IMG/VR virus record: IMGVR_UViG_2718217860_000003 | Length of the DNA: 35,499 bases | Origin: a virus | Taxonomy: Duplodnaviria; Heunggongvirae; Uroviricota; Caudoviricetes | Strand: one strand, 5' to 3' | In this document: in pieces, positions 1 to 35,499 of the stretch | Position numbering within the stretch: position 1 is the stretch's first letter | How the letters are laid out: each line of letters opens with the position of its first letter | Notes under the pieces: model-generated | Told to the model about the DNA's origin: nothing | Databases searched by the model: none | The model's input: only the letters and a program-made list of their open reading frames with translations | Made by a program: the position numbers and the translations under genes

Positions 1-1
1 A

Positions 2-1297
2 TTAATTTTTCATTGCTTCGTTATGGGGCATGGTTGGGGCAAACTCGCTTAACTGTGTATTTAACAAAGCTACCTGTGCATTATTGTTTTCAGACATCCA
101 TTTTCCGTATACCTGAAATACCATTTGCGCATCTGCATGGCCCATCTGGTTTGCTATAAATGCCGGGTTAGCACCAGCTGTCAGCGACCAGCAGGCATAA
201 GTATGTCTCGACTGATATGATTTTCGATGGCGGAGTCCGGCACGTTTTATCGCTGCGTCCCACATCTGCCTTATTGAGTCAACGGTAAAATGGTCACCAT
301 AATTTTTTACTCTCGCTGACACTTCAGGTTGAAAAACAAAGGTGCATTTTTGTTTTTCTGTTCTGCCATACTCTCTGAGGTGAACATCAATGATATGCTC
401 TTTGCTCAGTCTCGTTAATGTCATCTGACTCCGGAGAGCGTCGATTGCTGGCTTAATAAGATGAATGACCCGATTGGTTCCTGCCTGTGTTTTTGGTACC
501 GTGAAACGGTCTTTTGCTAAATTTCTCCTGATCATCATTGTTCCATTTTTCAGATCTATGTCCTCCCATCCAAGTGCACACAGCTCACCAGGGCGAACGC
601 CAGTATAAACAGAAACACACCATAAATTTTTTGCTTGCTGATTTCTGCACGCATCGATAAGACGGATAAATTCCTCCCGCGAAAGAGGATCCGGAATGCT
701 TCTTGATTCCTTTAATGGCGAGATCCCCTTAAACGGATTATCTGCCAGGTAACCGTTATCAACACCAAACTGGAACACGGCGTTAAGATTTGTCATGTAA
801 TTATTTACAGTTACAGCCGATCTCCCTGGTTGTGTAACAATATAGTTACTTTTGGGGATCTGGTATCCAGTCAGTAGCTCTTTACGAACCTCCAGTAATT
901 TTTCTTTATTAATCGATGAGGCAAGATTTTTTTCACCGATTATGCTCAGGATATTTTTGATGACGGCACGGTATGTGTTGAGTGATGTTTTGGCGACTTC
1001 AGTTTCTTTCAGTGCCAGAAATTTTTCAGCCAGTTCTTTTATGGTTAAATCTTGTCGGGCCTCACCAAATTTTTCCAGATTGCGTGAGGAGGGAAACTGT
1101 TTTGCATAGTCGAAAACACCAGTTTTTATTGCGTAACAAACAGAGGCGCGTAGTTCACCTGCAACGCGCCTGTTTTTTGCTGTGTCAGGAACCCCCAGAT
1201 TTTCCCTGACTCTTACGCCTTTATAAACAAACCAGATACGTAATTTCCCTCCATGGTTTTCCACGCCTGTCGGATATTTCATTTCAACTTCTCTCAT
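2..1297 (-). CDS. int: Tyrosine site-specific integrase (phage integrase family)
   Basis: 431-aa ORF with a C-terminal H-x-x-R and Tyr-containing region (LRHRKSYQSRHTYAC...VYGKW) typical of tyrosine recombinases; first gene of the prophage, next to an excisionase-like gene. The likely true start is the second Met at 1282 (MKYPTGVE...), preceded by AGAGAAG. Confidence 0.9.
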   Translation of the reverse strand: MREVEMKYPTGVENHGGKLRIWFVYKGVRVRENLGVPDTAKNRRVAGELRASVCYAIKTGVFDYAKQFPSSRNLEKFGEARQDLTIKELAEKFLALKETEVAKTSLNTYRAVIKNILSIIGEKNLASSINKEKLLEVRKELLTGYQIPKSNYIVTQPGRSAVTVNNYMTNLNAVFQFGVDNGYLADNPFKGISPLKESRSIPDPLSREEFIRLIDACRNQQAKNLWCVSVYTGVRPGELCALGWEDIDLKNGTMMIRRNLAKDRFTVPKTQAGTNRVIHLIKPAIDALRSQMTLTRLSKEHIIDVHLREYGRTEKQKCTFVFQPEVSARVKNYGDHFTVDSIRQMWDAAIKRAGLRHRKSYQSRHTYACWSLTAGANPAFIANQMGHADAQMVFQVYGKWMSENNNAQVALLNTQLSEFAPTMPHNEAMKN

Positions 1298-1316
1298 TAG
1301 TTAGTGTGGCTTTTAG

Positions 1317-1568
1317 TCAAGTAAGATGACGTCTTGGTCTCGCTGATGCCTGGCGCTCAATCCAGCGATCAATTTCTTCTAGGTTGTAAAAGCATGGACT
1401 GTTATCCCATGGCATACCGTCATGAGCGACATGCTTATATTCCCTTCCTTCCATAAACGATTTTTCCCGGGCCTTTTTTAACGTACCTTTTTTTATTCCT
1501 TTCAGCGCAATTAACTGCTCTTCGGATACCCATTTGCCGGGAGAGACAATCATGATTACTTCGCTCAT
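1317..1568 (-). CDS. xis: Excisionase-like small DNA-binding protein (Xis/AlpA-like)
   Basis: 83-aa basic ORF immediately upstream of int on the same strand, the canonical xis position. Confidence 0.55.
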   Translation of the reverse strand: MSEVIMIVSPGKWVSEEQLIALKGIKKGTLKKAREKSFMEGREYKHVAHDGMPWDNSPCFYNLEEIDRWIERQASARPRRHLT

Positions 1569-1640
1569 CGATTTCTTTATCTCTTACATCAGACGAGCGC
1601 CGGTTGCAGAATACCAGTCACAACCGGCGACAGTTGAACA

Positions 1641-4148
1641 TTAAGAATCAGCCTGACTCGGGATCAGTTTTTGCCAGATAACTGAAACGTATTTTGCCTG
1701 GTAACGGGCGTCATCAAGTGCATTATGGCGCTCACCTTCGAATGGAATAGCCGTTCTGGCATCGAAGTCTATGGCTTTCCCCAGCTCAACGATTGTGCGT
1801 ACATCGCGATCGTTGTAGTAACGCCACGGGCAGGGGATCCCCTGCCGTTCGTATGAACGGCGCAAAATCGTGTTGTCGAAGTTGGCTCCATTTCCCCAAA
1901 CCTGAACAAAAAATTCACCGGAGTTTTCGTCGATAAATTCTCGCAATTGTAACAGTGCATCATCTAACGGGATTTCATCGGTCATAATGGCAGATTGCGC
2001 TTCGCGTGATTGCTTAAGCCACCATTTAATGGTGTCCCGATCAATGACTCCGCCAGCAGTTTCCAGATCGATAGTCTTACTAAATTCCGGTCCCATATCT
2101 CCGGTTTGCGGATCGAAAAATATTGCACCTATTGAGATGATCGGGGCATCAGGATTTTTTCCCATGGTTTCAAGGTCGATCATTAGATGGTCACACGTCC
2201 TGCTGGTGGATGTGATTCCGTGATGACCGTTCACCTTAATTGGGTGATCTGCCGTCTCGCCAGTTTCATTATCGCTATTGTGATGCTGATTGCCGCCAGT
2301 GTTCTCCTTGTGTGGATGTTCAGCGCCTTCCATTTCCTCCGGATCATCTTCCTGAACTTCAACCTGATACTCTTCATCGAATGTTTCTTGGTATGTTGCG
2401 TCGCCCATCACCGCGCCACAATCAGGGCAGTTGCCGCCGCCGGTCTGACCGCAGGCGGTGCAGACTTTTTCCACTTCCTGTTGCGCTACTGGTTCAGGCT
2501 GTTTCGTTTCTGGCTCGTTTTGTAACGCATTTGGACTGTTTTGTTCCGCTTTTTGGTAGTTCCGTTCCGATTCATGCTGGTTCTGGTTCACAGAATCGCG
2601 GGTCTGGAGCCCCTTAACCCATTTCGGATCATTCGGGTCACTAATCCCTTCAACAAATTCACCACGTGATGCAGCAAGCAACTTATCGGCGTCAGGCTGG
2701 CTGATATTGGCTGCCTGCATAATTTTGTTTACTTCGTCAGCGGTAACTTTTATCGGCTCTGGTTGTTCTGAATCTTCAGCGGTATCTACATTTTGCGGTA
2801 AGCCCGTGTATGTGCCATTTTTTCGGGCAAAATATTCTTCTTTTGTGATTTCAGTGGCGCCAGCAGCCAGTGCCTTATCCAGACCAGAGAGTTTGTTTGC
2901 GCGACCGTATTTTTCTCCGTCCTTATCTGCGAAGAGGAAATAGAACGGCCCCTCACGCTCTACAGATGGTTCAGCTTCCGGCGCGGTTTCATTTTTTGGG
3001 ATATCAGATACCTCAGTTTCCACTGCATCAGTTTGTGTTTCTGATGACTGGAGAACATCAACAGTGCCCAGGTCTGTTTCTTCATTCTCAAACACGCCCT
3101 TTGTCGTCAGGTATTCGCAGATATATTTGTTCAGTGCTACGGGATCTTTGTGAATGTCGATCGGACGCTCACGGACAAGGCCAAAAATAGTTTGGCGGTC
3201 GTAGCGAAGGGCATCAGGCTGTTTGCGCATTGATGCCGAGATACGCTTCCAGTCTTCGCGGTCGTTGTCGATAACTTCTTTTTTTGCCCAGCGATGGATG
3301 CTGCCGTCAATGTTTCCGGCATCCACATCACCAGGCCAGAGAGCGTAGGCCAGTTCGTCATCCAGTGTTTTCCATGTCTGCTTGTATTCGCGATGAATGG
3401 CAGCAATGACCGGGCTGATTTTTCCTGTTGAATTTTCAGTGTACTGTTGATTGGCTCTGGCGCGGGCGAGATCAACAACAGACGTGTATTTTCCGGTTTC
3501 CTTGCGTTCACCTTCGCGACGTTTTTTCCAGATGCGCATCTCTGCCTGAATTTCGGGCCATTTAGCACCAGGAATACATTTATGCTTAACCCACCCAATG
3601 GCGTGCAACTTAAGCTCCGGATACATGGCGTTAACTTCTGGCATTTTCATCAACGCTTCAACGATATGTCCGTCGAATGTTGCCATGTCTTCCTGCAACA
3701 ATTCCTGTGCGCTAATAACCATATCAACGGTGATGTTTTCACATGTGTCGAACTTAACCATGACAGCGTTCTGTACTTCAGGGGCCAGCTTGTCAAAAGT
3801 GACGTTCATCGGATCGGATTCAGTCTCAACCGGGACAAAAGAAGCAGACTCCTCATCCCAGCGGTTTTCCTGCATATATTCAGCATCCCATGAATCGAGG
3901 GCAGGGCGGGGTATGCCAGGTTTATCCTCGCAGACAATAAATTTATAAGCGCAGTCCTGAGCAGCCGGATAATGTTCCAGGAATTGCCAGTGAAATTTTG
4001 CTCGAGCACGGCGTTCGTCGCCAGCTTCAATGGCTGTGGCTACAGCCACAGCGCCTTCTTCCCTTGTTGCCAGTTCGTCAGGAATAGCGGCGCAAATAAA
4101 GACTTTACTCATTTGTTTTAACCTCATGACAGATTTAAGGATGAACAA
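1641..4148 (-). CDS. Large early-region protein with a C-terminal DnaQ-like DEDDh 3'-5' exonuclease domain, a central Cys4 zinc-ribbon-like motif and an acidic low-complexity linker
   Basis: 835-aa ORF. The C-terminus carries Exo I (MIDLETMG), an Exo II-like (GNGANFDNTIL) and Exo III (ERHNALDDARYQ) motif. A Cys cluster CTACGQTGGGNCPDCG lies mid-protein. The more likely start is Met13 at 4112 (MSKVF...) with GAGG 9 nt upstream. Sits in the exo/recE position of lambdoid phages. Confidence 0.8.
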   Translation of the reverse strand: MFILKSVMRLKQMSKVFICAAIPDELATREEGAVAVATAIEAGDERRARAKFHWQFLEHYPAAQDCAYKFIVCEDKPGIPRPALDSWDAEYMQENRWDEESASFVPVETESDPMNVTFDKLAPEVQNAVMVKFDTCENITVDMVISAQELLQEDMATFDGHIVEALMKMPEVNAMYPELKLHAIGWVKHKCIPGAKWPEIQAEMRIWKKRREGERKETGKYTSVVDLARARANQQYTENSTGKISPVIAAIHREYKQTWKTLDDELAYALWPGDVDAGNIDGSIHRWAKKEVIDNDREDWKRISASMRKQPDALRYDRQTIFGLVRERPIDIHKDPVALNKYICEYLTTKGVFENEETDLGTVDVLQSSETQTDAVETEVSDIPKNETAPEAEPSVEREGPFYFLFADKDGEKYGRANKLSGLDKALAAGATEITKEEYFARKNGTYTGLPQNVDTAEDSEQPEPIKVTADEVNKIMQAANISQPDADKLLAASRGEFVEGISDPNDPKWVKGLQTRDSVNQNQHESERNYQKAEQNSPNALQNEPETKQPEPVAQQEVEKVCTACGQTGGGNCPDCGAVMGDATYQETFDEEYQVEVQEDDPEEMEGAEHPHKENTGGNQHHNSDNETGETADHPIKVNGHHGITSTSRTCDHLMIDLETMGKNPDAPIISIGAIFFDPQTGDMGPEFSKTIDLETAGGVIDRDTIKWWLKQSREAQSAIMTDEIPLDDALLQLREFIDENSGEFFVQVWGNGANFDNTILRRSYERQGIPCPWRYYNDRDVRTIVELGKAIDFDARTAIPFEGERHNALDDARYQAKYVSVIWQKLIPSQADS

Positions 4149-4204
4149 ATCCCTGCCATTGCTGGCATATAAGAATGAAACCGGATATTTATTACGGAAC
4201 TGTT

Positions 4205-4396
4205 TTAAAGACCTGCCGGGATTTCGATATTATCCTGGTGAATAACTTTATCGACCGGGTAACAGTTACCGGGAATTTTCTGTTCGGTTGCTGCAGTCAT
4301 ACACTCCTGCATTGTCCTGTGAACACTGACTGCAATATCAACTGGCTCTCCGGAAACAAGAAAAACTGTCAGAACAAGCACAAATGCTGAATTCAT
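4205..4396 (-). CDS. ydfD: YdfD-like small protein (Qin prophage lysis-inducing protein family), N-terminal hydrophobic segment
   Basis: 63-aa product MNSAFVLVLTVFLVSGEPVD... from the internal Met of the 81-aa ORF; its start overlaps the dicB stop as ATGA (translational coupling). Matches the YdfD sequence as recalled. Confidence 0.75.
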   Translation of the reverse strand: MNSAFVLVLTVFLVSGEPVDIAVSVHRTMQECMTAATEQKIPGNCYPVDKVIHQDNIEIPAGL

Positions 4397-4581
4397 TGTG
4401 CACATCCTTTTGGCATCAGACGTAAACGAGCCAGCATTGAAACAATGCATATTTTATTTAATAGCTCCCGTTCTTGTTTTCTCTTGTTAATGGCATCTTC
4501 AGTAAATACTGGGTTACTGATAGTGACACCAATTTCAAAACAACCTTCAGACGTATTAACGTTTGGTAATAACGTTTTCAT
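4393..4581 (-). CDS. dicB: Cell-division inhibitor DicB
   Basis: 62-aa product MKTLLPNVNTSEGCFEIGVTISNPVFTEDAINKRKQERELLNKICIVSMLARLRLMPKGCAQ from the internal Met of the 97-aa ORF; matches DicB as recalled; directly downstream of dicF. Confidence 0.85.
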   Translation of the reverse strand: MKTLLPNVNTSEGCFEIGVTISNPVFTEDAINKRKQERELLNKICIVSMLARLRLMPKGCAQ

Positions 4582-4750
4582 TATCGCGTCCTCAACAATG
4601 AATTTTGTGATGCAGTGCCTGGTGCCTCCAGGTGACGTTAACCAGTTAACAATTAACGCCGGATACAGAGAATCCACCCATAACACTGTTTTTGGTTTTA
4701 ACTGTTCCGCGTGCGCTCAGCCGCATTCACCACATCACAAAATTCACTTT

Positions 4751-4808
4751 AAAAAGGGCGGCAGAGCAGTCACGGAGTAAAACTGATACCGCCAAACGTC
4801 ACCAGAAA
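4751..4808 (-). ncRNA. dicF: DicF small RNA (ftsZ-targeting antisense sRNA) with its intrinsic terminator
   Basis: The minus strand reads UUUCUGGUGACGUUUGGCGGUAUCAGUUUUACUCCGUGACUGCUCUGCCGCCCUUUUU, a GGCGG...CCGCC hairpin followed by a U-run, lying between ydfC and dicB as in the Qin dicB operon. Ends are approximate. Confidence 0.85.
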
Positions 4809-5148
4809 ATTGATAACAGAGGGCGTTGCAGCGGGGTTGTCACTTAAGCGTATGGTCAACCTGACAACCCGGTGTCCTCAACGGGGAAGGAATAACCCCG
4901 CCATACTTACCGCCGCGCCATTTCGCGGGTTGCCACAACCGGAAGCGCACGGTCGACGAAAATTTAACGACAGGCTATCTATGAACCAGCTACCTCGCCG
5001 TGCGCTTTCGCGTTATGGTCTGACTTTTCAGGGAAATATCCTTTCAGTAAACTGTCAGTTCCGGATGCGCACCCGTGTCCGGCGCACGCACTCCACCTCA
5101 CCCGTGGAGAACTCCTTAATTACTAACCTTAGCTTTGTTGATTAGCTA

Positions 5149-5367
5149 CTAACGCGGGTATGTAATCATTCTGGCAATGCTTAATGCCGCTGCTTTTTCC
5201 AGATTGGTGATATCCTGCTCCAGAGCGGACAGATTTTCAGCCTGCTTAGCCCTGGCTTCATTAGCCCATTTCAGATCCTGCGCTGCATTAATTTTCTGGC
5301 GCATCCACTCATAAAGTTCATCATCGGTATAGTCTGGCGCGATGATGACGGGTTCTCGTTTCTGCAT
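5149..5367 (-). CDS. ydfC: YdfC-like prophage protein
   Basis: 72-aa ORF in the conserved position between ydfB and dicF. Confidence 0.7.
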   Translation of the reverse strand: MQKREPVIIAPDYTDDELYEWMRQKINAAQDLKWANEARAKQAENLSALEQDITNLEKAAALSIARMITYPR

Positions 5368-5396
5368 ACTGATTCCTCGCGGTGCTGTTTCGCTTA

Positions 5397-5524
5397 TCAG
5401 CCGTTAGATTTTGCCGAACTGGAAAGCGCCTGTTTAAACTCACTGAAGCTGAGAGCTTCTTCGCCTTCGGCAAGGCCTTCGAAGTATTCTTCGTAAGCCT
5501 TTTCCATGATTGTGTCGAAATCCA
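5397..5524 (-). CDS. ydfB: YdfB-like small acidic protein (42 aa)
   Basis: Not in the ORF track (too short). Manual minus-strand translation from ATG at 5524 gives MDFDTIMEKAYEEYFEGLAEGEEALSFSEFKQALSSSAKSNG*, stopping at 5397-5399. Confidence 0.7.
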
Positions 5525-5526
5525 TA

Positions 5527-5682
5527 TCACTCACCTGAGTTTCTTTCCAGCCAGCGACGGGCACCATTTTCGGTTTTAAACGTTTTGCTTTTGGTATACG
5601 TCATTGCGGTGAACGTGCCGTCCTGGTTTGGAAACACGCCGTACACCAGAGATTCGTTGTTGCCAAGATCGATAGTATCCAT
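5527..5682 (-). CDS. ydfA: YdfA-like small protein (51 aa)
   Basis: Internal Met of the 103-aa ORF gives MDTIDLGNNESLVYGVFPNQDGTFTAMTYTKSKTFKTENGARRWLERNSGE; first gene of the dicB operon, downstream of a DicA-operator-like palindrome. Confidence 0.7.
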   Translation of the reverse strand: MDTIDLGNNESLVYGVFPNQDGTFTAMTYTKSKTFKTENGARRWLERNSGE

Positions 5683-5797
5683 GCTGACCTCATTTCCCCT
5701 TAACGCTGGGGTAGCGGAACTGTTTGCGGAGAACACCGTGCGGTGTGTTGATGGAGGTAATTTAGTTTTCTCATTATTTTTCGTCAAGGTTTTTTGA

Positions 5798-5809
5798 TGA
5801 GAAAACTCA
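5798..5809. promoter_or_regulatory. Operator-like palindrome TGAGAAAACTCA at the ydfA (dicB operon) promoter region
   Basis: Inverted repeat TGAG-AAAA-CTCA between the dicA 3' end and ydfA; a near-identical copy lies in the dicA/dicC divergent region. Confidence 0.5.
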
Positions 5810-5874
5810 AGTGTTGGCGCAAGATAAAGCCAATACATTGAAATGTAAGGCTTTAAAATTTTGTGAAGGGATGA

Positions 5875-6282
5875 TTATTGATGCTTGTTGCGTTTGCGAG
5901 CCTCTAATAGCTCGGTGAACAGGCGATTAAAATTCTCAACGCGGGCGCGGAGTTCGCTGAGTTGTGCTTGTTGCTCTGATTTAGGAAGTGCGCGATACAA
6001 ACGCAGCATCTCTAACTCATCTTCCGATAAGTCTAGGGTACTATCGAGTGAAACAGGGGGAGCTGGTGTTTTGTCCTCGTCGCCAAACAGTATCCAGGTT
6101 GGTGAACATTGCAATACCTCGGCGAGGCGATGCAAATTTTGCCCGCGCGGGGCTGTATGGTCACTTTCCCATAATGAAATTGATGAGCCAGATACGCCAG
6201 CAGCTTTGCTTAAACCGTTTTGACTTAAGCCTACCTGCTTACGTCTTTCTCTAATGCGTTGACCTAAAGTTTTCTCGTTCAT
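5875..6282 (-). CDS. dicA: DicA-like repressor (XRE-family HTH, CI functional analogue)
   Basis: 135-aa product from Met18 (MNEKTLGQRIRERRKQVGLSQNGLSKAAGVS...LQCSPTWILFGDEDK...), closely resembling DicA as recalled; divergent from a dicC-like gene. Confidence 0.85.
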   Translation of the reverse strand: MNEKTLGQRIRERRKQVGLSQNGLSKAAGVSGSSISLWESDHTAPRGQNLHRLAEVLQCSPTWILFGDEDKTPAPPVSLDSTLDLSEDELEMLRLYRALPKSEQQAQLSELRARVENFNRLFTELLEARKRNKHQ

Positions 6283-6332
6283 ATTTAGATATCTTAATAA
6301 TCCTTGACTTGAGATTCCTTGAGTGATTAGCA

Positions 6333-6346
6333 TTGAGAAAACTCAA
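6333..6346. promoter_or_regulatory. Operator-like palindrome TTGAGAAAACTCAA in the dicA/dicC divergent promoter region
   Basis: Perfect inverted repeat 14 nt upstream of the dicC RBS (GGAGG); same core as the site at 5798-5809. Confidence 0.55.
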
Positions 6347-6359
6347 TATTGGAGGTGCG

Positions 6360-6587
6360 ATGTTTAAATCAGACGTAATTAATTTTTACGGTACGAAAGC
6401 CAAAGTAGCGAAAGCTGCTGGCGTTGACCCATCTGCTGTTTCTCAATGGCAAGAGCTAGTTCCTGAAGGTCGCGCGATGCGTCTACAGGAGGCATCTGGC
6501 GGCGAGCTTCTGTATGATCCCAAGGTTTATGACGAATATCGTAAGACGAAGCGGGCGGGGCGGTTGAACAATGAAAATCACTCCTGA
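6360..6587 (+). CDS. dicC: DicC-like Cro-type regulator
   Basis: 75-aa product from the internal ATG (MFKSDVINFYGTKAKVAKAAGV...GRAMRLQEASGGELLYDPKVYDEYRKTKRAGRLNNENHS) with GGAGG upstream; divergent from dicA. Confidence 0.8.
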   Translation: MFKSDVINFYGTKAKVAKAAGVDPSAVSQWQELVPEGRAMRLQEASGGELLYDPKVYDEYRKTKRAGRLNNENHS

Positions 6588-7092
6588 ACAGGCTCGTGAG
6601 GCTCTGGATGCCTGGATATGTCGACCAGGAATGACACAGGAGCAGGCGACGATATTAATCACTGAAGCATTCTGGGCTTTGAAAGAGCGCCCGAACATCG
6701 ATGTTCAGCGTGTCACAGATGAAGGTGGCGCGGTTGATCAGCGAGCGCTTGGCGTTAATCGAGTGAAGATATTCGAACGCTGGAAGGCTATCGACACCAG
6801 GGATAAGCGTGAAAAGTTCACGGCGCTAGTGCCTGCAATTATGGAGGCTATCCGGATTAATGATTTCAGGTTGTATCGTGAAATTAGTGACGGAAAAAGC
6901 ATCACGTACATGATCGCCGGGTTAAACAAAGAATATGGCGATGTGGTGGAGTCCGGACTGCTTTTTGCTGATCCTGCCGTAGTGGATCGTGAAACTGACG
7001 AACTTATAGAAAAAGCAATTGCTTTCAAACTTGCGTATCGACAGCAATACCAACAAAAAGCTGGATGGAATTATGAGCCTTCTTTTTGCTGA
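6571..7092 (+). CDS. Hypothetical early protein in the CII position (possibly a YdaT-family regulatory/toxin-like protein)
   Basis: 173-aa ORF overlapping the dicC stop and the start of the O-like gene. The family assignment is from memory only. Confidence 0.6.
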   Translation: MKITPEQAREALDAWICRPGMTQEQATILITEAFWALKERPNIDVQRVTDEGGAVDQRALGVNRVKIFERWKAIDTRDKREKFTALVPAIMEAIRINDFRLYREISDGKSITYMIAGLNKEYGDVVESGLLFADPAVVDRETDELIEKAIAFKLAYRQQYQQKAGWNYEPSFC

Positions 7093-8038
7093 ACGCCCAC
7101 TGGTTATAAACACACAGCTTGCGATGAAGATTGGCTTAAATGAAGCCATTGTGTTGCAGCAGTTGCATTACTGGTTGAGAGATACCAATTCCGGCATGGA
7201 ATGTGATGGTGTTCGCTGGATTTACAACACAACGGAACAATGGCTGGAACAGTTCCCATTCTGGTCAGAGTCAACGTTAAAGCGCGCGTTTGCAAGTCTG
7301 AAAACGCTGGGGCTCTTGCGTTGTGAAAAGCTCAATAAATCAAAGCGCGATATGACCAATTTCTACACGATTAACTATGGGAGCGAGCTTTTAGATGATG
7401 GCAAATTGAGCGAATCCATCGGTTCAAAATGCGCCGCTCCATCAGGTCAAAATGACACGATGGAAGAGGTCAAAATGAAACGCTCCATTGGTTCAAAACG
7501 ACCCAATGTCATCGGGTCAAAATGGCCCGATGATCCTACAGAGAATACAACAGAGATTACTACAGAGAATAAAAACACTTTTCGTCCGGAAGCTTCGCAA
7601 CCGGACCCGCAGACGGCTGAACAGGATTTTTTAATCTGGCACCCTGGCGCAGTTGTGTTTAGTGCGAAAAAACGCCAGTGGGGTAGCCAGGAGGATCTGG
7701 CGTGTGCGCAGTGGATATGGGGGCGGATCGTGGGTCTCTACGAACAGGCCGCCAGTGATGATGGCGAGATCATGCGACCAAAAGAGCCTAACTGGACTGT
7801 CTGGGCCAATGATGTGCGCACAATGCGGATGCTGGATGGCAGAAGCCACAGACAAATTTGTGAAATGTTTGGTCGGGTACAGCGGGATCCGTTCTGGGTA
7901 AAAAACATCATGAGCCCGTCAAAGCTCCGCGAAAAATGGGACGAACTGGTCATCCGCCTGGGGCGTTCACCTGTACAGCGTTGTGTTAATCATATTTCTG
8001 AACCGGATACAGAAATTCCGCCTGGTTTCAGAGGATAA
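7073..8038 (+). CDS. Replication initiation protein (lambda O-like replisome organiser) with internal iterons
   Basis: N-terminal region resembles phage replication organiser N-domains; the gene contains five approximately 23-bp-spaced direct repeats (iterons). Start placed at ATG 7073 (MSLLFAERP...); the track ORF begins at an upstream TTG. Confidence 0.75.
   Translation: MSLLFAERPLVINTQLAMKIGLNEAIVLQQLHYWLRDTNSGMECDGVRWIYNTTEQWLEQFPFWSESTLKRAFASLKTLGLLRCEKLNKSKRDMTNFYTINYGSELLDDGKLSESIGSKCAAPSGQNDTMEEVKMKRSIGSKRPNVIGSKWPDDPTENTTEITTENKNTFRPEASQPDPQTAEQDFLIWHPGAVVFSAKKRQWGSQEDLACAQWIWGRIVGLYEQAASDDGEIMRPKEPNWTVWANDVRTMRMLDGRSHRQICEMFGRVQRDPFWVKNIMSPSKLREKWDELVIRLGRSPVQRCVNHISEPDTEIPPGFRG
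7415..7525. repeat. Iteron array (putative phage replication origin) inside the O-like gene
   Basis: Direct repeats tccatcGGTTCAAAATG / tccatcaGGTCAAAATG / GAGGTCAAAATG / tccattGGTTCAAAACG / tcatcgGGTCAAAATG starting near 7415, 7438, 7461, 7484 and 7509 (spacing about 23 bp). Confidence 0.7.
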
Positions 8039-8078
8039 GTTTTGATTTCAGGTCATGAGGTAATTTTAAGGGGGACTT

Positions 8079-8501
8079 GTGGCAAAAGTTTTTACACAAG
8101 AAGAGCGGGAAAAAATTAAAGGGCAGGTGGTGGAACTCGTGCGCCAGAGCGGTCGTGAGACGTTACGGCAACTGGAAGTCAAGACAGGTGCGACAAGATA
8201 TCTGATGAGCGTTCTCGCAAGAGAGCTGGTTGCCAGCGGCGATGTATACAACTCTGGTTACGGGTTATTCCCGTCTGAACAGGCGCGTAAGGACTGGCAA
8301 AATGCCCGTAAAAAGCTCTCAAGGGCAAAGCTGAAGGAACCATCTGCGGTTGATCCGGACCTTATCTGGTCATTACCTGACGGAGAAATACGTCGCTACG
8401 ACAGGCGTCAGAACATAATCTGTCGCGAGTGCCGGAAGAGTGAAGTTATGCAGCGCATACTAGCATTCTATCAGGGAAATGCTCGATATTTATTGAAGTG
8501 A
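8079..8501 (+). CDS. Hypothetical protein (replication-module associated), GTG start
   Basis: 140-aa ORF with RBS-like TAAGGGGGA upstream of GTG; basic, Cys-containing C-terminus. No family recognised. Confidence 0.55.
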   Translation: MAKVFTQEEREKIKGQVVELVRQSGRETLRQLEVKTGATRYLMSVLARELVASGDVYNSGYGLFPSEQARKDWQNARKKLSRAKLKEPSAVDPDLIWSLPDGEIRRYDRRQNIICRECRKSEVMQRILAFYQGNARYLLK

Positions 8502-8753
8502 TGAGATTAAAGTTTATTAGTTCAGATATTGATTGGCTCTTTTGTGGAGTAGGGTAGAGTTAGTGTGTTTGTCTGCTTGGTGCCAGCAGCGGATATGTTT
8601 AACAACAGAAAGCATTCAGCATGGTTAGTGGATTTGCAAAGTGGATTAGGATTTGAGAAACTTTGATGAAGTTGTAAAGCTTGTTTCTATAAAAATAGAA
8701 ATTTAACTAATAGTTAAACACACCTCCAGCTTCATTGAAAAGGATTATTAGCT

Positions 8754-9653
8754 ATGATTGATCCACTTATTAGAAACTTACAGAGTGATATTGCACTACT
8801 CCAGCTTTATATCGCGCAACGCAAACAGGCAGGCTTTCATGACATGGAAAGAATAATTGAGTCATTGACCATCTTTATGTTTCGCGCGCTGAAAATGGGT
8901 GAACTGGTAAACATGAATCAGATTAAAGTTAATTTTCCCGCCATTGATTTAGCTGATAATAAAAACATGATAGCAGTTCAAGTTACTACGAATGCAAGTC
9001 CAGCAAAAATTAAAAAAACTATCGAATCTTTTGAGGAAGCAAATGAAATAGGAGAGAGTCTGAAAGATAAATACTCTACTTTATATATTTTTGGTTTTTG
9101 TAAAGCCTCAAGATACCTAACTCCAAGTTATTGTAAAATAATCGACCCCAGCTATTTCGTGAATGAACTTTGCGATAAAGCAGATGAAGATATGGTCCAG
9201 GATATGATTGACGCCATTCGACGCCATCATGATTATACATCATTACATCCATGGAGTGATAAAGATTCACTCGAAATTATACTCAATATTATTAATCGCA
9301 ATGCAATAAAACATCGGATGAGTTGCGAAGGCAGTCTGTCTGATATGCTCACTGGTTTAAAAGAAATTAATGAAGTAATTACAAAAGGAACAATTCAACG
9401 TAAGCAACGTTCAAAATCGATATCTGACTTCAAAGATCAAAGCATGGTGAAATTTATGAGAGGTGTAATGGATGATTTGTCTGTTATTCAAGCCATAGTG
9501 AACAAATCTAAAGTTAACCAAGGTGATATGGTTTATATAAGCCATGAAGATATGATTAATATTGATAAATTAAAAGCTAAAATAGCAAGTGATTCATCAG
9601 AGATTGCAAGGCTAAATAATATTGATATAACACTAAATGTTGTTGATTTATAA
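8754..9653 (+). CDS. Hypothetical protein encoded in an AT-rich accessory island (candidate defence/abortive-infection-type protein)
   Basis: 299-aa ORF in a visibly AT-rich block; no confident family match. Convergent with the membrane protein/methyltransferase operon. Confidence 0.7.
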   Translation: MIDPLIRNLQSDIALLQLYIAQRKQAGFHDMERIIESLTIFMFRALKMGELVNMNQIKVNFPAIDLADNKNMIAVQVTTNASPAKIKKTIESFEEANEIGESLKDKYSTLYIFGFCKASRYLTPSYCKIIDPSYFVNELCDKADEDMVQDMIDAIRRHHDYTSLHPWSDKDSLEIILNIINRNAIKHRMSCEGSLSDMLTGLKEINEVITKGTIQRKQRSKSISDFKDQSMVKFMRGVMDDLSVIQAIVNKSKVNQGDMVYISHEDMINIDKLKAKIASDSSEIARLNNIDITLNVVDL

Positions 9654-9967
9654 TTGTCGATTTAGCAAAACAGAGAATGCTTTGAAAGTTTCACCGAGAA
9701 ATATTTATTGTGAACCTCCTTATTGTTTATCGACTTTTACTCTCCGCTCATTGCAGTACTGTCGGAGAAGGCTACTATGTACAAGAAGCAGCTAACATAA
9801 GCGAGCATCACTATTGATATTAGGAAGAGTATATAAAAACTTCATGCTGAACCTTACAAAAGTAGGTAAACCGGCAATGGCCTAAGTGGCAGGGTCATGT
9901 TGATCCGGCACTGCCGAGCTAATAATTAACAAGCAAATCACTCTTTCTAATAATTTGTTGAAATAAA

Positions 9968-10627
9968 CTAAATATGTATATGTTTACCAACAACCACATA
10001 TGAACTACCTGCTTTGCTCCATGATTTTATTATTTCTAAATTATTATCTGAGCATATTTTACTTACAGTATCCACATCTAATAAACCATAGTAGAAAGCA
10101 TTACGAGAGTTTTGGTATATATACCCATGCAAATGTTTAATACCGCTCTCGTACCTCTTGAAATAAGAACTTTTGTATTGATTGACAATCAGTGCTTCAC
10201 CATCACTCTTTAATAATTCTCTAATCGCACTGAGGACTTTGTGAATTGTGGATTCACATGGAATTGCGGAAAGCACGTTTGCGCAAAGTATGAAATCATA
10301 ATGATTTGTTATTTTATCTATATTTTCATAAGAAACAATATTAGCATTCTTATAGTTATTTATCACGTAATCTGGAATCGTGGTTTGTACACCTCTGATA
10401 ATTTGCACTCTTTCTAGTTGTCTTCTGGAATCTAAAAATGTCACAGTTTCAAATTTATTTACTAATTGTTCTGAATATCTAAGTTTTCCACATCCAAAAT
10501 CAAGGGCATTGCCATTTTTATTAGTGCTTTCAATCTGTTTACAGAGATAGTTAGATGGCATAGTGTGCGGTTTCGCTGCATTTTCTGAACGTATGTTTAT
10601 TCCATTTATTTTGTAATTCAAAATCAA
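9968..10627 (-). CDS. Class I SAM-dependent methyltransferase (not a recognisable DNA methyltransferase)
   Basis: 219-aa ORF with SAM-binding motif I (ALDFGCGKLRYSEQL), an acidic post-I residue (VTFLDSRRQ) and a motif II-like segment (DFILCANVLSAIP). No DPPY/NPPY or PCQ motifs. Confidence 0.75.
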   Translation of the reverse strand: MILNYKINGINIRSENAAKPHTMPSNYLCKQIESTNKNGNALDFGCGKLRYSEQLVNKFETVTFLDSRRQLERVQIIRGVQTTIPDYVINNYKNANIVSYENIDKITNHYDFILCANVLSAIPCESTIHKVLSAIRELLKSDGEALIVNQYKSSYFKRYESGIKHLHGYIYQNSRNAFYYGLLDVDTVSKICSDNNLEIIKSWSKAGSSYVVVGKHIHI

Positions 10628-10633
10628 CCTCGT

Positions 10634-11341
10634 TTAAAAAATATTGTTATTGTTAAAGAATTCTTTTATTTTGCTATCAGGTATTTGTCTTACTTGGCTT
10701 TCTGTTCTTGGTTTAACTGATGCTATGAAAATAAGGAAGTCAAATGCGACAAGAGAAATAATCCACAACCAAAGATTAATTAAAGAGCCAGTAACAGAGA
10801 ATATATTTGTTAATTTGGCGATACTTATTATTAAAATAGTAACAAATGCGATTACTGTATGTTCAAAGAAAACCCAAAAGTAATAAACTTTGTTCCAGAA
10901 AAGTTCAACGTAATGTTTGTCTTTTAACTCTTTAACTTCTGGGTAATACAGTTTACTCATTACCTTGTGAGATTCATCAGTAGTTAATTTTCTCGTAACG
11001 CCTGCAATTTTTGCTAATGGTTTAATAATTAAATGACTATCCCACATCTTCCTTATTCCAATAATTTTTGCTACATTATTATGTAGATCTAAAGCTCCAC
11101 TAATTACTGACCAAAAAACTGAAGATGCAATTGGTAATATGCCAAAGGTTAATATCCATTTAATAAATTCCTCGTAGTCTTTAACGGGGGGGATATACTT
11201 GGCATTAATGCCAACCAATGGCATGTAGCCATAAATGACTAATGATAGGTAAAATATAAATGTAGTAATAAAAGTCGCCTTATGGAGCATAGGCAACATT
11301 TCATTATAACTCTTTGGTGGTTCTAACATTTTACTCTCCAA
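10634..11341 (-). CDS. Integral membrane protein (about 4 predicted TM helices), function unknown; forms an operon with the downstream methyltransferase
   Basis: 235-aa ORF with several long hydrophobic stretches; its stop lies 6 bp from the methyltransferase start on the same strand. Confidence 0.7.
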   Translation of the reverse strand: MESKMLEPPKSYNEMLPMLHKATFITTFIFYLSLVIYGYMPLVGINAKYIPPVKDYEEFIKWILTFGILPIASSVFWSVISGALDLHNNVAKIIGIRKMWDSHLIIKPLAKIAGVTRKLTTDESHKVMSKLYYPEVKELKDKHYVELFWNKVYYFWVFFEHTVIAFVTILIISIAKLTNIFSVTGSLINLWLWIISLVAFDFLIFIASVKPRTESQVRQIPDSKIKEFFNNNNIF

Positions 11342-12014
11342 ACATTCAAAAAAAAGCTAATCTTCTATAATAACGAAATTCAGCTGGCACAATTAAAGAT
11401 TAATTGCCACCAATTTCTTGATTTTATAATTTTATCTAAATGTTTTTGATTAATCTAGTCCTAAAAGAAACCTACTGCATAAATATTTATGCTGATGACC
11501 CACTCCCTGTTCGTTAACACATAGCAACGTTAGTAATGCATCCTAAGTGATCAATATTTTTGCTAGCTTCATCTGCTCGCTCAAAGGGAACTATAATGTT
11601 GGCTTGCGTGTGACTTGGCATGTTTAAAGAAGTGCTGGTGGTGACTGGTTGCTGTTTTCCATTTCCACAGAACAAAATCATAGAAACTATACCCAGTAGT
11701 TGTATTGAATCACTGACGAGACAGCCTCATATTTATCAGGACTGGTGTACGTCCAATACAGGAGGTTGTGGTGCTGGTTCTCAAATGTGCGCTGGCTATT
11801 GCTGCTGTAATGGCAATTTATTGTCTTGCTGTTGTTCTTATGGATCACCTTTCTGATTGATTTCATATTGGCGAGGTAACGGTAGTTAAGTAGAATTGCT
11901 GCGGGTGCTTGAGGCTATCTGCCTCGGGCATCAACACCAAAGGCAGATAGAGAAAAGCCCCAGTTAACATTACGCGTCCGGCAAGACGCTTAACATTAAT
12001 CTGAGGCCATATCT

Positions 12015-12227
12015 ATGCTCTACACACGTAGGTTAGCCTCTTACGTGCCGAAAGGCAAGGAGAAGCAGGCTATGAAGCAGCAAAAGGCGATGCTAATCGC
12101 CCTGATCGTCATCTGTTTAACCGTCATAGTGACGGCACTGGTAACGAGGAAAGACCTCTGCGAGGTACGAATCCGAACCGGTCAGACGGAGGTCGCTGTC
12201 TTCACAGCTTACGAACCTGAGGAGTAA
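12015..12227 (+). CDS. Mok-like leader ORF in frame with hokD (N-terminally extended reading frame)
   Basis: The track ORF starts 19 codons upstream of the Hok Met in the same frame. Confidence 0.35.
   Translation: MLYTRRLASYVPKGKEKQAMKQQKAMLIALIVICLTVIVTALVTRKDLCEVRIRTGQTEVAVFTAYEPEE
12072..12227 (+). CDS. hokD: Hok/Gef-family type I toxin (HokD/RelF-like)
   Basis: 51-aa product MKQQKAMLIALIVICLTVIVTALVTRKDLCEVRIRTGQTEVAVFTAYEPEE with AAGGAG RBS; single TM helix and conserved Hok C-terminus. Confidence 0.9.
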   Translation: MKQQKAMLIALIVICLTVIVTALVTRKDLCEVRIRTGQTEVAVFTAYEPEE

Positions 12228-12297
12228 GAGACCCGGCGAGGGAGAAATCCCTCGCCACCTCTGATGTGGCAGGCATCCTCAACGCACCCGCACTTAA

Positions 12298-12322
12298 CCC
12301 GCTTCGGCGGGTTTTTGTTTTT
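12298..12322 (+). terminator. Rho-independent terminator at the 3' end of the hokD transcript
   Basis: Hairpin CCCGC-TTCG-GCGGG followed by TTTTTGTTTTT; a second perfect hairpin GGCGAGGGA-GAAA-TCCCTCGCC lies at 12236-12257. Confidence 0.7.
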
Positions 12323-12443
12323 ATTTTCAACGCGTTTGAAGTTCTGGACGGTGCCGGAATAGAATCAAAAATACTTAAGTAGCGCGCAGGGATAAGAGGG
12401 ATGGTCCCTTAAAGGGGAGAGCTAATTATCCGGAAGGATTCTG

Positions 12444-12695
12444 ATGATGAACATCGAAGAACTGCGTAAAATTTTTTGTGAAGATGGCCTCTATGCTGTG
12501 TGCGTTGAAAATGGAAATATTGTTAGTCATTACCGCATTGTGTGTTTGCAAAAAAATGGGGCTGCGTTAATTAATTTTGTGGATGCCCGAGTGACGGACG
12601 GATTTATCTTGCGCGACGGTGAGTTTGTCACTTCATTACAGGCATTGAAAGAGATCGGAATAAAAGCTGGCTTTTCTGCTTTTTCAGAAGAATAA
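12444..12695 (+). CDS. rem: Rem-like prophage protein
   Basis: 83-aa ORF MMNIEELRKIF... adjacent to hokD, as in the Qin prophage. Confidence 0.65.
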   Translation: MMNIEELRKIFCEDGLYAVCVENGNIVSHYRIVCLQKNGAALINFVDARVTDGFILRDGEFVTSLQALKEIGIKAGFSAFSEE

Positions 12696-12761
12696 ACTCA
12701 TCTACAATCTTGCGCGGGGCTGAACTCCCGCTGAGTAACACCGTGCCACCGGAGAAAACCG

Positions 12762-13040
12762 ATGGCACGCAACGCAAAATATTACAATCATGATAATTCG
12801 ACCGTTCTTGCCCACACGCACGAGCGGTATTCTCATGCATTTAAGTCAGACTGGTACCAGCATCCCCCATGCACTGAAGAACAGGCCGAATGGCTCATTC
12901 AGTGTTACCGCAGGCGCGGATGCGAGGTTAAAAAAGCCCTTAGCCTCGACTACCGTCACTGGATAATCTCCGTCAGGCTCCCTTACTCCGAACGGCCACC
13001 GCGTCCGTCCCGCACATTCCAGCAACGTATCTGGAGGTAA
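12762..13040 (+). CDS. Hypothetical protein, translationally coupled to the downstream DUF968 gene
   Basis: 92-aa ORF; its stop TAA (13038-13040) is followed by GTG at 13042, with GGAGG just upstream. Confidence 0.5.
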   Translation: MARNAKYYNHDNSTVLAHTHERYSHAFKSDWYQHPPCTEEQAEWLIQCYRRRGCEVKKALSLDYRHWIISVRLPYSERPPRPSRTFQQRIWR

Positions 13041-13041
13041 C

Positions 13042-14091
13042 GTGCGGGTATTACTTCGACCTGTTCTGGTACCGGAACTCGGGCTGGTGATCGTTAAGCC
13101 GGGCCGTGAATCCATGCCGGTATTCCACAATACCCGGGTACTGGTGGAGCCGGAACCGAAAAGCATGCGTAATCTGTCGTCCGGGGTCGTTCCTGCCGTT
13201 CGCCAGCCGCTGGCGGAGGATAAATCATTACTGCCATTTTTCAGCGACGAACGAGTGATTCGTGCTGCTGGTGGCGCTGGCGCATTGTCTGACTGGTTAC
13301 TGCGCCATGTTAAATCCTGCCAGTGGCCACACGGCGATTATCACCACAGTGAAACCGTCATTCACCGTTATGGTACCGGCGCAATGGTGTTGTGCTGGCA
13401 CTGCGACAACCAGCTGCGCGACCAGACCTCCGAATCACTCGGGCAACTTGCTCACCAAAACCTGTCTGCATGGATGATTGACGTCATACTCCATGCAATG
13501 AATGGCTCGCAGGAACGGGAATTATCGCTGGCTGAATTATCCTGGTGGGCGGTCCGCAATCAGGTGGCGGACGCGCTACCGGAAGCGGTATTACGTCGTT
13601 CGCTGGGGTTGCGTGCGGAAAAAATCCGCTCAATGTACCGTGAAAGCGACATCGTACCGGGAGAGCAGACCGCCACCAGCATACTGAAGCAGCGCACAAA
13701 AAATCTTGCACTGTTGCCTCACGCCCACCAGGAACAACACCCACTACAGGAAAAGACGGTGGTAAGCATTGCCGTTGATCCTGAGTCTCCGGAATCTTTC
13801 ATGAAACGACCTAAACGTCGCCGCTGGGTTAACGAGAAATACACACGCTGGGTGAAGACACAGCCGTGTGCGTGTTGTGGTAAGCCAGCCGACGATCCCC
13901 ATCACCTGATTGGTCATGGTCAGGGCGGAATGGGGACAAAATCTCACGATATTTTCACGCTACCGCTGTGTCGGGAGCATCACAACGAGCTTCATGCGGA
14001 TCCGCTGGCGTTCGAAGAAAAGCATGGTTCTCAGGTTGATTTAATTTTTCGTTTTCTTGATCACGCCTTTGCAACTGGCGTGCTTGGGTAA
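13042..14091 (+). CDS. ydfU: DUF968-family prophage protein (YdfU-like) with a C-terminal HNH-like Cys/His motif
   Basis: 349-aa ORF; C-terminus has CACCGKPADDPHHLIGHGQGG...LPLCREHHNELH, a zinc-finger/HNH-like pattern. Confidence 0.7.
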   Translation: MRVLLRPVLVPELGLVIVKPGRESMPVFHNTRVLVEPEPKSMRNLSSGVVPAVRQPLAEDKSLLPFFSDERVIRAAGGAGALSDWLLRHVKSCQWPHGDYHHSETVIHRYGTGAMVLCWHCDNQLRDQTSESLGQLAHQNLSAWMIDVILHAMNGSQERELSLAELSWWAVRNQVADALPEAVLRRSLGLRAEKIRSMYRESDIVPGEQTATSILKQRTKNLALLPHAHQEQHPLQEKTVVSIAVDPESPESFMKRPKRRRWVNEKYTRWVKTQPCACCGKPADDPHHLIGHGQGGMGTKSHDIFTLPLCREHHNELHADPLAFEEKHGSQVDLIFRFLDHAFATGVLG

Positions 14092-14103
14092 AAGAGGTGA
14101 CTG

Positions 14104-14478
14104 ATGCTCATAGATTTGGTTTTACCTTACCCGCCGACGGTGAACACTTACTGGCGACGCCGTGGCAGCACATATTTTATCTCGGAGGAGGGAAAGCGTT
14201 ATCGCCGGGCTGTGGCGCTTATTGTTCGCCAGCAGCGGCTGAAATTAAGCCTGTCCGGAAGGCTAGCGATAAAGGTGATTGCAGAGCCACCGGATAAGCG
14301 TCGTCGCGACCTGGACAATATCCTGAAAGCACCGCTGGATGCGCTGACGCATGCGGGAGTGTTAATGGACGATGAGCAGTTTGATGAAATCAATATCGTT
14401 CGTGGTCAGCCAGTATCTGGTGGACGTATGGGGGTGAAGATTTACCCCATAATGCATGAAGAGCAGGTCAAAAAATGA
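14104..14478 (+). CDS. rusA: RusA-family Holliday-junction resolvase
   Basis: 124-aa ORF with conserved acidic residues (PDKRRRDLDNILKAPLDAL...VLMDDEQ) matching the RusA fold; overlaps the Q start by 4 nt. Confidence 0.8.
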   Translation: MLIDLVLPYPPTVNTYWRRRGSTYFISEEGKRYRRAVALIVRQQRLKLSLSGRLAIKVIAEPPDKRRRDLDNILKAPLDALTHAGVLMDDEQFDEINIVRGQPVSGGRMGVKIYPIMHEEQVKK

Positions 14479-15296
14479 AACTGGAAGATTTACCGAAATA
14501 CTACTCCCCAAAATCCCCTTGCCTGACCGATGCATCGGCCTCAACGTCAAAAGATGCGCTGAGTATCACTGATGTGATGGCCGCGCAGGGCATGACACAG
14601 AATCGGGCTGAGATGGGGTTTTCTGCGTTCCTGGGGAAAATGGGCATCAGTATGAATGACAGGGCGCGGGCAACAGAATTACTGGCAGATTATGCACTCA
14701 GTCGGTGCGATCGTGTGGCGGCGTTGAGAAAACTTCCGGCAGAAATAAAACCGTTAGTGATGCGCATTATGGCTTCGTACGCTTTTGAGGATTATGCCCG
14801 CAGCGCAGCGAGTAAAAAGCAGTGCCCTTGTTGCTATGGGGAAAAATTTATTGAAAGCGTAGTTTTTACAAACAAGGTCCAGTATCCGGATGGTAAGCCG
14901 CCGGTATGGGCAAAGTGTACGAAAGGTGTGTATCCGTCTTACTGGGAAGAATGGAAAAAAGTCAGGGAGGTGGTAAAAGTTGCCTGTCCGGAGTGTGGCG
15001 GAAAGGGTGAGGTTTCCACCGTCTGTAAGGATTGCCGTGGGCGTGGTGTCGCCATTCACCGTGAAGAGTCGGTAAAACGTGGTATGCCTGTTATCAGAGA
15101 CTGCCAGCGTTGTGGTGGTCGTGGCTATGAAAGACTACCATCAACGGAGGCATTTAATGCTATATGCGAGGTGACAAACCAGATAACACGCGCGTCATGG
15201 GAAAAAACAGTTAAGAAATTCTATGATGCGCTGGTGACCCGGTTTGATATTGAAGAAGCATGGGCTGAGCGGCAGTTAAAAAAGGTAACTAGGTAA
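14475..15296 (+). CDS. quuQ: Late-gene antiterminator Q (Q21/Q82-type, zinc-finger containing)
   Basis: 273-aa ORF with Cys clusters (CPCCYG, CPECGGKGE, CKDCRGRG, CQRCGGRG), immediately upstream of a promoter/terminator pair and the lysis genes. Confidence 0.8.
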   Translation: MKLEDLPKYYSPKSPCLTDASASTSKDALSITDVMAAQGMTQNRAEMGFSAFLGKMGISMNDRARATELLADYALSRCDRVAALRKLPAEIKPLVMRIMASYAFEDYARSAASKKQCPCCYGEKFIESVVFTNKVQYPDGKPPVWAKCTKGVYPSYWEEWKKVREVVKVACPECGGKGEVSTVCKDCRGRGVAIHREESVKRGMPVIRDCQRCGGRGYERLPSTEAFNAICEVTNQITRASWEKTVKKFYDALVTRFDIEEAWAERQLKKVTR

Positions 15297-15301
15297 CAAG
15301 G

Positions 15302-15329
15302 TTGATTTTTCCGGAATCTGTGGTAAATT
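15302..15329 (+). promoter_or_regulatory. Putative late promoter PR' (-35 TTGATT, extended -10 TGgTAAATT) with Q-utilisation region
   Basis: Sigma70-like hexamers a few bp downstream of the Q stop, followed by an intrinsic terminator; standard lambdoid arrangement. Confidence 0.45.
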
Positions 15330-15378
15330 CGTCATAACGATGGGCTTTTTATACCTGACGTTAGAAGAGTTTCTACAA

Positions 15379-15402
15379 CCCGCCACCGAGCGGGTTTTTT
15401 AT
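15379..15402 (+). terminator. Intrinsic terminator (tR'-like) downstream of PR'
   Basis: Hairpin CCCGC-CACCGA-GCGGG followed by TTTTTTATT. Confidence 0.6.
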
Positions 15403-15439
15403 TGCGGAATTAATTACGGACCGTTATTATTCTGCTCCC

Positions 15440-15515
15440 GGTCCTTTAGCTCAGTGGTGAGAGCGAGCGACTCATAATCGCCAGGTCGCTGGTTCAAATC
15501 CAGCAAGGGCCACCA
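15440..15515 (+). tRNA. tRNA with CAU anticodon (ileX/ileZ-type tRNA-Ile2 if lysidine-modified; reads as Met by anticodon alone)
   Basis: Cloverleaf: acceptor GGTCCTT/AAGGGCC, D-arm GCTCAGTGGTGAGAGC, anticodon loop CTCATAA, T-arm GGTTCAAATCC, 3' ACCA. One A-C mismatch at the base of the anticodon stem. Confidence 0.8.
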
Positions 15516-15621
15516 TCACAAACCGCCATGAGCTTATCAGGAAGAGCAGACGACACGATAACAGGGTTGTTGGTGCGGGGGGGGGGGCGGGTCCCCGATG
15601 GCGGTCCATTATCGGTATTCA

Positions 15622-15698
15622 GCGTTGTTAGCTCAGCCGGACAGAGCAATTGCCTTCTAAGCAATCGGTCACTGGTTCGAATCCAGTACAGCGCGCCA
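15622..15698 (+). tRNA. tRNA-Arg (UCU anticodon)
   Basis: Acceptor GCGTTGT/ACAGCGC, D-arm AGCTCAGCCGGACAGAGC, anticodon loop CTTCTAA, T-arm GGTTCGAATCC, 3' GCCA. Confidence 0.8.
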
Positions 15699-15808
15699 TA
15701 TTCATTCTTCCAGATTCCTTCCGGCAGAGCCTTATACTGGAATATACCTGGCTCAGGATATTGTTGAAAATATTATATGTTTGTCAAAAATAAAAGTTCT
15801 GTTAAGTA

Positions 15809-16162
15809 TTGATTGAGTGTTTGTTATACGGTCTAATGGTTTTTTCAGCATTAAATATTTATCATTCATATGGTGTGGGTAGAGTGAATATTGATGAGGC
15901 GTCGGGGTGTTTCATCCTTAGGCAGCGTATTGATATAGTCAATGCAGCACGAGCAAAGGCCTTCAGCCGTTTGACAGTTTTGTTCTGTGCTCCTGATCGT
16001 CTTTCGGGAAGAGACGTTATTATTCTGAATAGTGATGCTATACAGAGGGTTTGCGATGAGTTCATGGTTGCTAATTCAGAATTATTTGCTCTTGTTCAGG
16101 AGTACAACAGAATAGCCAGGACCTGTGGTATGGATGAACTTCGGATTACTCATCTGGGGTAG
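15809..16162 (+). CDS. Hypothetical protein (uncertain ORF)
   Basis: 117-aa ORF between the tRNAs and the lipoprotein genes; no convincing RBS seen. Confidence 0.35.
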   Translation: MIECLLYGLMVFSALNIYHSYGVGRVNIDEASGCFILRQRIDIVNAARAKAFSRLTVLFCAPDRLSGRDVIILNSDAIQRVCDEFMVANSELFALVQEYNRIARTCGMDELRITHLG

Positions 16163-16695
16163 ATACATATCTGGATTATCACCTGTTACGGTAAAAAGTG
16201 ATTGCTTACTGTTTTTGTGAATGGCATTGCAGCAGCCGGATAATGTCAGTGCTGGCTGACGGTGTGCTGGTGGCGGGTGTGGTGGTTGTTGCTTTCCCGT
16301 TGCTGAAAAAGAAAACGCCAGACTGTTAGCCGGGTATCAGTTAGCGGGAGAAATTTTTAAATACTTCACAATTCAGGCGGTTGACTGTTCTCTGGTTTGC
16401 GGGGAGTTTGTTAAAAGAAACTGGCATGGTGAATCCCCCTGTGCGGAGGGGCAATCAGCGAGTAGGCATATGGGATAATCGCGGATTCAGGTGCTGGTAC
16501 TGAATTCACCGGGAGGCACCCGGCACCATGCACTTCAATAGATTCTCTCCACATTATGGATATTCTTTCAGAATATCCCACGCAGACTTTGTGTAAATGT
16601 TAACAAATGTGCGTTTTATTTGATCTGATTCGCTGTTTGAGCGTCCAAAACAACGGTATATATAATCCTTTACTATATGACATATGTGAGGAAAA

Positions 16696-17124
16696 ATGGG
16701 TTTTCGTAGCGCATCAATTCTTACGTTGATTATTAGTGGGATTATTATCGGGTGCACTGATGCTGTATCGACAAATTATCATGACCGTACATCATATTAC
16801 TCCGATAAAGCAATAGAGACACAGTATGTGAGTTCATCTGAACGTACTTCTGATGTTAGTGAGGATATCCGTCTGTATGCCCATCAAATCAAGAGCGCCA
16901 TCGAAAAACAGTTCGGGGATGCGAGTAAGTATTCAGGAAAAGAGTGTACACTGAGAATGCATATGGCCCCGAATGGCCTTCTACTGGAGGTTAAAAGAGA
17001 AAGTGGAGACCTCGATTTATGTCGTGAAGCGATGAATGCGATAAAGAATGCTGATATACCTGCCCCCCCTTCGCCGGAAGTATATAAAGTATTTCAAAAT
17101 GGGGTGCTGGATTTTAAACCCTGA
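16696..17124 (+). CDS. Lipoprotein with a TolA C-terminal (domain III)-like domain
   Basis: 142-aa ORF; lipobox LIISGIIIGC; C-terminal segment (YAHQIKSAIEKQFGDASKYSGKECTLRMHMAPNGLLLEVKRESGDLDLCREAMNAIKNADIPAPPSPEVYKVFQNGVLDFKP) closely parallels the E. coli TolA domain III sequence as recalled. Confidence 0.8.
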   Translation: MGFRSASILTLIISGIIIGCTDAVSTNYHDRTSYYSDKAIETQYVSSSERTSDVSEDIRLYAHQIKSAIEKQFGDASKYSGKECTLRMHMAPNGLLLEVKRESGDLDLCREAMNAIKNADIPAPPSPEVYKVFQNGVLDFKP

Positions 17125-17274
17125 TATTTATTGTTTTGTAATAAACGGTTTCGGCTTAGGTTTGTTCTGACACAACTACGGCACTGAGCTAAATTTAGCG
17201 GATAGTCAGCTCTGAGCCAGTGGCGGACGTAACAACTACTATTGCTGAGATTTTAATGGATTGAGGAGCAAGAA

Positions 17275-17670
17275 GTGGGATTAAAGAAAATCGTTATGTT
17301 GACTTTTTGGGTCGGTTTTGTTGCGGGATGCACACCTTTACACCCTTCAGATTGCCACAAAACTACTGCTACAGGTAGTTGCAGTTCAGGACGCTGGGAT
17401 GATCAGGATGAATGGGGGGCGCAAGCGCGGGGAATCAGAGCTGCAATTAATGCCAAACTTGATGAGCCGCATAACTGGAAAGGGAAAATATGCAGGTTGC
17501 ATATGGAATTCTCTCAGGATGGCACGGCGTTAAAAATATCTACCAGTAACGGTGATAAAGCCTATTGCGAAGCGATAAAGTCCGCAGCTCATAAAGCCAA
17601 ATTTCCGGCCTTCAACAATCCGAAAGTCTACAGAGATTTTCAGAAATCTGGCTTTGACATGCGAGGTTAG
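17275..17670 (+). CDS. Second, divergent lipoprotein with a TolA domain III-like C-terminus (paralogue of the upstream gene)
   Basis: 131-aa ORF; lipobox VGFVAGC; shares KxCxLHM...G..L...........C.A...A.......P....VY..FQ spacing with the upstream protein and TolA-III. Confidence 0.7.
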   Translation: MGLKKIVMLTFWVGFVAGCTPLHPSDCHKTTATGSCSSGRWDDQDEWGAQARGIRAAINAKLDEPHNWKGKICRLHMEFSQDGTALKISTSNGDKAYCEAIKSAAHKAKFPAFNNPKVYRDFQKSGFDMRG

Positions 17671-17921
17671 CTCTTCAATTACTATATCTCATTCATAGCA
17701 AACTGACAGATTTGATGATGTTCTATATACGAAACCTGTGATGTCAAGTCTGAGCTAATACAAATAAACATAATATCAGAGAAATACATTTTATTAGCTC
17801 GCTACGGCGAGCTTTTTATATTGCATCGTCTCCAGCATATATATCAATTAAGGCTCTGATTGATGTGTCTGGAAGCCTACACATAATAACTATGCCATCC
17901 GTTCCGTGCGGAGGTGAGGCT

Positions 17922-18137
17922 ATGAAATCCATGGACAAAATTTCAACAGGCATTGCCTACGGCACCTCCGCAGGCAGTGCTGGCTACTGGTTTTTACAGC
18001 TGCTCGATAAAGTCACGCCCTCACAGTGGGCAGCAATAGGTGTGCTGGGTAGCCTGGTATTTGGCCTGCTGACGTACCTGACAAACCTTTATTTCAAGAT
18101 TAAAGAAGACAAGCGTAAGGCTGCACGGGGAGAGTAA
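17922..18137 (+). CDS. Holin (S21/EssD-type pinholin) with dual-start motif
   Basis: Product [71 protein letters not shown], with two Met codons (MKSM) for antiholin/holin; two TM segments. Confidence 0.85.
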
Positions 18138-18141
18138 TTCA

Positions 18142-18486
18142 ATGACTCAAAAATATGAACTGATTGTGAAAGGGATCCGCAATTTTGAGAATAAAGTTAC
18201 GGTAACTTTAGCGTTACGGGACAAAGAACGCTTTGACGGTGAAATTTTTGACCTGGACATCTCGCTGGACCGTGTTGAAGGTGCCGCGCTGGAGTTTTAT
18301 GAGGCAGCAGCCAGAAGGAGCATCAGACAGGTCTTCCTGGATGTTGCTGCCGGGTTATGTGAAGGGGATGAGCTGTCGCCGGAAAAGCGCCCCATAATTT
18401 TAGAGGCGCAGAATGTGTGGATAACCTACAAAGGAAAGCTACCGGGAAGAATTACTGGTTCTCTGAAGACTCCGCCGAAATGGTAA
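18142..18486 (+). CDS. Hypothetical protein inserted between holin and endolysin
   Basis: 114-aa ORF starting 5 bp after the holin stop. Confidence 0.55.
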   Translation: MTQKYELIVKGIRNFENKVTVTLALRDKERFDGEIFDLDISLDRVEGAALEFYEAAARRSIRQVFLDVAAGLCEGDELSPEKRPIILEAQNVWITYKGKLPGRITGSLKTPPKW

Positions 18487-18724
18487 TTTCACCAGCATAT
18501 TTTTCTTCCAGTAATACCGCCAGCCACTTGAAAGAATTTTGTTGTTGCTGGGACCATTTGGGGTTGAGTGATTCAAGCTGGAGCGATGCCAGTGTTGGTT
18601 GCATTTGTTCCTTGGGAATTGAGAATGCCAGATATGAAAATGCGACAGTAAGGGCATTTACATCATCCCGAAGCTTGGAAATGCAGTCGAGCAACTCCTG
18701 TAGAGAAATGGTGCTATTGTCCAT
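18452..18724 (-). CDS. Hypothetical small protein on the opposite strand within the lysis cassette
   Basis: 90-aa product from ATG 18724 (MDNSTISLQELLD...) with AGAGAGGA RBS 6 nt upstream; convergent with the upstream plus-strand gene. Confidence 0.45.
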   Translation of the reverse strand: MDNSTISLQELLDCISKLRDDVNALTVAFSYLAFSIPKEQMQPTLASLQLESLNPKWSQQQQNSFKWLAVLLEEKYAGEITISAESSENQ

Positions 18725-18829
18725 AAACAATCCTCTCTATTGTATTTAACTATTCCTTGCCTGATTCAACAGGCCGGGACAGATAAACATATCCAGGGTT
18801 CAGAAACCGATAAATCCTGATAAATATCC

Positions 18830-19372
18830 ATGAACGTAAAAATCAGATACGGCCTGTCGGCTGCCGTTCTGGCACTGATTGCCGTCCGTGCGCCTGCGCC
18901 TGATATTCTCGACCAGTTTCTGAATGAAAAAGAAGGTAACCACACAACGGCATACCGCGATGGTTCCGGCATCTGGACCATCTGTCGGGGTGCCACGGTG
19001 GTGGATGGAAAACCCGTTTTTCCCGGTATGAAACTGTCGAAGGAAAAATGCGACCAGGTTAACGCCATTGAACGGGATAAGGCGCTGGCATGGGTGGAGC
19101 GCAATATTAAAGTGCCACTGACCGAACCACAGAAAGCGGGTATAGCGTCATTTTGTCCCTATAACATTGGCCCCGGTAAGTGTTTCCCGTCGACGTTTTA
19201 TAAGCGGCTGAATGCCGATGATCGTAAGGGGGCATGCGAGGCGATTCGCTGGTGGATAAAAGATGGTGGGCGTGATTGCCGCCTGACAAAAGGGCAGAAG
19301 AATGGCTGTTATGGGCAGGTCGAGCGGCGCGATCAGGAAAGCGCACTGGCGTGCTGGGGGCTGGAGCAATGA
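18830..19372 (+). CDS. Endolysin (RrrD-like lysozyme with N-terminal hydrophobic signal/SAR-like segment)
   Basis: 180-aa ORF with catalytic E-x8-D-x5-T (EGNHTTAYRDGSGIWT) and hydrophobic N-terminus (YGLSAAVLALIAV). Confidence 0.85.
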   Translation: MNVKIRYGLSAAVLALIAVRAPAPDILDQFLNEKEGNHTTAYRDGSGIWTICRGATVVDGKPVFPGMKLSKEKCDQVNAIERDKALAWVERNIKVPLTEPQKAGIASFCPYNIGPGKCFPSTFYKRLNADDRKGACEAIRWWIKDGGRDCRLTKGQKNGCYGQVERRDQESALACWGLEQ

Positions 19373-19905
19373 AAATTAATCCGGATCTTATAGGCGTTGT
19401 CGTTATTGCTGGCCTTTCGGTCGCTCTCGTCAAGAGTTGCTCTCACGCCAGTAATCTTCAGAGCGATAACGACGTTCTGCGAAGTGACAACTCTATGCTG
19501 GGGCAGGTAATCGCCACCCAGGCATTCAACTTCAATCGATTCAATCAGGTTGCAGAACATGCCAACAGTCTTAACTCCCTGATCGACACCAGCACCGAAA
19601 AAACCGTAATCGAATACCGGGAGATTCTCCGCCGTGAAAAAACCTGTGATCTGCCTGTTCCTGCTGATATCGCTGGTGGGTTGCTCGAATACACGTACCG
19701 TTTACGTGCCAGCGCCATGCACACCGATACCGGCAGACCTAATGAAGCCTATGATCGTACCGCTACCACCAGCTCAATGACCTACTGCCAAGCTGTCTTG
19801 TGGATTAAGCCGCTACTGGCGTTGATAGAAAAAGGAAATAATAATTTTTCGAGTATTCGTGAAATTGATGAGTTGCGTTACAGACCATCTGAGCATGGCC
19901 AGTAA
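19369..19905 (+). CDS. Rz-like inner-membrane spanin subunit (i-spanin)
   Basis: Start ATG overlaps the endolysin stop (ATGA); N-terminal TM helix (LIGVVVIAGLSVALV) followed by a charged periplasmic domain. Confidence 0.75.
   Translation: MKINPDLIGVVVIAGLSVALVKSCSHASNLQSDNDVLRSDNSMLGQVIATQAFNFNRFNQVAEHANSLNSLIDTSTEKTVIEYREILRREKTCDLPVPADIAGGLLEYTYRLRASAMHTDTGRPNEAYDRTATTSSMTYCQAVLWIKPLLALIEKGNNNFSSIREIDELRYRPSEHGQ
19634..19780 (+). CDS. Rz1-like outer-membrane lipoprotein spanin subunit (o-spanin), embedded in the +1 frame of Rz
   Basis: Not in the ORF track. Manual translation from GTG 19634: MKKPVICLFLLISLVGCSNTRTVYVPAPCTPIPADLMKPMIVPLPPAQ*, with a lipobox (LVGC) and proline-rich tail. 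Confidence 0.65.
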   Translation: MKKPVICLFLLISLVGCSNTRTVYVPAPCTPIPADLMKPMIVPLPPAQ

Positions 19906-20073
19906 GGTTGCAGGAAATTTAAAATCTGGCGATGAAATTTAATATTAGAAATTCATTGCCTAGTGAGATTAATAATGGGCATCCCTTTGTGACGATAAGC
20001 TTTAACACATTCACAAAGGGATATTTAATATAGGGTGGTTAATTCCCACTTGCTGTGGTGTTTAGGGGGTAAT

Positions 20074-20766
20074 TCAAATCTTATCTAACTCATTATAGGC
20101 TTCGATAATAAAAATTCTGATTTTAATAAGGCATGATTCAATGAAAGGAATTACTTCATGGTCATTCCCATGGAATCTTATTTTTTTCTCTTCGGTAATG
20201 ACTATGTTTAAAGGTACACCATTACCACTTCTTTGTAATTTCCCATTTTCGAAAGTAAAGTCTTCTAATTTTTTGCCATTGATGTGGTTGTTTTTAAAGA
20301 GAATTTTTGCTGAGCTTCCTGCTGTGATTAAACCAAAACCATCTACGCTCACACTTAGGTCTTTAACAGAACTCTCTTCTCTTAAGGGGATTGGTTGTCT
20401 GTGCTTTACTTCATTAGTGAGATTACACATCATTTCCAACCAAGATTCGCCAGTGTGATAATCCTGTATAGAAGTAAAAATTTTATATAATGGAGAAGAT
20501 GATGGTGGGTTTATTTTTAGCGTCTTTGAGAAAAATTTATCAATAAACTCTTTTTTTCCGTAAGGGAAATATATTTTGGGGCGCTCATCATTACTGCGTG
20601 GAGAAATATATTTATCATAGGTATCATTAGCGAGATACTCTAAGGAACTTCGTAAGTTTTCCAAAATAGCTTTGACTTTTACAGGCTTGATATGCTGTGT
20701 CTGTCTCATTATGCCAAGACTTTCTTCAACTTCTTGCAATAAGTCCAACGAGCCTTCTCTAGACAT
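20074..20766 (-). CDS. Hypothetical protein in an AT-rich moron between the lysis cassette and terminase
   Basis: 230-aa ORF in a visibly AT-rich segment, opposite strand to the flanking late genes; no family recognised. Confidence 0.65.
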   Translation of the reverse strand: MSREGSLDLLQEVEESLGIMRQTQHIKPVKVKAILENLRSSLEYLANDTYDKYISPRSNDERPKIYFPYGKKEFIDKFFSKTLKINPPSSSPLYKIFTSIQDYHTGESWLEMMCNLTNEVKHRQPIPLREESSVKDLSVSVDGFGLITAGSSAKILFKNNHINGKKLEDFTFENGKLQRSGNGVPLNIVITEEKKIRFHGNDHEVIPFIESCLIKIRIFIIEAYNELDKI

Positions 20767-21337
20767 ACAGGTAATTCTCCTTTATGAATTTTCAACATGT
20801 TATAACTAATAATATATTTATCATATAACTGTATGAATAAATTGTGAGATTAGTAATGCAAGTTTCTATCCATAGTGTTCTCTAAGTACCCGCTTCCATC
20901 ATGTTGTTACGGACGGTATGGCTAAAACAAAGCACCTGAAGTTAAACGTTCTGAACTTTATGCTCGTTGAGCATATGAATTATCTGTAACCCGATGCGCT
21001 GGTTGTGGTTCACATTGATGGTCGTAATCAGCAGCGGTGGTGCCTGATGGCATGCAACTTCTTACTTATAAAACTTCGTATGGAATTGTTGCCATAACGA
21101 GCCCAGCTTAGCAGTTTTTAATGGGTCCTCCCGGCAGTGTGTCCTGCCACGGGGCGGGAGCGTCGCGGAAAAAGGCTAGTTTTTGAAATTTCATTCGTCA
21201 TCACCACTACTTTAATATATTGATATTACAGTGGTTTTATTTTTATGGTGTCGATTTTGATTGTTTTTTGTTCATCACTAACACCGTTTGCCTAAAGTTG
21301 TTCGCAAGATGCATGTTTAAAACATTCTGGAGCGGGT

Positions 21338-21638
21338 ATGGATCGAGAGTTGAAAAATCTGACGCTGAATATCAGTCAACTGGCGGCACTGTCAGGTGTA
21401 CATCGCCAGACTGCTGCGGCAAGGCTGCAAAATCTACCCGTTGCAGGGGGGCATGAAAGCAACCTCAAGCTTTATCGGGTGGTTGATATTGTGTCGGCAT
21501 TTCTGGCATTGCCACCGCCGGTTGCAGAAGGCGAAATGGACGCGCATGAGCGCAAAGCCTGGTATCAGTCTGAACGTGAGCGTCTTAAGTTCGAACAGGA
21601 AACGGCACAACTCATTCCGGCCAGTGATGTCAGACGGG
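21338..21638 (+). CDS. Terminase small subunit (Nu1/NohA-like), 3'-truncated by the assembly gap
   Basis: N-terminal HTH-like segment (LNISQLAALSGVHRQTAAARL); the ORF runs into the N-run. Confidence 0.6.
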
Positions 21639-21738
21639 NNNNNNNNNNNNNNNNNNNNNNNNNNNNNNNNNNNNNNNNNNNNNNNNNNNNNNNNNNNNNN
21701 NNNNNNNNNNNNNNNNNNNNNNNNNNNNNNNNNNNNNN
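21639..21738. other. Assembly gap (100 N) between terminase and tail gene M
   Basis: Run of 100 ambiguous bases; terminase-large through tail gene H are absent from the window. Confidence 0.99.
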
Positions 21739-21765
21739 TGGTCGGTTAAGTGGAGCATATCGGTA

Positions 21766-22095
21766 ATGGAGACGTTTCACTGGAAAGTGCGCCCGGATAT
21801 GAATGTGGTATCAGAGCCGAAAGTGGTGACAGTGAAGCTGGGCGATGGTTATGAACAGCGTCGTGTGGCGGGACTGAATAACCAGTTGTCGACTTACAGC
21901 GTGACGATACGTGTTCGTAAATGTGAACACCCATCTTTAAAAGCCTTTCTGGAACGGCACGGTGGCGTCCGCGCATTTCAGTGGACGCCACCTTATGACT
22001 GGAAGCCGATCAGGGTGGTTTGTCGTAAATGGTCGGCGAGCGTAGGGGCGCTGTGGGTAACCATAACGGCAGATTTTGAACAGGTCGTGGCATAG
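21766..22095 (+). CDS. M: Tail tip assembly protein M (lambda M-like)
   Basis: 109-aa ORF METFHWKVRPDMNVVSEPKVVTVKLGDGYEQR..., same length and pattern as lambda gpM. Confidence 0.9.
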   Translation: METFHWKVRPDMNVVSEPKVVTVKLGDGYEQRRVAGLNNQLSTYSVTIRVRKCEHPSLKAFLERHGGVRAFQWTPPYDWKPIRVVCRKWSASVGALWVTITADFEQVVA

Positions 22096-22104
22096 GAGGC
22101 TCTG

Positions 22105-22803
22105 ATGCAGGATATTCCACAGGAAACACATCATGAGACGACACGCCTCACTCAGTCAGCCCTGGTGGTGCTCTGGGAAATCGATCTGACAGAGGTCGGT
22201 GGAGAACGTTATTTTTTCTGTAATGAGCAGAACGAAAAAGGTGAGCCGGTTACCTGGCAGGGGCGGCAGTATCAGGCATACCCCATTCAGGGGACGGGAT
22301 TTGAACTGAACGGCAAGGGCAGTGCTGCCCGTCCGACACTGACGGTTTCTAACCTGCACGGCATGGTCACCGGGATGGCGGAAGACCTGCAGAGTCTGGT
22401 CGGCGGAACGGTGGTCAGGCGTAAGGTTTACGCCCGTTTTCTGGATGCGGTGAACTTCGTCAACGGAAACAGCGACGCCGATCCGGAGCAGGAGGTGATC
22501 AGCCGCTGGCGCATCGAGCAGTGCAGCGAACTGAGTGCGGTCAGTGCCTCCTTTGTGTTGTCCACACCGACGGAAACGGATGGTGCCGTTTTTCCGGGGC
22601 GCATCATGCTGGCTAATACCTGCACCTGGACCTATCGCGGTGATGAGTGCGGTTATCACGGTCCGGCGGTCGCGGATGAATATGATCAGCCGACGTCCGA
22701 TATCACGAAGGATAAATGCAGCAAATGCCTGAGCGGTTGTAAGTTCCGCAATAACGTCGGCAACTTTGGCGGCTTCCTTTCCATTAACAAACTTTCGCAG
22801 TAA
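22105..22803 (+). CDS. L: Tail tip assembly protein L (lambda L-like)
   Basis: 232-aa ORF with the conserved C-terminal Cys cluster (CTWTYRGDECGYHG...CSKCLSGC). Confidence 0.9.
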   Translation: MQDIPQETHHETTRLTQSALVVLWEIDLTEVGGERYFFCNEQNEKGEPVTWQGRQYQAYPIQGTGFELNGKGSAARPTLTVSNLHGMVTGMAEDLQSLVGGTVVRRKVYARFLDAVNFVNGNSDADPEQEVISRWRIEQCSELSAVSASFVLSTPTETDGAVFPGRIMLANTCTWTYRGDECGYHGPAVADEYDQPTSDITKDKCSKCLSGCKFRNNVGNFGGFLSINKLSQ

Positions 22804-22808
22804 ATACC

Positions 22809-23552
22809 ATGACACAGACAGAATCAGCGATTCTGGCGCACGCCCGGCGATGTGCGCCAGCGGAGTCGTGCGGCTTCGTGGTGAGAACACCGGAGGGGGA
22901 AAGATATTTTCCCTGCGTGAATATCTCTGGTGAGCCGGAGGCGTATTTCCGGATGTCGCCGGAGGACTGGCTGAGTGCAGAAATGCAGGGAGAGATTGTG
23001 GCGCTGGTCCACAGCCACCCCGGTGGTCTGCCCTGGCTGAGTGAGGCCGACCGGCGGCTGCAGGTGCAGAGTGATTTGCCGTGGTGGCTGGTCTGCCGGG
23101 GGGCGATTCATAAATTCCGCTGTGTGCCGCATCTCACCGGGCGGCGCTTTGAGCACGGGGTGACGGACTGTTACACGCTGTTCCGGGACGCTTACCATCT
23201 GGCGGGAATTGAGATGCCGGATTTTCATCGCGGGGATGACTGGTGGCGTCACGGCCAGAATCTCTATCTTGACAATATGGAGGCAACGGGTTTTTACCGT
23301 GTCCCACTGACAGAGGCGCAGCCTGGCGACGTGCTGCTGTGCTGTTTTGGTTCATCGGTGCCGAATCATGCCGCCATTTACTGTGGCGACGGCGAGCTGC
23401 TGCACCATATTCCTGAACAACTGAGTAAACGAGAGAGGTACACCGACAAATGGCAGCGACGCACACACTCCCTCTGGCGTCACCGGGCATGGCACGCATC
23501 TGCCTTTACGGGGATTTGCAACGATTTGGTCGCCGTATCGACCTTCGTGTGA
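22809..23552 (+). CDS. K: Tail assembly protein K (lambda K-like, MPN/JAB + NlpC/P60 domains)
   Basis: 247-aa ORF; HSHPGG (JAB-type) motif and a Cys/His peptidase-like region. The conventional lambda K start corresponds to Met49 at 22953 (199 aa). The 3' end overlaps gene I by 103 nt, as in lambda. Confidence 0.85.
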   Translation: MTQTESAILAHARRCAPAESCGFVVRTPEGERYFPCVNISGEPEAYFRMSPEDWLSAEMQGEIVALVHSHPGGLPWLSEADRRLQVQSDLPWWLVCRGAIHKFRCVPHLTGRRFEHGVTDCYTLFRDAYHLAGIEMPDFHRGDDWWRHGQNLYLDNMEATGFYRVPLTEAQPGDVLLCCFGSSVPNHAAIYCGDGELLHHIPEQLSKRERYTDKWQRRTHSLWRHRAWHASAFTGICNDLVAVSTFV

Positions 23553-24097
23553 AAACGGGGGCTGAAGCCATCCGGGCACTGGCCACACAGCTCCCGGTGT
23601 TTCGTCAGAAACTGAATGAGGGCTGGTATCAGGTGCGCATTGCCGGGCGTGATGCAGGCGAAAATGAATTATCTGCCCGTCTTAATGAGCCGCTGGCAAA
23701 TGGTGCCGTGATCCACATCGTGCCGCGTCTGGCGGGAGCTAAAAGTGGCGGTGTGTTTCAGGTGGTGCTTGGGGCGGCGCTGATTGCGGTGGCATGGTGG
23801 AACCCTGTGGGCTGGCTGGGGGCCGCGGCTGTATCGGGCATGTATGCGGCAGGGGCCAGTATGATCCTGGGCGGAGTGGCGCAGATGCTGGCACCGAAAG
23901 CCAGGACGCCCACGGCAGCCAGTACAGATAACGGCAAACAGAACACCTATTTCTCCTCACTGGATAACATGGTTGCCCAGGGCAATGTTCTGCCGGTTCT
24001 GTACGGTGAAATGCGCGTGGGGTCACGCGTGGTTTCTCAGGAGATCAGCACGGCAGACGAAGGGGACGGTGGTCAGGTTGTGGTGATTGGTCGCTGA
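23450..24097 (+). CDS. I: Tail assembly protein I (lambda I-like)
   Basis: 215-aa ORF MAATHTLPLASPGMARICLYGDLQRFGRRIDLRVKTGAEAIRALATQLP..., matching lambda gpI ends as recalled. Confidence 0.9.
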   Translation: MAATHTLPLASPGMARICLYGDLQRFGRRIDLRVKTGAEAIRALATQLPVFRQKLNEGWYQVRIAGRDAGENELSARLNEPLANGAVIHIVPRLAGAKSGGVFQVVLGAALIAVAWWNPVGWLGAAAVSGMYAAGASMILGGVAQMLAPKARTPTAASTDNGKQNTYFSSLDNMVAQGNVLPVLYGEMRVGSRVVSQEISTADEGDGGQVVVIGR

Positions 24098-24116
24098 TGC
24101 AAAATGTTTTATGTGA

Positions 24117-24143
24117 AACCGCCTCCGGGCGGTTTTGTCGTTT
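24117..24143 (+). terminator. Terminator-like hairpin between I and J
   Basis: AACCGCC-TCCG-GGCGGTT followed by TTGTCGTTT. Confidence 0.35.
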
Positions 24144-24157
24144 ATGGAGCGTGAGGA

Positions 24158-27100
24158 ATGGGTAAAGGCAGCAGTAAGGGGCATACCCCGCGCGAAGCAA
24201 AGGACAACCTGAAGTCCACGCAGTTGCTGAGTGTGATCGATGCCATCAGCGAAGGGCCGGTTGAAGGTCCGGTGGATGGATTAAAAAGCGTGCTGCTGAA
24301 CAGTACACCGGTGCTGGACAGTGAGGGGAATACTAACATCTCCGGTGTCACGGTGGTGTTCCGGGCAGGTGAGCAGGAACAGACACCGCCGGAGGGATTT
24401 GAATCATCAGGTTCCGAGACGGTACTGGGTACGGAAGTGAAATACGACACGCCGATCACCCGGACCATCACGTCGGCAAACATTGACCGTCTGCGCTTTA
24501 CCTTCGGTGTGCAGGCACTGGTGGAAACCACCTCAAAGGGGGACAGGAATCCGTCGGAAGTTCGCCTGCTGGTTCAGATACAACGTAACGGTGGCTGGGT
24601 GACGGAAAAAGACATCACCATTAAGGGCAAAACCACCTCGCAGTATCTGGCCTCGGTAGTGGTGGATAATTTGCCGCCGCGCCCGTTCAACATCCGGATG
24701 CGCAGGATGACGCCGGACAGCACCACAGACCAGCTGCAGAACAAAACGCTCTGGTCGTCATACACCGAAATCATCGATGTGAAACAGTGCTACCCGAACA
24801 CGGCACTGGTCGGCGTACAGGTGGATTCGGAGCAGTTCGGCAGCCAGCAGGTGAGCCGTAATTATCATCTGCGCGGGCGCATTCTGCAGGTGCCGTCGAA
24901 CTATAACCCGCAGACGCGGCAATACAGCGGTATCTGGGACGGAACGTTTAAGCCAGCATACAGCAACAACATGGCCTGGTGTCTGTGGGATATGCTGACC
25001 CATCCGCGCTACGGCATGGGGAAACGTCTTGGTGCGGCGGATGTGGACAAATGGGCGCTGTATGTCATCGGCCAGCATTGCGATCAGTCGGTGCCGGACG
25101 GTTTTGGCGGCACGGAGCCGCGCATCACCTGTAATGCGTACCTGACCACACAGCGTAAGGCGTGGGATGTGCTCAGTGATTTCTGCTCGGCGATGCGCTG
25201 TATGCCGGTATGGAACGGGCAGACGCTGACGTTCGTGCAGGACCGACCGTCGGATAAGGCGTGGACCTATAACCGCAGTAATGTGGTGATGCCGGATGAT
25301 GGCGCGCCGTTCCGCTACAGCTTCAGCGCCCTGAAAGACCGCCATAATGCCGTTGAGGTGAACTGGATTGACCCGAACAACGGCTGGGAGACGGCGACAG
25401 AGCTTGTGGAGGATACGCAGGCCATTGCCCGTTACGGTCGTAACGTCACGAAGATGGATGCCTTTGGCTGTACCAGCCGGGGGCAGGCACACCGCGCCGG
25501 GCTGTGGCTGATTAAAACGGAGCTGCTGGAAACGCAGACCGTGGATTTCAGCGTGGGTGCCGAAGGGCTTCGCCATGTGCCGGGTGATGTTATTGAAATC
25601 TGCGATGATGACTATGCCGGTATCAGCACCGGCGGGCGCGTGCTGGCGGTGAACAGCCAGACCCGGACGCTGACGCTCGACCGTGAAATCACGCTGCCAT
25701 CCTCCGGTACCACGCTGATAAGCCTGGTTGACGGAAGTGGCAATCCGGTCAGCGTGGAGGTCCAGTCCGTCACCGACGGCGTGAAGGTAAAAGTGAGCCG
25801 TGTTCCTGACGGCGTTGCCGGATACAGCGTATGGGGGCTGAAGCTGCCGACGCTGCGCCAGCGCCTGTTCCGCTGCGTGAGTATCCGTGAGAACGATGAC
25901 GGCACGTATGCCATCACCGCCGTGCAGCATGTACCGGAAAAAGAGGCCATCGTGGATAACGGGGCGCACTTTGACGGCGACCAGAGCGGCACGGTGAATG
26001 GTGTCACGCCGCCAGCAGTGCAGCATCTGACCGCAGAAGTCACCGCAGACAGCGGGGAATACCAGGTGCTGGCCCGCTGGGACACGCCGAAGGTGGTGAA
26101 GGGCGTGAGCTTCCTGCTTCGCCTGACCGTGGCAGCGGATGACGGCAGTGAGCGGCTGGTCAGCACGGCCCGGACGACGGAAACCACATACCGCTTCACG
26201 CAACTGGCGCTGGGGAATTACAGGCTGACAGTCCGGGCGGTAAATGCGTGGGGACAGCAGGGCGATCCGGCATCGGTATCGTTCCGGATTGCCGCACCGG
26301 CAGCGCCGTCTCGGATTGAGCTGACGCCGGGCTATTTTCAGATAACCGCCACGCCGCATCTTGCGGTTTATGATCCGACGGTACAGTTTGAGTTCTGGTT
26401 CTCGGAAAAGCGGATTGCGGATATCAGGCAGGTTGAAACCACAGCACGCTATCTTGGTACGGCGTTGTACTGGATAGCCGCCAGTATCAATATCAGGCCG
26501 GGCCATAATTATTATTTTTACGTTCGCAGTGTGAACACCGTTGGCAAATCGGCATTCGTGGAGGCTGTTGGTCAGCCGAGTGATGACGCATCCGGCTATC
26601 TGGATTTTTTCAAAGGCGAGATAGGGAAAACCCATCTGGCTCAGGAGCTGTGGACGCAGATTGATAACGGTCAGCTTGCGCCTGACCTGGCTGAAATCAG
26701 GACATCCATTACGGATGTCAGCAATGAAATCACACAGACCGTCAATAAGAAACTGGAAGACCAGAGTGCGGCAATCCAGCAGATACAGAAAGTTCAGGTT
26801 GATACAAATAATAACCTGAACAGCATGTGGGCTGTGAAGCTGCAGCAGATGCAGGACGGACGCCTTTATATCGCGGGTATCGGTGCCGGTATTGAGAATA
26901 CGCCAGCAGGAATGCAGAGTCAGGTGCTGCTGGCGGCAGACAGGATTGCGATGATTAATCCTGCGAATGGCAACACAAAGCCGATGTTTGTTGGTCAGGG
27001 CGATCAGATATTCATGAACGAAGTGTTCCTGAAATATCTGACGGCTCCCACCATTACCAGCGGCGGTAATCCTCCGGCATTTTCCCTGACACCGGACGGG

Positions 27101-27637
27101 CGGCTGACGGCGAAAAATGCCGATATCAGCGGTAACGTGAATGCGAACTCCGGGACGCTCAACAATGTCACGATAAATGAGAACTGTCAGATTAAAGGGA
27201 AACTGTCAGCCAACCAGATTGAAGGCGATATTGTCAAAACAGTGGGTAAGGCTTTCCCGCGGGACTCCCGGGCACCGGAGCGGTGGCCATCAGGGACCAT
27301 TACCGTCAGGATTTATGACGATCAGCCGTTTGACCGGCAGATTGTTATTCCCGCGGTGGCGTTTCGTGGCGCTAAACATGAGCGGGAGAATAACGATATT
27401 TATTCGTCATGCCGCCTGATAGTGAAGAAAAACGGTGCTGAAATTTATAACCGTACCGCGCTGGATAATACGCTGGTTTATACAGGTGTTATTGATATGC
27501 CTGCTGGTCGCGGTCACATGACGCTGGAGTTTTCGGTATCAGCGTGGCTGGTAAATGACTGGTATCCCACAGCCAGTATCAGTGATTTGCTGGTTGTGGT
27601 GATGAAGAAATCCACAGCAGGTATCACGATTAGCTGA
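24158..27637 (+). CDS. J: Host-specificity tail tip protein J (central tail fibre)
   Basis: 1159-aa [24 protein letters not shown]... with a lambda-J-like C-terminal receptor-binding region. Confidence 0.95.
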
Positions 27638-27657
27638 ATTTTCATAACCCATATGCG

Positions 27658-27682
27658 GGCGCCATTTCTGGCGCCTTTTTTA
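27658..27682 (+). terminator. Intrinsic terminator downstream of J
   Basis: GGCGCC-ATTTCT-GGCGCC hairpin followed by TTTTTTATT. Confidence 0.65.
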
Positions 27683-27705
27683 TTGCAGAAAAGCGAGAGG
27701 TAATT

Positions 27706-28305
27706 ATGCGTAAAGTTTGTGCAGCCATTTTGTCCGCAGCCATCTGTCTGGCCGTATCCGGTGCGCCTGCATGGGCGTCTGAGCAGCAGGCCACGCTGAG
27801 CGCAGGGTATCTTCATGCCCGTACGAACGCTTCCGGCAGCGATAATCTGAACGGGATTAACGTGAAATACCGTTATGAGTTTACGGACACGCTGGGGCTG
27901 ATTACGTCATTCAGTTATGCCAACGCTGAAGATGAGCAAAAAACGCATTACAGCGATACCCGCTGGCATGAGGATTCCGTGCGTAATCGCTGGTTCAGCG
28001 TGATGGCGGGGCCGTCTGTGCGCGTGAATGAATGGTTCAGCGCGTATGCGATGGCGGGTATGGCTTACAGCCGTGTGTCGACTTTCTCCGGGGATTATCT
28101 CCGCGTAACTGACAACAAGGGGAAAAAGCACGATGTGCTGACCGGAAGTGATGACGGTCGCCACAGCAACACGTCTCTGGCGTGGGGAGCTGGCGTGCAG
28201 TTTAACCCGACCGAATCCGTGGCCATTGATGTCGCTTATGAAGGCTCCGGCAGTGGTGACTGGCGCACTGACGGGTTCATCGTGGCTGTTGGTTATAAAT
28301 TCTGA
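27706..28305 (+). CDS. lom: Outer-membrane protein Lom (Ail/OmpX family)
   Basis: 199-aa ORF with signal peptide (AICLAVSGAPAWA) and beta-barrel C-terminal ...VGYKF. Confidence 0.9.
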   Translation: MRKVCAAILSAAICLAVSGAPAWASEQQATLSAGYLHARTNASGSDNLNGINVKYRYEFTDTLGLITSFSYANAEDEQKTHYSDTRWHEDSVRNRWFSVMAGPSVRVNEWFSAYAMAGMAYSRVSTFSGDYLRVTDNKGKKHDVLTGSDDGRHSNTSLAWGAGVQFNPTESVAIDVAYEGSGSGDWRTDGFIVAVGYKF

Positions 28306-28332
28306 TTAGCCAGGTAACACAGTGTTATGACA

Positions 28333-28358
28333 GCCCGCCGGTTCAGGCGGGCTTTTTT
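28333..28358 (+). terminator. Intrinsic terminator downstream of lom
   Basis: GCCCGCC-GGTTCA-GGCGGGC hairpin followed by TTTTTT. Confidence 0.7.
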
Positions 28359-28369
28359 GTGGGGTGAAT

Positions 28370-31300
28370 ATGGCAGTAAAAATTTCAGGTGTACTGAAAG
28401 ACGGCACAGGAAAACCGGTACAGAACTGCACAATCCAGCTGAAAGCAAAACGTAACAGTACCACGGTGGTGGTGAACACGCTGGCATCTGAAAATCCGGA
28501 TGAAGCCGGGCGTTACAGTATGGACGTTGAGTACGGTCAGTACAGCGTTATTCTGTTGGTGGAAGGATTCCCGCCGTCACATGCCGGGACCATCACAGTG
28601 TATGAAGATTCCCGACCCGGTACGCTGAATGATTTTCTCGGTGCCATGACGGAGGATGATGCCCGTCCGGAGGCACTGCGCCGTTTTGAGCTGATGGTGG
28701 AAGAGGTGGCGCGTAACGCGTCCGTGGTGGCACAGAACACGGCAGCCGCGAAGAAGTCAGCCAGTGATGCCAGCACATCAGCCCGTGAGGCGGCAACCCA
28801 TGCGACTGATGCTGCAGGCTCAGCACGCGCAGCCAGCACGTCAGCCGGACAGGCCGCGTCGTCGGCTCAGTCAGCGACTTCCAGCGCAGGAACGGCATCA
28901 ACAAAGGCCACTGAAGCATCAAAAAGTGCTGCCGCTGCAGAGTCCTCAAAAAGCGCGGCAGCTACCAGTGCCAGTGCCGCAAAAACGTCAGAAACGAATG
29001 CTGCAGCGTCACAACAATCAGCAGCCACTTCTGCATCCACCGCGACTACGAAAGCGTCAGAAGCTGCCACCTCAGCCCGGGATGCGGCGGCTTCAAAAGA
29101 GGCGGCAAAATCATCAGAAACGAACGCATCCTCGAGCGCCAGTAGCGCAGCTTCCTCGGCAACAGCGGCAGGAAATTCCGCGAAGGCGGCAAAAACGTCA
29201 GAGACGAACGCCAGGTCTTCTGAAACGGCAGCGGGACAGAGCGCCTCGGCTGCGGCAGGCTCAAAAACAGCGGCTGCGTCGTCTGCCAGTGCAGCGTCAA
29301 CAAGTGCCGGGCAGGCCTCAGCCAGTGCTAGCGCCGCCGGAAAATCGGCAGAAAGCGCCGCATCGTCTGCTTCAACAGCCACAACGAAGGCTGGCGAAGC
29401 CACTGAACAGGCCAGCGCAGCAGCGAGGTCTGCTTCCGCAGCGAAGACATCCGAAACGAACGCGAAAGCGTCGGAAACCAGCGCAGAATCCTCAAAAACG
29501 GCTGCCGCATCGTCAGCCAGTTCGGCGTCGTCATCGGCATCATCTGCGTCTGCTTCAAAAGATGAGGCGACCAGACAGGCGTCAGCAGCGAAGGGTAGCG
29601 CCACGACGGCATCCACGAAGGCGACAGAGGCAGCTGGCAGTGCGACGGCAGCAGCTCAGAGCAAAAGTACGGCGGAATCCGCGGCAACGCGCGCTGAGAC
29701 AGCGGCAAAACGGGCAGAGGATATTGCATCCGCCGTGGCGCTTGAGGATGCGAGCACGACGAAAAAGGGGATAGTACAGCTCAGCAGTGCGACCAACAGC
29801 ACTTCCGAGTCACTGGCGGCAACGCCAAAAGCCGTTAAGGCCGCGTATGACCTGGCTAACGGGAAATACACCGCACAGGATGCAACGACAGCACAGAAAG
29901 GGATAATCCAGCTAAGCAGCGCGACCAACAGCACGTCTGAAACGCTGGCGGCAACGCCAAAGGCAGTAAAATCAGCCTATGACAATGCAGAGAAACGTCT
30001 GCAGAAAGACCAGAACGGCGCTGATATACCCGATAAGGGACGCTTCCTGAACAACATTAACGCGGTCAGTAAAACAGACTTTGCTGATAAGCGTGGTATG
30101 CGTTATGTGCGGGTTAACGCTCCTGCAGGTGCAACATCTGGAAAATATTACCCTGTTGTTGTTATGCGTTCTGCTGGCTCAGTAAGCGAACTGGCATCAA
30201 GGGTCATTATCACCACGGCAACGCGAACCGCAGGCGATCCGATGAATAACTGCGAGTTTAACGGATTTGTTATGCCTGGTGGCTGGACTGACAGGGGGCG
30301 TTATGCTTATGGAATGTTCTGGCAATATCAAAACAATGAACGAGCCATCCACTCAATAATGATGAGTAATAAGGGCGATGATTTGCGCTCTGTGTTCTAT
30401 GTTGATGGCGCTGCTTTCCCTGTTTTTGCGTTTATCGAAGATGGCCTGTCAATATCCGCACCTGGTGCTGATCTCGTTGTTAATGATACGACCTATAAGT
30501 TTGGGGCAACAAATCCAGCGACTGAATGTATCGCGGCGGACGTTATCCTTGATTTTAAGAGTGGGCGTGGTTTTTATGAGTCTCATTCGTTAATCGTTAA
30601 CGATAACTTGTCGTGCAAAAAACTTTTTGCCACAGACGAAATTGTAGCGCGTGGTGGTAATCAGATTCGAATGATAGGTGGGGAGTATGGGGCATTATGG
30701 CGTAATGATGGCGCTAAAACTTACCTGCTGCTTACCAATCAAGGTGATGTTTATGGTGGATGGAATACATTAAGACCGTTTGCTATTGATAACGCAACCG
30801 GCGAACTGGTTATTGGAACCAAGCTGTCTGCAAGTCTGAACGGTAACGCATTGACAGCAACAAAGCTGCAAACGCCAAGACTGGTTTCTGGGGTTGAGTT
30901 TGATGGTTCAAAAGATATTACTTTAACCGCCGCGCATGTGGCTGCTTTTGCCAGAAGGGCAACGGATACATATGCCGATGCGGATGGTGGCGTTCCCTGG
31001 AATGCCGAATCAGGCGCTTACAATGTCACCCGCTCTGGCGACAGCTATATTCTGGTTAACTTCTATACCGGAGTCGGAAGTTGCCGGACCCTGCAGATGA
31101 AGGCGCATTACAGAAATGGTGGTCTGTTCTACCGTTCTTCAAGAGACGGTTATGGTTTTGAGGAAGACTGGGCAGAAGTTTATACCTCGAAAAATCTTCC
31201 ACCAGAAAGCTACCCAGTCGGCGCACCAATCCCGTGGCCATCAGATACCGTTCCGTCTGGTTATGCCCTGATGCAGGGGCAGACTTTTGACAAATCTGCC

Positions 31301-31900
31301 TACCCGAAACTTGCAGCCGCTTATCCGTCAGGCGTGATCCCTGATATGCGTGGCTGGACGATTAAGGGCAAGCCCGCCAGTGGTCGTGCCGTATTGTCTC
31401 AGGAACAGGACGGCATAAAATCGCATACCCACAGCGCCAGCGCATCCAGTACTGATTTGGGGACGAAAACCACATCGTCGTTTGATTACGGCACTAAATC
31501 CACGAATAACACTGGTGCGCATACCCATAGTTTAAGTGGCAGCACGAATGCAGCTGGTAATCACAGCCATAGAGATGGCCGTCGATTTAACCCCAGTGTT
31601 TTTAAAGATACTTATCAATATGGTTATACAAGCTCAGGTCAAAATACCTGGGGTGTACAAGGCTCAGTAGGTATGTCTACGGGGGCGTTAGCTAATACCA
31701 GTACAGATGGTAACCATAGCCACTCACTGTCCGGCACAGCAGCATCTGCAGGTGCACACGCACATACTGTCGGTATTGGTGCACACACGCACTCCGTTGC
31801 GATTGGTTCACATGGACACACCATCACCGTTAACGCTGCTGGTAACGCGGAAAACACCGTCAAAAACATCGCATTTAACTATATTGTGAGGCTTGCATAA
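28370..31900 (+). CDS. stf: Side tail fibre protein Stf
   Basis: Begins [26 protein letters not shown]... (the track ORF starts 2 codons earlier at GTG); long Ala/Ser-rich low-complexity shaft, tandem repeat units, His-rich HxH C-terminal tip. Confidence 0.9.
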
Positions 31901-32481
31901 TGGCATTCAGAATGAGTGAACAACCACGGACCATAAAAATTTATAATCTGCTGGCCGGAACTAATGAATTTATTGGTGAAGGTGACGCATATATTCCGCC
32001 TCATACAGGTCTGCCAGCAAACAGTACCGATATTGCACCGCCAGATATTCCTGCTGGCTTTGTGGCTGTTTTCAACAGTGATGAGGCATCGTGGCATCTC
32101 GTTGAAGATCATCGGGGAAAAACCGTCTATGACGTGGCTTCCGGCGACGCGTTATTTATTTCTGAACTTGGCTCGTTACCGGAAAATGTCACCTGGTTAT
32201 CGCCGGAAGGGGAATATCAGAAGTGGAACGGCACAGCCTGGGTGAAGGATACGGAAGCAGAAAAACTGTTCCGGATCCGGGAGGCGGAAGAAACAAAAAA
32301 CAACCTGATGCAGGTAGCCAGTGAGCATATTGCGCCGCTTCAGGATGCTGCAGATCTGGAAATTGCAACGGAGGAAGAAATCTCGTTGCTGGAAGCCTGG
32401 AAGAAGTATCGGGTGTTGCTGAACCGTGTTAATACAACAACTGCACCGGATATTGAATGGCCAGTAGCACCTATAGGGTAA
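31900..32481 (+). CDS. tfa: Tail fibre assembly protein Tfa
   Basis: 193-aa ORF; start overlaps the stf stop (TAATG); conserved Tfa C-terminus ...[31 protein letters not shown]. Confidence 0.9.
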
Positions 32482-33070
32482 ATTCGTAATGATTACCTAA
32501 ATACGTTATTCTTTTGTTCAAAAAGTGATTTTTCTATAGGTAGGGAGTATGTTCTTGGATTAAGAATAAAAAATCGCCATGAAAGAGCTTCATGGCGAGT
32601 ACATAAACGTACAAAATATGATGAAAGTAGAGTGGCGTAAGCCACTATATTAAGATATGACAATAGCGAAGAAAAGTAAATAACATTTTATGGGCGTTTA
32701 ATTGTTAATTATAAAAACTAGAGTGCCCGATATTGTTTATCTTGCTTTAAAATAATGTACTCAAACCAAATTTTTGAGCTAAAAGCTCAAATAATATAAA
32801 TGCAATGATAATGTTTAATAAGACAATTAGCTTGCTTTGTATTTTCATTTCGGAATACTGTTAAGTAACTTTGATGACACTAACAATAGATCGGAATTTT
32901 CTTAGAGTCAATGGTCACTGTTTTTGCTTGCAAAGCAAATCTTTTTGGTGGTTATAAGTTTTCTTAATATAGTCACCTATGCAACTTGTTCCGTGTGGAG
33001 ATTAAAGGTTAAAATTTAATGCGAAGATGGAATTATAATATATTTTTTTATAATTAATTTAACCTTAACA

Positions 33071-33169
33071 TCGTTGCTGGCGGCATGGAAGAAATATCGG
33101 GTCTTGCTGATGTCGTGTTGGCACTTCCTTAGTGCGGTTATCGAATGGCCAGCTGTACCTGTGGGGTAA
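33071..33169 (+). pseudogene. Relic 3' fragment of a second tfa gene
   Basis: DNA homologous to the last 33 codons of tfa ([13 protein letters not shown]...IEWPAVPVG*), with no upstream reading frame. Confidence 0.7.
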
Positions 33170-33301
33170 AAACTTTATATGGGTGCTATTTTTATAATAG
33201 CTGGTAAAAACTGGCCGAACTGAAATTCACTGTTGATAAAAAAGATGTGTTTGAGTGTATGTCATTGTTTTCTTAATGGAATCCACTAGAATGCAGCGAA
33301 T

Positions 33302-33499
33302 TTAAGAAGGTGGGTTTTTATTGGAATATAAACTACAATAATGCTCAACTCGTTCGTAGAATTGTTTTTTCTTATTTTTTGGAATGCTAACCATTATATG
33401 CATTATGGGGGCGATACTTCCTGATAATTTACATGATGCATACATTGAAGCAATAAATTCAATATCATTGTCATCAAAGTTAAAGCTTTCTCCGTCCAT
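33302..33499 (-). CDS. Hypothetical small protein (uncertain)
   Basis: 65-aa ORF with AAGGA about 7 nt upstream of the ATG, in an AT-rich gene-poor segment. Confidence 0.3.
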   Translation of the reverse strand: MDGESFNFDDNDIEFIASMYASCKLSGSIAPIMHIMVSIPKNKKKQFYERVEHYCSLYSNKNPPS

Positions 33500-34215
33500 T
33501 TCAATTCCTTATGTGTTTGGCACAACTGATGCTGTATCCCATGAGAATTTATGCAAGTTGTTATGTTTGATTTGATATTGCAATGATAATTGTAGCTAAT
33601 TGTTTTCAATTGAGTGAAAGTTTATTTCGAGTGATTAAGTCGAAAAAAAAGATTTCTCACGGTTAGTAAGCGTATTAGGTTAGTATTCAGATATGAATGG
33701 TATTAATGACTAAATTTTCAATCATATATGGATTTTTATGCTGATGAAGATGTTTTATTTGGCGATTCGTCAAGCATCTTCACTTAAGTAATCGTATATT
33801 TTAAGAGTGCAAAAGAGAAAGGGACAACGTTGCTCGCACTCTGGATTAAATATAGGGTGTTGTTAAACTGCGTTGATACATAATTGTACCGGATATTGAG
33901 TGGTCTGAAGTCCCAGTCATTAAGTAATCGTTTCGTGATATGCCGCAGAAACGTTGTATGCAATAACGTTCTGCGGTTGGCTGATGCACTTTCGAGAGTG
34001 TATTGAATAATTTCAAGCCGTTATTGTTTTTACGCGTAACACCATGAAAAGATTGCTTATCTGTTGGGGTGTTTTTTGGGGCATATATGGGACAGAAATA
34101 GGCCACAGATAGATAGTAAGATCGAACTCAGGATGTTTTTGAAAAAATGTAACTATCTGAAAAAACCTAGAAAGCGCCAAGGAAACCACAGAATGAGAAA
34201 AAACATCTGTGAATT

Positions 34216-35499
34216 ATGGATTTCCAGTTATATTCGCTCGGCGCAGCGTTAGTGTTTCATGAAATATTTTTTCCTGAATCATCAACGGCAATGGCGTTAA
34301 TTCTGGCAATGGGAACCTACGGTGCAGGTTATGTGGCGCGTATTGTCGGAGCATTTATTTTCGGCAAAATGGGCGACAGAATAGGGCGTAAAAAAGTGCT
34401 CTTTATTACCATCACCATGATGGGGATCTGTACCACCTTAATTGGTGTGTTACCGACCTATGCACAGATTGGTGTTTTTGCACCCATCTTGCTGGTGACG
34501 TTGCGTATTATTCAGGGGTTGGGTGCAGGTGCGGAAATTTCCGGTGCCGGTACGATGCTGGCGGAATATGCGCCAAAAGGTAAGCGCGGAATTATCTCCT
34601 CATTTGTGGCTATGGGAACTAACTGCGGAACCTTGAGCGCAACGGCAATCTGGGCCTTTATGTTCTTCATTCTCAGTAAAGAGGAACTGCTGGCGTGGGG
34701 ATGGCGTATACCGTTCCTGGCGAGCGTTGTCGTGATGGTCTTTGCTATCTGGTTGCGTATGAATCTGAAAGAAAGCCCGGTCTTTGAGAAGGTTAACGAC
34801 AGTAACCAACCGACAGCAAAACCTGCACCTGCTGGTAGCATGTTCCAGAGCAAATCCTTCTGGCTGGCAACAGGGCTGCGTTTTGGTCAGGCGGGTAACT
34901 CCGGGTTAATTCAGACTTTCCTTGCAGGCTATTTAGTGCAGACGTTATTGTTTAACAAAGCAATTCCAACAGATGCATTGATGATCAGTTCGATTCTCGG
35001 CTTTATGACCATTCCGTTCCTTGGTTGGTTATCCGATAAAATTGGTCGCCGGATCCCGTATATTATTATGAATACCTCCGCGATTGTGCTGGCATGGCCA
35101 ATGCTTTCTATCATTGTAGATAAAAGCTATGCCCCGAGCACCATTATGGTTGCACTGATTGTGATTCATAACTGTGCGGTGCTGGGATTATTTGCTCTGG
35201 AAAACATTACCATGGCAGAAATGTTCGGCTGTAAAAACCGCTTTACCCGGATGGCTATTTCTAAAGAAATTGGTGGTCTTATCGCTTCCGGTTTTGGTCC
35301 TATCCTGGCGGGTATTTTCTGCACCATGACGGAATCCTGGTATCCGATCGCCATTATGATCATGGCATATTCAGTAATTGGTTTAATCTCTGCGCTGAAA
35401 ATGCCAGAGGTGAAAGACCGTGATTTAAGTGCGCTGGAAGACGCTGCGGAAGATCAACCGCGTGTTGTAAGAGCTGCGCAACCTTCCAGAAGTCTGTAA
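34216..35499 (+). CDS. ydfJ: MFS transporter (YdfJ-like metabolite:H+ symporter), 5'-truncated at the prophage junction and running off the window end
   Basis: 427-aa ORF with multiple TM helices and an MFS signature (GKMGDRIGRKKV); the first TM helix and N-terminus are missing; no stop within the window. Confidence 0.75.
   Translation: MDFQLYSLGAALVFHEIFFPESSTAMALILAMGTYGAGYVARIVGAFIFGKMGDRIGRKKVLFITITMMGICTTLIGVLPTYAQIGVFAPILLVTLRIIQGLGAGAEISGAGTMLAEYAPKGKRGIISSFVAMGTNCGTLSATAIWAFMFFILSKEELLAWGWRIPFLASVVVMVFAIWLRMNLKESPVFEKVNDSNQPTAKPAPAGSMFQSKSFWLATGLRFGQAGNSGLIQTFLAGYLVQTLLFNKAIPTDALMISSILGFMTIPFLGWLSDKIGRRIPYIIMNTSAIVLAWPMLSIIVDKSYAPSTIMVALIVIHNCAVLGLFALENITMAEMFGCKNRFTRMAISKEIGGLIASGFGPILAGIFCTMTESWYPIAIMIMAYSVIGLISALKMPEVKDRDLSALEDAAEDQPRVVRAAQPSRSL

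Follow-up and report, generated by a model that had tools for sequence, protein, structure and literature searches.

We show that positions 12762-14091 of the window (the whole 35,499-nt stretch of viral DNA analyzed) hold an ordinary and very common gene pair of E. coli lambdoid prophages, a 92-aa open reading frame (here ORF A) and a YdfU/DUF968 gene. The pair is probably a module of the nin operon, in which a YdfU HNH nuclease is coupled to an ORF A that is not dedicated to it, ORF A being the left neighbour of a slot for exchangeable nuclease genes. The main claim, that YdfU carries an HNH nuclease domain, is already known. The additions made here are modest: ORF A as a selected gene, its coupled place before an exchangeable nuclease, and a Cys/His signature at the N-terminus of YdfU.

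The segment comes from a Qin/Rac-like lambdoid prophage of E. coli and is part of its early-right ('nin') operon, with the gene order hokD, rem, ORF A, ydfU-like DUF968, rusA and Q. The upstream neighbour rem (12444-12695, + strand; RefSeq 'protein Rem', phrog_340 match) has the same orientation as the pair. Next in the operon, downstream of DUF968, is the Holliday-junction resolvase gene rusA (14104-14478, + strand; RefSeq annotation, Pfam RusA 2.6e-17), whose end is overlapped by 4 nt by the start of a Q-type antiterminator gene (14475-15296, + strand; Pfam Antiterm 8e-55). A terminator-like hairpin was found 3′ of Q, at 15377-15396. No strong hairpin (7 bp, 5 GC) was found between rem and Q; two weak consensus hairpins of 5 bp were present in that interval, one in rusA (14203-14217) and one in Q (15230-15243). 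The region was present in 4560 of 5426 complete E. coli genomes, and both genes of the pair are annotated by RefSeq in an identical genome. A PADLOC search for defence systems gave no match for ORF A, YdfU or Rem.

ORF A (12762-13040, + strand) runs from an ATG at 12762 to a TAA at 13038-13040, corresponds to the RefSeq hypothetical protein WP_001515373.1, and is preceded by a Shine-Dalgarno-like GGAG (12751-12754, + strand), read from the sequence, 7 nt 5′ of the ATG. It was intact in 224 of 229 E. coli-type loci. The pN/pS ratio was 0.215 in its own frame, compared with 1.4-1.7 in three of the five other frames; the antisense frame whose third codon positions are common to ORF A gave 0.28. 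ORF A is a genuine small gene under purifying selection. When 106 unique DNA variants were compared, pN/pS was 0.15 in the conserved core (codons 27-92; 12840-13037, + strand) and 0.73 in codons 1-26 (12762-12839, + strand). The latter encode a fast-evolving N-terminal extension, predicted to be disordered, which was hypervariable in the alignment, with all indels in-frame, and is essentially unconstrained. Positive selection on this tail was considered and rejected: a pN/pS of 4.4 among 31 close variants dropped to the above value with the larger set, so the signal was a small-sample artefact.

In the AF2 model of ORF A the core had a pLDDT of about 84, with strands at residues 27-33, 55-60 and 67-74 and a helix at residues 39-51, and residues 1-22 were below 50. 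The core is thus predicted to fold as β-α-β-β and is followed by a basic proline-rich tail (PPRPSRTFQQRIWR). When this fold was compared with the PDB no significant match was obtained, only generic β-α-β units such as domains of EF-G and Snu114 (E >= 0.3); against BFVD the sole significant match was Orf QD1 of phage N15 (E=8e-4). In our reading ORF A is a separately functional small protein, whose 66-aa core would comprise the β-α-β-β domain and the basic tail.

The phrog_1212 profile matched ORF A at 5.1e-36, positions 1-66 of 66 aligning with aa 27-92, and N15 Orf QD1 was also matched by tblastn. Relatives in other genera are 66 aa long, share 34-50% identity and align with aa 27-92 alone; compared with this phrog_1212/N15 Orf QD1 family, the Escherichia members, and they only, add the variable N-terminal tail of about 26 aa. 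The family has neither a Pfam entry nor a solved structure. It had 57 representatives among 1.8 billion proteins and occurred in 63 phage records, and a genome scan with a six-sequence alignment turned it up in several genera, including Enterobacter, Klebsiella, Kluyvera and Citrobacter. This small family is restricted to phages of Enterobacterales.

Both ORFs lie where the sequence-only reading had placed them, the 92-aa frame ending in TAA and being followed, after 1 nt, by the GTG of the 349-aa frame. As read from the sequence, the junction (CTGGAGGTAACGTG; 13033-13044, + strand) consists of GGAGG (13033-13037), the TAA, a C at 13041 and the GTG, and the two codons before the ORF A stop (TGG AGG) make up the Shine-Dalgarno of DUF968. 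A stop codon 1 nt from the next start, with the ribosome-binding site inside the upstream gene, is the geometry of a coupled pair, and from this geometry alone DUF968 is probably translationally coupled to ORF A. Ribosomes ending ORF A would then translate the nuclease gene by termination-reinitiation. Since the GTG is weak and lies 4 nt past the Shine-Dalgarno and 1 nt past the stop, translation of the nuclease is probably mainly dependent on ORF A. The relatives of ORF A have junctions of the type TGGGGG-TGA-nn-ATG or overlapping TGATG, and tight junctions with the Shine-Dalgarno within the 3′ end of the small gene were found with all classes of downstream gene, in every relative examined. 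A programmed frameshift that would fuse ORF A and YdfU is unlikely, because the relative frames differ between the E. coli (TAA-n-GTG) and Klebsiella (TGATG) junctions and because the one fused protein found is a singleton.

The identity of the gene downstream of ORF A relatives could be classified at 283 of 285 loci, those long enough, with the classes confirmed by Pfam. DUF968 was found at 159 loci, RusA at 61, a short HNH protein at 23, NinG at 21, YbcO at 15 and a Cys-rich protein at 1; at 3 loci the gene belonged to none of these classes. In Gifsy-2 and GF-2 the ORF A relative is followed by NinG, in N15 the family member is followed by a DEDD exonuclease, and in Klebsiella phage ST846-OXA48phi9.1 the relative is followed by DUF968. 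Across phages the family is coupled to at least six nuclease types. The ORF A relative of Erwinia phage Eho59 is separated from NinG by a cytosine methyltransferase and NinF. The recurring position of ORF A upstream of a nuclease could reflect a functional link that the module reading underrates.

DUF968 followed across the same ORF A junction in 221 of the 222 E. coli-type loci long enough to judge, and in a diverged Klebsiella lineage the two genes were adjacent in 80/80 closely related loci. Of the SfIV-type DUF968 loci, 0/80 had ORF A and 77/80 had KilA-N upstream. ORF A was also absent upstream of DUF968 in mEp390, YeP1, Vibrio phages and P1, which have other genes there, and upstream neighbours of DUF968 also included RusA or PdcA. 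Starting from ORF A, one finds DUF968 next in line in the E. coli-type and Klebsiella-type lineages only. The two-way co-occurrence expected of a two-subunit nuclease was not observed.

Fusion of the two ORFs in other genomes, another prediction of the partner idea, was looked for among the best 120 of 1470 homologues, and nine over-long models were read. Only P0042, one member on one contig, joined ORF A to YdfU, hence recurrent fusion was not seen among these 120. The other over-long models were accounted for by internal duplications, alternative starts, a RusA-region chimera or an N-terminus replaced by unrelated sequence; as judged from the domain table alone, three 607-aa models carried a Q-antiterminator domain (P0043, P0044, P0047) and one 447-aa model a RusA domain. 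Covariation between ORF A and YdfU decayed with distance, as plain linkage would, and the distance correlation of ORF A with the HNH domain was 0.06.

The downstream gene (13042-14091, + strand; GTG at 13042, TAA at 14089-14091) encodes a YdfU-family DUF968 protein of 349 aa (RefSeq WP_048237184.1), and thousands of E. coli entries carrying the DUF968 name share 83-99% identity with it. Pfam DUF968 (PF06147) matched over its whole model (1-171 of 171; E=4.6e-77, 258.3 bits against a cut-off of 27.8), covering aa 160-346 (13519-14079, + strand), that is, the helical middle part and the nuclease domain, and phrog_96 'HNH endonuclease' matched the full-length protein at 1e-175. The GTG start is backed by conservation of the N-terminus (MRxLLxP…PELG) out to Vibrio phages and P1 PdcB. 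The protein has a pN/pS of 0.14-0.19 in each of its three parts, and the middle helices were predicted by AF2 at low to moderate confidence.

The N-terminal domain carries a previously unrecognised signature, C93-Q94…H101…C118-W-H-C121-D122-N123 (13318-13410, + strand), defined by conservation in an alignment of members from E. coli, Shigella, Yersinia, Klebsiella, Vibrio phages and P1 PdcB. C93, Q94, C118, W119, D122 and N123 were invariant and H120 was nearly so. From this pattern the CQ…CWHCDN module is probably zinc-binding. It had no Pfam or PDB match, and PDB sequence searches with the single YdfU protein and with a full-length profile returned nothing relevant. The motif C93-x7-HH…C118-x2-C-D-N was also considered as a degenerate copy of the C-terminal C279-x7-HH…C310-x2-H-H-N, and this was rejected: hhalign of the N- against the C-terminal domain gave E=0.14 and 0.027, with probabilities below 2% and inconsistent registers, and the N-terminal domain against YbcO gave E=0.69.

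The C-terminal CxxC…HH…HHNELH motif is as the sequence-only reading had described it, spanning C276 to H318: C276-x2-C279, H287-H288, C310 and H313-H314-N-E-L-H318. It forms the core of a predicted His-Me finger (HNH) domain (13867-13995, + strand), located by residue positions, conservation, a ββα model and hhalign. In a diverse alignment C276, H287 and D303 were invariant, and C279, H288, C310, H314 and H318 were at least 90% conserved (members from E. coli, Vibrio phages and P1); at position 313 most members have H or C, and Vibrio phage Len has E. C276 and C279, together with C310 and H313, form a putative structural zinc site, with the CxxC knuckle and C-x2-[CH] pair of a treble clef recognizable by sequence pattern alone. 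H287/H288 lie at the end of β1 and H314 and H318 on the following helix, which is the arrangement of His-Me fingers, a His at the C-terminal end of β1 and a metal-ligand set on the helix.

Profile comparison also found a statistically supported similarity to established His-Me families, the direct hits being weak. Pfam HNHc_6 matched aa 271-319 at 5.4e-5, under its gathering threshold; PHROG HNH families matched at 2e-6 to 2e-4; and hhalign aligned the C-terminal profile with YbcO-like proteins (E=7.6e-5, probability 62%), which in turn match PDB 3g27 at 3e-55. The AF2 model showed the ββα elements (β285-288, β306-309 and α311-319), with a pLDDT of 63-86 for the block and below 50 for the 289-303 loop. 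The mean pLDDT of YdfU was 50 and only the C-terminal third of the model was usable; the alignment comprised 45 E. coli-only sequences of 78-99% identity, and the poor overall model is due to this shallow depth. The top Foldseek matches were the HNH domains of IscB and Cas5-HNH, which were not significant (E 0.7-3). The HNH reading of the YdfU C-terminus holds, in agreement with the profile comparisons and the moderate-confidence ββα model, and is not new, since a 2017 classification that mentions YdfU by name (PMC5714182) had grouped DUF968 with YbcO/DUF1364 in His-Me finger group 7. We found no biochemical report on YdfU, YbcO, PdcB or any other DUF968 protein in the searchable literature.

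These data suggest that (i) YdfU would consist of an N-terminal, probably zinc-binding module, a helical middle part and a C-terminal His-Me finger of the YbcO/DUF1364 type; (ii) its HNH domain would combine a CCC(H/C) structural zinc site with an apparently intact HH…H-x3-H metal/general-base set; and (iii) the protein may be a metal-dependent DNA endonuclease that acts in phage recombination or in the processing of replication intermediates. It would belong to the functional neighbourhood of Rap/NinG and RusA and be dispensable rather than essential. We infer the nuclease activity, the zinc binding, the coupling and the role in recombination, whereas the gene anatomy, the families, the purifying selection, the conserved junction and the co-occurrence counts are shown directly.

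If ORF A were a partner or specificity subunit dedicated to DUF968, as the sequence-only reading had proposed, the two would form a two-component nuclease. Their near-constant adjacency in the E. coli-type loci, its recurrence in the diverged Klebsiella lineage and the coupled geometry of the junction are what such a pair would show. However, the SfIV-type loci and the mEp390, YeP1, Vibrio phage and P1 genes have DUF968 with other upstream genes, near relatives of ORF A stand before RusA, NinG or YbcO instead, the two genes are in a different relative frame at the E. coli junction than at the Klebsiella one, a single sequence was fused among the 120 best homologues, and the distance correlation with the HNH domain is 0.06. 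We consider this reading already largely refuted and its truth most improbable. A broader version, in which ORF A is a general accessory factor for phage DNA-branch/HNH nucleases (a regulator, an adaptor that targets DNA or a host protein, or a transient inhibitor), would have ORF A travel just upstream of nucleases because it works with any nuclease encoded downstream. ORF A relatives are directly followed by a nuclease gene in 280 of 283 loci, the N15 family member precedes even a DEDD exonuclease, the junction is always coupled in geometry and the ORF A core is under strong purifying selection. Yet RusA, His-Me finger and DEDD enzymes have unrelated folds and mechanisms, and one 66-aa protein is unlikely to recognise all of them; two genes intervene in Eho59; many DUF968, RusA and NinG genes have no ORF A; the covariation is no greater than linkage explains; and the conserved gene order of the nin region yields the same pattern without any interaction. 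We regard the general factor as unlikely, although less so than the dedicated subunit.

Doubt may also be cast on the nuclease itself. DUF968/YdfU could be a DNA-binding or regulatory protein without nuclease activity, in which a degenerate His-Me finger survives as a module that binds zinc or DNA, and which perhaps acts with Q. DUF968 adjoins Q in many phages, the rare 607-aa gene models join the two, one member of group 7 bears the annotation of transcriptional regulator (PMC5714182), and in P1 PdcB three of the four key histidines are missing and no phenotype is seen in P1. In contrast, members from E. coli, Shigella, Yersinia, Klebsiella and Vibrio retain H287, H288, H314 and H318 as well as the zinc ligands, all three parts of YdfU are under purifying selection, and fusions of DUF968 to Erf, Rad52 or RusA (PMC4118853, PMC5714182) point to DNA recombination. 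A non-nuclease YdfU appears very unlikely. A bolder proposal, that the ORF A core is a universal companion of recombination nucleases and the N-terminal module of YdfU a second, degenerate, His-Me-like zinc module for substrate recognition, is speculative and we think it improbable. If it were true, ORF A would be made in fixed stoichiometry just ahead of RusA, Rap/NinG, YbcO, YdfU or the DEDD exonuclease, and would gate the nuclease, holding it in check until it engages DNA or a host protein, or recruit it to replication or recombination intermediates. The preferred reading remains the nin-operon module with a non-dedicated ORF A.

The recurrent place of ORF A upstream of a nuclease is a modest lead, and the view of prophage biology is unchanged unless ORF A modulates these nucleases. 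Besides most E. coli genomes, many phages carry DUF968 genes: lambdoid and Stx-converting ones, those of Klebsiella, Yersinia and Vibrio, and P1.

Several known systems can be set beside this locus. The HNHc_6 (PF16784) Orf-HNH fusions of Listeria and Staphylococcus phages (e.g., phiETA Orf20), which used to be classed with DUF968 (PMC4118853), have a weak similarity to YdfU in the HNH core, but their Orf/NinB-like N-terminal part was not detected in YdfU. P1 PdcB is homologous to DUF968 along its full length (28% identity for aa 32-348; Pfam 3.6e-50) and keeps the N-domain signature; it differs in its place, after phd-doc in a plasmid prophage, and in the replacement of H288, H314 and H318. 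PdcB is non-essential (PMC10695390). Because it has lost several putative catalytic histidines, the function of DUF968 may not need catalysis. P1 PdcA, which has 66 aa and the same position as ORF A, was considered as a homologue and rejected, its sequence being unrelated.

Lambda Rap/NinG (PF05766) and RusA (PF05866) are DNA-branch nucleases of the nin region that occur in the slot downstream of ORF A, with a coupled junction. NinG belongs to His-Me finger group 24 (PMC5714182). Neither shows detectable sequence similarity to YdfU beyond the generic HNH motif, and the RusA fold is different. The window has both YdfU and RusA, and therefore YdfU does not merely stand in for the resolvase.

The closest counterpart is YdfU of E. 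coli K-12 (Qin prophage, b1560, PF06147), a member of the same family with the same three-part architecture, in the same place between rem and Q and with an intact 92-aa ORF 1 nt upstream. The K-12 RefSeq record does not annotate this ORF, which lies at NC_000913.3 1644306-1644584 (complement). Qin, unlike the window, has no rusA between ydfU and Q, and the differences between the two YdfU proteins are of the common allelic and mosaic kind. YbcO (DUF1364, PF07102; DLP12/phage 82, PDB 3g27) aligns with the C-terminal domain of YdfU and shares its pattern of C…C, [AH]H, G-x-G-x-K-x2-D and C-x2-[CH]-H. Both belong to His-Me finger group 7 (PMC5714182) and both are encoded in the nin region adjoining rusA, and YbcO is likewise found directly downstream of ORF A relatives. 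YbcO, however, is a single domain of 96 aa, to which YdfU adds about 255 residues, comprising the CQ…CWHCDN module and the helical region.

The finding lies within a lambdoid prophage of E. coli. Several complete E. coli chromosomes match the surrounding 2.1-kb stretch at 100% identity, and 4560 of 5426 complete genomes contain related sequence. RefSeq gives the gene order in an identical genome as hokD, rem, a hypothetical protein (92 aa), a DUF968 protein (349 aa), RusA, an antitermination protein (Q) and two tRNAs. The ORF listing and direct reading place the small ORF from ATG 12762 to TAA 13038-13040, immediately downstream of rem (12444-12695), and the DUF968 ORF (YdfU) from GTG 13042 to 14091, with the junction CTGGAGGTAACGTG, as the sequence-only reading had it (TAA, 1 nt, GTG). 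The final two sense codons of the small ORF make a GGAGG Shine-Dalgarno (SD), followed by the stop, one base and GTG. Because this weak GTG start lies 4 nt past the SD and 1 nt past the stop, the geometry suggests that YdfU would likeliest be translated by termination-reinitiation coupling.

A hairpin scan revealed no strong intrinsic-terminator-like hairpin from rem to Q, where the only two entries were weak 5-bp stems (14203-14217 in rusA and 15230-15243 in Q), and a strong one after Q (15377-15396). The rem-to-Q genes therefore look like a single early-right ('nin region') transcription unit. Upstream of rem, the hokD toxin gene (12015-12330) has a terminator-like hairpin at 12296-12313. 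Some phage records name the small ORF region 'toxin to Rem', and the basis for this label was not found. Downstream of Q lie two tRNA genes. ARAGORN calls the one at 15440-15515 tRNA-Met (CAT) and RefSeq calls it tRNA-Ile, in which case its CAT anticodon would carry lysidine; the one at 15622-15698 is a tRNA-Arg (TCT, ARAGORN). Between the replication-region genes and hokD, a block at 8754-11341 encodes a SMEK-domain protein (8754-9653, + strand), whose N-terminus matches the PADLOC model Aga_REase-PNTD1-PNTD2 (1e-20), a SAM-dependent methyltransferase (9968-10627, - strand) with a weak mad2 match (1e-4), and a hydrophobic protein of 235 aa (10634-11341, - strand); this cargo is a candidate moron for defence or modification.

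The 92-aa ORF is a real gene. Among 31 unique DNA variants its own frame has a pN/pS of 0.215, and three of the five other frames reach 1.4-1.7; the exception is the antisense frame with common third codon positions (0.28). In a broader set, the ORF is intact at 89-92 codons in 224 of 229 copies. With 106 unique variants, the conserved core (aa 27-92) gave 0.15 and codons 1-26 were near-neutral (0.73), with the reading frame never lost; a first estimate of 4.4 for this tail was a small-sample artefact. The predicted structure has a disordered tail, a β-α-β-β core (pLDDT ~84) and a basic proline-rich end; it had no significant match in the PDB, and N15 Orf QD1 was its sole significant match among viral models. 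The family has no model in Pfam or NCBIfam and matches phrog_1212, listed as function unknown. Among 1.8 billion clustered proteins it has 57 representatives (E≤0.001), most of them 66 aa long and aligning to aa 27-92. The Qin prophage of K-12 MG1655 carries an intact 92-aa homologue 1 nt upstream of ydfU (L127 2307-2585 = NC_000913.3 1644306-1644584, complement); because RefSeq has no feature between rem and ydfU, this is likely a gene missing from the reference annotation.

YdfU is placed firmly in DUF968 by Pfam (PF06147, 4.6e-77, aa 160-346) and matches phrog_96 ('HNH endonuclease') across its whole length. The C-terminal CxxC...HH...HHNELH motif seen from sequence is present as C276-x2-C279, H287-H288, C310 and H313-H314-N-E-L-H318, and its interpretation as HNH held: the C-terminal 95 residues align in the expected register with YbcO-like proteins (profile-profile E=7.6e-5, probability 62%), which themselves match PDB 3g27 at 3e-55, several PHROG HNH families match at 2e-6 to 2e-4, and Pfam HNHc_6 matches below threshold (5.4e-5). 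Since its input was close E. coli relatives alone, an AlphaFold model had low overall quality (mean pLDDT 50); its C-terminal third has the strand-strand-helix expected of HNH (β285-288, β306-309, α311-319; block pLDDT 63-86). The best Foldseek matches, none significant, were the HNH domains of IscB and Cas5-HNH. In an alignment of ten homologues (E. coli, Shigella SfIV, mEp390, Yersinia YeP1, Klebsiella, two Vibrio phages and P1 PdcB), there is little or no variation, PdcB excepted, at H287, H288, H314, H318 and the putative zinc ligands. These data agree with, and add little to, the published classification: Curtis et al. 2014 (PMC4118853) had pointed out a zinc-finger HNH motif in DUF968, and DUF968 and DUF1364 form His-Me finger group 7, with YdfU and YbcO (3g27) named, RusA and Q recorded as neighbours and a role in recombination or repair proposed (Jablonska et al. 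2017, PMC5714182). The searched literature contained no biochemical work on YdfU, YbcO or PdcB.

Ahead of the HNH core, ~255 residues contain a strongly conserved signature in the ten homologues: W85, R88, C93-Q94, H/C at 101 and C118-W119-H120-[C/H]121-D122-N123. Its C-Q…[H/C]…C-W-H-[C/H]-D-N part (aa 93-123, window 13318-13410) is invariant (H120 nearly so) in homologues as distant from E. coli as Vibrio phages and P1 PdcB, with no match in Pfam or the PDB. An internal duplication, considered because its spacing is similar to that of the C-terminal HNH motif, is speculative and was not supported by profile-profile tests (E 0.03-0.14, probability <2%, inconsistent registers). All three parts of YdfU are under purifying selection (pN/pS 0.14-0.19). 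At least two different HNH modules occur at the C-terminus among E. coli alleles, …CACCGKPADDPHHLIGHGQGG…LCREHHNELH vs. …CMTCGNQADDPHHIIGHGLGG…LCRKCHNKLH (window 13807-14091 vs. P0080 and P0005, two homologous proteins), and pairwise distances of the N-domain and HNH module correlate at 0.04. The HNH module is swapped among these alleles independently of the N-domain, a domain-level mosaicism within one gene.

The small gene directly precedes DUF968 in 221 of 222 E. coli-type loci, always with a GGAGG-TAA-n-GTG junction, and a diverged Klebsiella lineage (small protein 43% and DUF968 50% identical to their counterparts in the window) keeps the pairing with an overlapping TGATG. The nearest relatives of the small protein (Enterobacter, Kluyvera, Citrobacter, Klebsiella oxytoca, Raoultella, Leclercia and others) have other genes directly downstream, at an equally tight TGGGGG-TGA-nn-ATG junction: RusA (61 loci), a short YbcO-like HNH protein (23), NinG/Rap (21), YbcO (15) and a Cys-rich protein (1). 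On the best reading, the small gene keeps its place at the left of a nin-region slot in which nucleases are exchanged, and whichever nuclease fills the slot takes its ribosome-binding site from the 3' end of the small gene.

That a nuclease follows so consistently (280 of 283 loci with enough sequence for classification, and N15 as well) would also fit a small protein that accompanies or regulates phage recombination nucleases in general, but the folds of these nucleases are unrelated and the conserved order of genes by itself accounts for the pattern, and we consider such a role unlikely. Sequence distances of the small protein show correlations of 0.38 with the YdfU N-domain, 0.29 with the middle and 0.06 with the HNH domain, no more than physical proximity predicts. 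As for fusion of the two ORFs elsewhere, which the sequence-only reading had proposed to look for, a singleton, P0042, was the only case among the over-long DUF968 models read (best 120 of 1470 homologues). The others read were assembly duplications, alternative start calls, a RusA-region chimera, or unrelated sequence replacing the N-terminus; three Q-antiterminator-domain models and one RusA-domain model were judged from the domain table alone. The three, P0043, P0044 and P0047 (607 aa), are rare gene models in which a Q antiterminator domain (PF03589) is joined to DUF968, as the direct ydfU-Q adjacency of K-12 Qin would allow; they may be true fusions or artefacts of sequencing.

The suggestion of a nuclease with a partner or specificity subunit thus survives in part: the coupling geometry fits, but other nucleases follow the small gene, and none of 80 SfIV-type DUF968 loci has it (77 have a KilA-N protein upstream instead), which argues against a dedicated subunit. 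The HNH interpretation has been published, and the pair of genes is both annotated and ubiquitous; the minor additions are (i) selection evidence for the small gene, (ii) its absence from the K-12 annotation, (iii) its association with a nuclease slot, and (iv) the YdfU N-terminal signature.

Gifsy-2 and Edwardsiella phage GF-2 have the small gene and then NinG. In N15, the small-ORF relative Orf QD1 (L375 1501-1713, unannotated in AF064539.1) lies just upstream of gp41 (1722-2636), a DEDD (RNase_T) exonuclease fused to a Lar-like zinc ribbon (Pfam). In Erwinia phage Eho59 (vB_EhrS_59, L378 1489-2744), the relative of the small ORF overlaps a DNA cytosine methyltransferase gene at that gene's start, and this gene and NinF separate it from NinG; no other case examined has a non-nuclease gene immediately downstream. 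Conversely, the small gene is missing from abundant DUF968 lineages: besides the SfIV-type loci, DUF968 is preceded by RusA in mEp390, by KilA-N in YeP1 and Vibrio Pm34, and by a deoxyribosyltransferase in Vibrio Len. In P1, the full-length DUF968 member PdcB (L131 2405-3448) follows PdcA, which is unrelated to the small protein; pdcB is non-essential (PMC10695390), and since three of four putative catalytic/metal-binding histidines are substituted (H288Y, H314Q, H318E), its HNH domain may be inactive.

Follow-up and report, generated by a model that had tools for sequence, protein, structure and literature searches.

The window (the whole stretch of 35,499 nucleotides that was analysed) derives from a lambda-like, defective prophage, and a near-identical prophage is present in CFSAN064035. 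The gene of the late antiterminator Q (14475..15296, on the plus strand, as are the genes and domains of the window, the sRNA match, the promoter candidate and the intrinsic terminator described below) is annotated as antitermination protein in the CFSAN064035 prophage. It is followed by a terminator-like hairpin (15377-15396) and by two tRNA genes (15440..15698) with the anticodons CAU (tRNA-Ile in RefSeq) and UCU (Arg). Further downstream, a match to the STnc100 family of sRNAs (16395..16585; 113.7 bits in Rfam, gathering threshold 47) directly precedes a sigma-70-like promoter candidate (16637..16666; TTGAGC, 18-nt spacer, TATAAT). This candidate, which agrees with the consensus at 10 of 12 positions and was the best one found in 15200-18200, lies 30 nt upstream of ORF1 (16696..17124, 142 aa). 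ORF2 (17275..17670, 131 aa, GTG start) comes next, and no terminator was found between the two genes. An intrinsic terminator (17796..17821) with a 7-bp GC-rich stem followed by TTTTTAT (folding energy -13 kcal/mol, z = -3.4 relative to shuffled sequences) separates ORF2 from the essD-like holin gene (17922..18137), the first gene of the lysis cassette. The rest of the cassette consists of DUF1327/YdfR (18142-18486), the lysozyme gene (18830-19372) and the spanin genes (19276-19905 and 19634-19780). The GC content of ORF1 and ORF2 is 40-43%, compared with approximately 50% in the flanks.

The location of the pair between Q/tRNAs and holin agreed with the first-pass annotation, which had placed it in the moron slot between Q and the lysis genes, and its anatomy is moron-like. 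The sequence suggests that ORF1-ORF2 is a two-gene moron, probably transcribed in the lysogen from its own candidate promoter and, in the lytic cycle, as part of the late transcript antiterminated by Q. The same annotation had also equated the position of the pair with that of stx in Stx phages. In the Stx phage 75/02 the equivalent interval contains stx and an esterase gene. Segment 16424-16532 is common to the window and to this Stx1 phage, where it is located downstream of stxB; the pair therefore takes the position of the nanS-p-type esterase of 75/02, not that of stx. The ORF1 variant of strain STEC1589, upstream of which the promoter candidate is not conserved, sits directly after the tRNA genes, a position presumably occupied by stx2 in Stx2 phages. 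In K-12 the same interval of Qin is occupied by cspB/cspF.

Export signals and TolA domain III

Both genes code for a predicted lipoprotein in which a short tether connects the signal peptide to TolA domain III. ORF1 is composed of a signal peptide (1-20, lipobox IIGC), a disordered, Ser/Thr/Tyr-rich tether (21-54) and domain III (55-142). Its N-terminus (MGFRSASILTLIISGIIIGC) contains an n-region, an h-region and the lipobox followed by TD, which places Thr at +2, and a Shine-Dalgarno sequence (GAGGA) is located 5 nt 5' of the ATG. ORF2 consists of a signal peptide (1-19, lipobox VAGC), a conserved Cys-loop tether (20-43, CTPLHPSDCHKTTATGSCSSGRWDDQDEWG) and domain III (44-131). Its N-terminus (MGLKKIVMLTFWVGFVAGC) is built in the same way, with TP after the lipobox and again Thr at +2. 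The GTG/ATG start and the Shine-Dalgarno sequence GAGG of ORF2 were found to be kept across about 20 loci; RefSeq starts the gene at the ATG at 17296, giving a shorter protein. In AF2 models the pLDDT was below 50 in both tethers.

A positively charged n-region, a hydrophobic h-region, a lipobox of the form [LVI][ASTVI][GAS]C and a +2 residue other than Asp, the features used to recognize lipoproteins, were found in both proteins. The two ORFs of the first-pass annotation were confirmed at their coordinates on the plus strand, as were the lipoboxes given there. The lipobox was retained in essentially all full-length homologues, and none of 61 distant short lipoprotein relatives had Asp at +2. 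ORF1 and ORF2 thus appear to be synthesized as lipoprotein precursors; since the +2 residue is not Asp, they are predicted by the sorting rule of E. coli to reach the inner leaflet of the outer membrane through the Lol pathway.

The domain III of ORF1 is encoded by 16858..17121, that of ORF2 by 17404..17667. With the Pfam profile PF06519 (gathering cut-off 25) ORF1 scored 82.6 bits (E = 2.4e-23) and ORF2 52.9 bits (E = 4.4e-14). In phmmer searches of PDB, residues 55-142 of ORF1 aligned without gaps to residues 334-421 of E. coli TolA (E = 5e-28), and residues 50-129 of ORF2 matched TolA with E = 5e-9. Over the 88 domain positions, identity to E. coli TolA amounts to 52 residues (59%) for ORF1 and 27 (31%) for ORF2. 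ORF1 shares with TolA the C-terminal ...LDFKP, and both proteins contain a Cys pair with a spacing of 25 residues (Cys84/Cys109 in ORF1, Cys73/Cys98 in ORF2), equivalent to C363/C388 of TolA. The domains were modelled by AF2 with a pLDDT of approximately 90. The ORF1 model superposed on 2x9a_B with 0.6 Å and the ORF2 model on 3qdp with 1.0 Å (TM 0.93); the top Foldseek matches of both models were TolA-III (0.6-1.0 Å). By these profiles, alignments and model superpositions, ORF1 and ORF2 were shown to be stand-alone copies of a complete TolA domain III, in which the modelled fold, the disulfide and, at the C-terminus, the beta3 edge strand (VLDFKP in ORF1, GFDMRG in ORF2) are retained. Alignment to the TolA C-terminus and fitting to a TolA-III structure, two of the checks proposed earlier, thus gave a similarity far above chance and a close fit, and supported the view of lipid-anchored periplasmic TolA-III domains encoded by accessory genes of the late region. 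The statement that ORF1 parallels TolA almost residue for residue is correct in that the alignment is colinear and gapless, but the identity is only 59%.

The proteins are not TolA itself. Domain I, the inner-membrane helix for TolQ-TolR, is absent from both, the N-termini being predicted cleavable lipoprotein signal peptides; the long Ala/Lys/Glu-rich helix of domain II is also absent, and these proteins of 142 and 131 aa have short disordered tethers instead. The match to the full-length TolA model of NCBIfam was limited to positions 293-386 of 387. With NF007065 (cut-off 213) both ORF1 (107.8 bits) and ORF2 (52.3 bits) scored below the cut-off. With TIGR02794 (cut-off 59.45) ORF2 was likewise below (45.5 bits), whereas ORF1 reached 75.6 bits from the domain III match alone, and this score is probably behind the name 'tolA' given to ORF1 by PGAP and carried in RefSeq. 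Both genes lie outside the ybgC-tolQRA-tolB-pal-cpoB cluster. The pipeline label 'cell envelope integrity protein TolA' of ORF1 is wrong, and it hides the family. In PHROGs both proteins belong to phrog_5772, labelled 'unknown function', and no PADLOC model matched either of them at E <=1.

In TolA, beta3 (A415-K420) is the site for TolB, ColN and g3p, and it tolerates sequence change if beta-formers stay (PMC4339652). The LDFKP of this strand is exactly preserved in ORF1, and ORF2 has FDMRG. Comparison with the ColA contact residues of TolA (PMC3365938) showed that, of the three cation-pi lysines, two are kept in ORF1, together with the ColA beta2 strand (LLEVKR versus LLDIKP). In ORF2 all three ColA-binding lysines are gone and little of the beta2 strand remains, with K368E, K379S, K396H and D377K among the contacts. 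A colicin-A-type decoy role is therefore plausible for ORF1 only.

Relatedness, selection and distribution

The domains of ORF1 and ORF2 are only 27% identical to each other, so that ORF1 is closer to host TolA (59%) than to ORF2, and each gene was found elsewhere without the other. A recent tandem duplication was ruled out by this low identity and by the independent distribution. The two genes had been described as paralogous, and ORF2 as a divergent copy with the same Cys spacing. The spacing is indeed kept, but in view of the 27% identity and the separate histories they are not recent paralogues.

For ORF2, dN/dS was 0.04-0.19 at dS 0.5-2, the mature length was invariant in 19 of 20 loci, and the N-terminal tether motif was conserved as strongly as the domain; dN/dS of ORF1 was 0.33. 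On this sequence evidence, the low dN/dS and the near-invariant mature length of ORF2, ORF1 and ORF2 are functional genes.

Among 5426 complete E. coli genomes, ORF1 was present in 888 and ORF2 in 1263 at a minimum identity of 99%, which corresponds to carriage by 16-23%. The deposited phage genomes gave a single carrier (mEp460_ev081) in 50,697, a count that ruled out a common phage gene; the IMG/VR matches were all near-identical E. coli prophage fragments, and among the BFVD viral structures no fold match was found at E <=0.001. ORF2 behaves as a single-gene cassette of about 0.45 kb. ORF2-like genes are located 3' of nikB on IncI1 plasmids and on pO157, and in the chromosomes of Enterobacter, Citrobacter, Klebsiella and Serratia homologues occupy unrelated sites; in Enterobacter and Citrobacter they are stable chromosomal genes in non-phage contexts. 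No synteny was found across genera, the sequence shared by the loci being confined to the gene itself plus some 50-90 nt of its upstream region. The scan of genome contigs used narrow patterns, and the 19 species that it returned understate the spread. Truncated and IS-fused variants are also present in databases.

MPF_F-typed plasmids of Klebsiella (pRYC11, which is IncFII, and a MOBH plasmid) were also found to carry exported TolA-III genes, with a lipoprotein or a Sec signal, and one plasmid version has a thioredoxin-fold protein as its partner. On ColRNAI plasmids of K. pneumoniae a lipoprotein TolA-III gene overlaps a TonB_C gene with a Sec signal, and this pair adjoins a cloacin-like bacteriocin/immunity/lysis operon. 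The link to bacteriocin plasmids comes from one plasmid backbone lineage.

Possible functions at the Tol hub

TolA and TonB are both parasitised by bacteriocins and phages. Group A colicins and filamentous phages enter via TolA-III, E-type colicins bind TolB, not TolA, and conjugative pili of the IncI1, pO157 and MPF_F kinds serve as receptors for TolA-dependent filamentous phages. Periplasmic TolA-III fragments reportedly confer colicin tolerance (Levengood-Freyermuth et al., 1993), and laboratory constructs of the periplasmic TonB C-terminal domain inhibit TonB-dependent uptake. The complex of IF1 g3p with TolA has been solved (PDB 2x9a). Periplasmic g3p-N1 sequesters TolA, which leads to colicin A tolerance and to a 4-log drop in uptake of phage fd (PMC10424213). 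The TolA-TolB interaction is weak (~40 µM) compared with ColN (~1 µM), and its block results in the full tol phenotype with leakage (PMC4339652).

We tentatively propose that ORF1 and ORF2 are outer-membrane-tethered decoys for Tol-dependent colicins and filamentous-phage g3p, a reading to which we give a little less than an even chance. The domains would sit just beneath the outer membrane on a tether of 25-35 residues, at the periplasmic entry point of group A colicin and cloacin/klebicin-type translocation domains and of filamentous phage g3p. There they would present the beta-strand-augmentation surfaces of TolA without connection to the TolQR motor, so that the invader would be captured unproductively and the cell would become tolerant. 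ORF1 would act as a close mimic of E. coli TolA; ORF2, with its different surface, would probably bind another set of ligands, the TolB N-terminus perhaps among them. Because TolA-TolB is so much weaker than the ColN interaction, a moderate dose of decoy could catch parasites with little disturbance of Tol-Pal.

The decoy reading draws on the domain identity with the retained fold, disulfide and beta3 strand, on the ColA beta2 strand and two of three lysines kept by ORF1, and on the conserved export and anchor signals with no +2 Asp in the 61 distant relatives. It is also favoured by the moron anatomy (promoter-like site, insulating terminator, low GC), by the dN/dS values indicating functional genes, and by the association of the family with elements that gain from blocked Tol-dependent entry (IncI1, pO157 and Klebsiella plasmids). 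It is strengthened by the plasmid pair of a TolA-III gene and a gene for an exported TonB C-terminal domain that adjoins a cloacin-like operon, and interference by g3p-N1 provides a precedent at the TolA node (PMC10424213). Against it, the strong purifying selection on ORF2 and its near-invariance across genera are easier to reconcile with a conserved host ligand, for instance TolB, than with an arms race against diverse colicins. E-type colicins bind TolB, and a decoy would be effective against them only if it also competed with TolA for this partner, which should cost envelope integrity. The lost ColA contacts of ORF2, the lack of a PADLOC model for the two proteins, the single lineage behind the bacteriocin-plasmid link and the promoter, a consensus match absent at the STEC1589 variant, also speak against decoys. 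Full-text literature searches turned up no functional study of ORF1 or ORF2; they gave passing annotations only, such as 'TolA protein' in gene lists of prophages or plasmids (PMC6854850, PMC6807383, PMC10269471, PMC2833190).

Either a decoy or a Tol-modulating function would be compatible with everything found, the mechanism being what we infer. As modulators, which we consider rather unlikely, the tethered domains would bind the TolB N-terminal strand or another native partner in competition with TolA; reduced Pal mobilisation would then loosen the outer membrane or increase vesicle formation, aiding release of phage or bacteriocin, or would serve envelope adaptation. The near-invariance of ORF2 suits such a conserved host partner, the TolB-binding beta3 strand is kept, and blocking TolA-TolB does cause the full tol phenotype with leakage (PMC4339652). 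The genes lie in the late operon immediately 5' of holin, endolysin and spanins, and the ColRNAI homologue adjoins a bacteriocin operon with a lysis gene; however, the lysis cassette is already complete including the spanins, and the promoter-like site and the terminator shielding the holin gene point to expression in the lysogen. A constitutive tol phenotype would be costly for Enterobacter and Citrobacter, where ORF2 homologues are chromosomal and outside phages, and loosening of the envelope leaves the exported TonB C-terminal partner on plasmids unexplained.

A further alternative, in our opinion improbable, is that the TolA-III/TonB-like fold has been recruited as a scaffold for another ligand; the effect would then have nothing to do with Tol-dependent import but would resemble that of Bor/TraT-type lipoproteins on resistance to serum, bile or stress. 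Candidates for this ligand would be peptidoglycan, some other protein of the periplasm or outer membrane, or a partner bound via the conserved Cys-loop tether. ORF2 would suit such a role, with 31% identity to TolA-III, altered contacts to the known ligands and a tether motif conserved like the domain, which suggests an extra function. The presence of the cassette in many chromosomal contexts without a phage or bacteriocin link, and the plasmid version paired with a thioredoxin-fold protein, are also in line with it. ORF1, however, closely mimics the TolA-III of E. coli, down to its beta3 and beta2 edges, and the recurrence on conjugative and bacteriocin plasmids, like the TonB C-terminal pairing, points to import hubs. 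That the genes are non-functional relics, i.e. mis-annotated tolA fragments gained by illegitimate recombination, as the bare RefSeq label 'tolA', the defective prophage in the window and the truncated or IS-fused variants might suggest, is extremely improbable: this explanation was ruled out, or largely refuted, by the selection analysis (dN/dS 0.04-0.33) and by the intact ORFs with conserved Shine-Dalgarno sequences, signal peptides and lipoboxes, the last two lacking in TolA itself, besides the confident AF2 models and the presence of ORF1 in 888 and of ORF2 in 1263 of the 5426 complete genomes (identity >=99%).

Natural resistance is usually ascribed to costly receptor or tol mutations or to specific immunity proteins. 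It is possible, although we regard it as doubtful, that mobile elements and some chromosomes of Enterobacterales carry widespread unrecognised periplasmic 'hub decoys', namely exported TolA-III, mostly as outer-membrane lipoproteins, and TonB C-terminal domains. The elements concerned are temperate phages, IncI1/IncFII/MOBH conjugative plasmids and ColE-type bacteriocin plasmids, and the carriers include pO157 and IncI1 plasmids spreading ESBL genes. If true, such proteins, present in about a fifth of E. coli genomes, would make the cell broadly tolerant of Tol- and Ton-dependent bacteriocins as well as of filamentous or TonB-dependent phages. A mobile, outer-membrane-tethered TolA-III mimic would provide tolerance that is cheap, broad and transferable, and mimicry of the host target, in place of receptor masking or toxin neutralisation, would be a new principle of defence at the envelope. 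This would bear on colicin- and phage-based therapeutics, on M13-type phage tools and on models of gut competition. If the proteins tune Tol-Pal instead, they would act as natural regulators of how stable the outer membrane is and how much it vesiculates.

Comparison with known systems

ORF1 and ORF2 resemble domain III of E. coli TolA (residues ~325-421; PDB 1S62, 3QDP, 1TOL, 2X9A, 3QDR) in fold, disulfide and beta3 strand, ORF1 with 59% identity and colinear to the last residue, ORF2 with 31%. Unlike TolA, they lack domains I and II, and so a link to the TolQR motor; they have a predicted N-terminal lipid anchor and outer-membrane location, and their genes belong to a prophage and lie outside the tol-pal cluster. 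The exported TonB C-terminal domain of the ColRNAI plasmids is likewise a stand-alone docking domain, derived from the other energy transducer of the envelope, but it has a Sec signal instead of a lipobox and is absent from the window. The laboratory competitors for the Tol hub (g3p-N1, periplasmic colicin translocation domains and TolA-III fragments) interfere at the same periplasmic TolA-III node. Whereas these are laboratory constructs or the invader's own post-infection protein, ORF1 and ORF2 represent a natural, conserved, putatively lipid-anchored domain of the host hub borne by mobile elements.

Llp of T5, Cor of phi80/N15, TraT of F and Bor of lambda are small accessory envelope proteins by which phages and plasmids shield the cell that carries them. 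Like ORF1 and ORF2, they are accessory lipoproteins or outer-membrane proteins of temperate phages and plasmids; no sequence kinship to them was detected in Pfam, PHROGs or PADLOC. Llp and Cor block the surface receptor FhuA, whereas ORF1 and ORF2 are proposed to act by mimicry of a periplasmic energy-transducing hub.

Two predicted lipoproteins ending in TolA domain III

ORF1 (16696-17124, plus strand, 142 aa) and ORF2 (17275-17670, plus strand, 131 aa, GTG start) both matched the TolA C-terminal family PF06519 of Pfam, with scores of 82.6 and 52.9 bits, respectively (cut-off 25 bits). Against PDB sequences, residues 55-142 of ORF1 aligned without gaps to residues 334-421 of E. coli TolA (E = 5e-28), reaching the common C-terminal LDFKP, and residues 50-129 of ORF2 also aligned to TolA (E = 5e-9). 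Over the 88 positions of the domain the identity to TolA was 59% for ORF1 and 31% for ORF2, and both retained the disulfide-forming cysteine pair (C363/C388 of TolA). In the AF2 models of both proteins pLDDT was about 90 in the domain and below 50 in the first 41-53 residues. The ORF1 model superimposed at 0.6 Å on TolA-III from the complex with IF1 g3p (2x9a_B), and the ORF2 model at 1.0 Å (TM 0.93) on free TolA-III (3qdp). Alignment and modelling, the checks proposed in the first-pass annotation, thus bore out its claim of TolA-III C-termini. Its description of ORF1 as following TolA-III almost residue for residue is right as to the lack of gaps but too strong as to identity. Neither protein is TolA itself; the inner-membrane helix and the long domain II are absent from both. 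Matches to the NCBIfam TolA models covered only the last ~95 positions, with NF007065 far below its cut-off, and RefSeq names ORF1 'tolA' although it is not TolA.

ORF1 begins with MGFRSASILTLIISGIIIGC, its lipobox Cys being followed by TD, and ORF2 with MGLKKIVMLTFWVGFVAGC, where TP follows the Cys. In both signal sequences a short, charged n-region and a hydrophobic core precede a canonical lipobox, and the residue at +2 is not Asp. The lipobox was retained in virtually all full-length homologues recovered, in agreement with the lipoprotein signals assigned on first reading. Since E. coli lipoproteins with a non-Asp +2 residue are sorted to the outer membrane, both are predicted to be mature lipoproteins that are passed to that membrane. 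A Shine-Dalgarno sequence (GAGG) with GTG or ATG at the position of 17275 is conserved across ~20 loci, and for this reason the longer ORF2 is favoured over the RefSeq version starting at the ATG at 17296. The tether of ORF2, CTPLHPSDCHKTTATGSCSSGRWDDQDEWG (17332-17403, residues 20-43), is disordered in the model despite being conserved across genera to the same degree as the folded domain. It contains two extra cysteines, nine residues apart, which recur in distant short TolA-III lipoproteins; the conserved Cys-loop tether reads CHKTTATGSC...GRWDDQDEWG.

Prophage setting of the gene pair

The prophage is Qin-like lambdoid, with the gene order integrase, DicF (Rfam match at 4756-4807, minus strand), dicB-side genes, hokD/sok (sok Rfam match at 11903-12077, plus strand), rem, DUF968, RusA and Q (14475-15296). 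Cryptic prophages of the Qin type typically carry DicF and hok/sok. The tail fibre assembly gene contains an IS009 Rfam match (32243-32441, plus strand). For the interval from the replication to the ninR-like region (8754-11341), RefSeq annotation of the identical prophage gives three genes: one for a SMEK-domain protein, one for a class I SAM-dependent methyltransferase and one hypothetical. Together they may form a defence or modification module. The prophage is defective. The DUF1441 gene (142 aa vs 164 aa in the intact relative) is followed directly by the tail genes L, K, I, J, Lom, Stf and Tfa (21338-24100), and genes for the large terminase, portal, capsid, tail shaft, tail tube and tape measure are missing. 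The near-identical prophage of strain CFSAN064035 is complete and has these genes.

Q is followed by a tR'-like terminator, two tRNAs and, directly 3' of these, a 117-aa ORF without Pfam match and a 43-aa DUF3927 gene (15809-16329, plus strand). Then come an STnc100-family sRNA match (16395-16585, plus strand; Rfam 113.7 bits, gathering score 47) 110 nt 5' of ORF1, the TolA-III pair, holin, DUF1327/YdfR, lysozyme and spanins. RefSeq has a pseudo-ORF on the strand opposite the STnc100 match. Judged from its sequence, the pair has the anatomy of a moron: a candidate promoter-like site (TTGAGC-18-TATAAT, 16637-16666) 5' of ORF1, a hairpin plus T-run scored as a strong terminator (17796-17821, -13 kcal/mol, z = -3.4) just 5' of holin, and a GC content of 40-43% vs ~50% in the flanks. 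The 150-nt ORF1-ORF2 spacer showed no terminator-like site. A terminator before holin would be expected if the insert were transcribed in the lysogen while the lysis genes stay silent. Another candidate moron is an island of 34% GC between the spanin genes and DUF1441 (19800-21000), which contains a minus-strand ORF (20074-20766, 230 aa) named 'hypothetical' by RefSeq.

The pair had been placed at the position of stx, which needs correction. The segment 16424-16532, a part of the STnc100 match, is common to Stx phages and in the Stx1 phage 75/02 lies just 3' of stxB, so that the pair replaces the esterase gene of that phage and not stx itself. In Stx2 phages stxAB presumably occupies the place of the 117-aa ORF and DUF3927. 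In a prophage of strain STEC1589 a single ORF1 variant, without ORF2, lies directly 3' of tRNA-Ile and tRNA-Arg, which we take to be the place of stx2 in Stx2 phages, directly after the tRNAs.

Separate histories and plasmid relatives

Identity between the two domains is 27%, and ORF1 is therefore far more similar to host TolA than it is to ORF2. Given this identity and their differing histories a recent duplication was rejected; of the proposal that ORF2 is a divergent copy of ORF1, the shared Cys pair stands. ORF1-type proteins were recovered from E. coli and Shigella alone, a few of them being variants of 65-74% identity, and ORF2-type proteins from Citrobacter, Enterobacter, Klebsiella, Raoultella, Serratia, Pluralibacter, Buttiauxella and Rouxiella. 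Among 5426 complete E. coli genomes 888 contained ORF1, nearly always in the chromosome, 1263 contained ORF2 (825 chromosomal and 517 plasmid places), and 772 the whole 1.5-kb pair. These counts indicate that alleles of at least 99% identity move jointly as a unit, and diverged alleles of each gene singly. Of 50,697 deposited phage genomes a single one, mEp460_ev081, had the pair, and none of the BFVD structures matched the TolA-III fold.

ORF2 behaves as a single-gene cassette. Loci of ~20 species have in common only the ORF2 gene and ~50-90 nt upstream, the flanks being unrelated. The gene stands by itself amid ordinary metabolic and regulatory genes of the chromosome in Enterobacter kobei/cloacae and Citrobacter amalonaticus. 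A TTGAAA upstream of the gene, a -10-like element ~18 nt downstream of it and a Shine-Dalgarno sequence are common to the chromosomal cassettes. The prophage copy lacks the TTGAAA -35, which is consistent with co-transcription with ORF1. ORF2 is under strongly purifying selection (dN/dS 0.04-0.19 at dS 0.5-2), and 19 of 20 loci agree in a mature length of exactly 113 aa; dN/dS of ORF1 vs the STEC1589 variant was 0.33.

Searched exhaustively with a profile, 1.8 billion representatives yielded 584 matches. Among the best 148, 97 were no longer than 200 aa, 61 of these 97 had a lipobox, none of the 61 had Asp at +2, and many ended in ...NAPLDFKP, as TolA does. Short exported TolA-III proteins thus form a large family. 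An ORF2-like gene (87% identical) lies directly 3' of the NikB relaxase gene on ~600 E. coli and Shigella plasmids, including IncI1 pHUSEC41-1 and pO157 (6965-7396 and 5964-6395 in the loci L089 and L093, respectively). In pO157 it is next to a truncated nikB, upstream of toxB. A 123-aa TolA-III lipoprotein (lipobox LTAC, end NAPLDFRP) is encoded on ~380 ColRNAI plasmids (10-12 kb) from Klebsiella, all of one backbone lineage. Its gene and the gene of a Sec-signal protein of 121 aa with a TonB_C domain (PF03544, E = 9e-11) overlap. On the 10-kb plasmid, present in hundreds of Klebsiella isolates, these two genes diverge from a cloacin-like bacteriocin/E3-immunity/lysis operon; in K. pneumoniae plasmid NZ_CP023944 they lie between a CopG/ParE module and the bacteriocin operon (locus L090, 5165-5898, minus strand). 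Another TolA-III relative is encoded by ~300 large Klebsiella plasmids; in the one inspected, K. pneumoniae IncFII pRYC11, a signal-peptide thioredoxin-fold protein (CVYC motif) directly precedes a 144-aa TolA-III lipoprotein (locus L113, 4187-5216, plus strand) and may be a dedicated disulfide-forming partner. On a MOBH/MPF_F plasmid a Sec-signal TolA-III protein adjoins psiA.

Possible roles and comparison with known systems

TolA-III is a periplasmic hub, to which the TolB N-terminus, ColN and g3p bind at beta3 (A415-K420) by beta-strand addition; D418P or K420P abolishes all three interactions, and other beta-formers are tolerated in the sequence (PMC4339652). ColA binds the opposite edge, beta2 L375-P380 with K368, K379 and K396 (PMC3365938). 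Beta3 (TolA 416-421) is PLDFKP in TolA, VLDFKP in ORF1 and GFDMRG in ORF2, beta2 (375-380) is LLDIKP, LLEVKR and ALKIST, and residues 368/379/396 are K/K/K, H/K/K and E/S/H, respectively. By this alignment ORF1 retains beta3 and most of the ColA edge, and ORF2 a beta-forming beta3, the ColA site being lost. The TolA ligand g3p-N1, when made in the periplasm, renders cells tolerant to colicin A and lowers phage uptake by 4 logs (PMC10424213). ORF1 and ORF2 would be outer-membrane-tethered, motor-less TolA-III decoys, intercepting Tol-dependent invaders on entry to the periplasm. Periplasmic TolA-III fragments reportedly give the result reciprocal to that of g3p-N1. Pili of IncI1, IncFII and MPF_F plasmids are receptors of filamentous phages, and carriage by such conjugative plasmids, whose hosts encounter TolA-dependent filamentous phages, supports a decoy, as do carriage by a bacteriocin plasmid and the exported TonB domain with which the TolA-III protein is paired there. 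What TolA and TonB obviously share is that both are parasitised by bacteriocins and phages. With the beta3/beta2 conservation, the g3p-N1 precedent and this plasmid and TonB context, the tethered decoy is the best-supported reading, which we put forward tentatively.

In the main rival reading the proteins would tune or weaken Tol-Pal by competing for TolB. This seems doubtful: it fits the near-invariance of ORF2 and the proximity of the lysis genes, but not the stable chromosomal copies or the insulating terminator before holin. The decoy and Tol-Pal tuning are compatible, because any TolA-III competitor may do some of each. Reuse of the fold for another ligand is unlikely; it would apply above all to ORF2, with its conserved Cys-loop tether. 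A non-functional relic is essentially excluded.

The domain is already named in RefSeq ('TolA C-terminal domain-containing protein') and listed in PHROGs (phrog_5772, 'unknown function'), and the literature has passing mentions of 'tolA' on prophages or small plasmids. No functional work on these TolA-III lipoproteins was found in the literature, the defence-system models included none for them, and the names found were automated only. The closest described are host TolA-III, which has the same fold, and laboratory periplasmic competitors of the Tol hub. The exclusion lipoproteins Llp, Cor and TraT work differently, by receptor masking, and have no sequence relationship to ORF1 or ORF2. If the proposed mechanism holds, an envelope-protection gene of mobile elements acting by hub mimicry would be newly described.

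Follow-up and report, generated by a model that had tools for sequence, protein, structure and literature searches.

The ydfR gene and a convergent moron-like gene between holin and endolysin of a Qin-like Escherichia coli prophage

The interval between the holin and endolysin genes of this Qin-like lambdoid prophage of E. coli is probably occupied by two accessory genes that are unrelated to each other, differ in their histories and do not appear to be lysis effectors; this is, overall, the best explanation of the locus that we found. By its sequence, the first of them, ORF1, is the YdfR (DUF1327) gene; about two-thirds of E. coli genomes, and the Qin prophage of K-12, have ydfR as the normal neighbour of the S21-type holin. 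The second, ORF2, lies on the opposite strand in a variable segment of about 300 bp and belongs to a family that so far has no Pfam, NCBIfam, structural or literature description.

The window, meaning the whole stretch of 35,499 nucleotides that was analysed, is 100% identical over bases 17800-19400 to a prophage in strain CFSAN064035 that adjoins rspB and bears dicB and ydfD. Its gene order is S21-type holin, 114-aa ORF1 on the plus strand, convergent 90-aa ORF2 on the minus strand and lysozyme. The initial annotation had reported two ORFs between holin and endolysin, and both are where it placed them, with a spacer of 4 nt between holin and ORF1; a point it did not include is that the convergent ORF1 and ORF2 overlap by 35 bp at their 3' ends (18452-18486). 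The features of the locus are as follows.

17922-18137, plus strand: class II (S21-type) holin, 71 aa (PF04971, E 8.7e-36; phrog_9876/phrog_20 holin)
18142-18486, plus strand: ORF1, a ydfR allele, 114 aa, DUF1327 (PF07041, E 7.6e-43; phrog_406, E 2.6e-67)
18391-18477, plus strand: ydfR codons 84-112, IILEAQNVWITYKGKLPGRITGSLKTPP (from the allele alignment, the allele sequences and the DNA breakpoints against loci L016 and L019)
18381-18409, minus strand: weak candidate intrinsic terminator for ORF2 (folding -13 kcal/mol, z -1.76)
18452-18724, minus strand: ORF2, 90 aa, phrog_2411 (E 2.2e-59, full length)
18478-18775, no strand: variable cassette of about 300 bp with ORF2 (pairwise DNA alignments; G+C 0.42)
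18725-18829, minus strand: divergent intergenic region between ORF2 and endolysin (sequence and conservation across 8 loci)
18830-19372, plus strand: lysozyme-type endolysin, 180 aa (PF00959, E 1e-23; phrog_7)
19369-19905, plus strand: Rz-like spanin, 178 aa (phrog_214, E 2e-54; weak PF23793 match)
19634-19780, plus strand: embedded Rz1-like lipoprotein ORF inside the Rz-like spanin (phrog_456, E 1.3e-6)

Both ORF1 and ORF2 are more than chance reading frames, given their respective matches to DUF1327 and phrog_2411, an ORF2 frame that has stayed open under a low dN/dS (below), and the calls made by PGAP on an identical E. coli chromosome, where ORF1 is a 'YdfR family protein' (WP_000192451.1) and ORF2 a 'hypothetical protein'. 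No Rfam family was found within 17900-19400.

The holin, which PGAP names essD, matches PF04971 and is thereby a class II holin of the P21 S family. It begins with MKSM, and thus with two possible start codons, ends with a TAA stop at 18135-18137 and reaches a maximum Kyte-Doolittle (KD) hydropathy over 19 residues of 1.72. The endolysin starts with an ATG at 18830, and its hydrophobic N-terminus (maximum KD 1.65 at residue 9) resembles, at the level of sequence, a signal-arrest-release (SAR) segment. Downstream of the lysozyme lies an Rz/Rz1-type spanin pair, recognised by phrog_214 and the embedded phrog_456.

The assignment of ORF1 rests on a match to Pfam DUF1327 (PF07041) that covers residues 1-112 and scores 145.1 bits against a cut-off of 25. 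Its ATG stands at 18142, and a Shine-Dalgarno sequence, GGGGAGAG, lies 8-15 nt upstream, within the last codons of the holin gene. With a start 4 nt past the holin stop behind this Shine-Dalgarno, ydfR probably shares a transcript with the holin, and its translation may be coupled to that of the holin. The window, K-12 Qin, phage mEp460 and many other loci all have ydfR in a lambdoid late operon with a class II holin before it and a lysozyme after it. Its frequency, and that of ORF2, was estimated by megablast among 5,426 complete E. coli genomes, and the counts below are megablast-level estimates.

Holin (17922-18137): 7,278 places; any match in 4,387 genomes; at least 80% of the query in one place in 3,965 genomes
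ydfR core (18142-18390): 7,977 places; any match in 4,259 genomes; at least 80% in one place in 3,528 genomes
ORF2 segment (18487-18829): 2,534 places; any match in 1,862 genomes; at least 80% in one place in 1,052 genomes
Segment of an unrelated ORF, ORF86 (L016:3540-3800; see below): 335 places; any match in 314 genomes; at least 80% in one place in 311 genomes

As the ydfR core occurs in about as many places as the holin (7,977 versus 7,278), the order holin-ydfR-lysozyme is the usual layout and not the outcome of an insertion. From the same counts, the initial annotation's premise that in such cassettes the endolysin normally comes straight after the holin is true of only a minority of cassettes: it describes K-12 DLP12 (essD-rrrD) but not K-12 Qin (essQ-ydfR-rrrQ), and ydfR after the holin is the rule. 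Relative to the minimal DLP12 layout, in which the holin leads directly to the lysozyme, the window does carry two extra genes. That they were inserted is borne out for the ORF2 segment, which is present or absent among near-identical cassettes, but not for ydfR, which is a normal neighbour and no unusual insertion. ORF2 itself is found in 1,052 of the 5,426 complete genomes (~19%, about a fifth). With ydfR standard in such cassettes and ORF2 this frequent, the arrangement in the window is common rather than unusual; it is already annotated in thousands of genomes, and ydfR is a named gene.

Comparison with known cassettes shows where the window agrees with them and where it departs. Qin of K-12 (essQ-ydfR-rrrQ-rzpQ/rzoQ) likewise has a class II holin, ydfR, a lysozyme and spanins, and its ydfR starts 5 bp after the last base of the holin gene. 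It differs in that its YdfR has 103 aa with another tail past about residue 74, overlaps rrrQ by 4 bp and is not accompanied by ORF2, whereas ydfR in the window has the conserved 84-112 segment and then the ORF2 cassette. The order holin-YdfR-lysozyme is also that of phage mEp460. DLP12 (essD-rrrD-rzpD) resembles the window in its PF04971 holin, its lysozyme-family endolysin with a hydrophobic N-terminus and its embedded spanins, but there the holin abuts the lysozyme and neither ydfR nor ORF2 is present. In the S21-R21-Rz/Rz1 cassette of phage 21, which encodes a pinholin and a SAR-endolysin, the holin also abuts the lysozyme, and ydfR and ORF2 are likewise missing.

In the AF2 model of the window YdfR (mean pLDDT 57.6), residues 5-73 form three beta strands and one helix, and a tail of low confidence comes after them; the structural matches of this model are within the noise expected for a model of pLDDT 58. 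The maximum KD hydropathy over 19 residues is 0.69, and a transmembrane segment is absent. A literature search by WP accession numbers returned nothing, and the functional data that we found on YdfR come from a single 2026 paper in RNA Biology (PMC13232886). There, K-12 YdfR, or its residues 1-72 alone, binds the N-terminal (catalytic) half of RNase E, Rne 1-597, in a bacterial two-hybrid assay (BACTH); Rne 1-598 co-purifies with Strep-YdfR, as does DNase-resistant nucleic acid; and over-production of K-12 YdfR changes few transcripts and barely alters the transcriptome (PMC13232886). The same paper describes K-12 ydfR as co-transcribed with three neighbouring genes and refers to a screen for envelope integrity that had K-12 ydfR among its hits (PMC13232886). 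Residues 1-74 of the window YdfR are 82% identical to K-12 YdfR, a stretch that spans the binding residues 1-72, so RNase E binding, which is reported for the K-12 allele only, may by homology plausibly be transferred to the 114-aa allele.

We propose that ydfR is a regular late-operon member of S21-holin lambdoid prophages, where it would share a transcript with the holin, lysozyme and spanin genes, its translation probably relying on the Shine-Dalgarno within the last holin codons. YdfR would be a soluble cytoplasmic protein; in its K-12 orthologue, the N-terminal beta3-alpha domain binds the catalytic half of RNase E, and it also co-purifies RNA. Late in the lytic cycle, the most likely role of YdfR would be to modulate host RNase E or the decay of RNA, not to attack membrane or cell wall. 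Phage-encoded modulators of RNase E include Srd of T4, gp0.7 of T7 and Dip of phiKZ. As a putative modulator, YdfR has no sequence homology to these proteins and is encoded within a lysis cassette, from which it would be expressed late. Should YdfR indeed modulate RNase E late in infection, temperate phages would have in it a counterpart to these virulent-phage modulators, and the conservation of a cytoplasmic protein inside a lysis operon would be explained.

The 3' end of ydfR is where its alleles part. Among the 114-, 116-, 176- and 183-aa alleles, residues 84-112 are nearly invariant and divergence sets in immediately past Pro112. The window allele continues with KW and a stop, and then comes ORF2; the 116-aa allele continues with ESQP and a stop, with about 24 bp in place of the ORF2 cassette at locus L019; and the 176- and 183-aa alleles continue with a helical C-terminal domain of about 65-70 aa. 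At locus L016, about 520 bp take the place of the ORF2 cassette and comprise this C-terminal domain of the 176/183-aa ydfR together with an unrelated convergent 86-aa ORF (ORF86, phrog_2572), which overlaps the end of the long ydfR by 52 bp and is found next to long ydfR alleles in, for example, CFT073, S88 and APEC O1. Two alleles diverge earlier, that of K-12 (103 aa) past about residue 74 and that of mEp460 (104 aa) past about residue 84.

Against L016 and L019, the breakpoints of the ORF2 cassette fall at ~18477 and ~18775-18790; against mEp460, they fall at ~18415 and ~18810. The G+C content of the cassette is 0.42, compared with 0.495 for the holin and 0.54 for the endolysin (0.49-0.54 across holin, ydfR core and endolysin), a modest difference. 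The last 11 codons of ORF2 are antisense to the conserved ydfR codons 104-114, and residues 80-90 of its product are predicted to be disordered, which is consistent with an insertion or replacement event in which the ends of both genes became fused. ORF2 and the 114-aa ydfR allele overlap by 32-35 bp at six further loci (L002, L003, L005, L009, L012 and L015), as they do in the identical copy L001.

On the minus strand, ORF2 runs from an ATG at 18724 to a stop at 18452-18454, and an upstream in-frame TTG would give 92 aa. The match to phrog_2411 (E 2.2e-59) covers positions 1-90 of 90. The frame is open in all eight copies compared, which are 76-98% identical, with a dN/dS of 0.32. The antisense frame that shares third positions has a dN/dS of 0.27 and is broken by stops in six of the eight; since dN/dS alone cannot discriminate between the two, the coding strand was chosen on these stops. 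By these comparisons, ORF2 is a real protein-coding gene and selection acts on its protein.

A word-indexed search gave 63 ORF2 protein clusters, almost all from Escherichia or Shigella and mostly of exactly 90 aa; some database copies are frameshifted, yielding 94-aa variants and altered C-termini. An exhaustive profile search reached further, to relatives at 28-36% identity that carry the motifs ELL..I..LR..VN.L..AFSYLAFS and FES.N. In several Serratia species and one Enterobacterales MAG, the homologue (X) is chromosomal, in the order pyrC-dinI-X-bssS-solA with rne just upstream, and the Serratia homologues have no ydfR neighbour. Another homologue lies in the late region of a lambdoid prophage, again on the strand opposite to the late genes. 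The AF2 model of ORF2 (pLDDT 78) has helices at residues 8-34, 38-52 and 59-77 and a disordered tail at 80-90; the protein is acidic, with a maximum KD hydropathy of 0.88 over 19 residues, and is predicted to be a soluble, cytoplasmic three-helix protein. Both YdfR (0.69) and ORF2 (0.88) lack the transmembrane or anchoring segment expected of an antiholin or a membrane-acting lysis regulator.

No match to a described family, structure or defence system pointed to a function for ORF2. Pfam, NCBIfam and PADLOC gave no match for ORF2, ORF86 or the distant ORF2 homologues; in PADLOC-DB, no profile reached E <=1 with ORF2, ORF86 or any YdfR allele. Among PDB sequences, a search with an ORF2 family profile found nothing below E 0.6, and Foldseek of the ORF2 model against PDB and BFVD gave nothing usable. 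The initial annotation had allowed that the two genes might prove, in related phages, to be conserved and characterised lysis accessory genes; conserved they are, but as lysis genes they are uncharacterised.

Morons are independently transcribed add-on genes in phage genomes, of which bor and lom of lambda are examples. ORF2 is like the lambdoid morons in being a small extra gene in or beside the late region, pointing against late transcription, with a base composition unlike that of its neighbours, and in being present or absent, with sharp boundaries, between otherwise matching cassettes. With 1,052 of 5,426 genomes carrying it and otherwise matching cassettes lacking it, it behaves like a moron. 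Both the phage record Chlobot and vB_EcoS-783R2 have it, and isolated or induced phage records also include cassettes without it. In phiSTEC1575-Stx2k, ORF2 occurs with ydfR and the holin, but the lysis module that follows is a different one and comprises two holins and an M15 peptidase. Elsewhere, ORF2 persists where the N-terminal half of ydfR has been replaced and a stop breaks the ydfR remnant. In classic morons a promoter and a terminator can be recognised, and the proteins Bor and Lom belong to the envelope; unlike them, ORF2 shows no convincing promoter or terminator, is predicted to be cytoplasmic and is inserted in the coding 3' end of another gene. In DLP12, borD adjoins rzpD.

A Shine-Dalgarno sequence, AGAGAGGA, lies at 18738-18731, 7 nt before the ORF2 ATG, and a promoter of its own would be placed in the 18725-18829 region. 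A consensus scan found no minus-strand sigma-70 promoter upstream of ORF2, and a relaxed scan of the 175 bp upstream found no sigma-70 match of at least 8/12. A conserved TACAAT (18744-18739) stands 14 nt before the ATG, for which the best -35 candidate, TTGAAT (18769-18764), is at a non-standard 19-nt spacing. The combination TTTATC-17 nt-TATGTT (18814-18786), in a conserved block, was rejected as a promoter with a consensus match of only 7/12. The candidate terminator is a hairpin at 18409-18387, inside ydfR codons 81-90, whose 7-bp stem encloses a 9-nt loop and is followed by a UUUUCC tail. Its folding energy of -13 kcal/mol (z -1.76) is only slightly better than that of shuffled sequence, the terminator scan left it uncalled, and homologues show single-sided disruptions and no compensatory changes. 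With the promoter scans empty and the terminator candidate weak and lacking covariation, it is orientation alone that points to independent transcription of ORF2.

For the origin of ORF2, we propose that a moron-like cassette of about 300 bp took the place of all that had followed codon 112 in a longer ydfR allele. The cassette would have given ydfR its new stop after KW, and ORF2 would have taken its last codons and stop from the antisense strand of ydfR. As it points against late transcription, ORF2 would most likely be transcribed independently, for instance in the lysogen, and be over-run by Q-antiterminated late transcription upon induction; we infer both this independence and the timing of its expression. 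The protein would then act on some host or phage partner.

Other readings of the interval assign ORF2, or both genes, a different part. According to one that the initial annotation had put forward, the convergent ORF2 unit hinders late transcription into the endolysin, by antisense or collision, or both proteins tune the timing of lysis. The two genes are indeed convergent with a 35-bp 3' overlap, the unrelated ORF86 is convergent at the same place in other alleles, such that convergence itself could be selected, and K-12 ydfR was a hit in the envelope-integrity screen cited by PMC13232886. We nevertheless regard this reading as quite unlikely. ORF2 is transcribed away from the endolysin, which makes ydfR and the holin the genes to which its RNA would be antisense; neither the consensus nor the relaxed scan, with no sigma-70 match of at least 8/12 in the 175 bp upstream, yielded a convincing promoter; and selection acts on the ORF2 protein, which has homologues outside prophages. 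A role of either protein in lysis timing is further opposed by the absence of transmembrane or signal segments from both, by the phage-record cassettes without ORF2, by K-12 DLP12 with neither gene and by the ydfR-ORF2 pair in front of the different lysis module of phiSTEC1575-Stx2k. Unlikely too, in our judgement, is that ORF2 and its positional analogue ORF86 are morons expressed in the lysogen for defence or superinfection exclusion. The orientation of ORF2 against the late operon, its polymorphic presence and its lower G+C would suit such a gene, and candidate exclusion genes lie nearby, namely two ORFs with TolA C-terminal domains and an opposite-strand ORF at 20074-20766 with a G+C of 0.34. 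Against this stand the lack of a PADLOC hit, a protein that is small, soluble and acidic without an enzymatic motif, and Serratia homologues that sit in the conserved pyrC-dinI-X-bssS-solA chromosomal neighbourhood and not in defence islands.

YdfR and ORF2 might instead form a functional pair, such as a regulator and its target or a toxin-antitoxin-like couple, in keeping with the joint occurrence and 32-35 bp overlap of ORF2 and the 114-aa ydfR at the six further loci and L001, and with their staying together when the downstream lysin differs. Such linkage, however, follows trivially from insertion of ORF2 into the ydfR 3' end. Moreover, most ydfR copies are without ORF2 (3,528 genomes with the ydfR core versus 1,052 with ORF2), ORF2 is kept where the N-terminal domain of ydfR has been replaced and the remnant is stop-interrupted, and ydfR is not a neighbour of the Serratia homologues, all of which makes a pair very unlikely. 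That ORF2 is a chance or decaying frame without function we hold to be highly improbable: the empty promoter scans, the frameshifted 94-aa database variants and the lack of functional annotation anywhere in the family would agree with decay, but the frame is intact in all eight diverged loci at a dN/dS of 0.32, most clusters are full-length at 90 aa, and homologues at 28-36% identity keep the motifs across genera. Two unrelated accessory genes, neither apparently a lysis effector, remain our preferred account.

These results do not overturn the current understanding of lysis; their use lies in a corrected premise about cassette layout, in defined boundaries of the ORF2 cassette and in the link from ORF2 to chromosomal homologues. 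For annotation, holin-ydfR-lysozyme can be treated as a standard layout of E. coli prophage lysis cassettes and ORF2 as a widespread uncharacterised small gene. Having homologues on enterobacterial chromosomes, ORF2 is a reasonable target for a small functional study.

ORF86 invites a further comparison, as it resembles ORF2 in position and orientation, in its similar size, in its 3' overlap with ydfR and in an MD start. We claim no homology between the two: BLASTP gave no hit, hhalign aligned 23 residues at a probability of 1.3% and E 0.04, and ORF86 was absent from the hits of the exhaustive ORF2 profile search. The presence of two unrelated convergent ORFs at the same junction in different ydfR alleles keeps a regulatory reading alive at low probability, in which the codon-112 junction is a dedicated docking site for alternative convergent small genes that are expressed in the lysogen and safeguard or regulate the late operon. 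Their means could be an RNA that is antisense to ydfR and the holin or, alternatively, a protein working with the RNase E-binding YdfR. If so, the Serratia homologue beside dinI and bssS would point to a family of stress-linked small regulators.

The lysis cassette also accepts insertions other than ORF2, the convergent 90-aa gene between ydfR and the lysozyme gene, as seen in related loci and in one database match:

L013 (related locus, E. albertii), 3701-4929: insertion sequence (transposase genes) separating holin from ydfR
H24 (database match, NZ_CP010344.1, strain ECC-1470): ISEc52 inside the cassette
L006 (related locus), 1589-2123: ParE/ParD pair just downstream of lysozyme, an arrangement seen in L006-L008

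In related loci L016 (3479-3739) and L022 (3500-3760), on the minus strand of each, an 86-aa convergent ORF (phrog_2572) lies beside the 176- and 183-aa ydfR alleles. It matches ORF2 in position, shows no demonstrable homology to it and overlaps these longer ydfR alleles by 52 bp. It is present in 311 of 5,426 E. coli genomes, CFT073, S88 and APEC O1 among these.

Within YdfR itself, alignment of the alleles shows that residues 84-112 (18391-18477) are conserved more strictly than the N-terminal domain, the part for which RNase E binding has been reported (PMC13232886). In L006 the N-terminal domain has been replaced, yet the 84-112 segment is kept, with a stop upstream of it. Because every allele that bears the segment (114, 116, 176 and 183 aa) diverges directly after Pro112, as seen in the alignment and in the allele sequences, the pattern suggests either a hotspot for recombination or a functional motif that has gone unrecognised.

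Homologues of the ORF2 family also occur on chromosomes, in Serratia and in an Enterobacterales metagenome-assembled genome (L027 3956-4237 and L032 3962-4258), where they are flanked by dinI and bssS; the segment directly upstream holds pyrC and the rne 3' end.

Three further ORFs lie on either side of the cassette in the window:

16696-17124, plus strand: TolA C-terminal-domain ORF just upstream of holin (PF06519, E 2e-23)
17275-17670, plus strand: TolA C-terminal-domain ORF just upstream of holin (PF06519, E 4e-14)
20074-20766, minus strand: 230-aa ORF running against the late genes, located between those for spanin and terminase

The last has a G+C content of 0.34, gave no match in a Pfam search and is immediately preceded by two promoter-like sites from a promoter scan (20848 and 20837); it looks like another moron. 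The upstream pair, both labelled TolA-like by PGAP and both with N-termini of lipoprotein-like appearance, may act as decoys against Tol-dependent colicins or phages.

Rfam matches above the gathering score place several RNA genes in the window:

4756-4807, minus strand: DicF
11903-12077, plus strand: sok antitoxin RNA, adjoining hokD
15440-15512 and 15622-15695, plus strand: two tRNAs, following the antiterminator gene
16395-16585, plus strand: STnc100 sRNA, ~1.3 kb upstream of holin
32243-32441, plus strand: IS009 RNA, within the tail region

Follow-up and report, generated by a model that had tools for sequence, protein, structure and literature searches.

In phage lambda, bor is an antisense cargo gene located between Rz and cos, and it is expressed in lysogens. 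HepS (STM14_3211), encoded by the Salmonella prophage Gifsy-1, is a "HEPN Solo" abortive-infection anticodon nuclease, for which the structures 9OIJ and 9OIK are available in the PDB (PMC13043305). HepS is a solo, partner-less and constitutively expressed prophage HEPN protein that is auto-inhibited as a tetramer; its trigger is the tail-tip protein J of siphoviruses that infect the cell, and it cuts the anticodon loops of tRNAs (PMC13043305). The gene is strain-specific and is absent from the LT2 Gifsy-1 record. The RNase LS proteins RnlA and LsoA, which are anti-phage HEPN toxins of E. coli, are multi-domain proteins of approximately 350 aa with the cognate antitoxins RnlB and LsoB, unlike the 230-aa protein described here.

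HEPN proteins are defined as metal-independent RNases whose composite active site is formed by a dimer (PMC3710099). In the HEPN motif, N, D or H usually follows the catalytic Arg; helix 2 contributes a conserved acidic residue near the motif, typically in the form Ex3[KR], and helices 2 and 3 may be separated by inserts (PMC3710099). The catalytic Arg is needed for activity in PrrC and in the KEN domains, whereas in the Parep1/8 HEPN family the His is kept, the Arg is missing and other basic residues have been proposed to compensate for it (PMC3710099). HEPN families without the motif, such as the NTase-fused HEPN domains and MtlR, act as binding domains or regulators (PMC3710099).

The window analyzed here, which is the whole stretch of 35,499 nucleotides of the virus record IMGVR_UViG_2718217860_000003, is a Qin/DLP12-like lambdoid prophage of E. 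coli, as given by the annotation of a 100%-identical stretch in the complete genome NZ_CP031134. The order of the prophage genes is int, xis, exo, dicB/ydfABC, cI/cro-like, replication genes, hokD, rem, RusA and Q, followed by tRNAs, essD, lysozyme, the Rz-like gene, the 230-aa ORF and terS. The run of 100 N at positions 21639-21738 is a scaffold gap, which replaces about 12 kb present in complete genomes; in NZ_CP031134, this segment extends from the rest of terS through the tape-measure gene.

The features of the interval between the lysis cassette and the terminase gene are summarized in Table 1. The first-pass annotation had placed a 230-aa gene on the minus strand between Rz and the terminase, and the ORF is found exactly there. 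It had also described the gene as alone, which is correct in that the ORF is the sole long minus-strand ORF between the Rz-like gene and terS, but a decayed divergent pseudogene shares the interval with it. The product of the ORF is named "hypothetical protein" in RefSeq and has a mass of 26.5 kDa. An identical protein is encoded by 535 contigs and belongs to a 90% cluster of 345 members.

Table 1. Positions of the features around the 230-aa ORF, numbered from the first letter of the window.
Feature	Position	Strand	Remarks
Rz-like gene, last of the lysis cassette	19369..19905	+	At the place of Rz/spanin; no match in Pfam; convergent with the ORF
AT-rich cargo cassette (moron)	19906..21122	.	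Between the Rz-like gene and cos/terS; right bound 21123
Perfect 12-13-bp inverted repeat, ATCCCTTTGTGA / TCACAAAGGGAT, 18-nt loop	19981..20022	-	Terminator-like; 100% complementary
230-aa ORF, WP_000085746.1	20074..20766	-	ATG start; intact; uncurated family with predicted HEPN-like fold
Shine-Dalgarno sequence AAGGAG	20777..20782	-	10 nt ahead of the ATG; identified by inspection of the sequence
Two overlapping sigma-70-like promoter candidates, CTCACA-17-TATGAT and TTCATA-17-TATTAT	20809..20848	-	9/12 matches each
Pseudogene remnant of a GT-A glycosyltransferase-like gene, codons 1 to ~90 of 485	20856..21123	+	tblastn E = 2e-6
cos-proximal region and terS leader	21123..21337	+	Common to mEp460-like phages
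terS, DUF1441-type small terminase subunit, first ~100 codons	21338..21638	+	Ended by the scaffold gap; divergent from the ORF

The GC content is 0.339 in the ORF (GC3 of 0.309) and 0.351 in the cassette, compared with 0.472 in the whole window, 0.488 in the lysis genes, 0.566 in the tail genes and 0.53 in terS. The AT-rich tract, which had been described as extending to 21.3 kb, spans from approximately 19.9 to 20.95 kb, and the GC content is 0.43-0.53 from 21.1 kb on. Such a composition is shared by 9.8% of the segments of the same size, which are equally AT-rich as the ORF region, and two further AT-rich islands are located at 8.4-11.8 kb and 32.4-34.0 kb in the window.

The homology to phages of the mEp460/phi458 type begins abruptly at position 21123 (query position 1224). 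The ends of the linear phage records mEp460_4F5, cdtI and Tritos map to positions of about 21147-21152, which suggests that cos is located there; in the virion chromosome, the ORF would thus occupy the far right end, like bor in lambda. About 1,480 E. coli genomes have the same cos/terS, as counted by matches over at least 80% of its length, and only about 97 have the ORF region. In other genomes, the slot contains a 50-aa ORF and a spacer with nothing else, the Qin set of cspI-ynfQ-ynfN-gnsB, or the two small ORFs of phage phi458. A tblastn search at the protein level against 50,697 deposited phage genomes gave no homolog of the 230-aa protein. The presence or absence of the ORF at a fixed slot among related prophages, together with a GC content of 0.34 versus 0.49-0.57 in the flanks, indicates that the ORF is an optional cargo gene, i.e. 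a moron, in a variable slot. The lysis-to-terminase junction had been named as a moron site, which is supported directly by the variation in slot content among E. coli prophages sharing the same cos/terS and by homologs in Enterobacter, Raoultella and Vibrio, where unrelated prophages of the HK97-like type have the gene, likewise antisense, at the same junction.

The ORF is a real gene under purifying selection, as indicated by a dN/dS of 0.07-0.13 and by its homologs, whose cluster representatives number 74 at close and 1,013 at distant range and almost always have a length of 220-250 aa. The dN/dS values were obtained against homologs of 50-80% identity, where dS is unsaturated, and pN is far below pS. 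Homologs of 44-96% identity occur at full length in Enterobacter, Klebsiella, Citrobacter, Cronobacter, Raoultella and Atlantibacter. A frameshift or a lack of conservation in closely related prophages, which had been named as grounds for rejecting the gene, was looked for, and the ORF was found to be conserved.

As for the expression of the gene, the two promoter candidates lie within the 90-bp divergent intergenic region and are partly conserved in the alignment of the enterobacterial homolog loci, and the count of promoter-like sites is no higher than in shuffled sequence. The inverted repeat lies 52 nt past the stop codon of the ORF, in the gap that separates the ORF from the convergent Rz-like gene; the repeat is present in the centroid structure, where the region has a z of −2.4, and the hairpin is without a clean U tract. 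These are candidate signals, and the sequence is consistent with a putative promoter and terminator belonging to the ORF itself. The antisense orientation that had been reported is thus confirmed, while the regulation of its own that had been attributed to the gene is fitted by the Shine-Dalgarno sequence, the promoter-like hexamers and the hairpin, with a site count not above that of shuffled sequence. Direct repeats of 15 nt at 19963 and 20844 flank the ORF, with a length equal to the chance expectation in AT-rich DNA.

The protein WP_000085746.1 has no match in Pfam, NCBIfam or PADLOC, where PADLOC v2 is without a model for it. When 81 family members were scanned with Pfam, at E values of up to 10, and with PADLOC, nothing consistent and no HEPN family was obtained. 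In PHROG, the protein is matched end to end by phrog_13652, which is labelled "unknown function". An exhaustive profile search gave 1,013 representatives of 50%-identity clusters at E ≤ 1e-3, including 492 at E ≤ 1e-10, and nearly all of these proteins are standalone. A second, word-indexed profile search gave solely "hypothetical protein" entries without a precomputed Pfam domain. The members are distributed over Proteobacteria, Bacteroidota, Deinococcales, CPR bacteria, Planctomycetota, Nitrospirae, archaea and Bacillus plasmids. No published mention of WP_000085746.1, its PHROG identifier or its sequence strings was found in the literature searched, and the protein is absent from the supplements of DefensePredictor and of the Vassallo E. 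coli pangenome functional selection. The family newly delineated here is large, unnamed, pan-prokaryotic and uncurated.

Among the 81 sequences, which have a mean column identity of 17%, L42, P68 and H122 are invariant, and R39, S40, Y44, D48, F67, Y69, F79, Q101, W109, L110, N118 and K121 are conserved in at least 90%. The first-pass annotation had reported no recognizable motifs, which is true for Pfam, NCBIfam and PADLOC; however, the family has a sharp signature of its own, [T]N..KH, which is present in 208 of the 222 retrieved members.

The AlphaFold2 model, calculated from a 38-sequence alignment, has a mean pLDDT of 89.3 and a pTM of 0.74. The predicted helices are residues 3-23 (H1), 28-53 (H2), 72-82, 92-98, 109-122 (H3) and 205-227 (H4), and a beta region of residues 128-198 is located between H3 and H4. 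The insert between H2 and H3 (residues 54-108) consists of a loop and three short helices, and it holds the conserved YFPY (66-69) and Q101. In the model, the four-helix up-and-down bundle of two alpha-hairpins that characterizes HEPN is found, and the structural matches of the model include HepT/MNT and RnlA/LsoA. The BFVD structure search gave one unnamed global match, A0A514TZW7, and Foldseek gave no significant match against the PDB. At the sequence level, the family profile had no match among the PDB sequences, a single-sequence search gave matches at chance level only, and in hhalign the family scored probabilities below 1% with RnlA and LsoA.

The catalytic motif of HEPN is only partly present. 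H3 closes with T117-N118-E-V-K121-H122, where H122 is at the end of the helix and N118 is at the position following that of the catalytic Arg (R+1). The Arg position itself is occupied by T in 168 of 208 family members and by R in one, and K121, which precedes the His (H-1), is nearly invariant. The family was filed as HEPN-like rather than canonical HEPN because the motif Arg is absent. The predicted fold thus resembles HEPN, with a non-canonical T-N-x-x-K-H at the canonical position. In H2, a conserved polar stripe of K32, E36, R39, S40, E43, Y44 and D48 follows an i+3/i+4 spacing, and the acidic residues E36, E43 and D48 share a face with K32 and R39, where the spacing is [KR]x3E and not Ex3[KR]. 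The periodicity of the helix suggests that these conserved residues would cluster in space. The highest conservation is in H2 and H3 (about 1.8 bits), and the beta insert is the most variable part (3.0 bits, with 92 indel columns), which fits the pattern expected of a catalytic core with a fast-evolving recognition module.

In 10 lineages with annotated context, the genomic settings of the family were compared. The gene is located at the lysis-terminase junction of a lambdoid prophage in E. coli and of HK97-like prophages in Enterobacter and Raoultella, between DUF968 and a lysis/HNH/terminase block of an HK97-like prophage in Vibrio, at the edge of a Mu/P2-like prophage in Caballeronia and in the early region of a prophage in Pseudomonas. 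In the remaining lineages, it is found in an integrase/resolvase/Mrr island (Cupriavidus), in a cassette and transposon array (Oleispira), next to a DEAD/ResIII helicase (Shewanella) and within an Opp-like ABC transporter operon (Neisseria). In each of the six prophages, which represent at least four architectures, the gene is transcribed opposite to the phage genes around it. Some homologs are in non-mobile settings, such as the Neisseria operon or the vicinity of housekeeping genes.

When the genes within three of a family member were clustered for 47 family clusters at ≥60% identity, no neighbor family was common to more than three clusters; no conserved partner gene was thus found. The 149 neighbors annotated in bulk with Pfam and PADLOC are heterogeneous and include housekeeping genes, PemK/Phd modules, a fused AriAB, MzaA, a DRT reverse transcriptase, methyltransferases, and phage portal and GPA genes. 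A defense-type ABC/AAA_21 ATPase was considered as a partner in Neisseria and metagenome loci, where the gene overlaps that of a 515-aa ATPase. This candidate was rejected because the ATPase is a duplicated ABC_tran carrying an oligo_HPY region and is located beside two permeases; it is an Opp/Dpp-type transporter, and its pairing with the family is limited to one clade.

With HepS, the 230-aa gene shares its solo state, its status as prophage cargo, a predicted HEPN-type core and a beta element beside the putative active site, and the family as a whole shares the standalone gene, the lack of a conserved partner and the frequent carriage by prophages. Unlike HepS, to which it appears unrelated in sequence, the 230-aa protein lacks the motif Arg and has a built-in beta domain. 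It falls outside the selection used for HepS, namely homology to HepS and a canonical RX4-6H. Compared with the HEPN-MNT (HepT/MntA) toxins of types II and VII (PDB 8xdj, 7ae2, 5yep, 4nqf and 1jog), the identity is 7-17% with no profile-level similarity, the 230-aa gene has neither an adjacent MNT antitoxin nor the RX4H Arg, and the beta domain is an addition. The HEPN-T family Parep1/8 is like the present family in that the Arg is missing and the His is conserved (PMC3710099), although Parep1/8 is an archaeal family with other partners (MNT and REase).

The HEPN-like fold, the position of the motif and the precedent of HepS favor a function in which the 230-aa protein is a solo abortive-infection RNase working like HepS of Gifsy-1, a reading that we prefer tentatively and regard as falling somewhat short of probable. 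As proposed here, the gene would have been acquired by the lambdoid prophage within an AT-rich divergent two-gene cassette, and its product would be a soluble cytoplasmic protein with a predicted core of a HEPN-type four-helix bundle. The putative active site would consist of the polar face of H2, the YFPY loop and N118-x-x-K121-H122 at the end of H3, where K121 or R39 may substitute for the absent catalytic Arg, and the hypervariable beta domain (residues 128-198) is inserted directly after the putative catalytic His. The lysogen would make the protein from its own promoter and keep it inactive. The variable beta domain may then sense a component of an infecting phage, upon which the HEPN-like site would cut RNA, either tRNA or mRNA, so that the infection is aborted and the lysogen population is protected. 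The RNase activity, the sensing by the beta domain and the defense phenotype are thus suggested by analogy. Against this reading stand the missing Arg, the negative outcome of the profile comparisons with HEPN families, the failure of PADLOC and the two supplements to include the protein, and the homologs in non-mobile settings. The earlier suggestion of a lysogenic-conversion or exclusion gene would accordingly survive in its exclusion or defense half, which the HEPN-like fold and the HepS precedent favor, while a surface conversion of the Bor type is disfavored by the lack of a signal peptide and a lipobox.

A broader form of the proposal is that the family is a pan-prokaryotic class of one-protein immune sensor-effectors that had gone unrecognized. 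It would combine a new HEPN catalytic variant, T-N-x-x-K-H with a Lys or a helix-2 Arg in place of the motif Arg, with a hypervariable beta domain placed directly after the catalytic His as a receptor for a phage protein, so that a single small polypeptide would link recognition and activation, and its antisense orientation in prophages would arm only the lysogen. This generalization is speculative, and we consider it somewhat unlikely.

The absence of the catalytic Arg means that the protein could be non-catalytic. [quoted passage not shown] Throughout the family, Rx4-6H lacks its Arg, which is in line with the binding or regulatory roles of motif-less HEPN families (PMC3710099), and some homologs occur in metabolic or transport operons, with the Neisseria gene overlapping the downstream ABC ATPase gene by 4 nt. 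However, H122, K121 and N118 are invariant or nearly so at 17% identity, a pattern that, together with the polar stripe of H2, points to a catalytic site and not to a variable binding surface, and the Parep1/8 family likewise retains the His without the Arg (PMC3710099). The placement of the gene in the late regions of prophages, antisense and with a candidate promoter of its own, fits cargo expressed in the lysogen, which speaks against an anti-defense role. Anti-defense genes are usually early lytic genes. We therefore regard a non-catalytic protein as unlikely, although it is the best placed of the alternatives to an RNase resembling HepS.

An addiction or toxin-antitoxin toxin that stabilizes the prophage, with a hidden antitoxin such as a small antisense RNA, a tiny ORF or a host factor, and with anti-phage activity incidental or absent, appears improbable. 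HEPN folds are typical of such toxins, as reflected in the structural matches to HepT/MNT and RnlA/LsoA; PemK and Phd are near some homologs; and the 570-bp non-coding region upstream of the ORF could conceal an RNA. This upstream region, however, is accounted for by the decayed pseudogene and cos, and no tandem repeats and no Rfam family, sought with regard to an RNA antitoxin of type III, were found in the flanks over positions 19700-21640. The neighbor clustering described above, moreover, gave no conserved neighbor of any size in the 47 family clusters, and no MNT gene.

The pseudogene in the cassette points to a former partner of a different kind. Its ATG at 20856, which aligns with the start codon of the intact relatives, is followed by a stop after nine codons, and the remainder consists of two frameshifted, stop-interrupted blocks, in which residues 21-56 are at 20915-21022 and residues 60-90 are at 21031-21123. 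The similarity stops exactly at 21123. In HK97-like prophages of the Enterobacter/Klebsiella type, an intact gene of 485 aa is paired divergently with the homolog of the 230-aa gene. The 485-aa product has no match in Pfam or PADLOC, and it carries the GT-A glycosyltransferase hallmarks VVVIDDGS and LWDDDAWP. The divergent pair is found at the loci L002-5, L024, L025, L031, L033, L036, L040 and L041, where the identity of the family member is 53-81%. At the locus L026, only fragments of the partner are present and the homolog is intact, and in Raoultella the partner is absent and the homolog is again intact, which indicates that the 485-aa partner is dispensable. The cassette is thus a relic of an AT-rich divergent two-gene unit, of which only the 230-aa gene is kept intact.

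It might be considered from this arrangement that the 230-aa gene and the glycosyltransferase-like gene form a two-gene system, such as a modification-dependent module, and that the 230-aa gene is orphaned and possibly functionless in the present prophage. The conservation of the pair in the Enterobacter/Klebsiella-type prophages and the partner remnants beside the gene, both at L026 and in the window, speak for such a system. Nevertheless, purifying selection maintains an intact gene even where its partner has decayed or is missing, as in E. coli, in Raoultella and in all the distant lineages, and no locus beyond the enterobacterial clade has the 485-aa gene, so that we give this explanation only a slim chance.

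A Bor-like surface factor for lysogenic conversion, acting in serum resistance, adhesion or envelope exclusion, is hardly credible: the position, the antisense orientation and the AT-rich cargo match lambda bor, but Bor is a small outer-membrane lipoprotein of an unrelated fold, whereas the 230-aa protein has an acidic N-terminus (MSREGSLDLLQEVEE) with no export signal, lipobox or transmembrane segment and a confident model of a soluble helical bundle, and a Gram-negative surface role would be senseless for the members of its family in archaea, in CPR bacteria and on Bacillus plasmids.

The results document the Rz-cos junction of lambdoid prophages with a DUF1441-type terminase as an exchangeable cargo slot, and they record a case in which a two-gene cassette decays while one of its genes is retained. 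Neither Pfam, NCBIfam and PADLOC nor two large E. coli defense screens detect the family to which the retained gene belongs, so that current annotation would continue to overlook it. If the preferred reading of a solo RNase resembling HepS is true, about a thousand clusters of "hypothetical protein" would gain a function in E. coli, Enterobacter, Klebsiella, Vibrio, Pseudomonas, Bacteroidota, CPR bacteria and archaea. The family would then be a second, unrelated example of the "solo HEPN" logic of prophage defense, whose first case, HepS, was described in 2026, and catalysis of the HEPN type would be possible without the signature Arg.

The proposal that the 230-aa ORF encodes a one-gene anti-phage RNase agrees poorly with the context of its relatives in Neisseria. 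In Neisseria and oral metagenome loci (L006-L010, L063, L064, L069 and L072), a homolog of about 29% identity lies inside an Opp/Dpp-like operon, where the order of the genes is two permeases, an AMP-binding enzyme, the homolog and a fused double ABC_tran ATPase. The stop codon of the homolog and the start of the ATPase share 4 nt. This context is non-mobile and apparently co-translated, with which a defence function is a poor fit.

A different context was found in metagenome contigs of Oleispira (L105-L107), in which the homolog belongs to an array of small same-strand ORFs. The members of the array include DDE transposases, split RVT_1 genes, a beta-lactamase-fold gene and Tae4/Tai4 and Imm33-like immunity modules, an arrangement similar to that of integron-like or polymorphic-toxin cassette arrays. 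The sole global structural match to the ORF product in the library of viral structures was the BFVD entry A0A514TZW7 (275 aa), which was obtained with a Foldseek E-value of 1.3e-4, a probability of 1.0, a TM score of 0.56 and an identity of 10%.

The features located in the window and in the Enterobacter-type prophage locus L002 are summarized in the table below. The two direct repeats enclose the unit consisting of the hairpin, the ORF and the putative promoter. This bracketing is probably a coincidence, because chance alone should produce roughly one such 15-nt repeat pair in a 1.5-kb stretch of AT-rich sequence.

Coordinates of the features in the window and, where indicated, in L002
Feature	Position	Strand	Description
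Direct repeats, 15 nt	19963-19977 and 20844-20858		GTGAGATTA[A/G]TAATG; 14/15 identical
Genes of the second AT-rich island	8754-9653	+	
	9968-10627	-	
	10634-11341	-	
tRNA-Ile and tRNA-Arg	~15441-15516 and ~15622-15698	+	L001 annotation
Two TolA-like genes	16696-17124 and 17275-17670	+	annotation of matching genome
92-aa ORF	18452-18730	-	antisense, within lysis cassette; RefSeq hypothetical protein WP_000370545.1
Scaffold gap	21639-21738		run of exactly 100 N
485-aa gene	L002:6455-7912	-	GT-A glycosyltransferase-like motifs VVVIDDGS, LWDDDAWP

The 485-aa gene has relatives in L024, L025, L031, L033, L036, L040 and L041, and the copies of its protein are conserved at 70-100%. In HK97-like Enterobacter/Klebsiella prophages, it runs in the same direction as the late operon, with the lysis genes on one side and the HNH/terminase genes on the other. 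The protein gave neither a Pfam nor a PADLOC match.

At the position of the scaffold gap, the complete genome NZ_CP031134 carries about 12 kb, which comprises the remainder of terS, terL, the portal gene, a protease-capsid fusion, the head-tail and tail genes and the tape measure gene. As these 12 kb are replaced by the run of N, the window passes from about codon 100 of terS directly to a gpM-like tail gene at 21766.

Upstream, the two tRNA genes lie immediately downstream of the Q antiterminator; their coordinates were obtained by shifting the annotation of L001 by -101. The TolA-like genes, which the matching genome lists as "cell envelope integrity protein TolA" and "TolA C-terminal domain-containing protein", are placed after this Q/tRNA region and before the holin; they are unusual cargo and could be connected with Tol-dependent phage or colicin entry. 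The 92-aa ORF is flanked by a YdfR-family gene and the lysozyme gene, and its product had no match in Pfam or PADLOC.

Two further AT-rich regions were observed in the window. The stretch at 32400-34000 (GC about 0.33), downstream of the tail-fibre assembly gene, contains no ORFs of at least 100 aa, and those present span 40-86 aa. The island at 8400-11800 (GC 0.30-0.36) is flanked by replication genes and hokD/Q. One of its products is a SMEK_N-domain protein (Pfam, 1.6e-22), which also matches PADLOC Aga_REase-PNTD1-PNTD2 (N-terminal part, 1.1e-20); a class I SAM methyltransferase is also encoded, and a 235-aa protein was without a match. The position of this island, between the replication genes and hokD/Q, is the slot occupied in Gifsy-1, a Salmonella prophage, by the solo HEPN abortive-infection protein HepS, and the island may be a further defence or cargo cassette.

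Follow-up and report, generated by a model that had tools for sequence, protein, structure and literature searches.

In Escherichia coli K-12 the chromosomal site between ydfJ and rspB is occupied by the cryptic prophage Qin (NC_000913.3, 1632277-1652745), in which a true deletion has taken away the head genes and every tail gene ahead of the fibre, nohA now abutting stfQ, and which also carries an IS2 and an integrase gene (intQ) reduced to a pseudogene. The window, i.e. the whole stretch of 35,499 nucleotides analysed here, contains a prophage inserted at this same site, between rspB and a 5'-truncated ydfJ. It spans the region from 1 nt before the integrase stop codon (the int ORF is found at 2-1297 on the minus strand, the annotated CDS at 2-1282) to the stop codon of ydfJ, the 3' 1,284 nt of which are located at 34216-35499. 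Since host ydfJ sequence is reached at 34216, attR must be found to the left of this position; attL is outside the window. The right end (32500-35499) is no longer phage DNA, consisting of an AT-rich, almost ORF-free stretch (GC 0.34-0.40) followed by ydfJ.

The resemblance to Qin extends well beyond the insertion site. The early regions of the two elements share dicA/dicC-type regulators, ydfABC, DicF, dicB, ydfD, hokD, rem, a ydfU-type gene, Q and lysis genes of the essD/ydfR type. Unlike Qin, the window prophage has intact int and xis genes and has kept the tail genes M to J together with lom, stf and tfa. Its Nu1 analogue is a DUF1441 protein. The arrangement that characterizes the K-12 deletion, a Nu1 homologue abutting the tail fibre with M to J absent, is not the one found here: M is present and is followed on the plus strand by L (22105-22803), K (22809-23552, with JAB and NlpC/P60 domains), I (23450-24097) and J (24158-27637), as identified by Pfam searches. 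The window prophage looks like an undecayed form of the element known from K-12.

A second set of close relatives is provided by isolated phages. The structural module running from nu1 to J in a closed bacterial relative of the window prophage is 98.3-98.5% identical to that of mEp460 (NC_019716), Ayreon (MF807953) and vB_EcoS-569R4 (ON470598), and in mEp460 and Ayreon it is co-linear from position 1 of the records. The three phages differ from the window prophage in their early, immunity and lysis regions, and no phage record covered at least 80% of a 25-kb query taken from the closed relative (locus L002, positions 20000-44999). Position 1 of both the mEp460 and the Ayreon records corresponds to query position 7332 (27331 of L002), that is to window position 21313, located 25 nt before the small-terminase ATG. 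The cos site is therefore placed there, giving an approximate left end of the mature genome at 21313-21337 on the plus strand, the start of the records presumably coinciding with the physical cos end. At this level of identity, the module missing from the window would belong to a type carried by viable, isolated phages.

When E. coli genomes are assembled from short reads, it is typically within lambdoid prophages that the contigs break (PMC7175801). The gap found in the window is a commonplace artefact of assembly and has no biological meaning; the prophage is of a known kind, and there is nothing new in the gap itself. It has what is expected of a 100-N scaffold gap at a repeat break in a lambdoid prophage, namely exactly 100 N, edges 127 nt away from distinguishing sites and a breakpoint that recurs in many independent draft E. 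coli assemblies, and it differs from such gaps in nothing of substance.

The genes cut by the gap and the segment it replaces

The window contains a single run of non-ACGT letters, exactly 100 N at 21639-21738. By INSDC/NCBI convention, a gap whose size is not known is written as 100 N. The run was placed by software and is not a chance feature of the sequence; it is a scaffold-gap placeholder and its length is arbitrary.

Both edges of the run fall inside genes. On the left, an earlier note on this sequence had seen the small terminase gene run straight into the Ns, and this is indeed the case: an ORF opens with the ATG at 21338 on the plus strand and is cut after 301 nt, at 21638, leaving 100 codons and 1 nt ahead of the Ns out of the 495 nt (164 aa) of the full gene in closed relatives. 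Its product, the Nu1 analogue, matches Pfam DUF1441 (PF07278, E 2.7e-41) and PHROG 141 (phrog_141, 'terminase small subunit', E 7e-74). On the right, sequence is back at 21739 and the gpM start follows 27 nt on, at 21766, in agreement with the distance of about 28 bp given in the earlier note. Those nucleotides are more than a spacer, though: positions 21739-21766 on the plus strand are the final 28 nt of the tape-measure (gpH-type) gene, stop codon included (the product ending in GRLSGAYR), the other 3,038 nt of which belong to the gap. The tape-measure stop codon and the M ATG share 1 nt. The minor tail protein gene gpM (21766-22095, plus strand; PF05939, E 2.3e-39; phrog_14) is the first complete gene past the gap.

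What the Ns stand for can be read from finished genomes. Twelve closed E. coli chromosomes match both flanks at 99.9-100% identity, and in these the flanks lie on the same strand and are separated by 12,200 bp (n=12; 12,199 in CRE10). A base-by-base comparison was made with one of them, EC-JS426 (NZ_CP072322.1): window positions 1-21638 align to 584018-605655 with 1 mismatch in 21,638 nt, and positions 21739-35499 align to 617856-631616 with 0 mismatches in 13,761 nt. As the two arms are 12,200 bp apart in EC-JS426, the 100 N stand for 12,200 bp. The EC-JS426 prophage as a whole (584018-631616) thus differs from the window by 1 mismatch over 35,399 determined bases, shares its gene order and insertion site, and contains in addition the 12,200 bp absent from it. 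The flanks are non-contiguous in the finished genomes, their true distance being 12,200 bp against the 100 N of the window, and the earlier reading of an assembly gap in place of head and tail genes is upheld by the segment present in all twelve.

In three of the closed genomes (NZ_CP031134.1, NZ_CP195467.1 and NZ_CP082120.1) the right arm was matched in two pieces, over a span of 14,538 nt in two of them and 13,803 nt in one, compared with 13,761 nt in the window. This suggests that the J/tail-fibre region of these right arms contains insertions, of ~777 nt and ~42 nt.

The missing segment contains 13 ORFs in the closed genome, with no internal stops and no pseudogene flags, which could be identified by Pfam. 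In order, they are the 3' end of the small terminase gene (last 195 nt), a gpA-type large terminase (TerL), a 70-aa ORF, a lambda-family portal, a fusion of a ClpP protease with the major capsid protein, a cement (decoration) protein, a 91-aa protein of the Gifsy-2 family, the tail genes Z, U, V (a V-type tail tube), G and T, and the tape measure in its entirety except for the last 28 nt. This packaging, head and tail set is intact in all twelve closed relatives and is not represented in the window. The list of missing genes drawn up in the earlier note (large terminase, portal, protease/scaffold, capsid, head completion, tail tube, tape measure and H) was correct in substance, save that the tape measure and H are one and the same gene. 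Similarly, the head genes it named are absent from the window, but the module is of the mEp460/Gifsy type, with its protease/capsid fusion and cement protein, and not lambda's own. Its statement that the gap replaces most tail genes went too far: the missing tail genes are Z, U, V, G, T and H, and the window still encodes M, L, K, I, J, lom, the tail fibre and the fibre assembly protein.

Breakpoint geometry and the origin of the gap

The left edge of the gap is a breakpoint encountered in many other assemblies. The exact 100-aa truncated product of the left arm is found on 15 contigs under the name 'DUF1441 family protein, partial'. It clusters with other truncated versions to make up 131 in all, each of them derived from a draft E. 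coli assembly, the forms listed ranging from 64 to 101 aa. Ten contigs encoding the 100-aa product were fetched, and the gene was at the contig end in each of them; nine ended at the very same base as the left arm (window 21638) and the tenth (L131) was 2 nt shorter. No N gap adjoined the 100-aa and 101-aa forms that were checked, which are found at plain contig ends only. Likewise, a 40-nt pattern from the left flank matched at least 120 loci in viral contigs, with no N run among the loci listed. A pattern that bridges the gap, and that does recover the window itself, had no match in the viral, genome or metagenome contig collections.

Three of the draft assemblies (GCA_026228745.1, GCA_958401475.1 and GCA_036616435.1) each contain two such contigs, with differing upstream phage regions. 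In all three, the exact suffix common to the two contigs of a pair is precisely 127 nt, the differing base at -128 corresponding to window position 21511 (G here, A in the other allele). The terminal 127-mer of the left contig, common to a second prophage copy, is therefore at 21512-21638, 21511 being the last distinguishing base. This geometry predicts that the right contig should begin 127 nt ahead of the first distinguishing base, and the prediction was borne out: in three other alleles, taken from other closed genomes and not from the source genome, the first difference is at offset +127 (window 21866, T here and C in the other alleles), so that the first 127-mer of the right contig is at 21739-21865. 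As a rough estimate, with about one difference per 40-60 nt, an exact match to +127 would occur by chance about once in 1,000 for each edge. Contig pairs overlapping in this way are the hallmark of a de Bruijn graph assembler with k = 127, which is the largest k-mer used by SPAdes.

Consistent with such a break, 10 genomes among the 12 closest closed ones have the 12.2-kb module at 2 to 4 places and the other two (ARL09/232 and MS 145-7) at a single place, these figures being counts of places and not locations. For the tail genes M, L and K, the median number of places per E. coli genome is 3.

We thus propose that the source E. coli genome would hold the Qin-site prophage and at least one other lambdoid prophage, and that the packaging, head and proximal-tail module would be nearly identical between these co-resident elements. 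Two unique paths would converge on the shared prophage sequence and each contig would end one k-mer into it. With a de Bruijn assembler run at k = 127, the left contig would halt 127 nt past 21511, i.e. at 21638, and the right contig would begin 127 nt ahead of 21866, i.e. at 21739; a scaffolder or the submitter would then have placed the two contigs in their proper order and orientation, with 100 N between them. The content of the gap and the second copy in the source genome, as well as the software behind the join, are what we infer; the N run itself, the spacing and identity of the arms, the missing content in the relatives and the recurrent breakpoint with its 127-nt edges are direct observations. 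Taken together, we consider it highly probable that the N run is a placeholder for ~12.2 kb and 13 genes at a repeat-induced assembly break. Three considerations weigh against this reading: (i), not every member of this clone has the module twice, as illustrated by the two single-place genomes; (ii), 12.2 kb is too long to be bridged by a short-insert library and, (iii), a deleted copy accompanied by a complete second prophage would give an identical k = 127 geometry.

Integrity of the join and of the prophage

The pairing of the two arms is specific to a small group of genomes. The full left arm is found at ~100% identity in exactly 12 closed genomes, the next best match reaching 86% coverage at 98.3%, and the full right arm is found at 99.2% or more in the same 12, the next best being at 97.2%. 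In each of these 12 genomes a single prophage, at the rspB/ydfJ (Qin) site, contains both arms in co-linear order, with the integrase of the left arm adjoining rspB and the right arm ending in the 5'-truncated ydfJ. Because the integrase lies by rspB and the interrupted ydfJ is at the other end, the two arms belong to opposite sides of one insertion. In order and orientation, the join is very probably correct, and the prophage, judging from its relatives, is probably structurally complete.

There is little room for a gap that would hide either a deletion junction, which would make this a newly defective prophage, or a recombination or inversion between co-resident prophages through the shared 12-kb module, which would leave the arms with other partners; we regard the two together as improbable.

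A genuine deletion would have removed the region from the middle of nu1 to the end of H, leaving a short real gap and a prophage as defective as K-12 Qin. Such decay does happen, as shown by the true deletion, with nohA next to stfQ, in Qin at the same site, and if the real gap were short, the join would be within reach of a paired-end scaffolder; the k = 127 edges are also compatible with it, provided that a complete second prophage is present. The allele is nevertheless without precedent: when the two flanks were placed side by side as a query, they were adjacent (within ~1.1 kb) in 0 of 5,426 complete genomes, and each of the 12 closed genomes, which belong to the same clone (0 or 1 SNP vs EC-JS426), has kept the full 12.2 kb. 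Moreover, the K-12 deletion has other end points and removed M to J as well, and an assembler would normally read across a unique deletion junction and leave no gap there. The earlier note had allowed for a genuinely deleted prophage; with no such allele among the 5,426 genomes, we find this very unlikely.

The same note had warned that the join could link two different prophages. A scaffolding error would have this effect, as would a real recombination or inversion involving the module that they share. The break does arise from a module shared by at least two prophages, which is where scaffolders err, and distant strains pair the same left flank with other tail alleles, since 76 records match the left flank at 99% or more compared with 14 for the right flank. 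However, the full-length arms at near-100% identity are confined to the 12 closed genomes, where they always share a strand and are separated by 12.2 kb, and they are the two sides of one insertion site. A mis-join or rearrangement is thus very unlikely as well, and a second prophage would be involved as the cause of the break and not as a mis-joined partner. Finally, although some sequence collections mask stretches with N, a gap of just 100 real bases, masked or of low quality, is ruled out for practical purposes by the 12,200 bp, not 100, that separate the flanks in EC-JS426, by the two cut genes, which could not possibly be joined within 100 nt, and by the behaviour of both gap edges as contig ends.

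A repeat-induced break as the origin of the gap has several practical consequences. Annotators should not score the window prophage as defective or as devoid of structural genes, and neither the 100-aa DUF1441 product nor the ORF that reads through the Ns (21338-21766) should be taken for a real protein. A single repeat boundary has added clutter to public protein collections, in the form of 131 or more different truncated entries named 'DUF1441 family protein, partial', some with WP_ accessions. More generally, where related assemblies exist, the edges of a gap are enough to reveal its cause and even the k-mer size of the assembler.

Other features of the window

Several further features of the window deserve mention. 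A low-GC island (8754-11341; GC 0.31-0.33 vs ~0.47 elsewhere) lies between the replication region and hokD, in a place occupied in K-12 Qin by relBE, ydfV and flxA. One of the proteins encoded there has a SMEK domain, its N-terminal 140 aa matching the PADLOC model Aga_REase-PNTD1-PNTD2 (E 1e-20); the others are a SAM methyltransferase that matches mad2 weakly (E 1e-4) and a 235-aa protein for which no hit was obtained. The island may represent defence cargo. Another AT-rich segment (GC 0.34) contains a 230-aa hypothetical gene (20074-20766, minus strand) located between the lysis genes and cos, in a moron-like position; this gene gave no PADLOC hit.

Four RNA elements scored above the Rfam gathering score: the DicF sRNA (4756-4807, minus strand), the sok antitoxin beside hokD (11903-12077, plus strand), STnc100 (16395-16585, plus strand) and IS009 (32243-32441, plus strand), which overlaps the 3' end of the tail-fibre assembly gene. 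The only mismatch with EC-JS426, at position 16467 (C here, T in EC-JS426), falls inside the STnc100 hit.

Two tRNA genes (15440-15515 and 15622-15698) are found just downstream of the Q antiterminator gene (14475-15296). The first is called tRNA-Met (anticodon CAT) by ARAGORN, whereas its EC-JS426 counterpart is a tRNA-Ile in RefSeq, and it may be a lysidine-type tRNA-Ile2; the second is a tRNA-Arg (TCT). Between Q and the tRNAs on one side and the holin gene on the other, two ORFs with TolA C-terminal domains are present (16696-17670), one of which is a fragment according to RefSeq, an unusual position for cargo in the late operon.

Follow-up and report, generated by a model that had tools for sequence, protein, structure and literature searches.

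Seven HxH motifs at the C-terminal end of a lambdoid side tail fibre: a very probable metal-binding tip of the T4 gp37 type in an E. coli prophage

The window analysed here is the whole stretch of 35,499 nucleotides of a Caudoviricetes record (IMG/VR IMGVR_UViG_2718217860_000003). Its right-hand part displayed the gene order J (24158-27637), lom (27706-28305), stf (28370..31900, plus strand) and tfa (31900..32481, plus strand), the first two being assigned by Pfam and lying upstream of stf. This order is that of Ur-lambda and agrees with the annotation of E. coli strain CFSAN064035, to which the 11 kb around stf (21739-32729) were 99.98% identical. In that strain, the corresponding element is a lambda-like prophage inserted between rspB and a 5'-truncated ydfJ (the Qin site), with a full set of morphogenesis genes upstream of stf. 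Likewise, a 5'-truncated ydfJ coding for an MFS transporter (34216-35499) marked the right-hand prophage junction at the Qin integration site in the window. Judged from these sequence comparisons, stf sits in an ordinary lambdoid E. coli prophage at the Qin site. The end of the gene together with tfa (30800-32500) was very widespread: at least 11 complete E. coli genomes carried it with 100% identity, and matches were found in 4862 of the 5426 complete genomes, 1619 of which displayed one place covering at least 80% of this stretch.

Several other features of the prophage were recorded. A 100-N assembly gap occupies 21639-21738, where the morphogenesis genes from the terminase large subunit to the tape measure, about 12.2 kb in CFSAN064035, would lie. 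A genuine loss of this head and tail gene block (~12.2 kb), leaving a DUF1441 fusion ORF (21338-21766), was considered and rejected, as this ORF spans the run of 100 N and is an artefact. CFSAN064035 carries an IS1 after tfaQ that is absent from the window, and the alignment blocks overlap by 9 bp at this place (32721-32729), which is consistent with an IS1 target-site duplication. Two ORFs with TolA C-terminal domains (PF06519) were found upstream of the lysis genes, at 16696-17124 (2.4e-23) and 17275-17670 (4.4e-14). The prophage also encodes two tRNAs (15440-15515 and 15622-15698); the one with anticodon CAT was assigned to Met by ARAGORN and its equivalent to Ile in RefSeq, the other being a tRNA-Arg (TCT).

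Gene stf displayed an intact reading frame of 1176 codons plus stop. The ORF containing it spans 28364..31900 (plus strand), with the ATG at 28370 (MAVKISG...) as the biological start, which matches that of a 3531-nt RefSeq CDS annotated at the corresponding place in CFSAN064035. Pfam searches with the product yielded phage_tail_N (1.7e-71), two Phage_fiber_2 repeats (3.9e-37), a Gp34_trimer-like domain (3.6e-27) and Collar (7e-12), and among PHROGs the best assignment was phrog_295, 'tail fiber protein' (1.3e-255). On this domain content, the gene is a lambdoid side tail fibre gene. The N-terminal tail-attachment domain (PF08400, 28370..28771, plus strand) was matched over the full length of the profile, and Stf residues 1-94 matched the 'Tail fiber protein' of PDB entries 9E7M/9MGH at 2.1e-51; this domain is shared with Ur-lambda Stf. 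It is followed by a low-complexity shaft rich in Ala, Ser and Thr (residues ~135-460, 28772-29750, plus strand; 37% Ala, 25% Ser). Ur-lambda Stf comprises 774 amino acids and is thus about 400 residues shorter than the present protein with its long Ala/Ser-rich shaft. The composition of the shaft also opens several long but spurious reading frames, both in the other frames of this strand and on the complementary one. Near the other end of the protein, the Collar domain (PF07484, 31220..31363, plus strand) was found at the base of the tip, with E=7e-12 and 45.6 bits for a cut-off of 24.

Beyond the collar, the translated ORF displayed seven H-x-H motifs between 31424 and 31819, all on the plus strand. 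From the N-terminal side these are KSHTHSA (motif 1, 31424-31432, Stf His 1019/1021), GAHTHSL (motif 2, 31520-31528, His 1051/1053), GNHSHRD (motif 3, 31562-31570, His 1065/1067), GNHSHSL (motif 4, 31715-31723, His 1116/1118), GAHAHTV (motif 5, 31757-31765, His 1130/1132), GAHTHSV (motif 6, 31784-31792, His 1139/1141) and GSHGHTI (motif 7, 31811-31819, His 1148/1150). Together they hold 14 of the 20 histidines of Stf. Motifs 5 to 7 sit in three direct tandem repeats of 27 nt, i.e. 9 amino acids (31751-31831, family D1), which are 63-70% identical. An earlier note, made from the sequence alone, had described a cluster of such repeats at the tip of Stf. The cluster was confirmed and all five peptides named there were retrieved, to which motifs 1 and 3 were added; the range given for it (31420-31810) holds motifs 1 to 6, with motif 7 falling 1-9 nt past its end.

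The number of motifs exceeded chance expectation. Shuffling of the whole protein (n=20,000) produced at most five H-x-H, and shuffling confined to the His-rich last 160 residues (n=20,000) produced at most six (3 cases), so that seven were reached in 0/20,000 replicates of either kind. The motifs were also unique to the stf frame, the other five frames displaying 0-1 H-x-H and 5-15 stops. A low-complexity stretch does exist elsewhere in Stf (residues 135-460) and prophage fibre genes are often fragmentary, from which it could be argued that the His enrichment is a chance or low-complexity effect devoid of specific role, or that stf belongs to a decaying prophage remnant. The probability of this reading is negligible. 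Not only was a chance or low-complexity origin refuted by the shuffles, by a one-to-one alignment with the solved gp37 structure (PDB 2XGF, see below) and by conservation among relatives, but the stf frame is intact, in contrast to lambda PaPa where stf is split into orf-401 and orf-314, and the CFSAN064035 element, nearly identical around stf, has its full morphogenesis gene set upstream.

Database proteins in which the tip is fused to the N-terminal part of a terminase, ParB or capsid protein were encountered during these searches (P0007, P0008, P0011, P0041, P0048 and P0054, among many). They suggest that rearrangements or deletions with an endpoint within stf are common in E. coli prophages, unless these proteins are gene-calling artefacts.

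[quoted passage not shown] When the last 366 residues of Stf were compared to PDB sequences with phmmer, 2XGF (T4 gp37 residues 785-1026) was retrieved with E=1e-85, query residues 136-366 being aligned to chain residues 27-242 with every HxH in register; it was likewise the top PDB match for full-length Stf. Identity between both tips amounted to ~72% over the last ~230 residues, and the Collar domain of Stf aligned to the gp37 collar. Stf motifs 1 to 7 correspond to gp37 H883/885, 915/917, 929/931, 966/968, 980/982, 989/991 and 998/1000, respectively, and all 14 histidines were invariant in a four-way alignment of Stf, T4 gp37, lambda orf-314 and the lambdoid phage PhiR34_1. The resemblance to HxH repeats of T4-like long tail fibres that had been suspected from the letters alone is therefore well supported. 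Distances from motif to motif were 32, 14, 51, 14, 9 and 9 residues in Stf versus 32, 14, 37, 14, 9 and 9 in T4 gp37, and 26 residues follow the last HxH histidine in both; since spacing and C-terminal tail are equal, the sole length difference lies between motifs 3 and 4. The 14-residue repeat of PF03335 (Phage_fiber) was matched at residues 1048-1061, over motif 2, below its gathering threshold (18.4 bits versus 20, E=0.0021), and precomputed PF03335 matches were present in many close homologues of Stf.

This correspondence delimits four segments of the tip, all on the plus strand. A first half of the needle, presumed to run outward, comprises motifs 1-3 (31424..31570) and aligned without gaps to gp37 H883-H931. 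It is followed by a distal head of 48 residues between motifs 3 and 4 (31571..31714), which has 34 residues in T4, is hypervariable and is the presumed site of receptor contact. The returning half comprises motifs 4-7 (31715..31819) and aligned to gp37 H966-H1000. The conserved last 26 residues (31820..31897) are equivalent to gp37 residues that go back to the collar. In T4, the needle contains seven iron atoms coordinated by the HxH histidines, and the collar (D10) is composed of residues 811-881 and 1010-1026, so that the chain goes out and then returns (PMC6957217). Changing either H929 or H931 to alanine abolishes plaques, and so do several changes of tip residues between 933 and 949 (PMC6957217). 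Besides the Collar domain and the seven HxH in matching order, Stf shares with gp37 a downstream chaperone gene related to gp38. Yet the two proteins differ by the head, where Stf has 14 extra residues, a sequence unrelated to that of gp37 and no conservation of the T4 receptor-contact residues I933-Y949, by the remainder of the protein, which is that of a lambdoid Stf and not of a T4 distal half-fibre, and by the chaperone, which is here of the lambda Tfa type.

This chaperone is encoded by tfa (PF02413 Caudo_TAP, 3e-42; PHROG 105, 2.5e-98), the ATG of which overlaps the stf stop codon (TAATG, junction TTGCATAATGGCA); both genes are probably co-translated. Tfa displayed 94% identity with lambda Tfa and 30% with T4 gp38 (E=1e-17). 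That lambda stf/tfa and T4 g37/g38 can be functionally exchanged was already known in 1989 (cited in PMC3945230 and PMC9659904). Lambda Stf itself has been described as a structural homologue of gp37 that binds OmpC and accelerates adsorption (PMC12617516), and HxH motifs were previously noted in lambda (PMC11705849). The lambda protein (orf-401/orf-314) was ~79% identical to the present Stf over the tip, from which it is distinguished by an eighth HxH unit (IGAHQHPVV) and one additional FDYGTKTTG repeat, both absent here. Stf of Rac/Qin-type E. coli prophages and those of the induced lambdoid phages PhiR34_1, PhiR26_1, mEp460 and Kati displayed 98% DNA identity over the tip.

Conservation was further examined among more remote relatives. 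A search of 50%-identity cluster representatives found 1833 of them; those listed were aligned and 138 spanned all seven motifs. Most relatives displayed 5-8 HxH per tip. The histidines of motif 1 were kept in 137/138 and 138/138 of these representatives, and those of motifs 5-7 in 138/138. Lack of the motif among homologues, envisaged in the earlier note as an argument against a metal-binding role, was thus not what the relatives displayed. Conservation was more relaxed for motif 2 (118-119/138, 86%), motif 3 (89-94/138, 64-68%) and motif 4 (101-117/138, 73-85%), i.e. those flanking the hypervariable head; as they are not universally conserved, some sites appear dispensable to the fold. Identity per column in the 138 representatives reached ~90-100% across much of the collar and dropped to 12-47% in query columns 128-175, which separate motifs 3 and 4 and where the length of the loop also ranged from 32 to 70 residues. 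The C-terminal 26 residues displayed 53-99% conservation per column, the last 14 being at 89% or above.

Taken with the gp37 alignment, these results make it very probable that the clustered histidines form the metal-binding core of a tail-fibre tip of the gp37 type, located at the C-terminus of Stf in this lambdoid E. coli prophage. From homology with gp37, we infer trimer formation, the identity of the metal and receptor contact by the head. According to this model, three Stf chains would emerge from the collar and extend outward as beta-strands wound around one another, build a small head at the distal end and come back to the collar, yielding a six-stranded needle. At each level, one HxH from each of the three chains would contribute to a set of six imidazoles holding one buried metal ion in octahedral geometry, and the seven motifs would give seven ions stacked along the needle axis. 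These ions would set the register of the chains and stiffen the trimer, a structural role without receptor contact, the latter being left to the hypervariable head that separates motifs 3 and 4. Folding would need the Tfa chaperone, co-translated from the gene directly downstream, much as gp37 folding requires gp38 and gp57A (PMC6957217). The HxH site has been described as octahedral and buried inside the fibre, each of three copies of one motif supplying two of the six His, and its metal was proposed to provide reference points for trimer folding of the nascent chains as well as fibre stiffness (PMC6116203). An AlphaFold2 run on the 236-residue tip with a 33-sequence alignment gave a mean pLDDT of 41.3 and a pTM of 0.18; this was a monomer run of a presumed trimer, and low scores of this kind are to be expected when the chains intertwine into an obligate trimer.

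Six-His octahedral sites with one HxH per trimer chain are also present in R-type pyocin fibres and in the spike tips of P2 (gpV) and phi92 (PMC6116203). Unlike Stf, these proteins have one or few sites and unrelated folds, and PDB sequence searches did not detect sequence homology between them and Stf.

The buried ion at each HxH triplet is most probably iron, by analogy with gp37. A metal cannot be specified from sequence alone, and the T4 gp12 crystal contained Zn at an HxH site (PMC6116203), so that Zn2+ or Ni2+, for instance, might occupy the same architecture. Such an occupancy is improbable here: all seven sites of gp37, the closest homologue (~72% identity), are occupied by iron, which was also found at the HxH sites of pyocin fibres and P2/phi92 spikes, and the zinc of gp12 may be a refolding artefact, this protein having been refolded with zinc (PMC6116203). 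Iron in a fibre has also received a quite different interpretation. In the 'Ferrojan horse' hypothesis, cited in PMC11705849, fibre-bound iron would be a ligand mimicking a siderophore-iron complex for an iron-uptake receptor, and seven predicted sites per fibre would indeed confer a high iron-binding capacity on the tip. For Stf this is very improbable indeed, since homology with similar sites places the metal inside a six-His octahedral site, inaccessible to a receptor (PMC6116203), and T4 gp37 and lambda Stf use the head to bind OmpC/LPS (PMC12617516, PMC6957217).

At the DNA level, the head region was mosaic. DNA homology to lambda stf ended at 31539, just past motif 2, and restarted at 31714, where motif 4 starts, with unrelated DNA in between; homology to T4 g37 was interrupted between 31497 and 31767. 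The head cassette was 98.6% identical in the lambdoid phages PhiR26_1, PhiR34_1, PhiR42_1, PhiR68_2, mEp460 and Kati. It also occurred, with 86.8% identity, in the 171-kb T4-like phage P896 (OL451225.1, 73132-73335), an example of an adhesin cassette common to lambdoid and T-even phages. The lambda head displayed 43.5% identity with the cassette, and the lambda and other T-even heads encountered in the search ranged from 43 to 45%. On these sequence comparisons, the mosaicism is consistent with the classical view, in which adhesin cassettes are exchangeable within a conserved frame.

One residue of the head was polymorphic among otherwise very similar phages. Stf residue 1106 is Ala (GCG, 31685-31687), whereas PhiR34_1 and other such phages have Trp (TGG, two adjacent nucleotide changes). 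Among the 54 database tips with this head, 47 displayed Trp1106 and 7 Ala. This polymorphism may tune specificity. In T4, tip residues needed for function fall in the stretch equivalent to the Stf head (PMC6957217), and the receptor of lambda Stf and T4 gp37 on K-12 is OmpC and/or LPS (PMC12617516, PMC6957217). As the heads are only 43.5% identical, the lambda receptor is not transferable to the present Stf, and a literature search on the receptor of the PhiR phages found nothing relevant. We therefore propose, as a tentative possibility that we regard as less likely to hold than to fail, that the head cassette (31571-31714) is a distinct receptor-specificity module directed to another OmpC allele or surface receptor, with Trp/Ala1106 tuning.

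The position of the HxH codons at the edges of the exchanged segment raises another question, namely whether these 'His boxes' act mainly as patches of DNA homology for swapping receptor-binding cassettes. A His-box recombination model was reportedly put forward by Tetart et al. in 1998, and our literature search for His-box or GXHXH recombination found no account of it. Several features of the region would suit such a function: lambda homology breaks near motif 2 and restarts exactly at motif 4, a single head cassette is common to lambdoid phages (98.6%) and T4-like P896 (86.8%), lambda displays an extra HxH unit of 9 amino acids, and the last three motifs lie within 27-nt repeats. On the other hand, the histidines are conserved at the protein level despite codon differences, those of gp37 are functionally essential (PMC6957217), and the DNA repeats, being short and 63-70% identical, would be poor recombination substrates. 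Recombination as the main role of the boxes is accordingly a reading to which we give somewhat the smaller share of belief; it is compatible with the structural role and does not exclude it.

The structural reading, in which the HxH motifs form the metal-binding core of the needle, concerns a feature of the tip that was already known, in a very common and annotated prophage gene. To this extent, the present analysis adds little beyond confirming a gp37-type iron-needle tip, with the metal being most probably iron, in a prophage fibre that is very widespread in E. coli. Its practical side lies in the head: the frame bounded by HxH motifs around it would be a natural site for swapping receptor specificity in lambda-based delivery particles, and the Stf head allele described here would provide a further natural cassette for engineering such specificity.

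Follow-up and report, generated by a model that had tools for sequence, protein, structure and literature searches.

The AT-rich DNA between the tail fibre assembly gene tfa and the transporter gene ydfJ, at positions 32482–34215 of the 35,499-nt stretch analysed here (the window; IMG/VR record IMGVR_UViG_2718217860_000003), is best read as the attR-proximal end of a ~46-kb lambda-like prophage inserted in codons 27–32 of ydfJ, the site also occupied by Qin in E. coli K-12. We put the probability of this reading at about 0.85. The segment has tfa on one side and, on the other, a ydfJ frame that lacks its first 28 codons. It ends at the attR of an integrated lambdoid prophage with a tyrosine integrase: the gene is split, and its two halves share a core sequence. 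Internally, it is a mosaic of five pieces, namely an AT-rich module (seg1), a tfa relic (A), an orphan AT-rich stretch (seg2), a second tfa relic (B) with a hairpin, and the P arm of attP. Integration at ydfJ and the att sequence used there have both been published before, and this is an ordinary right-hand prophage junction. The main result serves annotation rather than discovery, in that the exact prophage boundary is now fixed at the core (34214–34224), and apparently empty AT-rich DNA can be explained by a P arm together with a stack of tail-fibre module fossils. The only mildly new content of the segment is an unannotated, YncL-like candidate gene of 33 codons.

Comparison with prophage-free ydfJ pinpointed the junction, as the initial annotation had expected it would. 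When the left half of attL and the right half of attR are joined at the 11-bp core TTATGGATTTC (34214–34224, plus strand), the ydfJ 5′ region of prophage-free strains is restored at 384 of 384 nt, confirming the proposed insertion into ydfJ. The core is exactly identical across attL, attR, attP, and attB, and sits within an imperfect att block, TGAATT(T)ATGGATTTC(A/C)AG (34210–34227, plus strand; 18/19 bp). It is present at both ends in L002, in the window, in HannyBb, mEp460_ev081, and PhiR42_1, in K-12 Qin, and in intact attB; Tritos has the same arms, but with one substitution in the core. A matching repeat had been predicted to the left of int, outside the window, and it lies at attL, ~40 bp left of position 1. 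The attR core had likewise been placed near 34216, which is correct, but upstream of the reading frame, which is not, since it overlaps the ATG at 34216.

The frame that starts there (34216–35499, plus strand; TIGR00883 metabolite/H+ symporter, 6.5e-136; Pfam MFS_1) is a ydfJ without codons 1–28, ribosome-binding site, and promoter. Its product is identical to K-12 YdfJ (b1543) at 427 of 427 residues, which settles that the transporter is YdfJ, and corresponds to residues 29–455 of the uninterrupted 455-aa protein. In an identical genome, PGAP labels the same ORF ydfJ “missing N-terminus”. The loss of the N-terminus noted from the sequence is therefore real: the start codon and the missing 28 codons are found between rspB and int at attL, and the frame cannot be extended upstream to an intact N-terminus because of an in-frame TGA at 34210–34212. 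Annotations of the K-12 type thus list a truncated gene as the 427-aa “YdfJ”, while ydfJ is uninterrupted in 2009 of 5426 complete E. coli genomes (~37%), which carry the 455-aa form.

The recombination machinery lies at the other end of the window. A tyrosine recombinase gene adjoins attL (2–1297, minus strand; Arm-DNA-bind_2 5.7e-24, Phage_integrase 4.1e-18; Pfam PF00589 and PF12167; PHROG integrase), and it is annotated as an integrase in NZ_CP049967.1. Int has both the catalytic and the arm-binding domain, and an adjacent excisionase gene follows it (DUF1233, 1317–1568, minus strand). The P arm of attP occupies 33943–34213 (plus strand) in attR, and is ~86% identical to DNA beside int in the free phages HannyBb, Tritos, PhiR42_1, and mEp460_ev081, and in K-12 Qin. 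In HannyBb, mEp460_ev081, and PhiR42_1, the same core stands between this P arm and the P′ arm of our attL side, beside a 431-aa int. Candidate arm-type Int sites occur in both arms: ATGGGGCA (23–30) and TTGGGGCA (34–41), 11 bp apart inside the int 3′ end (span 23–41, plus strand), on the P′ side, and TTGGGGCA (34076–34083) and ATGGGACA (34087–34094) in the P arm. Matches to WTGGGRCA number six in the window against 5.4 expected, a count at chance level, yet four of the six make up two 11-bp-spaced pairs beside the att core. Given this striking placement, the pairs may be bound by Int.

In the mechanism that we propose, attP and attB would be recombined by an Int with an arm-binding domain, the exchange falling within the 11 bp that they share, TTATGGATTTC. 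Codons 1–28 of ydfJ and its promoter would be left at attL, ~46 kb away, and the remainder of the gene would stay at attR, starting at the former Met29. Excision, which would depend on the P arm (~270 bp) as well as on Int, Xis, and host factors, is predicted to yield an attP with TGAATTATGGATTTCAAG and an attB with TGAATTTATGGATTTCCAG.

K-12 Qin is among the closest known counterparts, with the same attB, the same 11-bp core, an identical 427-aa truncated ydfJ, and the related P arm, and its RefSeq feature boundary is the first base of the core. The two differ in what lies between the P arm and tfaQ: ynfT, ydfK, and pinQ in Qin are replaced here by the two relics, seg2, and seg1. Moreover, Qin is a 20-kb remnant, whereas the prophage studied here, as found in NZ_CP049967.1, is ~46 kb with a full gene set. 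The absence of 12 kb of structural genes was considered as a deletion making the prophage defective, and rejected; it is a 100-N assembly gap. The general layout is that of lambda (tail fibre genes, AT-rich accessory DNA, P arm, core, P′ arm, int, and a heterobivalent Int), and the segment would be the counterpart of the lambda b region together with the P arm. Unlike in lambda, however, the core, arms, and attB are of another sequence, the arm-type sites do not follow the lambda consensus, and a search of the P and P′ arms found no IHF consensus. Nakamura et al. 2021 (PMC8112680, S7 Fig legend) defined attB and attP for ydfJ, along with an att sequence of 18 or 19 bp. That block fits TGAATT(T)ATGGATTTC(A/C)AG and, judged by its length alone, may well be the same sequence as ours. 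The lambda-like PPydfJ phages of that study share the integration locus, and there too attB was taken from a prophage-free strain; they differ in that they carry effector loci (nleG, nleC, and others) at the position of this segment, of which there are none here.

As the initial annotation had it, the segment is markedly AT-rich, at 33.3% G+C over 32482–34215 compared with 47.1% for the whole window, 48.1% for tfa, and 47.0% for ydfJ. The composition is uneven: 28.8% in seg1, 50.5% in relic A, 31.5% in seg2, 34.3% in relic B, and 38.7% in the P arm. The description of the segment as gene-poor, with only weak small ORFs, applies to most of these ORFs, but not to a minus-strand ORF of 33 aa (32747–32848) with significant similarity to YncL. 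Nor is the segment simply junk, as its last ~270 bp are the P arm of attP and its first part holds a terminator-bounded candidate small gene. Searches of the segment’s ORFs against Pfam, PHROG, and PADLOC gave nothing meaningful, and NCBIfam gave only the YncL match and a negligible one to GlgS. An Rfam scan of 32300–34400 (E <= 1) returned no known sRNA; its matches were IS009, which falls on the tfa coding sequence, and one chance miRNA hit.

Seg1 (32482–33065) travels with this tfa allele. Together with the tfa 3′ end (window 31800–33061), it is 96% identical in phages ev099 and mEp332; it also follows tfa in prophages integrated elsewhere on the chromosome, and it is present in 828 of 5426 E. 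coli genomes (about 15%), the same search finding 942 places. In all records listed it is unannotated. The segment is identical in 578 genomes, and ARL09/232 is one carrier strain. The hairpin cited from the sequence at ~32573–32597 is real: CGCCATGAA/AGAGC/TTCATGGCG spans 32575–32597 and can be extended to 32574–32598. It is an intrinsic terminator on the minus strand, with an 11-bp stem and then AUUUUUUAUUC, and no T-run follows the hairpin on the plus strand. The minus strand folds at −18.2 kcal/mol (z = −5.9), which none of 200 shuffles equalled, and a terminator scan recorded 11 pairs and then TTTTTTATTC at 32598–32574, the form of a rho-independent terminator. When genome representatives were scanned with the hairpin pattern, only three chance matches in unrelated MAGs were found, and no other enterobacterial species. 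A promoter-like TTGACT-17-TATTGT (32883–32911, minus strand; 9/12 consensus match) is placed to drive the 33-aa ORF; such sites are not above chance in the region, where a consensus scan found five against 8.3 expected.

Morons are autonomous accessory cassettes with deviant composition, their own promoter and terminator, and presence/absence variation among related phages. Seg1 resembles them in its deviant G+C (28.8%), its own terminator, and its patchy distribution, and appears to be a moron-like cassette, its promoter being a consensus-level guess. On its minus strand, the ORF for a YncL-like membrane protein would end in the strong intrinsic terminator, which would keep leftward transcripts from reading through into tfa in antisense.

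This ORF, MKIQSKLIVLLNIIIAFILFELLAQKFGLSTLF (32747–32848, minus strand), is unannotated, lies upstream of the terminator, and is a candidate gene for a small single-pass membrane protein. YncL (b4598), a small membrane protein of 31 aa that belongs to the E. coli stress response, shares with it the pattern M-x3-S-(K/R)-x2-VL-x-N...A..LF.L...(K/R)FG. By BLASTP, the two are identical at 11 of 28 positions (39%) and similar at 18 of 28 (E = 2e-7), and none of 20,000 composition-preserving shuffles reached the alignment score. Like members of the YncL family, the ORF product is ~30 aa long with a single hydrophobic helix and a similarity that goes beyond composition. It matches the NCBIfam equivalog model YncL (NF000537) at E = 1.3e-5 and 25 bits, while the model’s cut-off is 35 bits and K-12 YncL itself scores 68.6; being under the cut-off, it is therefore YncL-like and not an equivalog. 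Eight other small ORFs of the segment matched no family. The two genes also differ in setting, yncL being chromosomal, next to ortT, and preceded by the Shine-Dalgarno sequence AAGGTGG, and the 33-aa ORF being prophage-borne with no recognisable Shine-Dalgarno before it. In K-12 Qin and HannyBb, the equivalent place, from the tail-fibre region to attR, holds same-strand genes for small hydrophobic proteins of the YnaM/YnfT family (NF041477; Rac and Qin prophages). These proteins have no sequence relationship to the ORF, which scores 34 in local alignment with them against 60 with YncL and does not match NF041477.

Gene callers systematically overlook small membrane proteins. That they almost never call this ORF (three records among about 15 billion proteins) nevertheless counts against the candidate gene. 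A phmmer search of the whole library returned only the ORF itself and one frameshift variant in public assemblies. A tblastn search of phages gave no match, although ev099 encodes the ORF identically; the low-complexity filter is probably responsible. The ORF is open in 49 of 49 full-length copies, with no indels, and five of its seven variable sites are synonymous, the most of any of the six frames (P about 0.035, on only seven variable sites).

Overproduction of YncL leads to a depolarised membrane and a condensed nucleoid (PMC12542507). We tentatively suggest, at somewhat less than even odds, that seg1 is a functional moron, and that its unannotated prophage paralogue of YncL is expressed in ~15% of sequenced E. 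coli and, like YncL, partly depolarises the inner membrane of the lysogen. If true, stress tolerance, sensitivity to antimicrobial peptides, or superinfection could be altered, and a depolarising stress protein borne by a phage on a mobile tail-fibre module would be a moron that affects host physiology. The unannotated ORF is the only item of the segment that could repay a small experiment. A competing explanation, to which we also give a little under an even chance, is that the 1.7 kb except the P arm is inert, decaying DNA, in which all small ORFs are spurious, the likeness to YncL is a chance resemblance of two hydrophobic peptides, and the hairpin terminates tfa or the late operon. This would fit with an ORF that has no Shine-Dalgarno, falls under the curated YncL cut-off, was never annotated by PGAP in the records listed, exists in one frameshifted version, and is no less variable (seven sites in 102 nt) than the neighbouring non-coding DNA. 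However, the shuffles, the profile match to this ORF and to none of the other eight, the intact frame in all 49 copies, and the excess of synonymous changes speak against coincidence, and the terminator has its T-run on the minus strand rather than on the strand of tfa.

Beyond seg1, the segment records older tail-fibre genes. The intact tfa at its left boundary (31900–32481, plus strand; Caudo_TAP 3e-42) is annotated as tfaQ. Its 3′ end matches Rfam IS009 (RF02111) at 162.8 bits, above the gathering threshold of 117 bits, and the relics score below it (32 bits for A, 40.8 bits for B); the match is to tfa coding sequence and is not evidence for an RNA gene here. One tfa relic had been reported from the sequence, and there are two, both of them 3′ ends. 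Relic A (33066–33170, plus strand) is 105 bp from the last ~100 bp of tfa, with frame-breaking indels, and is 81–88% identical to the intact 3′ end; the stretch homologous to ev099 and mEp332 ends at 33061, just short of it. Relic B (~33694–33926, plus strand) is the 3′ end of a lambda-type tfa whose frame is broken by a 1-nt deletion. The homology is firm from 33808, and over 33808–33978, relic B and the hairpin after it match the 3′ end of lambda tfa and the hairpin beyond that gene at 81% identity.

Between the relics, seg2 (33171–33693; 523 bp) occurs in only ~590 E. coli genomes, nearly always in the same arrangement, and has no match in the phage collection. PGAP calls a 65-aa “hypothetical protein” in it (33302–33499, minus strand), which matches nothing in Pfam, PHROG, or PADLOC, and in NCBIfam only GlgS (E = 0.026; 14.5 bits, where the cut-off is 105). 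Its homologues are exclusively near-identical E. coli sequences of 45–83 aa, with the C-terminal third variably frameshifted after an A-run; we rejected it as a gene, and it is probably spurious.

Each relic, with its own old downstream DNA, is a fossil of an earlier tail-fibre module. Illegitimate joins would have left it behind when modules were replaced, or else tandem prophages would have collapsed. An IMG/VR search identified no ancestor in which an intact tfa is continuous with relic A and seg2 (five matches, mostly loci known from the seg1 hairpin search). PMC8112680 documents two to four prophages clustered at ydfJ, and the two relics could thus stem from prophages that once stood side by side and were later mostly deleted, rather than from module replacement. 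The downstream DNA kept by each relic would agree with such a history, as would the single remaining P arm and core. On the other hand, the DNA between the relics holds no remnant of an att core, an int gene, or a P′ arm, and we consider tandem prophages a somewhat doubtful source, although the present structure would be the same under both histories, and the data do not separate them.

In EHEC and EPEC, lambda-like prophages carry effector loci at this position, after the tail fibre genes and before attR. A degraded exchangeable locus with remnants of type III secretion effectors would share that position and a similarly AT-rich composition, and effector loci are described in prophages at ydfJ (PMC8112680), but we regard it as very improbable, since no type III effector gene was found between the tail fibre genes and attR, no ORF matched Pfam, PHROG, or PADLOC, NCBIfam gave only YncL and one negligible match, and, in a phage collection with many Stx phages among its members, matches outside ev099-type phages were confined to the relics and the P arm, as were those to effector-carrying phages.

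The several hairpins reported in the segment do fold: besides the seg1 terminator, these are 32631–32648 (z = −4.4) and an outer hairpin at 33943–33977 (z = −2.0 to −2.5). The latter occurs both downstream of lambda tfa and where the Qin-type P arm has its outer edge. On the minus strand, TTTTT comes after it in HannyBb and K-12 Qin, making a terminator that faces int, but not in the window, and one stem position differs on both sides, being C-G in HannyBb and K-12 and A-T here.

The AT-rich segment between tfa (31900-32481, plus strand) and the transporter gene lies at an ordinary prophage–host junction, which the initial annotation had read correctly. The transporter frame at 34216-35499 (plus strand) encodes 427 aa, and identity over its whole length (427/427) to K-12 YdfJ (b1543) bears out its assignment to ydfJ. 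The product corresponds to residues 29–455 of the full 455-aa YdfJ found in a strain whose site is free of prophage, so that residues 1–28 are missing, as expected from the earlier remark that the frame begins without its N-terminal part. We looked for an intact in-frame N-terminus upstream and found none: a TGA at 34210-34212 lies in frame two codons before the ATG, and therefore no N-terminus can be hidden there. The truncated gene appears to be without promoter and ribosome-binding site and to retain only half of the first transmembrane helix, and is probably non-functional; it shows no further decay, being identical to its intact counterpart and to K-12.

At the left end of the prophage, between rspB and int, we find the ydfJ promoter region and codons 1–31, followed by phage DNA. 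The only long word common to this region and the surroundings of 34216 is the 11-bp core TTATGGATTTC, at 877-887 of L002 (the same prophage with its flanks in a complete E. coli genome) and at 34214-34224 of the window; it is the matching repeat that was to be sought left of int, beyond the window. The attR core had been placed within about 100 bp upstream of 34216, and its nearness to the junction holds, but “upstream” does not, since the core overlaps the start codon. The sites read ...GCGCTTGAATTTATGGATTTCAAGAGTCAT... (attL), ...ATCTGTGAATTATGGATTTCCAGTTATATT... (attR), and ...CCTGTGAATTATGGATTTCAAGAGTCAT... (attP of the free phage HannyBb). The left edge of attR is phage-type (no extra T) and its right edge host-type (C at 34225), while the edges of attL are the reverse, host-type on the left and phage-type on the right; strand exchange was therefore confined to the 11-bp identity. 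Joining L002 700-887 to window 34225-34420 yields 384 nt that are 100% identical (384/384) to the rspB–ydfJ region of many strains, and this comparison with prophage-free ydfJ both locates the exact junction and confirms the proposed insertion into the gene. The uninterrupted form, with a 455-aa ydfJ, is present in 2009 of 5426 genomes; about 63% of complete E. coli genomes are without the uninterrupted arrangement at the site. Int thus recombined attP with attB inside the core, splitting ydfJ after codon 28–31, and the P arm and the accessory phage end now adjoin the 3′ part of ydfJ.

Neither the integration site nor the truncated ydfJ nor the att sequence is new; they are on record in the K-12 Qin annotation and in PMC8112680. 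The RefSeq feature “cryptic prophage Qin” of K-12 starts on the first base of the core. For lambda-like phages at ydfJ, the legend of S7 Fig in Nakamura et al. 2021 (PMC8112680) defines an att sequence of 18 or 19 bp, with attB from a prophage-free strain. The imperfect block TGAATT(T)ATGGATTTC(A/C)AG, 18 bp in attP and 19 bp in attB, agrees with that legend by length only.

The P arm of attP (33943-34213) shares ~86% identity with the sequence immediately adjacent to int in four free phages (HannyBb, Tritos, PhiR42_1, and mEp460_ev081) and with K-12 Qin, and would be needed for excision. The integrase (2-1297, minus strand, with the excisionase gene next to it) is heterobivalent; because it has an Arm-DNA-bind_2 and a catalytic domain, arm-type sites are expected. 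Two pairs of WTGGGRCA, all on the plus strand with 11-bp spacing within each pair, lie in the P arm (34076 and 34087) and in the P′ arm inside the int 3′ end (23 and 34), and are candidate arm-type Int sites. Since the motif's window-wide count is at chance (6 found, 5.4 expected), it is placement alone that is suggestive. No IHF consensus was found in the P or P′ arm. A hairpin (33943-33977) forms the outer edge of the P arm, and lambda has an almost identical one after the tfa stop codon; one stem position differs on both sides, A-T in the window versus C-G in Qin-type phages. In HannyBb and K-12, TTTTT follows this hairpin on the minus strand, facing transcription from int across attP, which is comparable to lambda tI/sib. 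This T-run is absent in the window because lambda-type sequence of a tfa relic (relic B) abuts the hairpin.

The segment as a whole (32482-34215) has 33.3% G+C, against 48.1% in tfa, 47.0% in ydfJ, and 47.1% in the whole window, and is thus as AT-rich as had been described. Several complete E. coli chromosomes carry its 1734 bp without a single difference, and 578 of 5426 complete E. coli genomes have 80% or more of it in one place. In NZ_CP049967.1 it is flanked by tfaQ and by a ydfJ with the PGAP label “missing N-terminus”, downstream of which lie ydfI, ydfZ, and rspR. Counted from the first base beyond the stop of the ydfJ 5′ fragment, the window and this prophage are 99.97–100% identical, except at 21639-21738, a run of 100 N. 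In its place NZ_CP049967.1 has 12.2 kb that encode terminase, head, and tail functions, from what is left of the DUF1441 gene through the terminase large subunit, the portal, and a protease-capsid fusion to the tail genes as far as the tape measure. A true deletion of structural genes is therefore ruled out, the 100 N being an assembly gap; core to core, the prophage measures ~46.4 kb in the complete genome.

The left part of the segment, seg1 (32482-33065, 28.8% G+C), travels with the current tfa allele: phages ev099 and mEp332 show 96% identity over 31800-33061 (tfa 3′ end plus seg1), ending just short of the first tfa relic. The same module occurs downstream of tfa in prophages elsewhere, one adjoining sitABCD and another yodB/zinT. 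In strain K-15KW01 (NZ_CP016358.1, 2444-3223) it ends beside sitD of the sitABCD iron/manganese transporter operon, so that it sits in prophages at several chromosomal sites. We find seg1 in 828 of 5426 genomes, and none of the records listed annotates any feature in it. Further right, seg2 (33171-33693) is an orphan stretch in only ~590 E. coli genomes, nearly always in the same arrangement, with no match in the phage collection. The 65-aa PGAP “hypothetical protein” within it (33302-33499, minus strand) is in our view not a real gene: searches of Pfam, PHROG, PADLOC, and NCBIfam gave no meaningful family (the sole match, NCBIfam GlgS, was negligible), and its relatives among 5.8 billion protein clusters are from E. 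coli only (88–98% local identity), their lengths spanning 45–83 aa owing to a frameshift after an A-run that alters the C-terminal third.

A single tfa relic had been reported; a relic is indeed present, but there are two, both 3′ ends in direct orientation. Relic A (33066-33170) is the last ~100 bp of another tfa, with frame-breaking indels, and relic B (~33694-33926, homology being firm from 33808 onwards) is the 3′ end of a lambda-type tfa and has lost 1 nt. They are probably fossils of earlier tail-fibre modules. Each new stf–tfa–downstream module may have entered by an illegitimate join within the 3′ end of the tfa before it. A history of tandem prophages at ydfJ that later collapsed fits the data equally well, and a passage of PMC8112680 documents such tandems.

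The sole new element is an unannotated YncL-like ORF of 33 codons in seg1 (MKIQSKLIVLLNIIIAFILFELLAQKFGLSTLF; 32848-32747, minus strand), preceded by a promoter-like TTGACT-17-TATTGT (32911-32883, minus strand) and followed by a tail of ~150 nt with a second hairpin (32631-32648). Beyond this, the hairpin first quoted at about 32573-32597 is real, at 32575-32597 and extendable to 32574-32598 (−18.2 kcal/mol, z = −5.9; 0 of 200 shuffles as stable). On the minus strand it forms a strong terminator (32598-32574, then TTTTTTATTC), which would stop leftward seg1 transcription before an antisense run into tfa. The peptide matches the NCBIfam model NF000537 (“stress response membrane protein YncL”) with E = 1.3e-5 and 25 bits, short of the 35 bits set for an equivalog, and the genome-derived K-12 YncL in BLASTP with 11/28 identities and 18/28 positives (E = 2e-7). 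When either peptide was shuffled with its composition preserved, 0 of 20000 shuffles attained the local alignment score of the pair. YncL and YnfT, run as positive controls, matched their own NCBIfam families; eight other small ORFs of the segment matched none. Copies were gathered from 47 IMG/VR loci found via the terminator hairpin, independently of the ORF, and from annotated loci, giving 49 full-length copies (31 unique). The frame is open in all 49 and free of indels, against five indel columns in the 265 nt to its left. Its seven variable sites comprise five synonymous changes and two replacements (A24D and I18V), the most synonymous changes of any of the six frames, with P = 0.035 for at least five of six transitions being synonymous. 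At the same time, no Shine-Dalgarno sequence precedes the ORF, the promoter-like site is not above chance, nucleotide variability is no lower than in the flanks, the peptide is gene-called only three times among ~15 billion proteins, once as a frameshift variant at an A-run, and the element is absent from the representatives of all other enterobacterial species. On this sequence evidence, we judge an expressed YncL-like gene about as likely as not, or slightly more so; if expressed, it would be a further small membrane protein of a known kind. YncL itself, whose function is only partly known, is induced by heat shock and in minimal medium, and its overproduction causes sublethal membrane depolarisation and nucleoid condensation (PMC12542507). 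In K-12 Qin (L007 3891-4004) and HannyBb (L004 3063-3176), the equivalent place on the same strand holds YnfT (37 aa, YnaM/YnfT family NF041477), and in phages of the ydfJ site the stretch from the tail-fibre region to the P arm seems to be a recurrent location for small hydrophobic proteins.

AT-rich accessory DNA between tail fibre genes and attR is a standard place of morons and effector loci; searches of the segment against Rfam, Pfam, PHROG, PADLOC, and the phage collection gave no effector, defence, or RNA family. In the intact tfa 3′ end, Rfam IS009 (RF02111) scores 162.8 bits (gathering score 117) at 32300-32441, a match bounded on the left by the start of the search and probably beginning at ~32243; this “RNA family” falls on the coding sequence of tail fibre assembly proteins and on the relics of their genes. 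The stf product (28364-31900) is a 1178-aa side tail fibre whose N-terminal half is a long low-complexity stretch (28764-29774) rich in Ala, Ser, Thr, Lys, and Glu, with ~60% G+C and a strong A-over-T skew; it yields long spurious reading frames, both out of frame with stf and on its complementary strand. The prophage also carries hokD, rem, dicB, ydfD, and ydfABC, as in Qin, and tRNA-Ile and tRNA-Arg genes downstream of the antiterminator gene (L002 16363-16616; ~15440-15700 in the window).

Follow-up and report, generated by a model that had tools for sequence, protein, structure and literature searches.

How did the 3′ end of a second tail fibre assembly gene (tfa) come to lie alone downstream of an intact tfa, and does it mark a host-range switching region? 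The question is raised by a 99-bp segment (33071-33169) in a stretch of 35,499 nucleotides, referred to here as the window, which a preliminary description had read as a relic that probably marks a past recombination or deletion involving an alternative tail-fibre/tfa cassette, by implication of the kind inverted by Pin/Gin-type invertases. The window is a lambdoid prophage in E. coli, integrated in the host gene ydfJ at the chromosomal site that the Qin prophage occupies in K-12. It includes an integrase gene (2-1297, minus strand), a match to the Rfam family DicF (4756-4807), gene J (24158-27637), an ORF in the position of lom (27706-28305) and, at the right-hand end, a 5′-truncated ydfJ (34216-35499, plus strand), which is the host gene targeted by integration and is annotated as such by PGAP at identical loci. 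A terminase small-subunit fragment (21338-21766) abuts a minor tail gene at position 21766, and the terminase match covers only residues 1-101 of its ORF (region of the join, 21338-22095); deletion has removed the large terminase subunit, the portal, the head genes and most of the tail genes, the major ones included. Because the terminase fragment is fused to a tail gene and the head and most tail genes are gone, the prophage is defective. Elsewhere it contains gathering-level Rfam matches to the sok antitoxin RNA (11903-12077) and the STnc100 sRNA (16395-16585), as well as two tRNA genes (15440-15512 and 15622-15695), also at the gathering level; all are on the plus strand.

The tail fibre region begins with an intact side tail fibre gene, stf (28364-31900, plus strand; 1178 aa), with matches to the Pfam families phage_tail_N, Phage_fiber_2, Gp34_trimer and Collar. 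It is followed by the intact tfa (31900-32481, plus strand), which encodes a tail fibre assembly chaperone of 193 aa (Pfam Caudo_TAP, PF02413; E-value 3e-42) and is 96.6% identical to lambda tfa. The 1.7-kb interval between tfa and ydfJ consists of serial units, each of them a tfa 3′ end with its own downstream DNA, in the order tfa, segA, relic 1, segB, relic 2, segC and truncated ydfJ. The repeated part is the conserved 3′ block of tfa (32364-32481, plus strand), and it recurs as relic 1 (33067-33169, plus strand), which corresponds to the last ~33 codons of an older tfa, and as relic 2 (33808-33927, plus strand). The spacers have a G+C content of 26-40%, compared with ~50% in stf and tfa, and all of the ORFs within 32482-34215 are shorter than 70 aa. 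The boundary between prophage and host lies at ~34210, and genomes without the prophage arm match only from 34210 onwards.

This arrangement is carried by 576-588 of 5426 complete E. coli genomes (~10%), mostly at 99% identity or more, and its presence in so many complete genomes means that relic 1 is not an artefact of sequencing or assembly. Two locus variants depart from it: in NZ_CP031134.1 (H1) an IS1 insertion within 32300-34300 splits the match into two pieces, and in L015 a larger deletion fuses terminase/portal-like sequence to a point 8 nt before the tfa stop, with segA, relic 1, segB and relic 2 still in place.

The similarity of relic 1 to the end of tfa is far above chance. In a pairwise global alignment of 33071-33169 with the last 33 codons of the intact gene (32383-32481), 75 of 102 columns are identical (73.5%), and the local score of 45 compares with 12 on average, and 18 at most, when the 1.7-kb intergenic region was shuffled 300 times. 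A profile for nhmmer, made exclusively with the 3′ ends of intact tfa genes at other loci (lambda, K-12 tfaQ and tfaD, mEp460_ev081 and the IMG/VR contig L029), was searched against both strands of the 35.5-kb window and gave exactly three matches, all on the plus strand: the end of tfa itself (32363-32478, E-value 6.6e-37), relic 2 (33808-33919, 9.3e-17) and relic 1 (33067-33167, 5.5e-15). Relic 1 begins 590 bp past the tfa stop, on the same strand, with homology starting 1-4 nt to the left of 33071 (at ~33067), and it ends in a TAA codon at 33167-33169. Its frame is closed by a stop 19 codons upstream, within AT-rich, non-coding-looking sequence that belongs to segA as far as 33061, and ~160 N-terminal tfa codons are absent. 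The preliminary description was thus correct as to the homology with the last 33 codons of tfa, the strand, the terminal TAA and the lack of upstream coding sequence.

What is left of the reading frame has decayed. Indels of +1, +2 and −3 (net zero) scramble ~10 central codons of relic 1, which read MSCWHFLSAV and are unlike tfa; relic 2 has an in-frame stop and a frameshift. Among 20 locus variants, relic 1 has 6.5% variable sites and relic 2 has 2.4%, compared with 4.0% for segA and 3.3% for segB. The 31-aa ORF of relic 1 has no match in Pfam or NCBIfam, no promoter-like site on the plus strand precedes either relic, and at the one locus where the annotation was inspected PGAP marks neither. 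Exact matches with the resident tfa block reach at most 10 nt for relic 1 and 12 nt for relic 2. Both relics now look inert, and relic 1 is, judging from its sequence, what remains of the 3′ terminus of a once full-length tfa, without function and free of coding constraint.

The origins of the flanking segments can be traced separately. The stf gene is 95-98% identical to those of phages ev099 and mEp332 and belongs to a resident module of the ev099/mEp332 type; in these two functional phages the match runs continuously through stf, tfa and segA (at least 28234-33061, 95-98% identity). The AT-rich segA (32482-33061) is the native follower of this tfa in ev099, mEp332, PhiR70_1 and a CPS-53-like prophage of strain 673, the last two of which also have both the tfa end and segA. 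In the three genomes in which endpoints were mapped—ev099, mEp332 and strain 673—homology ends at 33061 with unrelated sequence beyond, and a further tfa block behind segA is absent from all three. The junction with relic 1 (33062-33066) consists of 5-9 nt of filler with no microhomology, and the joint looks like plain illegitimate joining.

Within segA there is a 33-aa hydrophobic ORF (32747-32848, minus strand; MKIQSKLIVLLNIIIAFILFELLAQKFGLSTLF) that resembles the stress-response membrane protein YncL, matching NCBIfam NF000537 with an E-value of 1.3e-5 and 25 bits, below the cut-off of 35. Its protein sequence is 100% conserved in ev099, mEp332 and strain 673, and it is unannotated in all of those loci. 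A promoter-like site (32911-32883) and a terminator-like hairpin (32598-32574) flank it, both on the minus strand, and the ORF may be a phage-borne gene for a small membrane protein.

The AT-rich segB (33170-33807) is the native follower of the older tfa. In L029 an intact tfa is followed directly by segB-like DNA, and window positions 33071-33499 are collinear with this contig at 73% identity, from inside its intact tfa into a 65-aa ORF; the contig ends inside segB. It follows from this collinearity that relic 1 is the terminus of a tfa that was once complete, and segB the DNA that lay downstream of it. The 65-aa hypothetical ORF (33302-33499, minus strand; WP_001421370.1) is confined to this E. 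coli locus, save for a homologue with 72% identity that follows an intact tfa on the IMG/VR contig UViG_2721755676_000008. Other contexts for segB were sought with the 65-aa ORF and a conserved 32-mer as queries: none was found in the GTDB species genomes, and IMG/VR yielded only the same locus and L029. A search of 5.8 billion proteins with the 65-aa ORF returned only near-identical E. coli proteins, whose contigs carry the same locus. A direct intermediate, with intact tfa, segB and relic 2 at ydfJ, was not found among complete E. coli genomes, GTDB, IMG/VR or the protein search.

Relic 2 lies ~640 bp after relic 1, ends in a TAA codon at 33925-33927, and is a second, older tfa 3′ remnant. 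It is 68-71% identical to the resident tfa end, 83.6% identical over 152 nt to the lambda tfa end with 50 nt of downstream sequence, and 79% identical over 235 nt to a prophage located next to sitABCD (L003). It runs on into the native tfa-downstream DNA of lambda, mEp460, PhiR49_2, Salmonella phage SPF_0923 and L003. This native DNA forms the first part of segC (33928-34215), which also contains the attP-proximal (attR) arm of Qin-type phages and, from 33943, matches K-12 Qin, Tritos and mEp460_ev081 at 85-88% identity. Relic 2 lies between the two copies of an exact 12-nt direct repeat, TTAAGTAATCGT (33784-33795 and 33920-33931), of which the right-hand copy covers its stop codon and the left-hand copy is 13 nt upstream of its left end. 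We considered this repeat as a target-site duplication or microhomology and set it aside, since chance alone would produce one or two such 12-mers in 2.4 kb of AT-rich DNA; it could be a chance occurrence in such DNA or a trace of junction formation.

With a donor-type arrangement in ev099 and mEp332 and an ancestor-type arrangement in L029, the earlier suggestion of a past recombination or deletion involving another tail-fibre/tfa module is borne out. Relic 1 is very probably a vestige left when a tail-fibre module was replaced, or deleted, through illegitimate joining in what is now a defective Qin-type prophage. We infer the order of events and their exact mechanism as follows. A full-length tfa with segB would once have been resident in the prophage lineage, and a block of the ev099/mEp332 type (stf-tfa-segA, at least 4.8 kb) would have come to sit upstream of it. 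Recombination between a phage and the prophage could have brought this about, through a crossover in homologous sequence somewhere on the left and illegitimate joining on the right, and so could a deletion inside a composite or tandem prophage; the two routes are indistinguishable, as their product is identical. At the right joint, segA (ending at 33061) would have become attached near codon 160 of the resident tfa, with the loss of all but the last ~100 nt of that gene. An earlier event of the same kind would have left relic 2 beside the attR arm. There would then have been at least two replacements, each with its right joint inside the previous tfa and sparing the last 100-120 nt, and the region would be a stack of scars in which the newest module is leftmost and the oldest scar lies next to attR.

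There are precedents for such exchange. The C-terminal third of lambda tfa matches cryptic-prophage loci of K-12 that were modelled as Red recombination partners (Poteete et al., PMC545071), and recombinants of lambda with the Rac and Qin prophages have been recovered in the stf/tfa region (De Paepe et al., PMC3945230). Two observations sit less comfortably with this account. The direct intermediate was not found, L029 being only 73% identical, and the left ends of the independent relics seen here all fall within the last 30% of tfa, a clustering that is not obviously predicted by purely random breakpoints.

Other explanations of relic 1 must be weighed against module replacement. It might be functional—as a 31-aa micro-ORF (33074-33169), as a small RNA like that of the Rfam family IS009, or as a homology 'anchor' for module exchange—and in keeping with this a 31-codon ORF with a TTG start is present, there is a weak IS009 match (32 bits, E-value 3e-5), and the arrangement is found in ~10% of complete E. 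coli genomes. However, IS009 (RF02111, classed in Rfam as 'Gene') itself overlaps tfa at 32243-32441 (plus strand) with full score, and its full-score matches in this window and in K-12 tfaD and K-12 tfaQ (L030 6857-7055; L002 3010-3208) lie entirely inside the intact genes; what the family describes would appear to be the conserved 3′ portion of tfa, not an independent RNA gene. In a permissive scan of 32440-34260 relic 1 scored 32 bits and relic 2 40.8 bits, both below the gathering threshold of 117, and since the family sits inside tfa coding sequence these matches are echoes of tfa homology. With the middle codons garbled, no plus-strand promoter-like site ahead of the relic, no protein family match and conservation no higher than in the flanks, the micro-ORF and small-RNA readings were dropped. 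As to an anchor, efficient homologous recombination requires a pairing length of more than 10 nt, and the 10-nt longest exact match of relic 1 is too short for it, even though the C-terminal third of tfa is a proven recombination substrate (PMC545071, PMC3945230). Taken together, a function for relic 1 is very unlikely. Least probable of all is a local duplication, in which insertion of segA as cargo in or behind tfa would have duplicated the 3′ end of the resident gene, with relic 1 as the copy, since decayed. The tfa 3′ block does occur on both sides of cargo in the DLP12 prophage of K-12 and in phage 2G7b; but the identity between relic 1 and the resident block is just 73.5%, whereas tfa and segA are 96% identical to ev099/mEp332, and the segA-bearing genomes have one block only. 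Moreover, relic 1 and segB have diverged from L029 to the same degree (73% identity), and relic 1 therefore travels with segB and not with segA.

The possibility raised at the outset, that the relic is the alternative tfa of an invertible stf-tfa/tfa′-stf′ segment of the Pin/Gin/Cin type whose invertase and partners were later deleted, has in its favour that relatives at the same site (K-12 Qin, Tritos, mEp460_ev081 and PhiR63_1) have pinQ/R right after the tfa block, with pinQ/R and ydfK lying between this block and segC in the Qin-type relatives. As in the Mu G/Gin, P1 C/Cin and e14 P/Pin systems, more than one tfa-related sequence is found near the fibre genes, and relatives sharing the att site carry pin. 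But in the invertible segments of Mu (G), P1 (C) and e14 (P) the alternative tfa is inverted, whereas both relics here are direct repeats on the tfa strand, and the locus has no inverted genes, no 26-bp sites and no adjacent serine invertase. The nhmmer search of both strands found no stf or tfa fragment on the minus strand of the window, which also has no long inverted repeats, and no homologue of PinQ or YdfK was found anywhere in it (tblastn with K-12 PinQ gave nothing below an E-value of 2). Crossover sites of the type TTnTCnnAAACCnnGGTTTnnGAnAA, a 26-bp consensus that we take to be of the Gin/Pin/Hin/Cin type, were absent from the window at up to three mismatches and from the window and six comparison loci at up to four; this is a weak negative, because within the flanks covered the pin-bearing loci were equally blank. 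Furthermore, the pin-carrying relatives themselves have no second tfa, and relic 1 is already accounted for by its collinearity with the tfa-segB unit of L029. The remark that no invertase gene remains was apt insofar as pinQ/R occupies the corresponding slot in relatives at the same site, as the suggested comparison with pin-bearing prophages brought out; there is no sign that this lineage ever had pin between the relics. As far as sequence comparison goes, the link to a Pin/Gin-type cassette is unsupported and the reading of the segment as a relic of recombination stands, and we consider an origin by host-range switching even less probable than a function for the relic.

Tfa 3′ scars are already known and are common in lambda-like phages, and relic 1 is in this respect ordinary. 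The closest parallel is the tfaD-ybcY(pseudogene)-tfaX region of DLP12 in E. coli K-12 (b0561-b0563), where a second tfa 3′ fragment likewise lies on the same strand, ~0.8-1 kb downstream, with AT-rich or cargo DNA between the fragments, at the distal end of a defective lambdoid prophage. Fragments of the DLP12 type were noted by Poteete et al. as matches to the C-terminal third of lambda tfa (PMC545071). The spacer of DLP12 contains a methyltransferase pseudogene (ybcY) in opposite orientation, and its second fragment, annotated as the gene tfaX, extends further, with homology from ~nt 409 of tfa onwards; in the window, unlike in DLP12, the fragment is ~100 nt long, is unannotated by PGAP (one locus) and is one of two stacked relics. 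Phage 2G7b has a DLP12-like arrangement in a viable genome, with a methyltransferase gene between its two tfa blocks. As in the window, the functional lambdoid phages Tritos, 2G7b, PhiR63_1, PhiR49_2, Lambda_2E9 and mEp460 have kept the last 60-145 nt of a tfa. Their remnants lie directly behind a different fibre module and ahead of variable cargo (pin, dinI, sitABCD), whereas relic 1 follows the intact tfa of the replacing module itself and 580 bp of its downstream DNA. Some such fragments are labelled by PGAP as pseudogenes, 'tail fiber assembly protein, partial, missing N-terminus'.

One tfa 3′ remnant recurs unchanged in many functional lambdoid phages; its left end corresponds to window position 32364, and it lies 19 nt behind the same 97-aa hypothetical gene. 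It was located in L003 (3981-4101), L007 (4001-4115), L008 (2645-2762) and L051-L053 (from 2501), and is present in Tritos, 2G7b, PhiR63_1, PhiR49_2 and Lambda_2E9. Its right-hand neighbours vary (pinR/Q, dinI, sitD or a methyltransferase gene), and mostly nothing is annotated under the remnant itself. In mEp460 a remnant lies directly behind the side tail fibre gene. There is also a recurrent slot for cargo insertion ~15-50 nt past the tfa stop (window ~33940-33980), with the same flanking sequences on both sides; it holds ea47 in lambda and pin-ydfK in Qin-type phages, and is empty in mEp460 and PhiR49_2. In lambda the slot is bounded by 22609 and 24161-24256 (L010 3609 and 5162-5257), and it is seen in L008 and L051 as well.

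The left ends of truncation that could be fixed lie at ~nt 440, 465 and 485 of the 582-nt tfa, a clustering that is partly a bias of detection, because conservation between tfa types is confined to the 3′ third. That of relic 2 is the equivalent of 32364 (nt 465) and is shared with the widespread relic behind the 97-aa gene, although the upstream sequence differs. One might propose that it is not by chance that the last ~100-140 nt of tfa are kept: they would serve fibre and cargo modules as a portable homology arm, or 'linker', on the right-hand side, and modules retaining them would spread more successfully. We put this forward as a tentative idea that is unlikely to be correct as it stands.

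By itself relic 1 matters little, as a decaying scar in a cryptic prophage. The locus does provide a clean, datable example of the replacement of a lambdoid tail-fibre (host-range) module, with identifiable counterparts of both the donor type and the ancestor type. The relics also show that tfa fragments of ~100 nt are overlooked by genome annotation, and such fragments can confuse small-RNA predictions, as the coincidence of Rfam IS009 with the conserved region of tfa illustrates. If the tfa 3′ block does act as a homology arm, then modules bearing it would be swappable into any tfa-bearing lambdoid phage by Red/RecA recombination, which would account for the truncations in the last third of tfa and for the presence of the block before pin, dinI, sitABCD and methyltransferase genes. 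Non-random clustering of the breakpoints would back the old 'linker sequence' idea of modular phage evolution, and stacked relics would then be a readable record of successive replacements of host-range modules.
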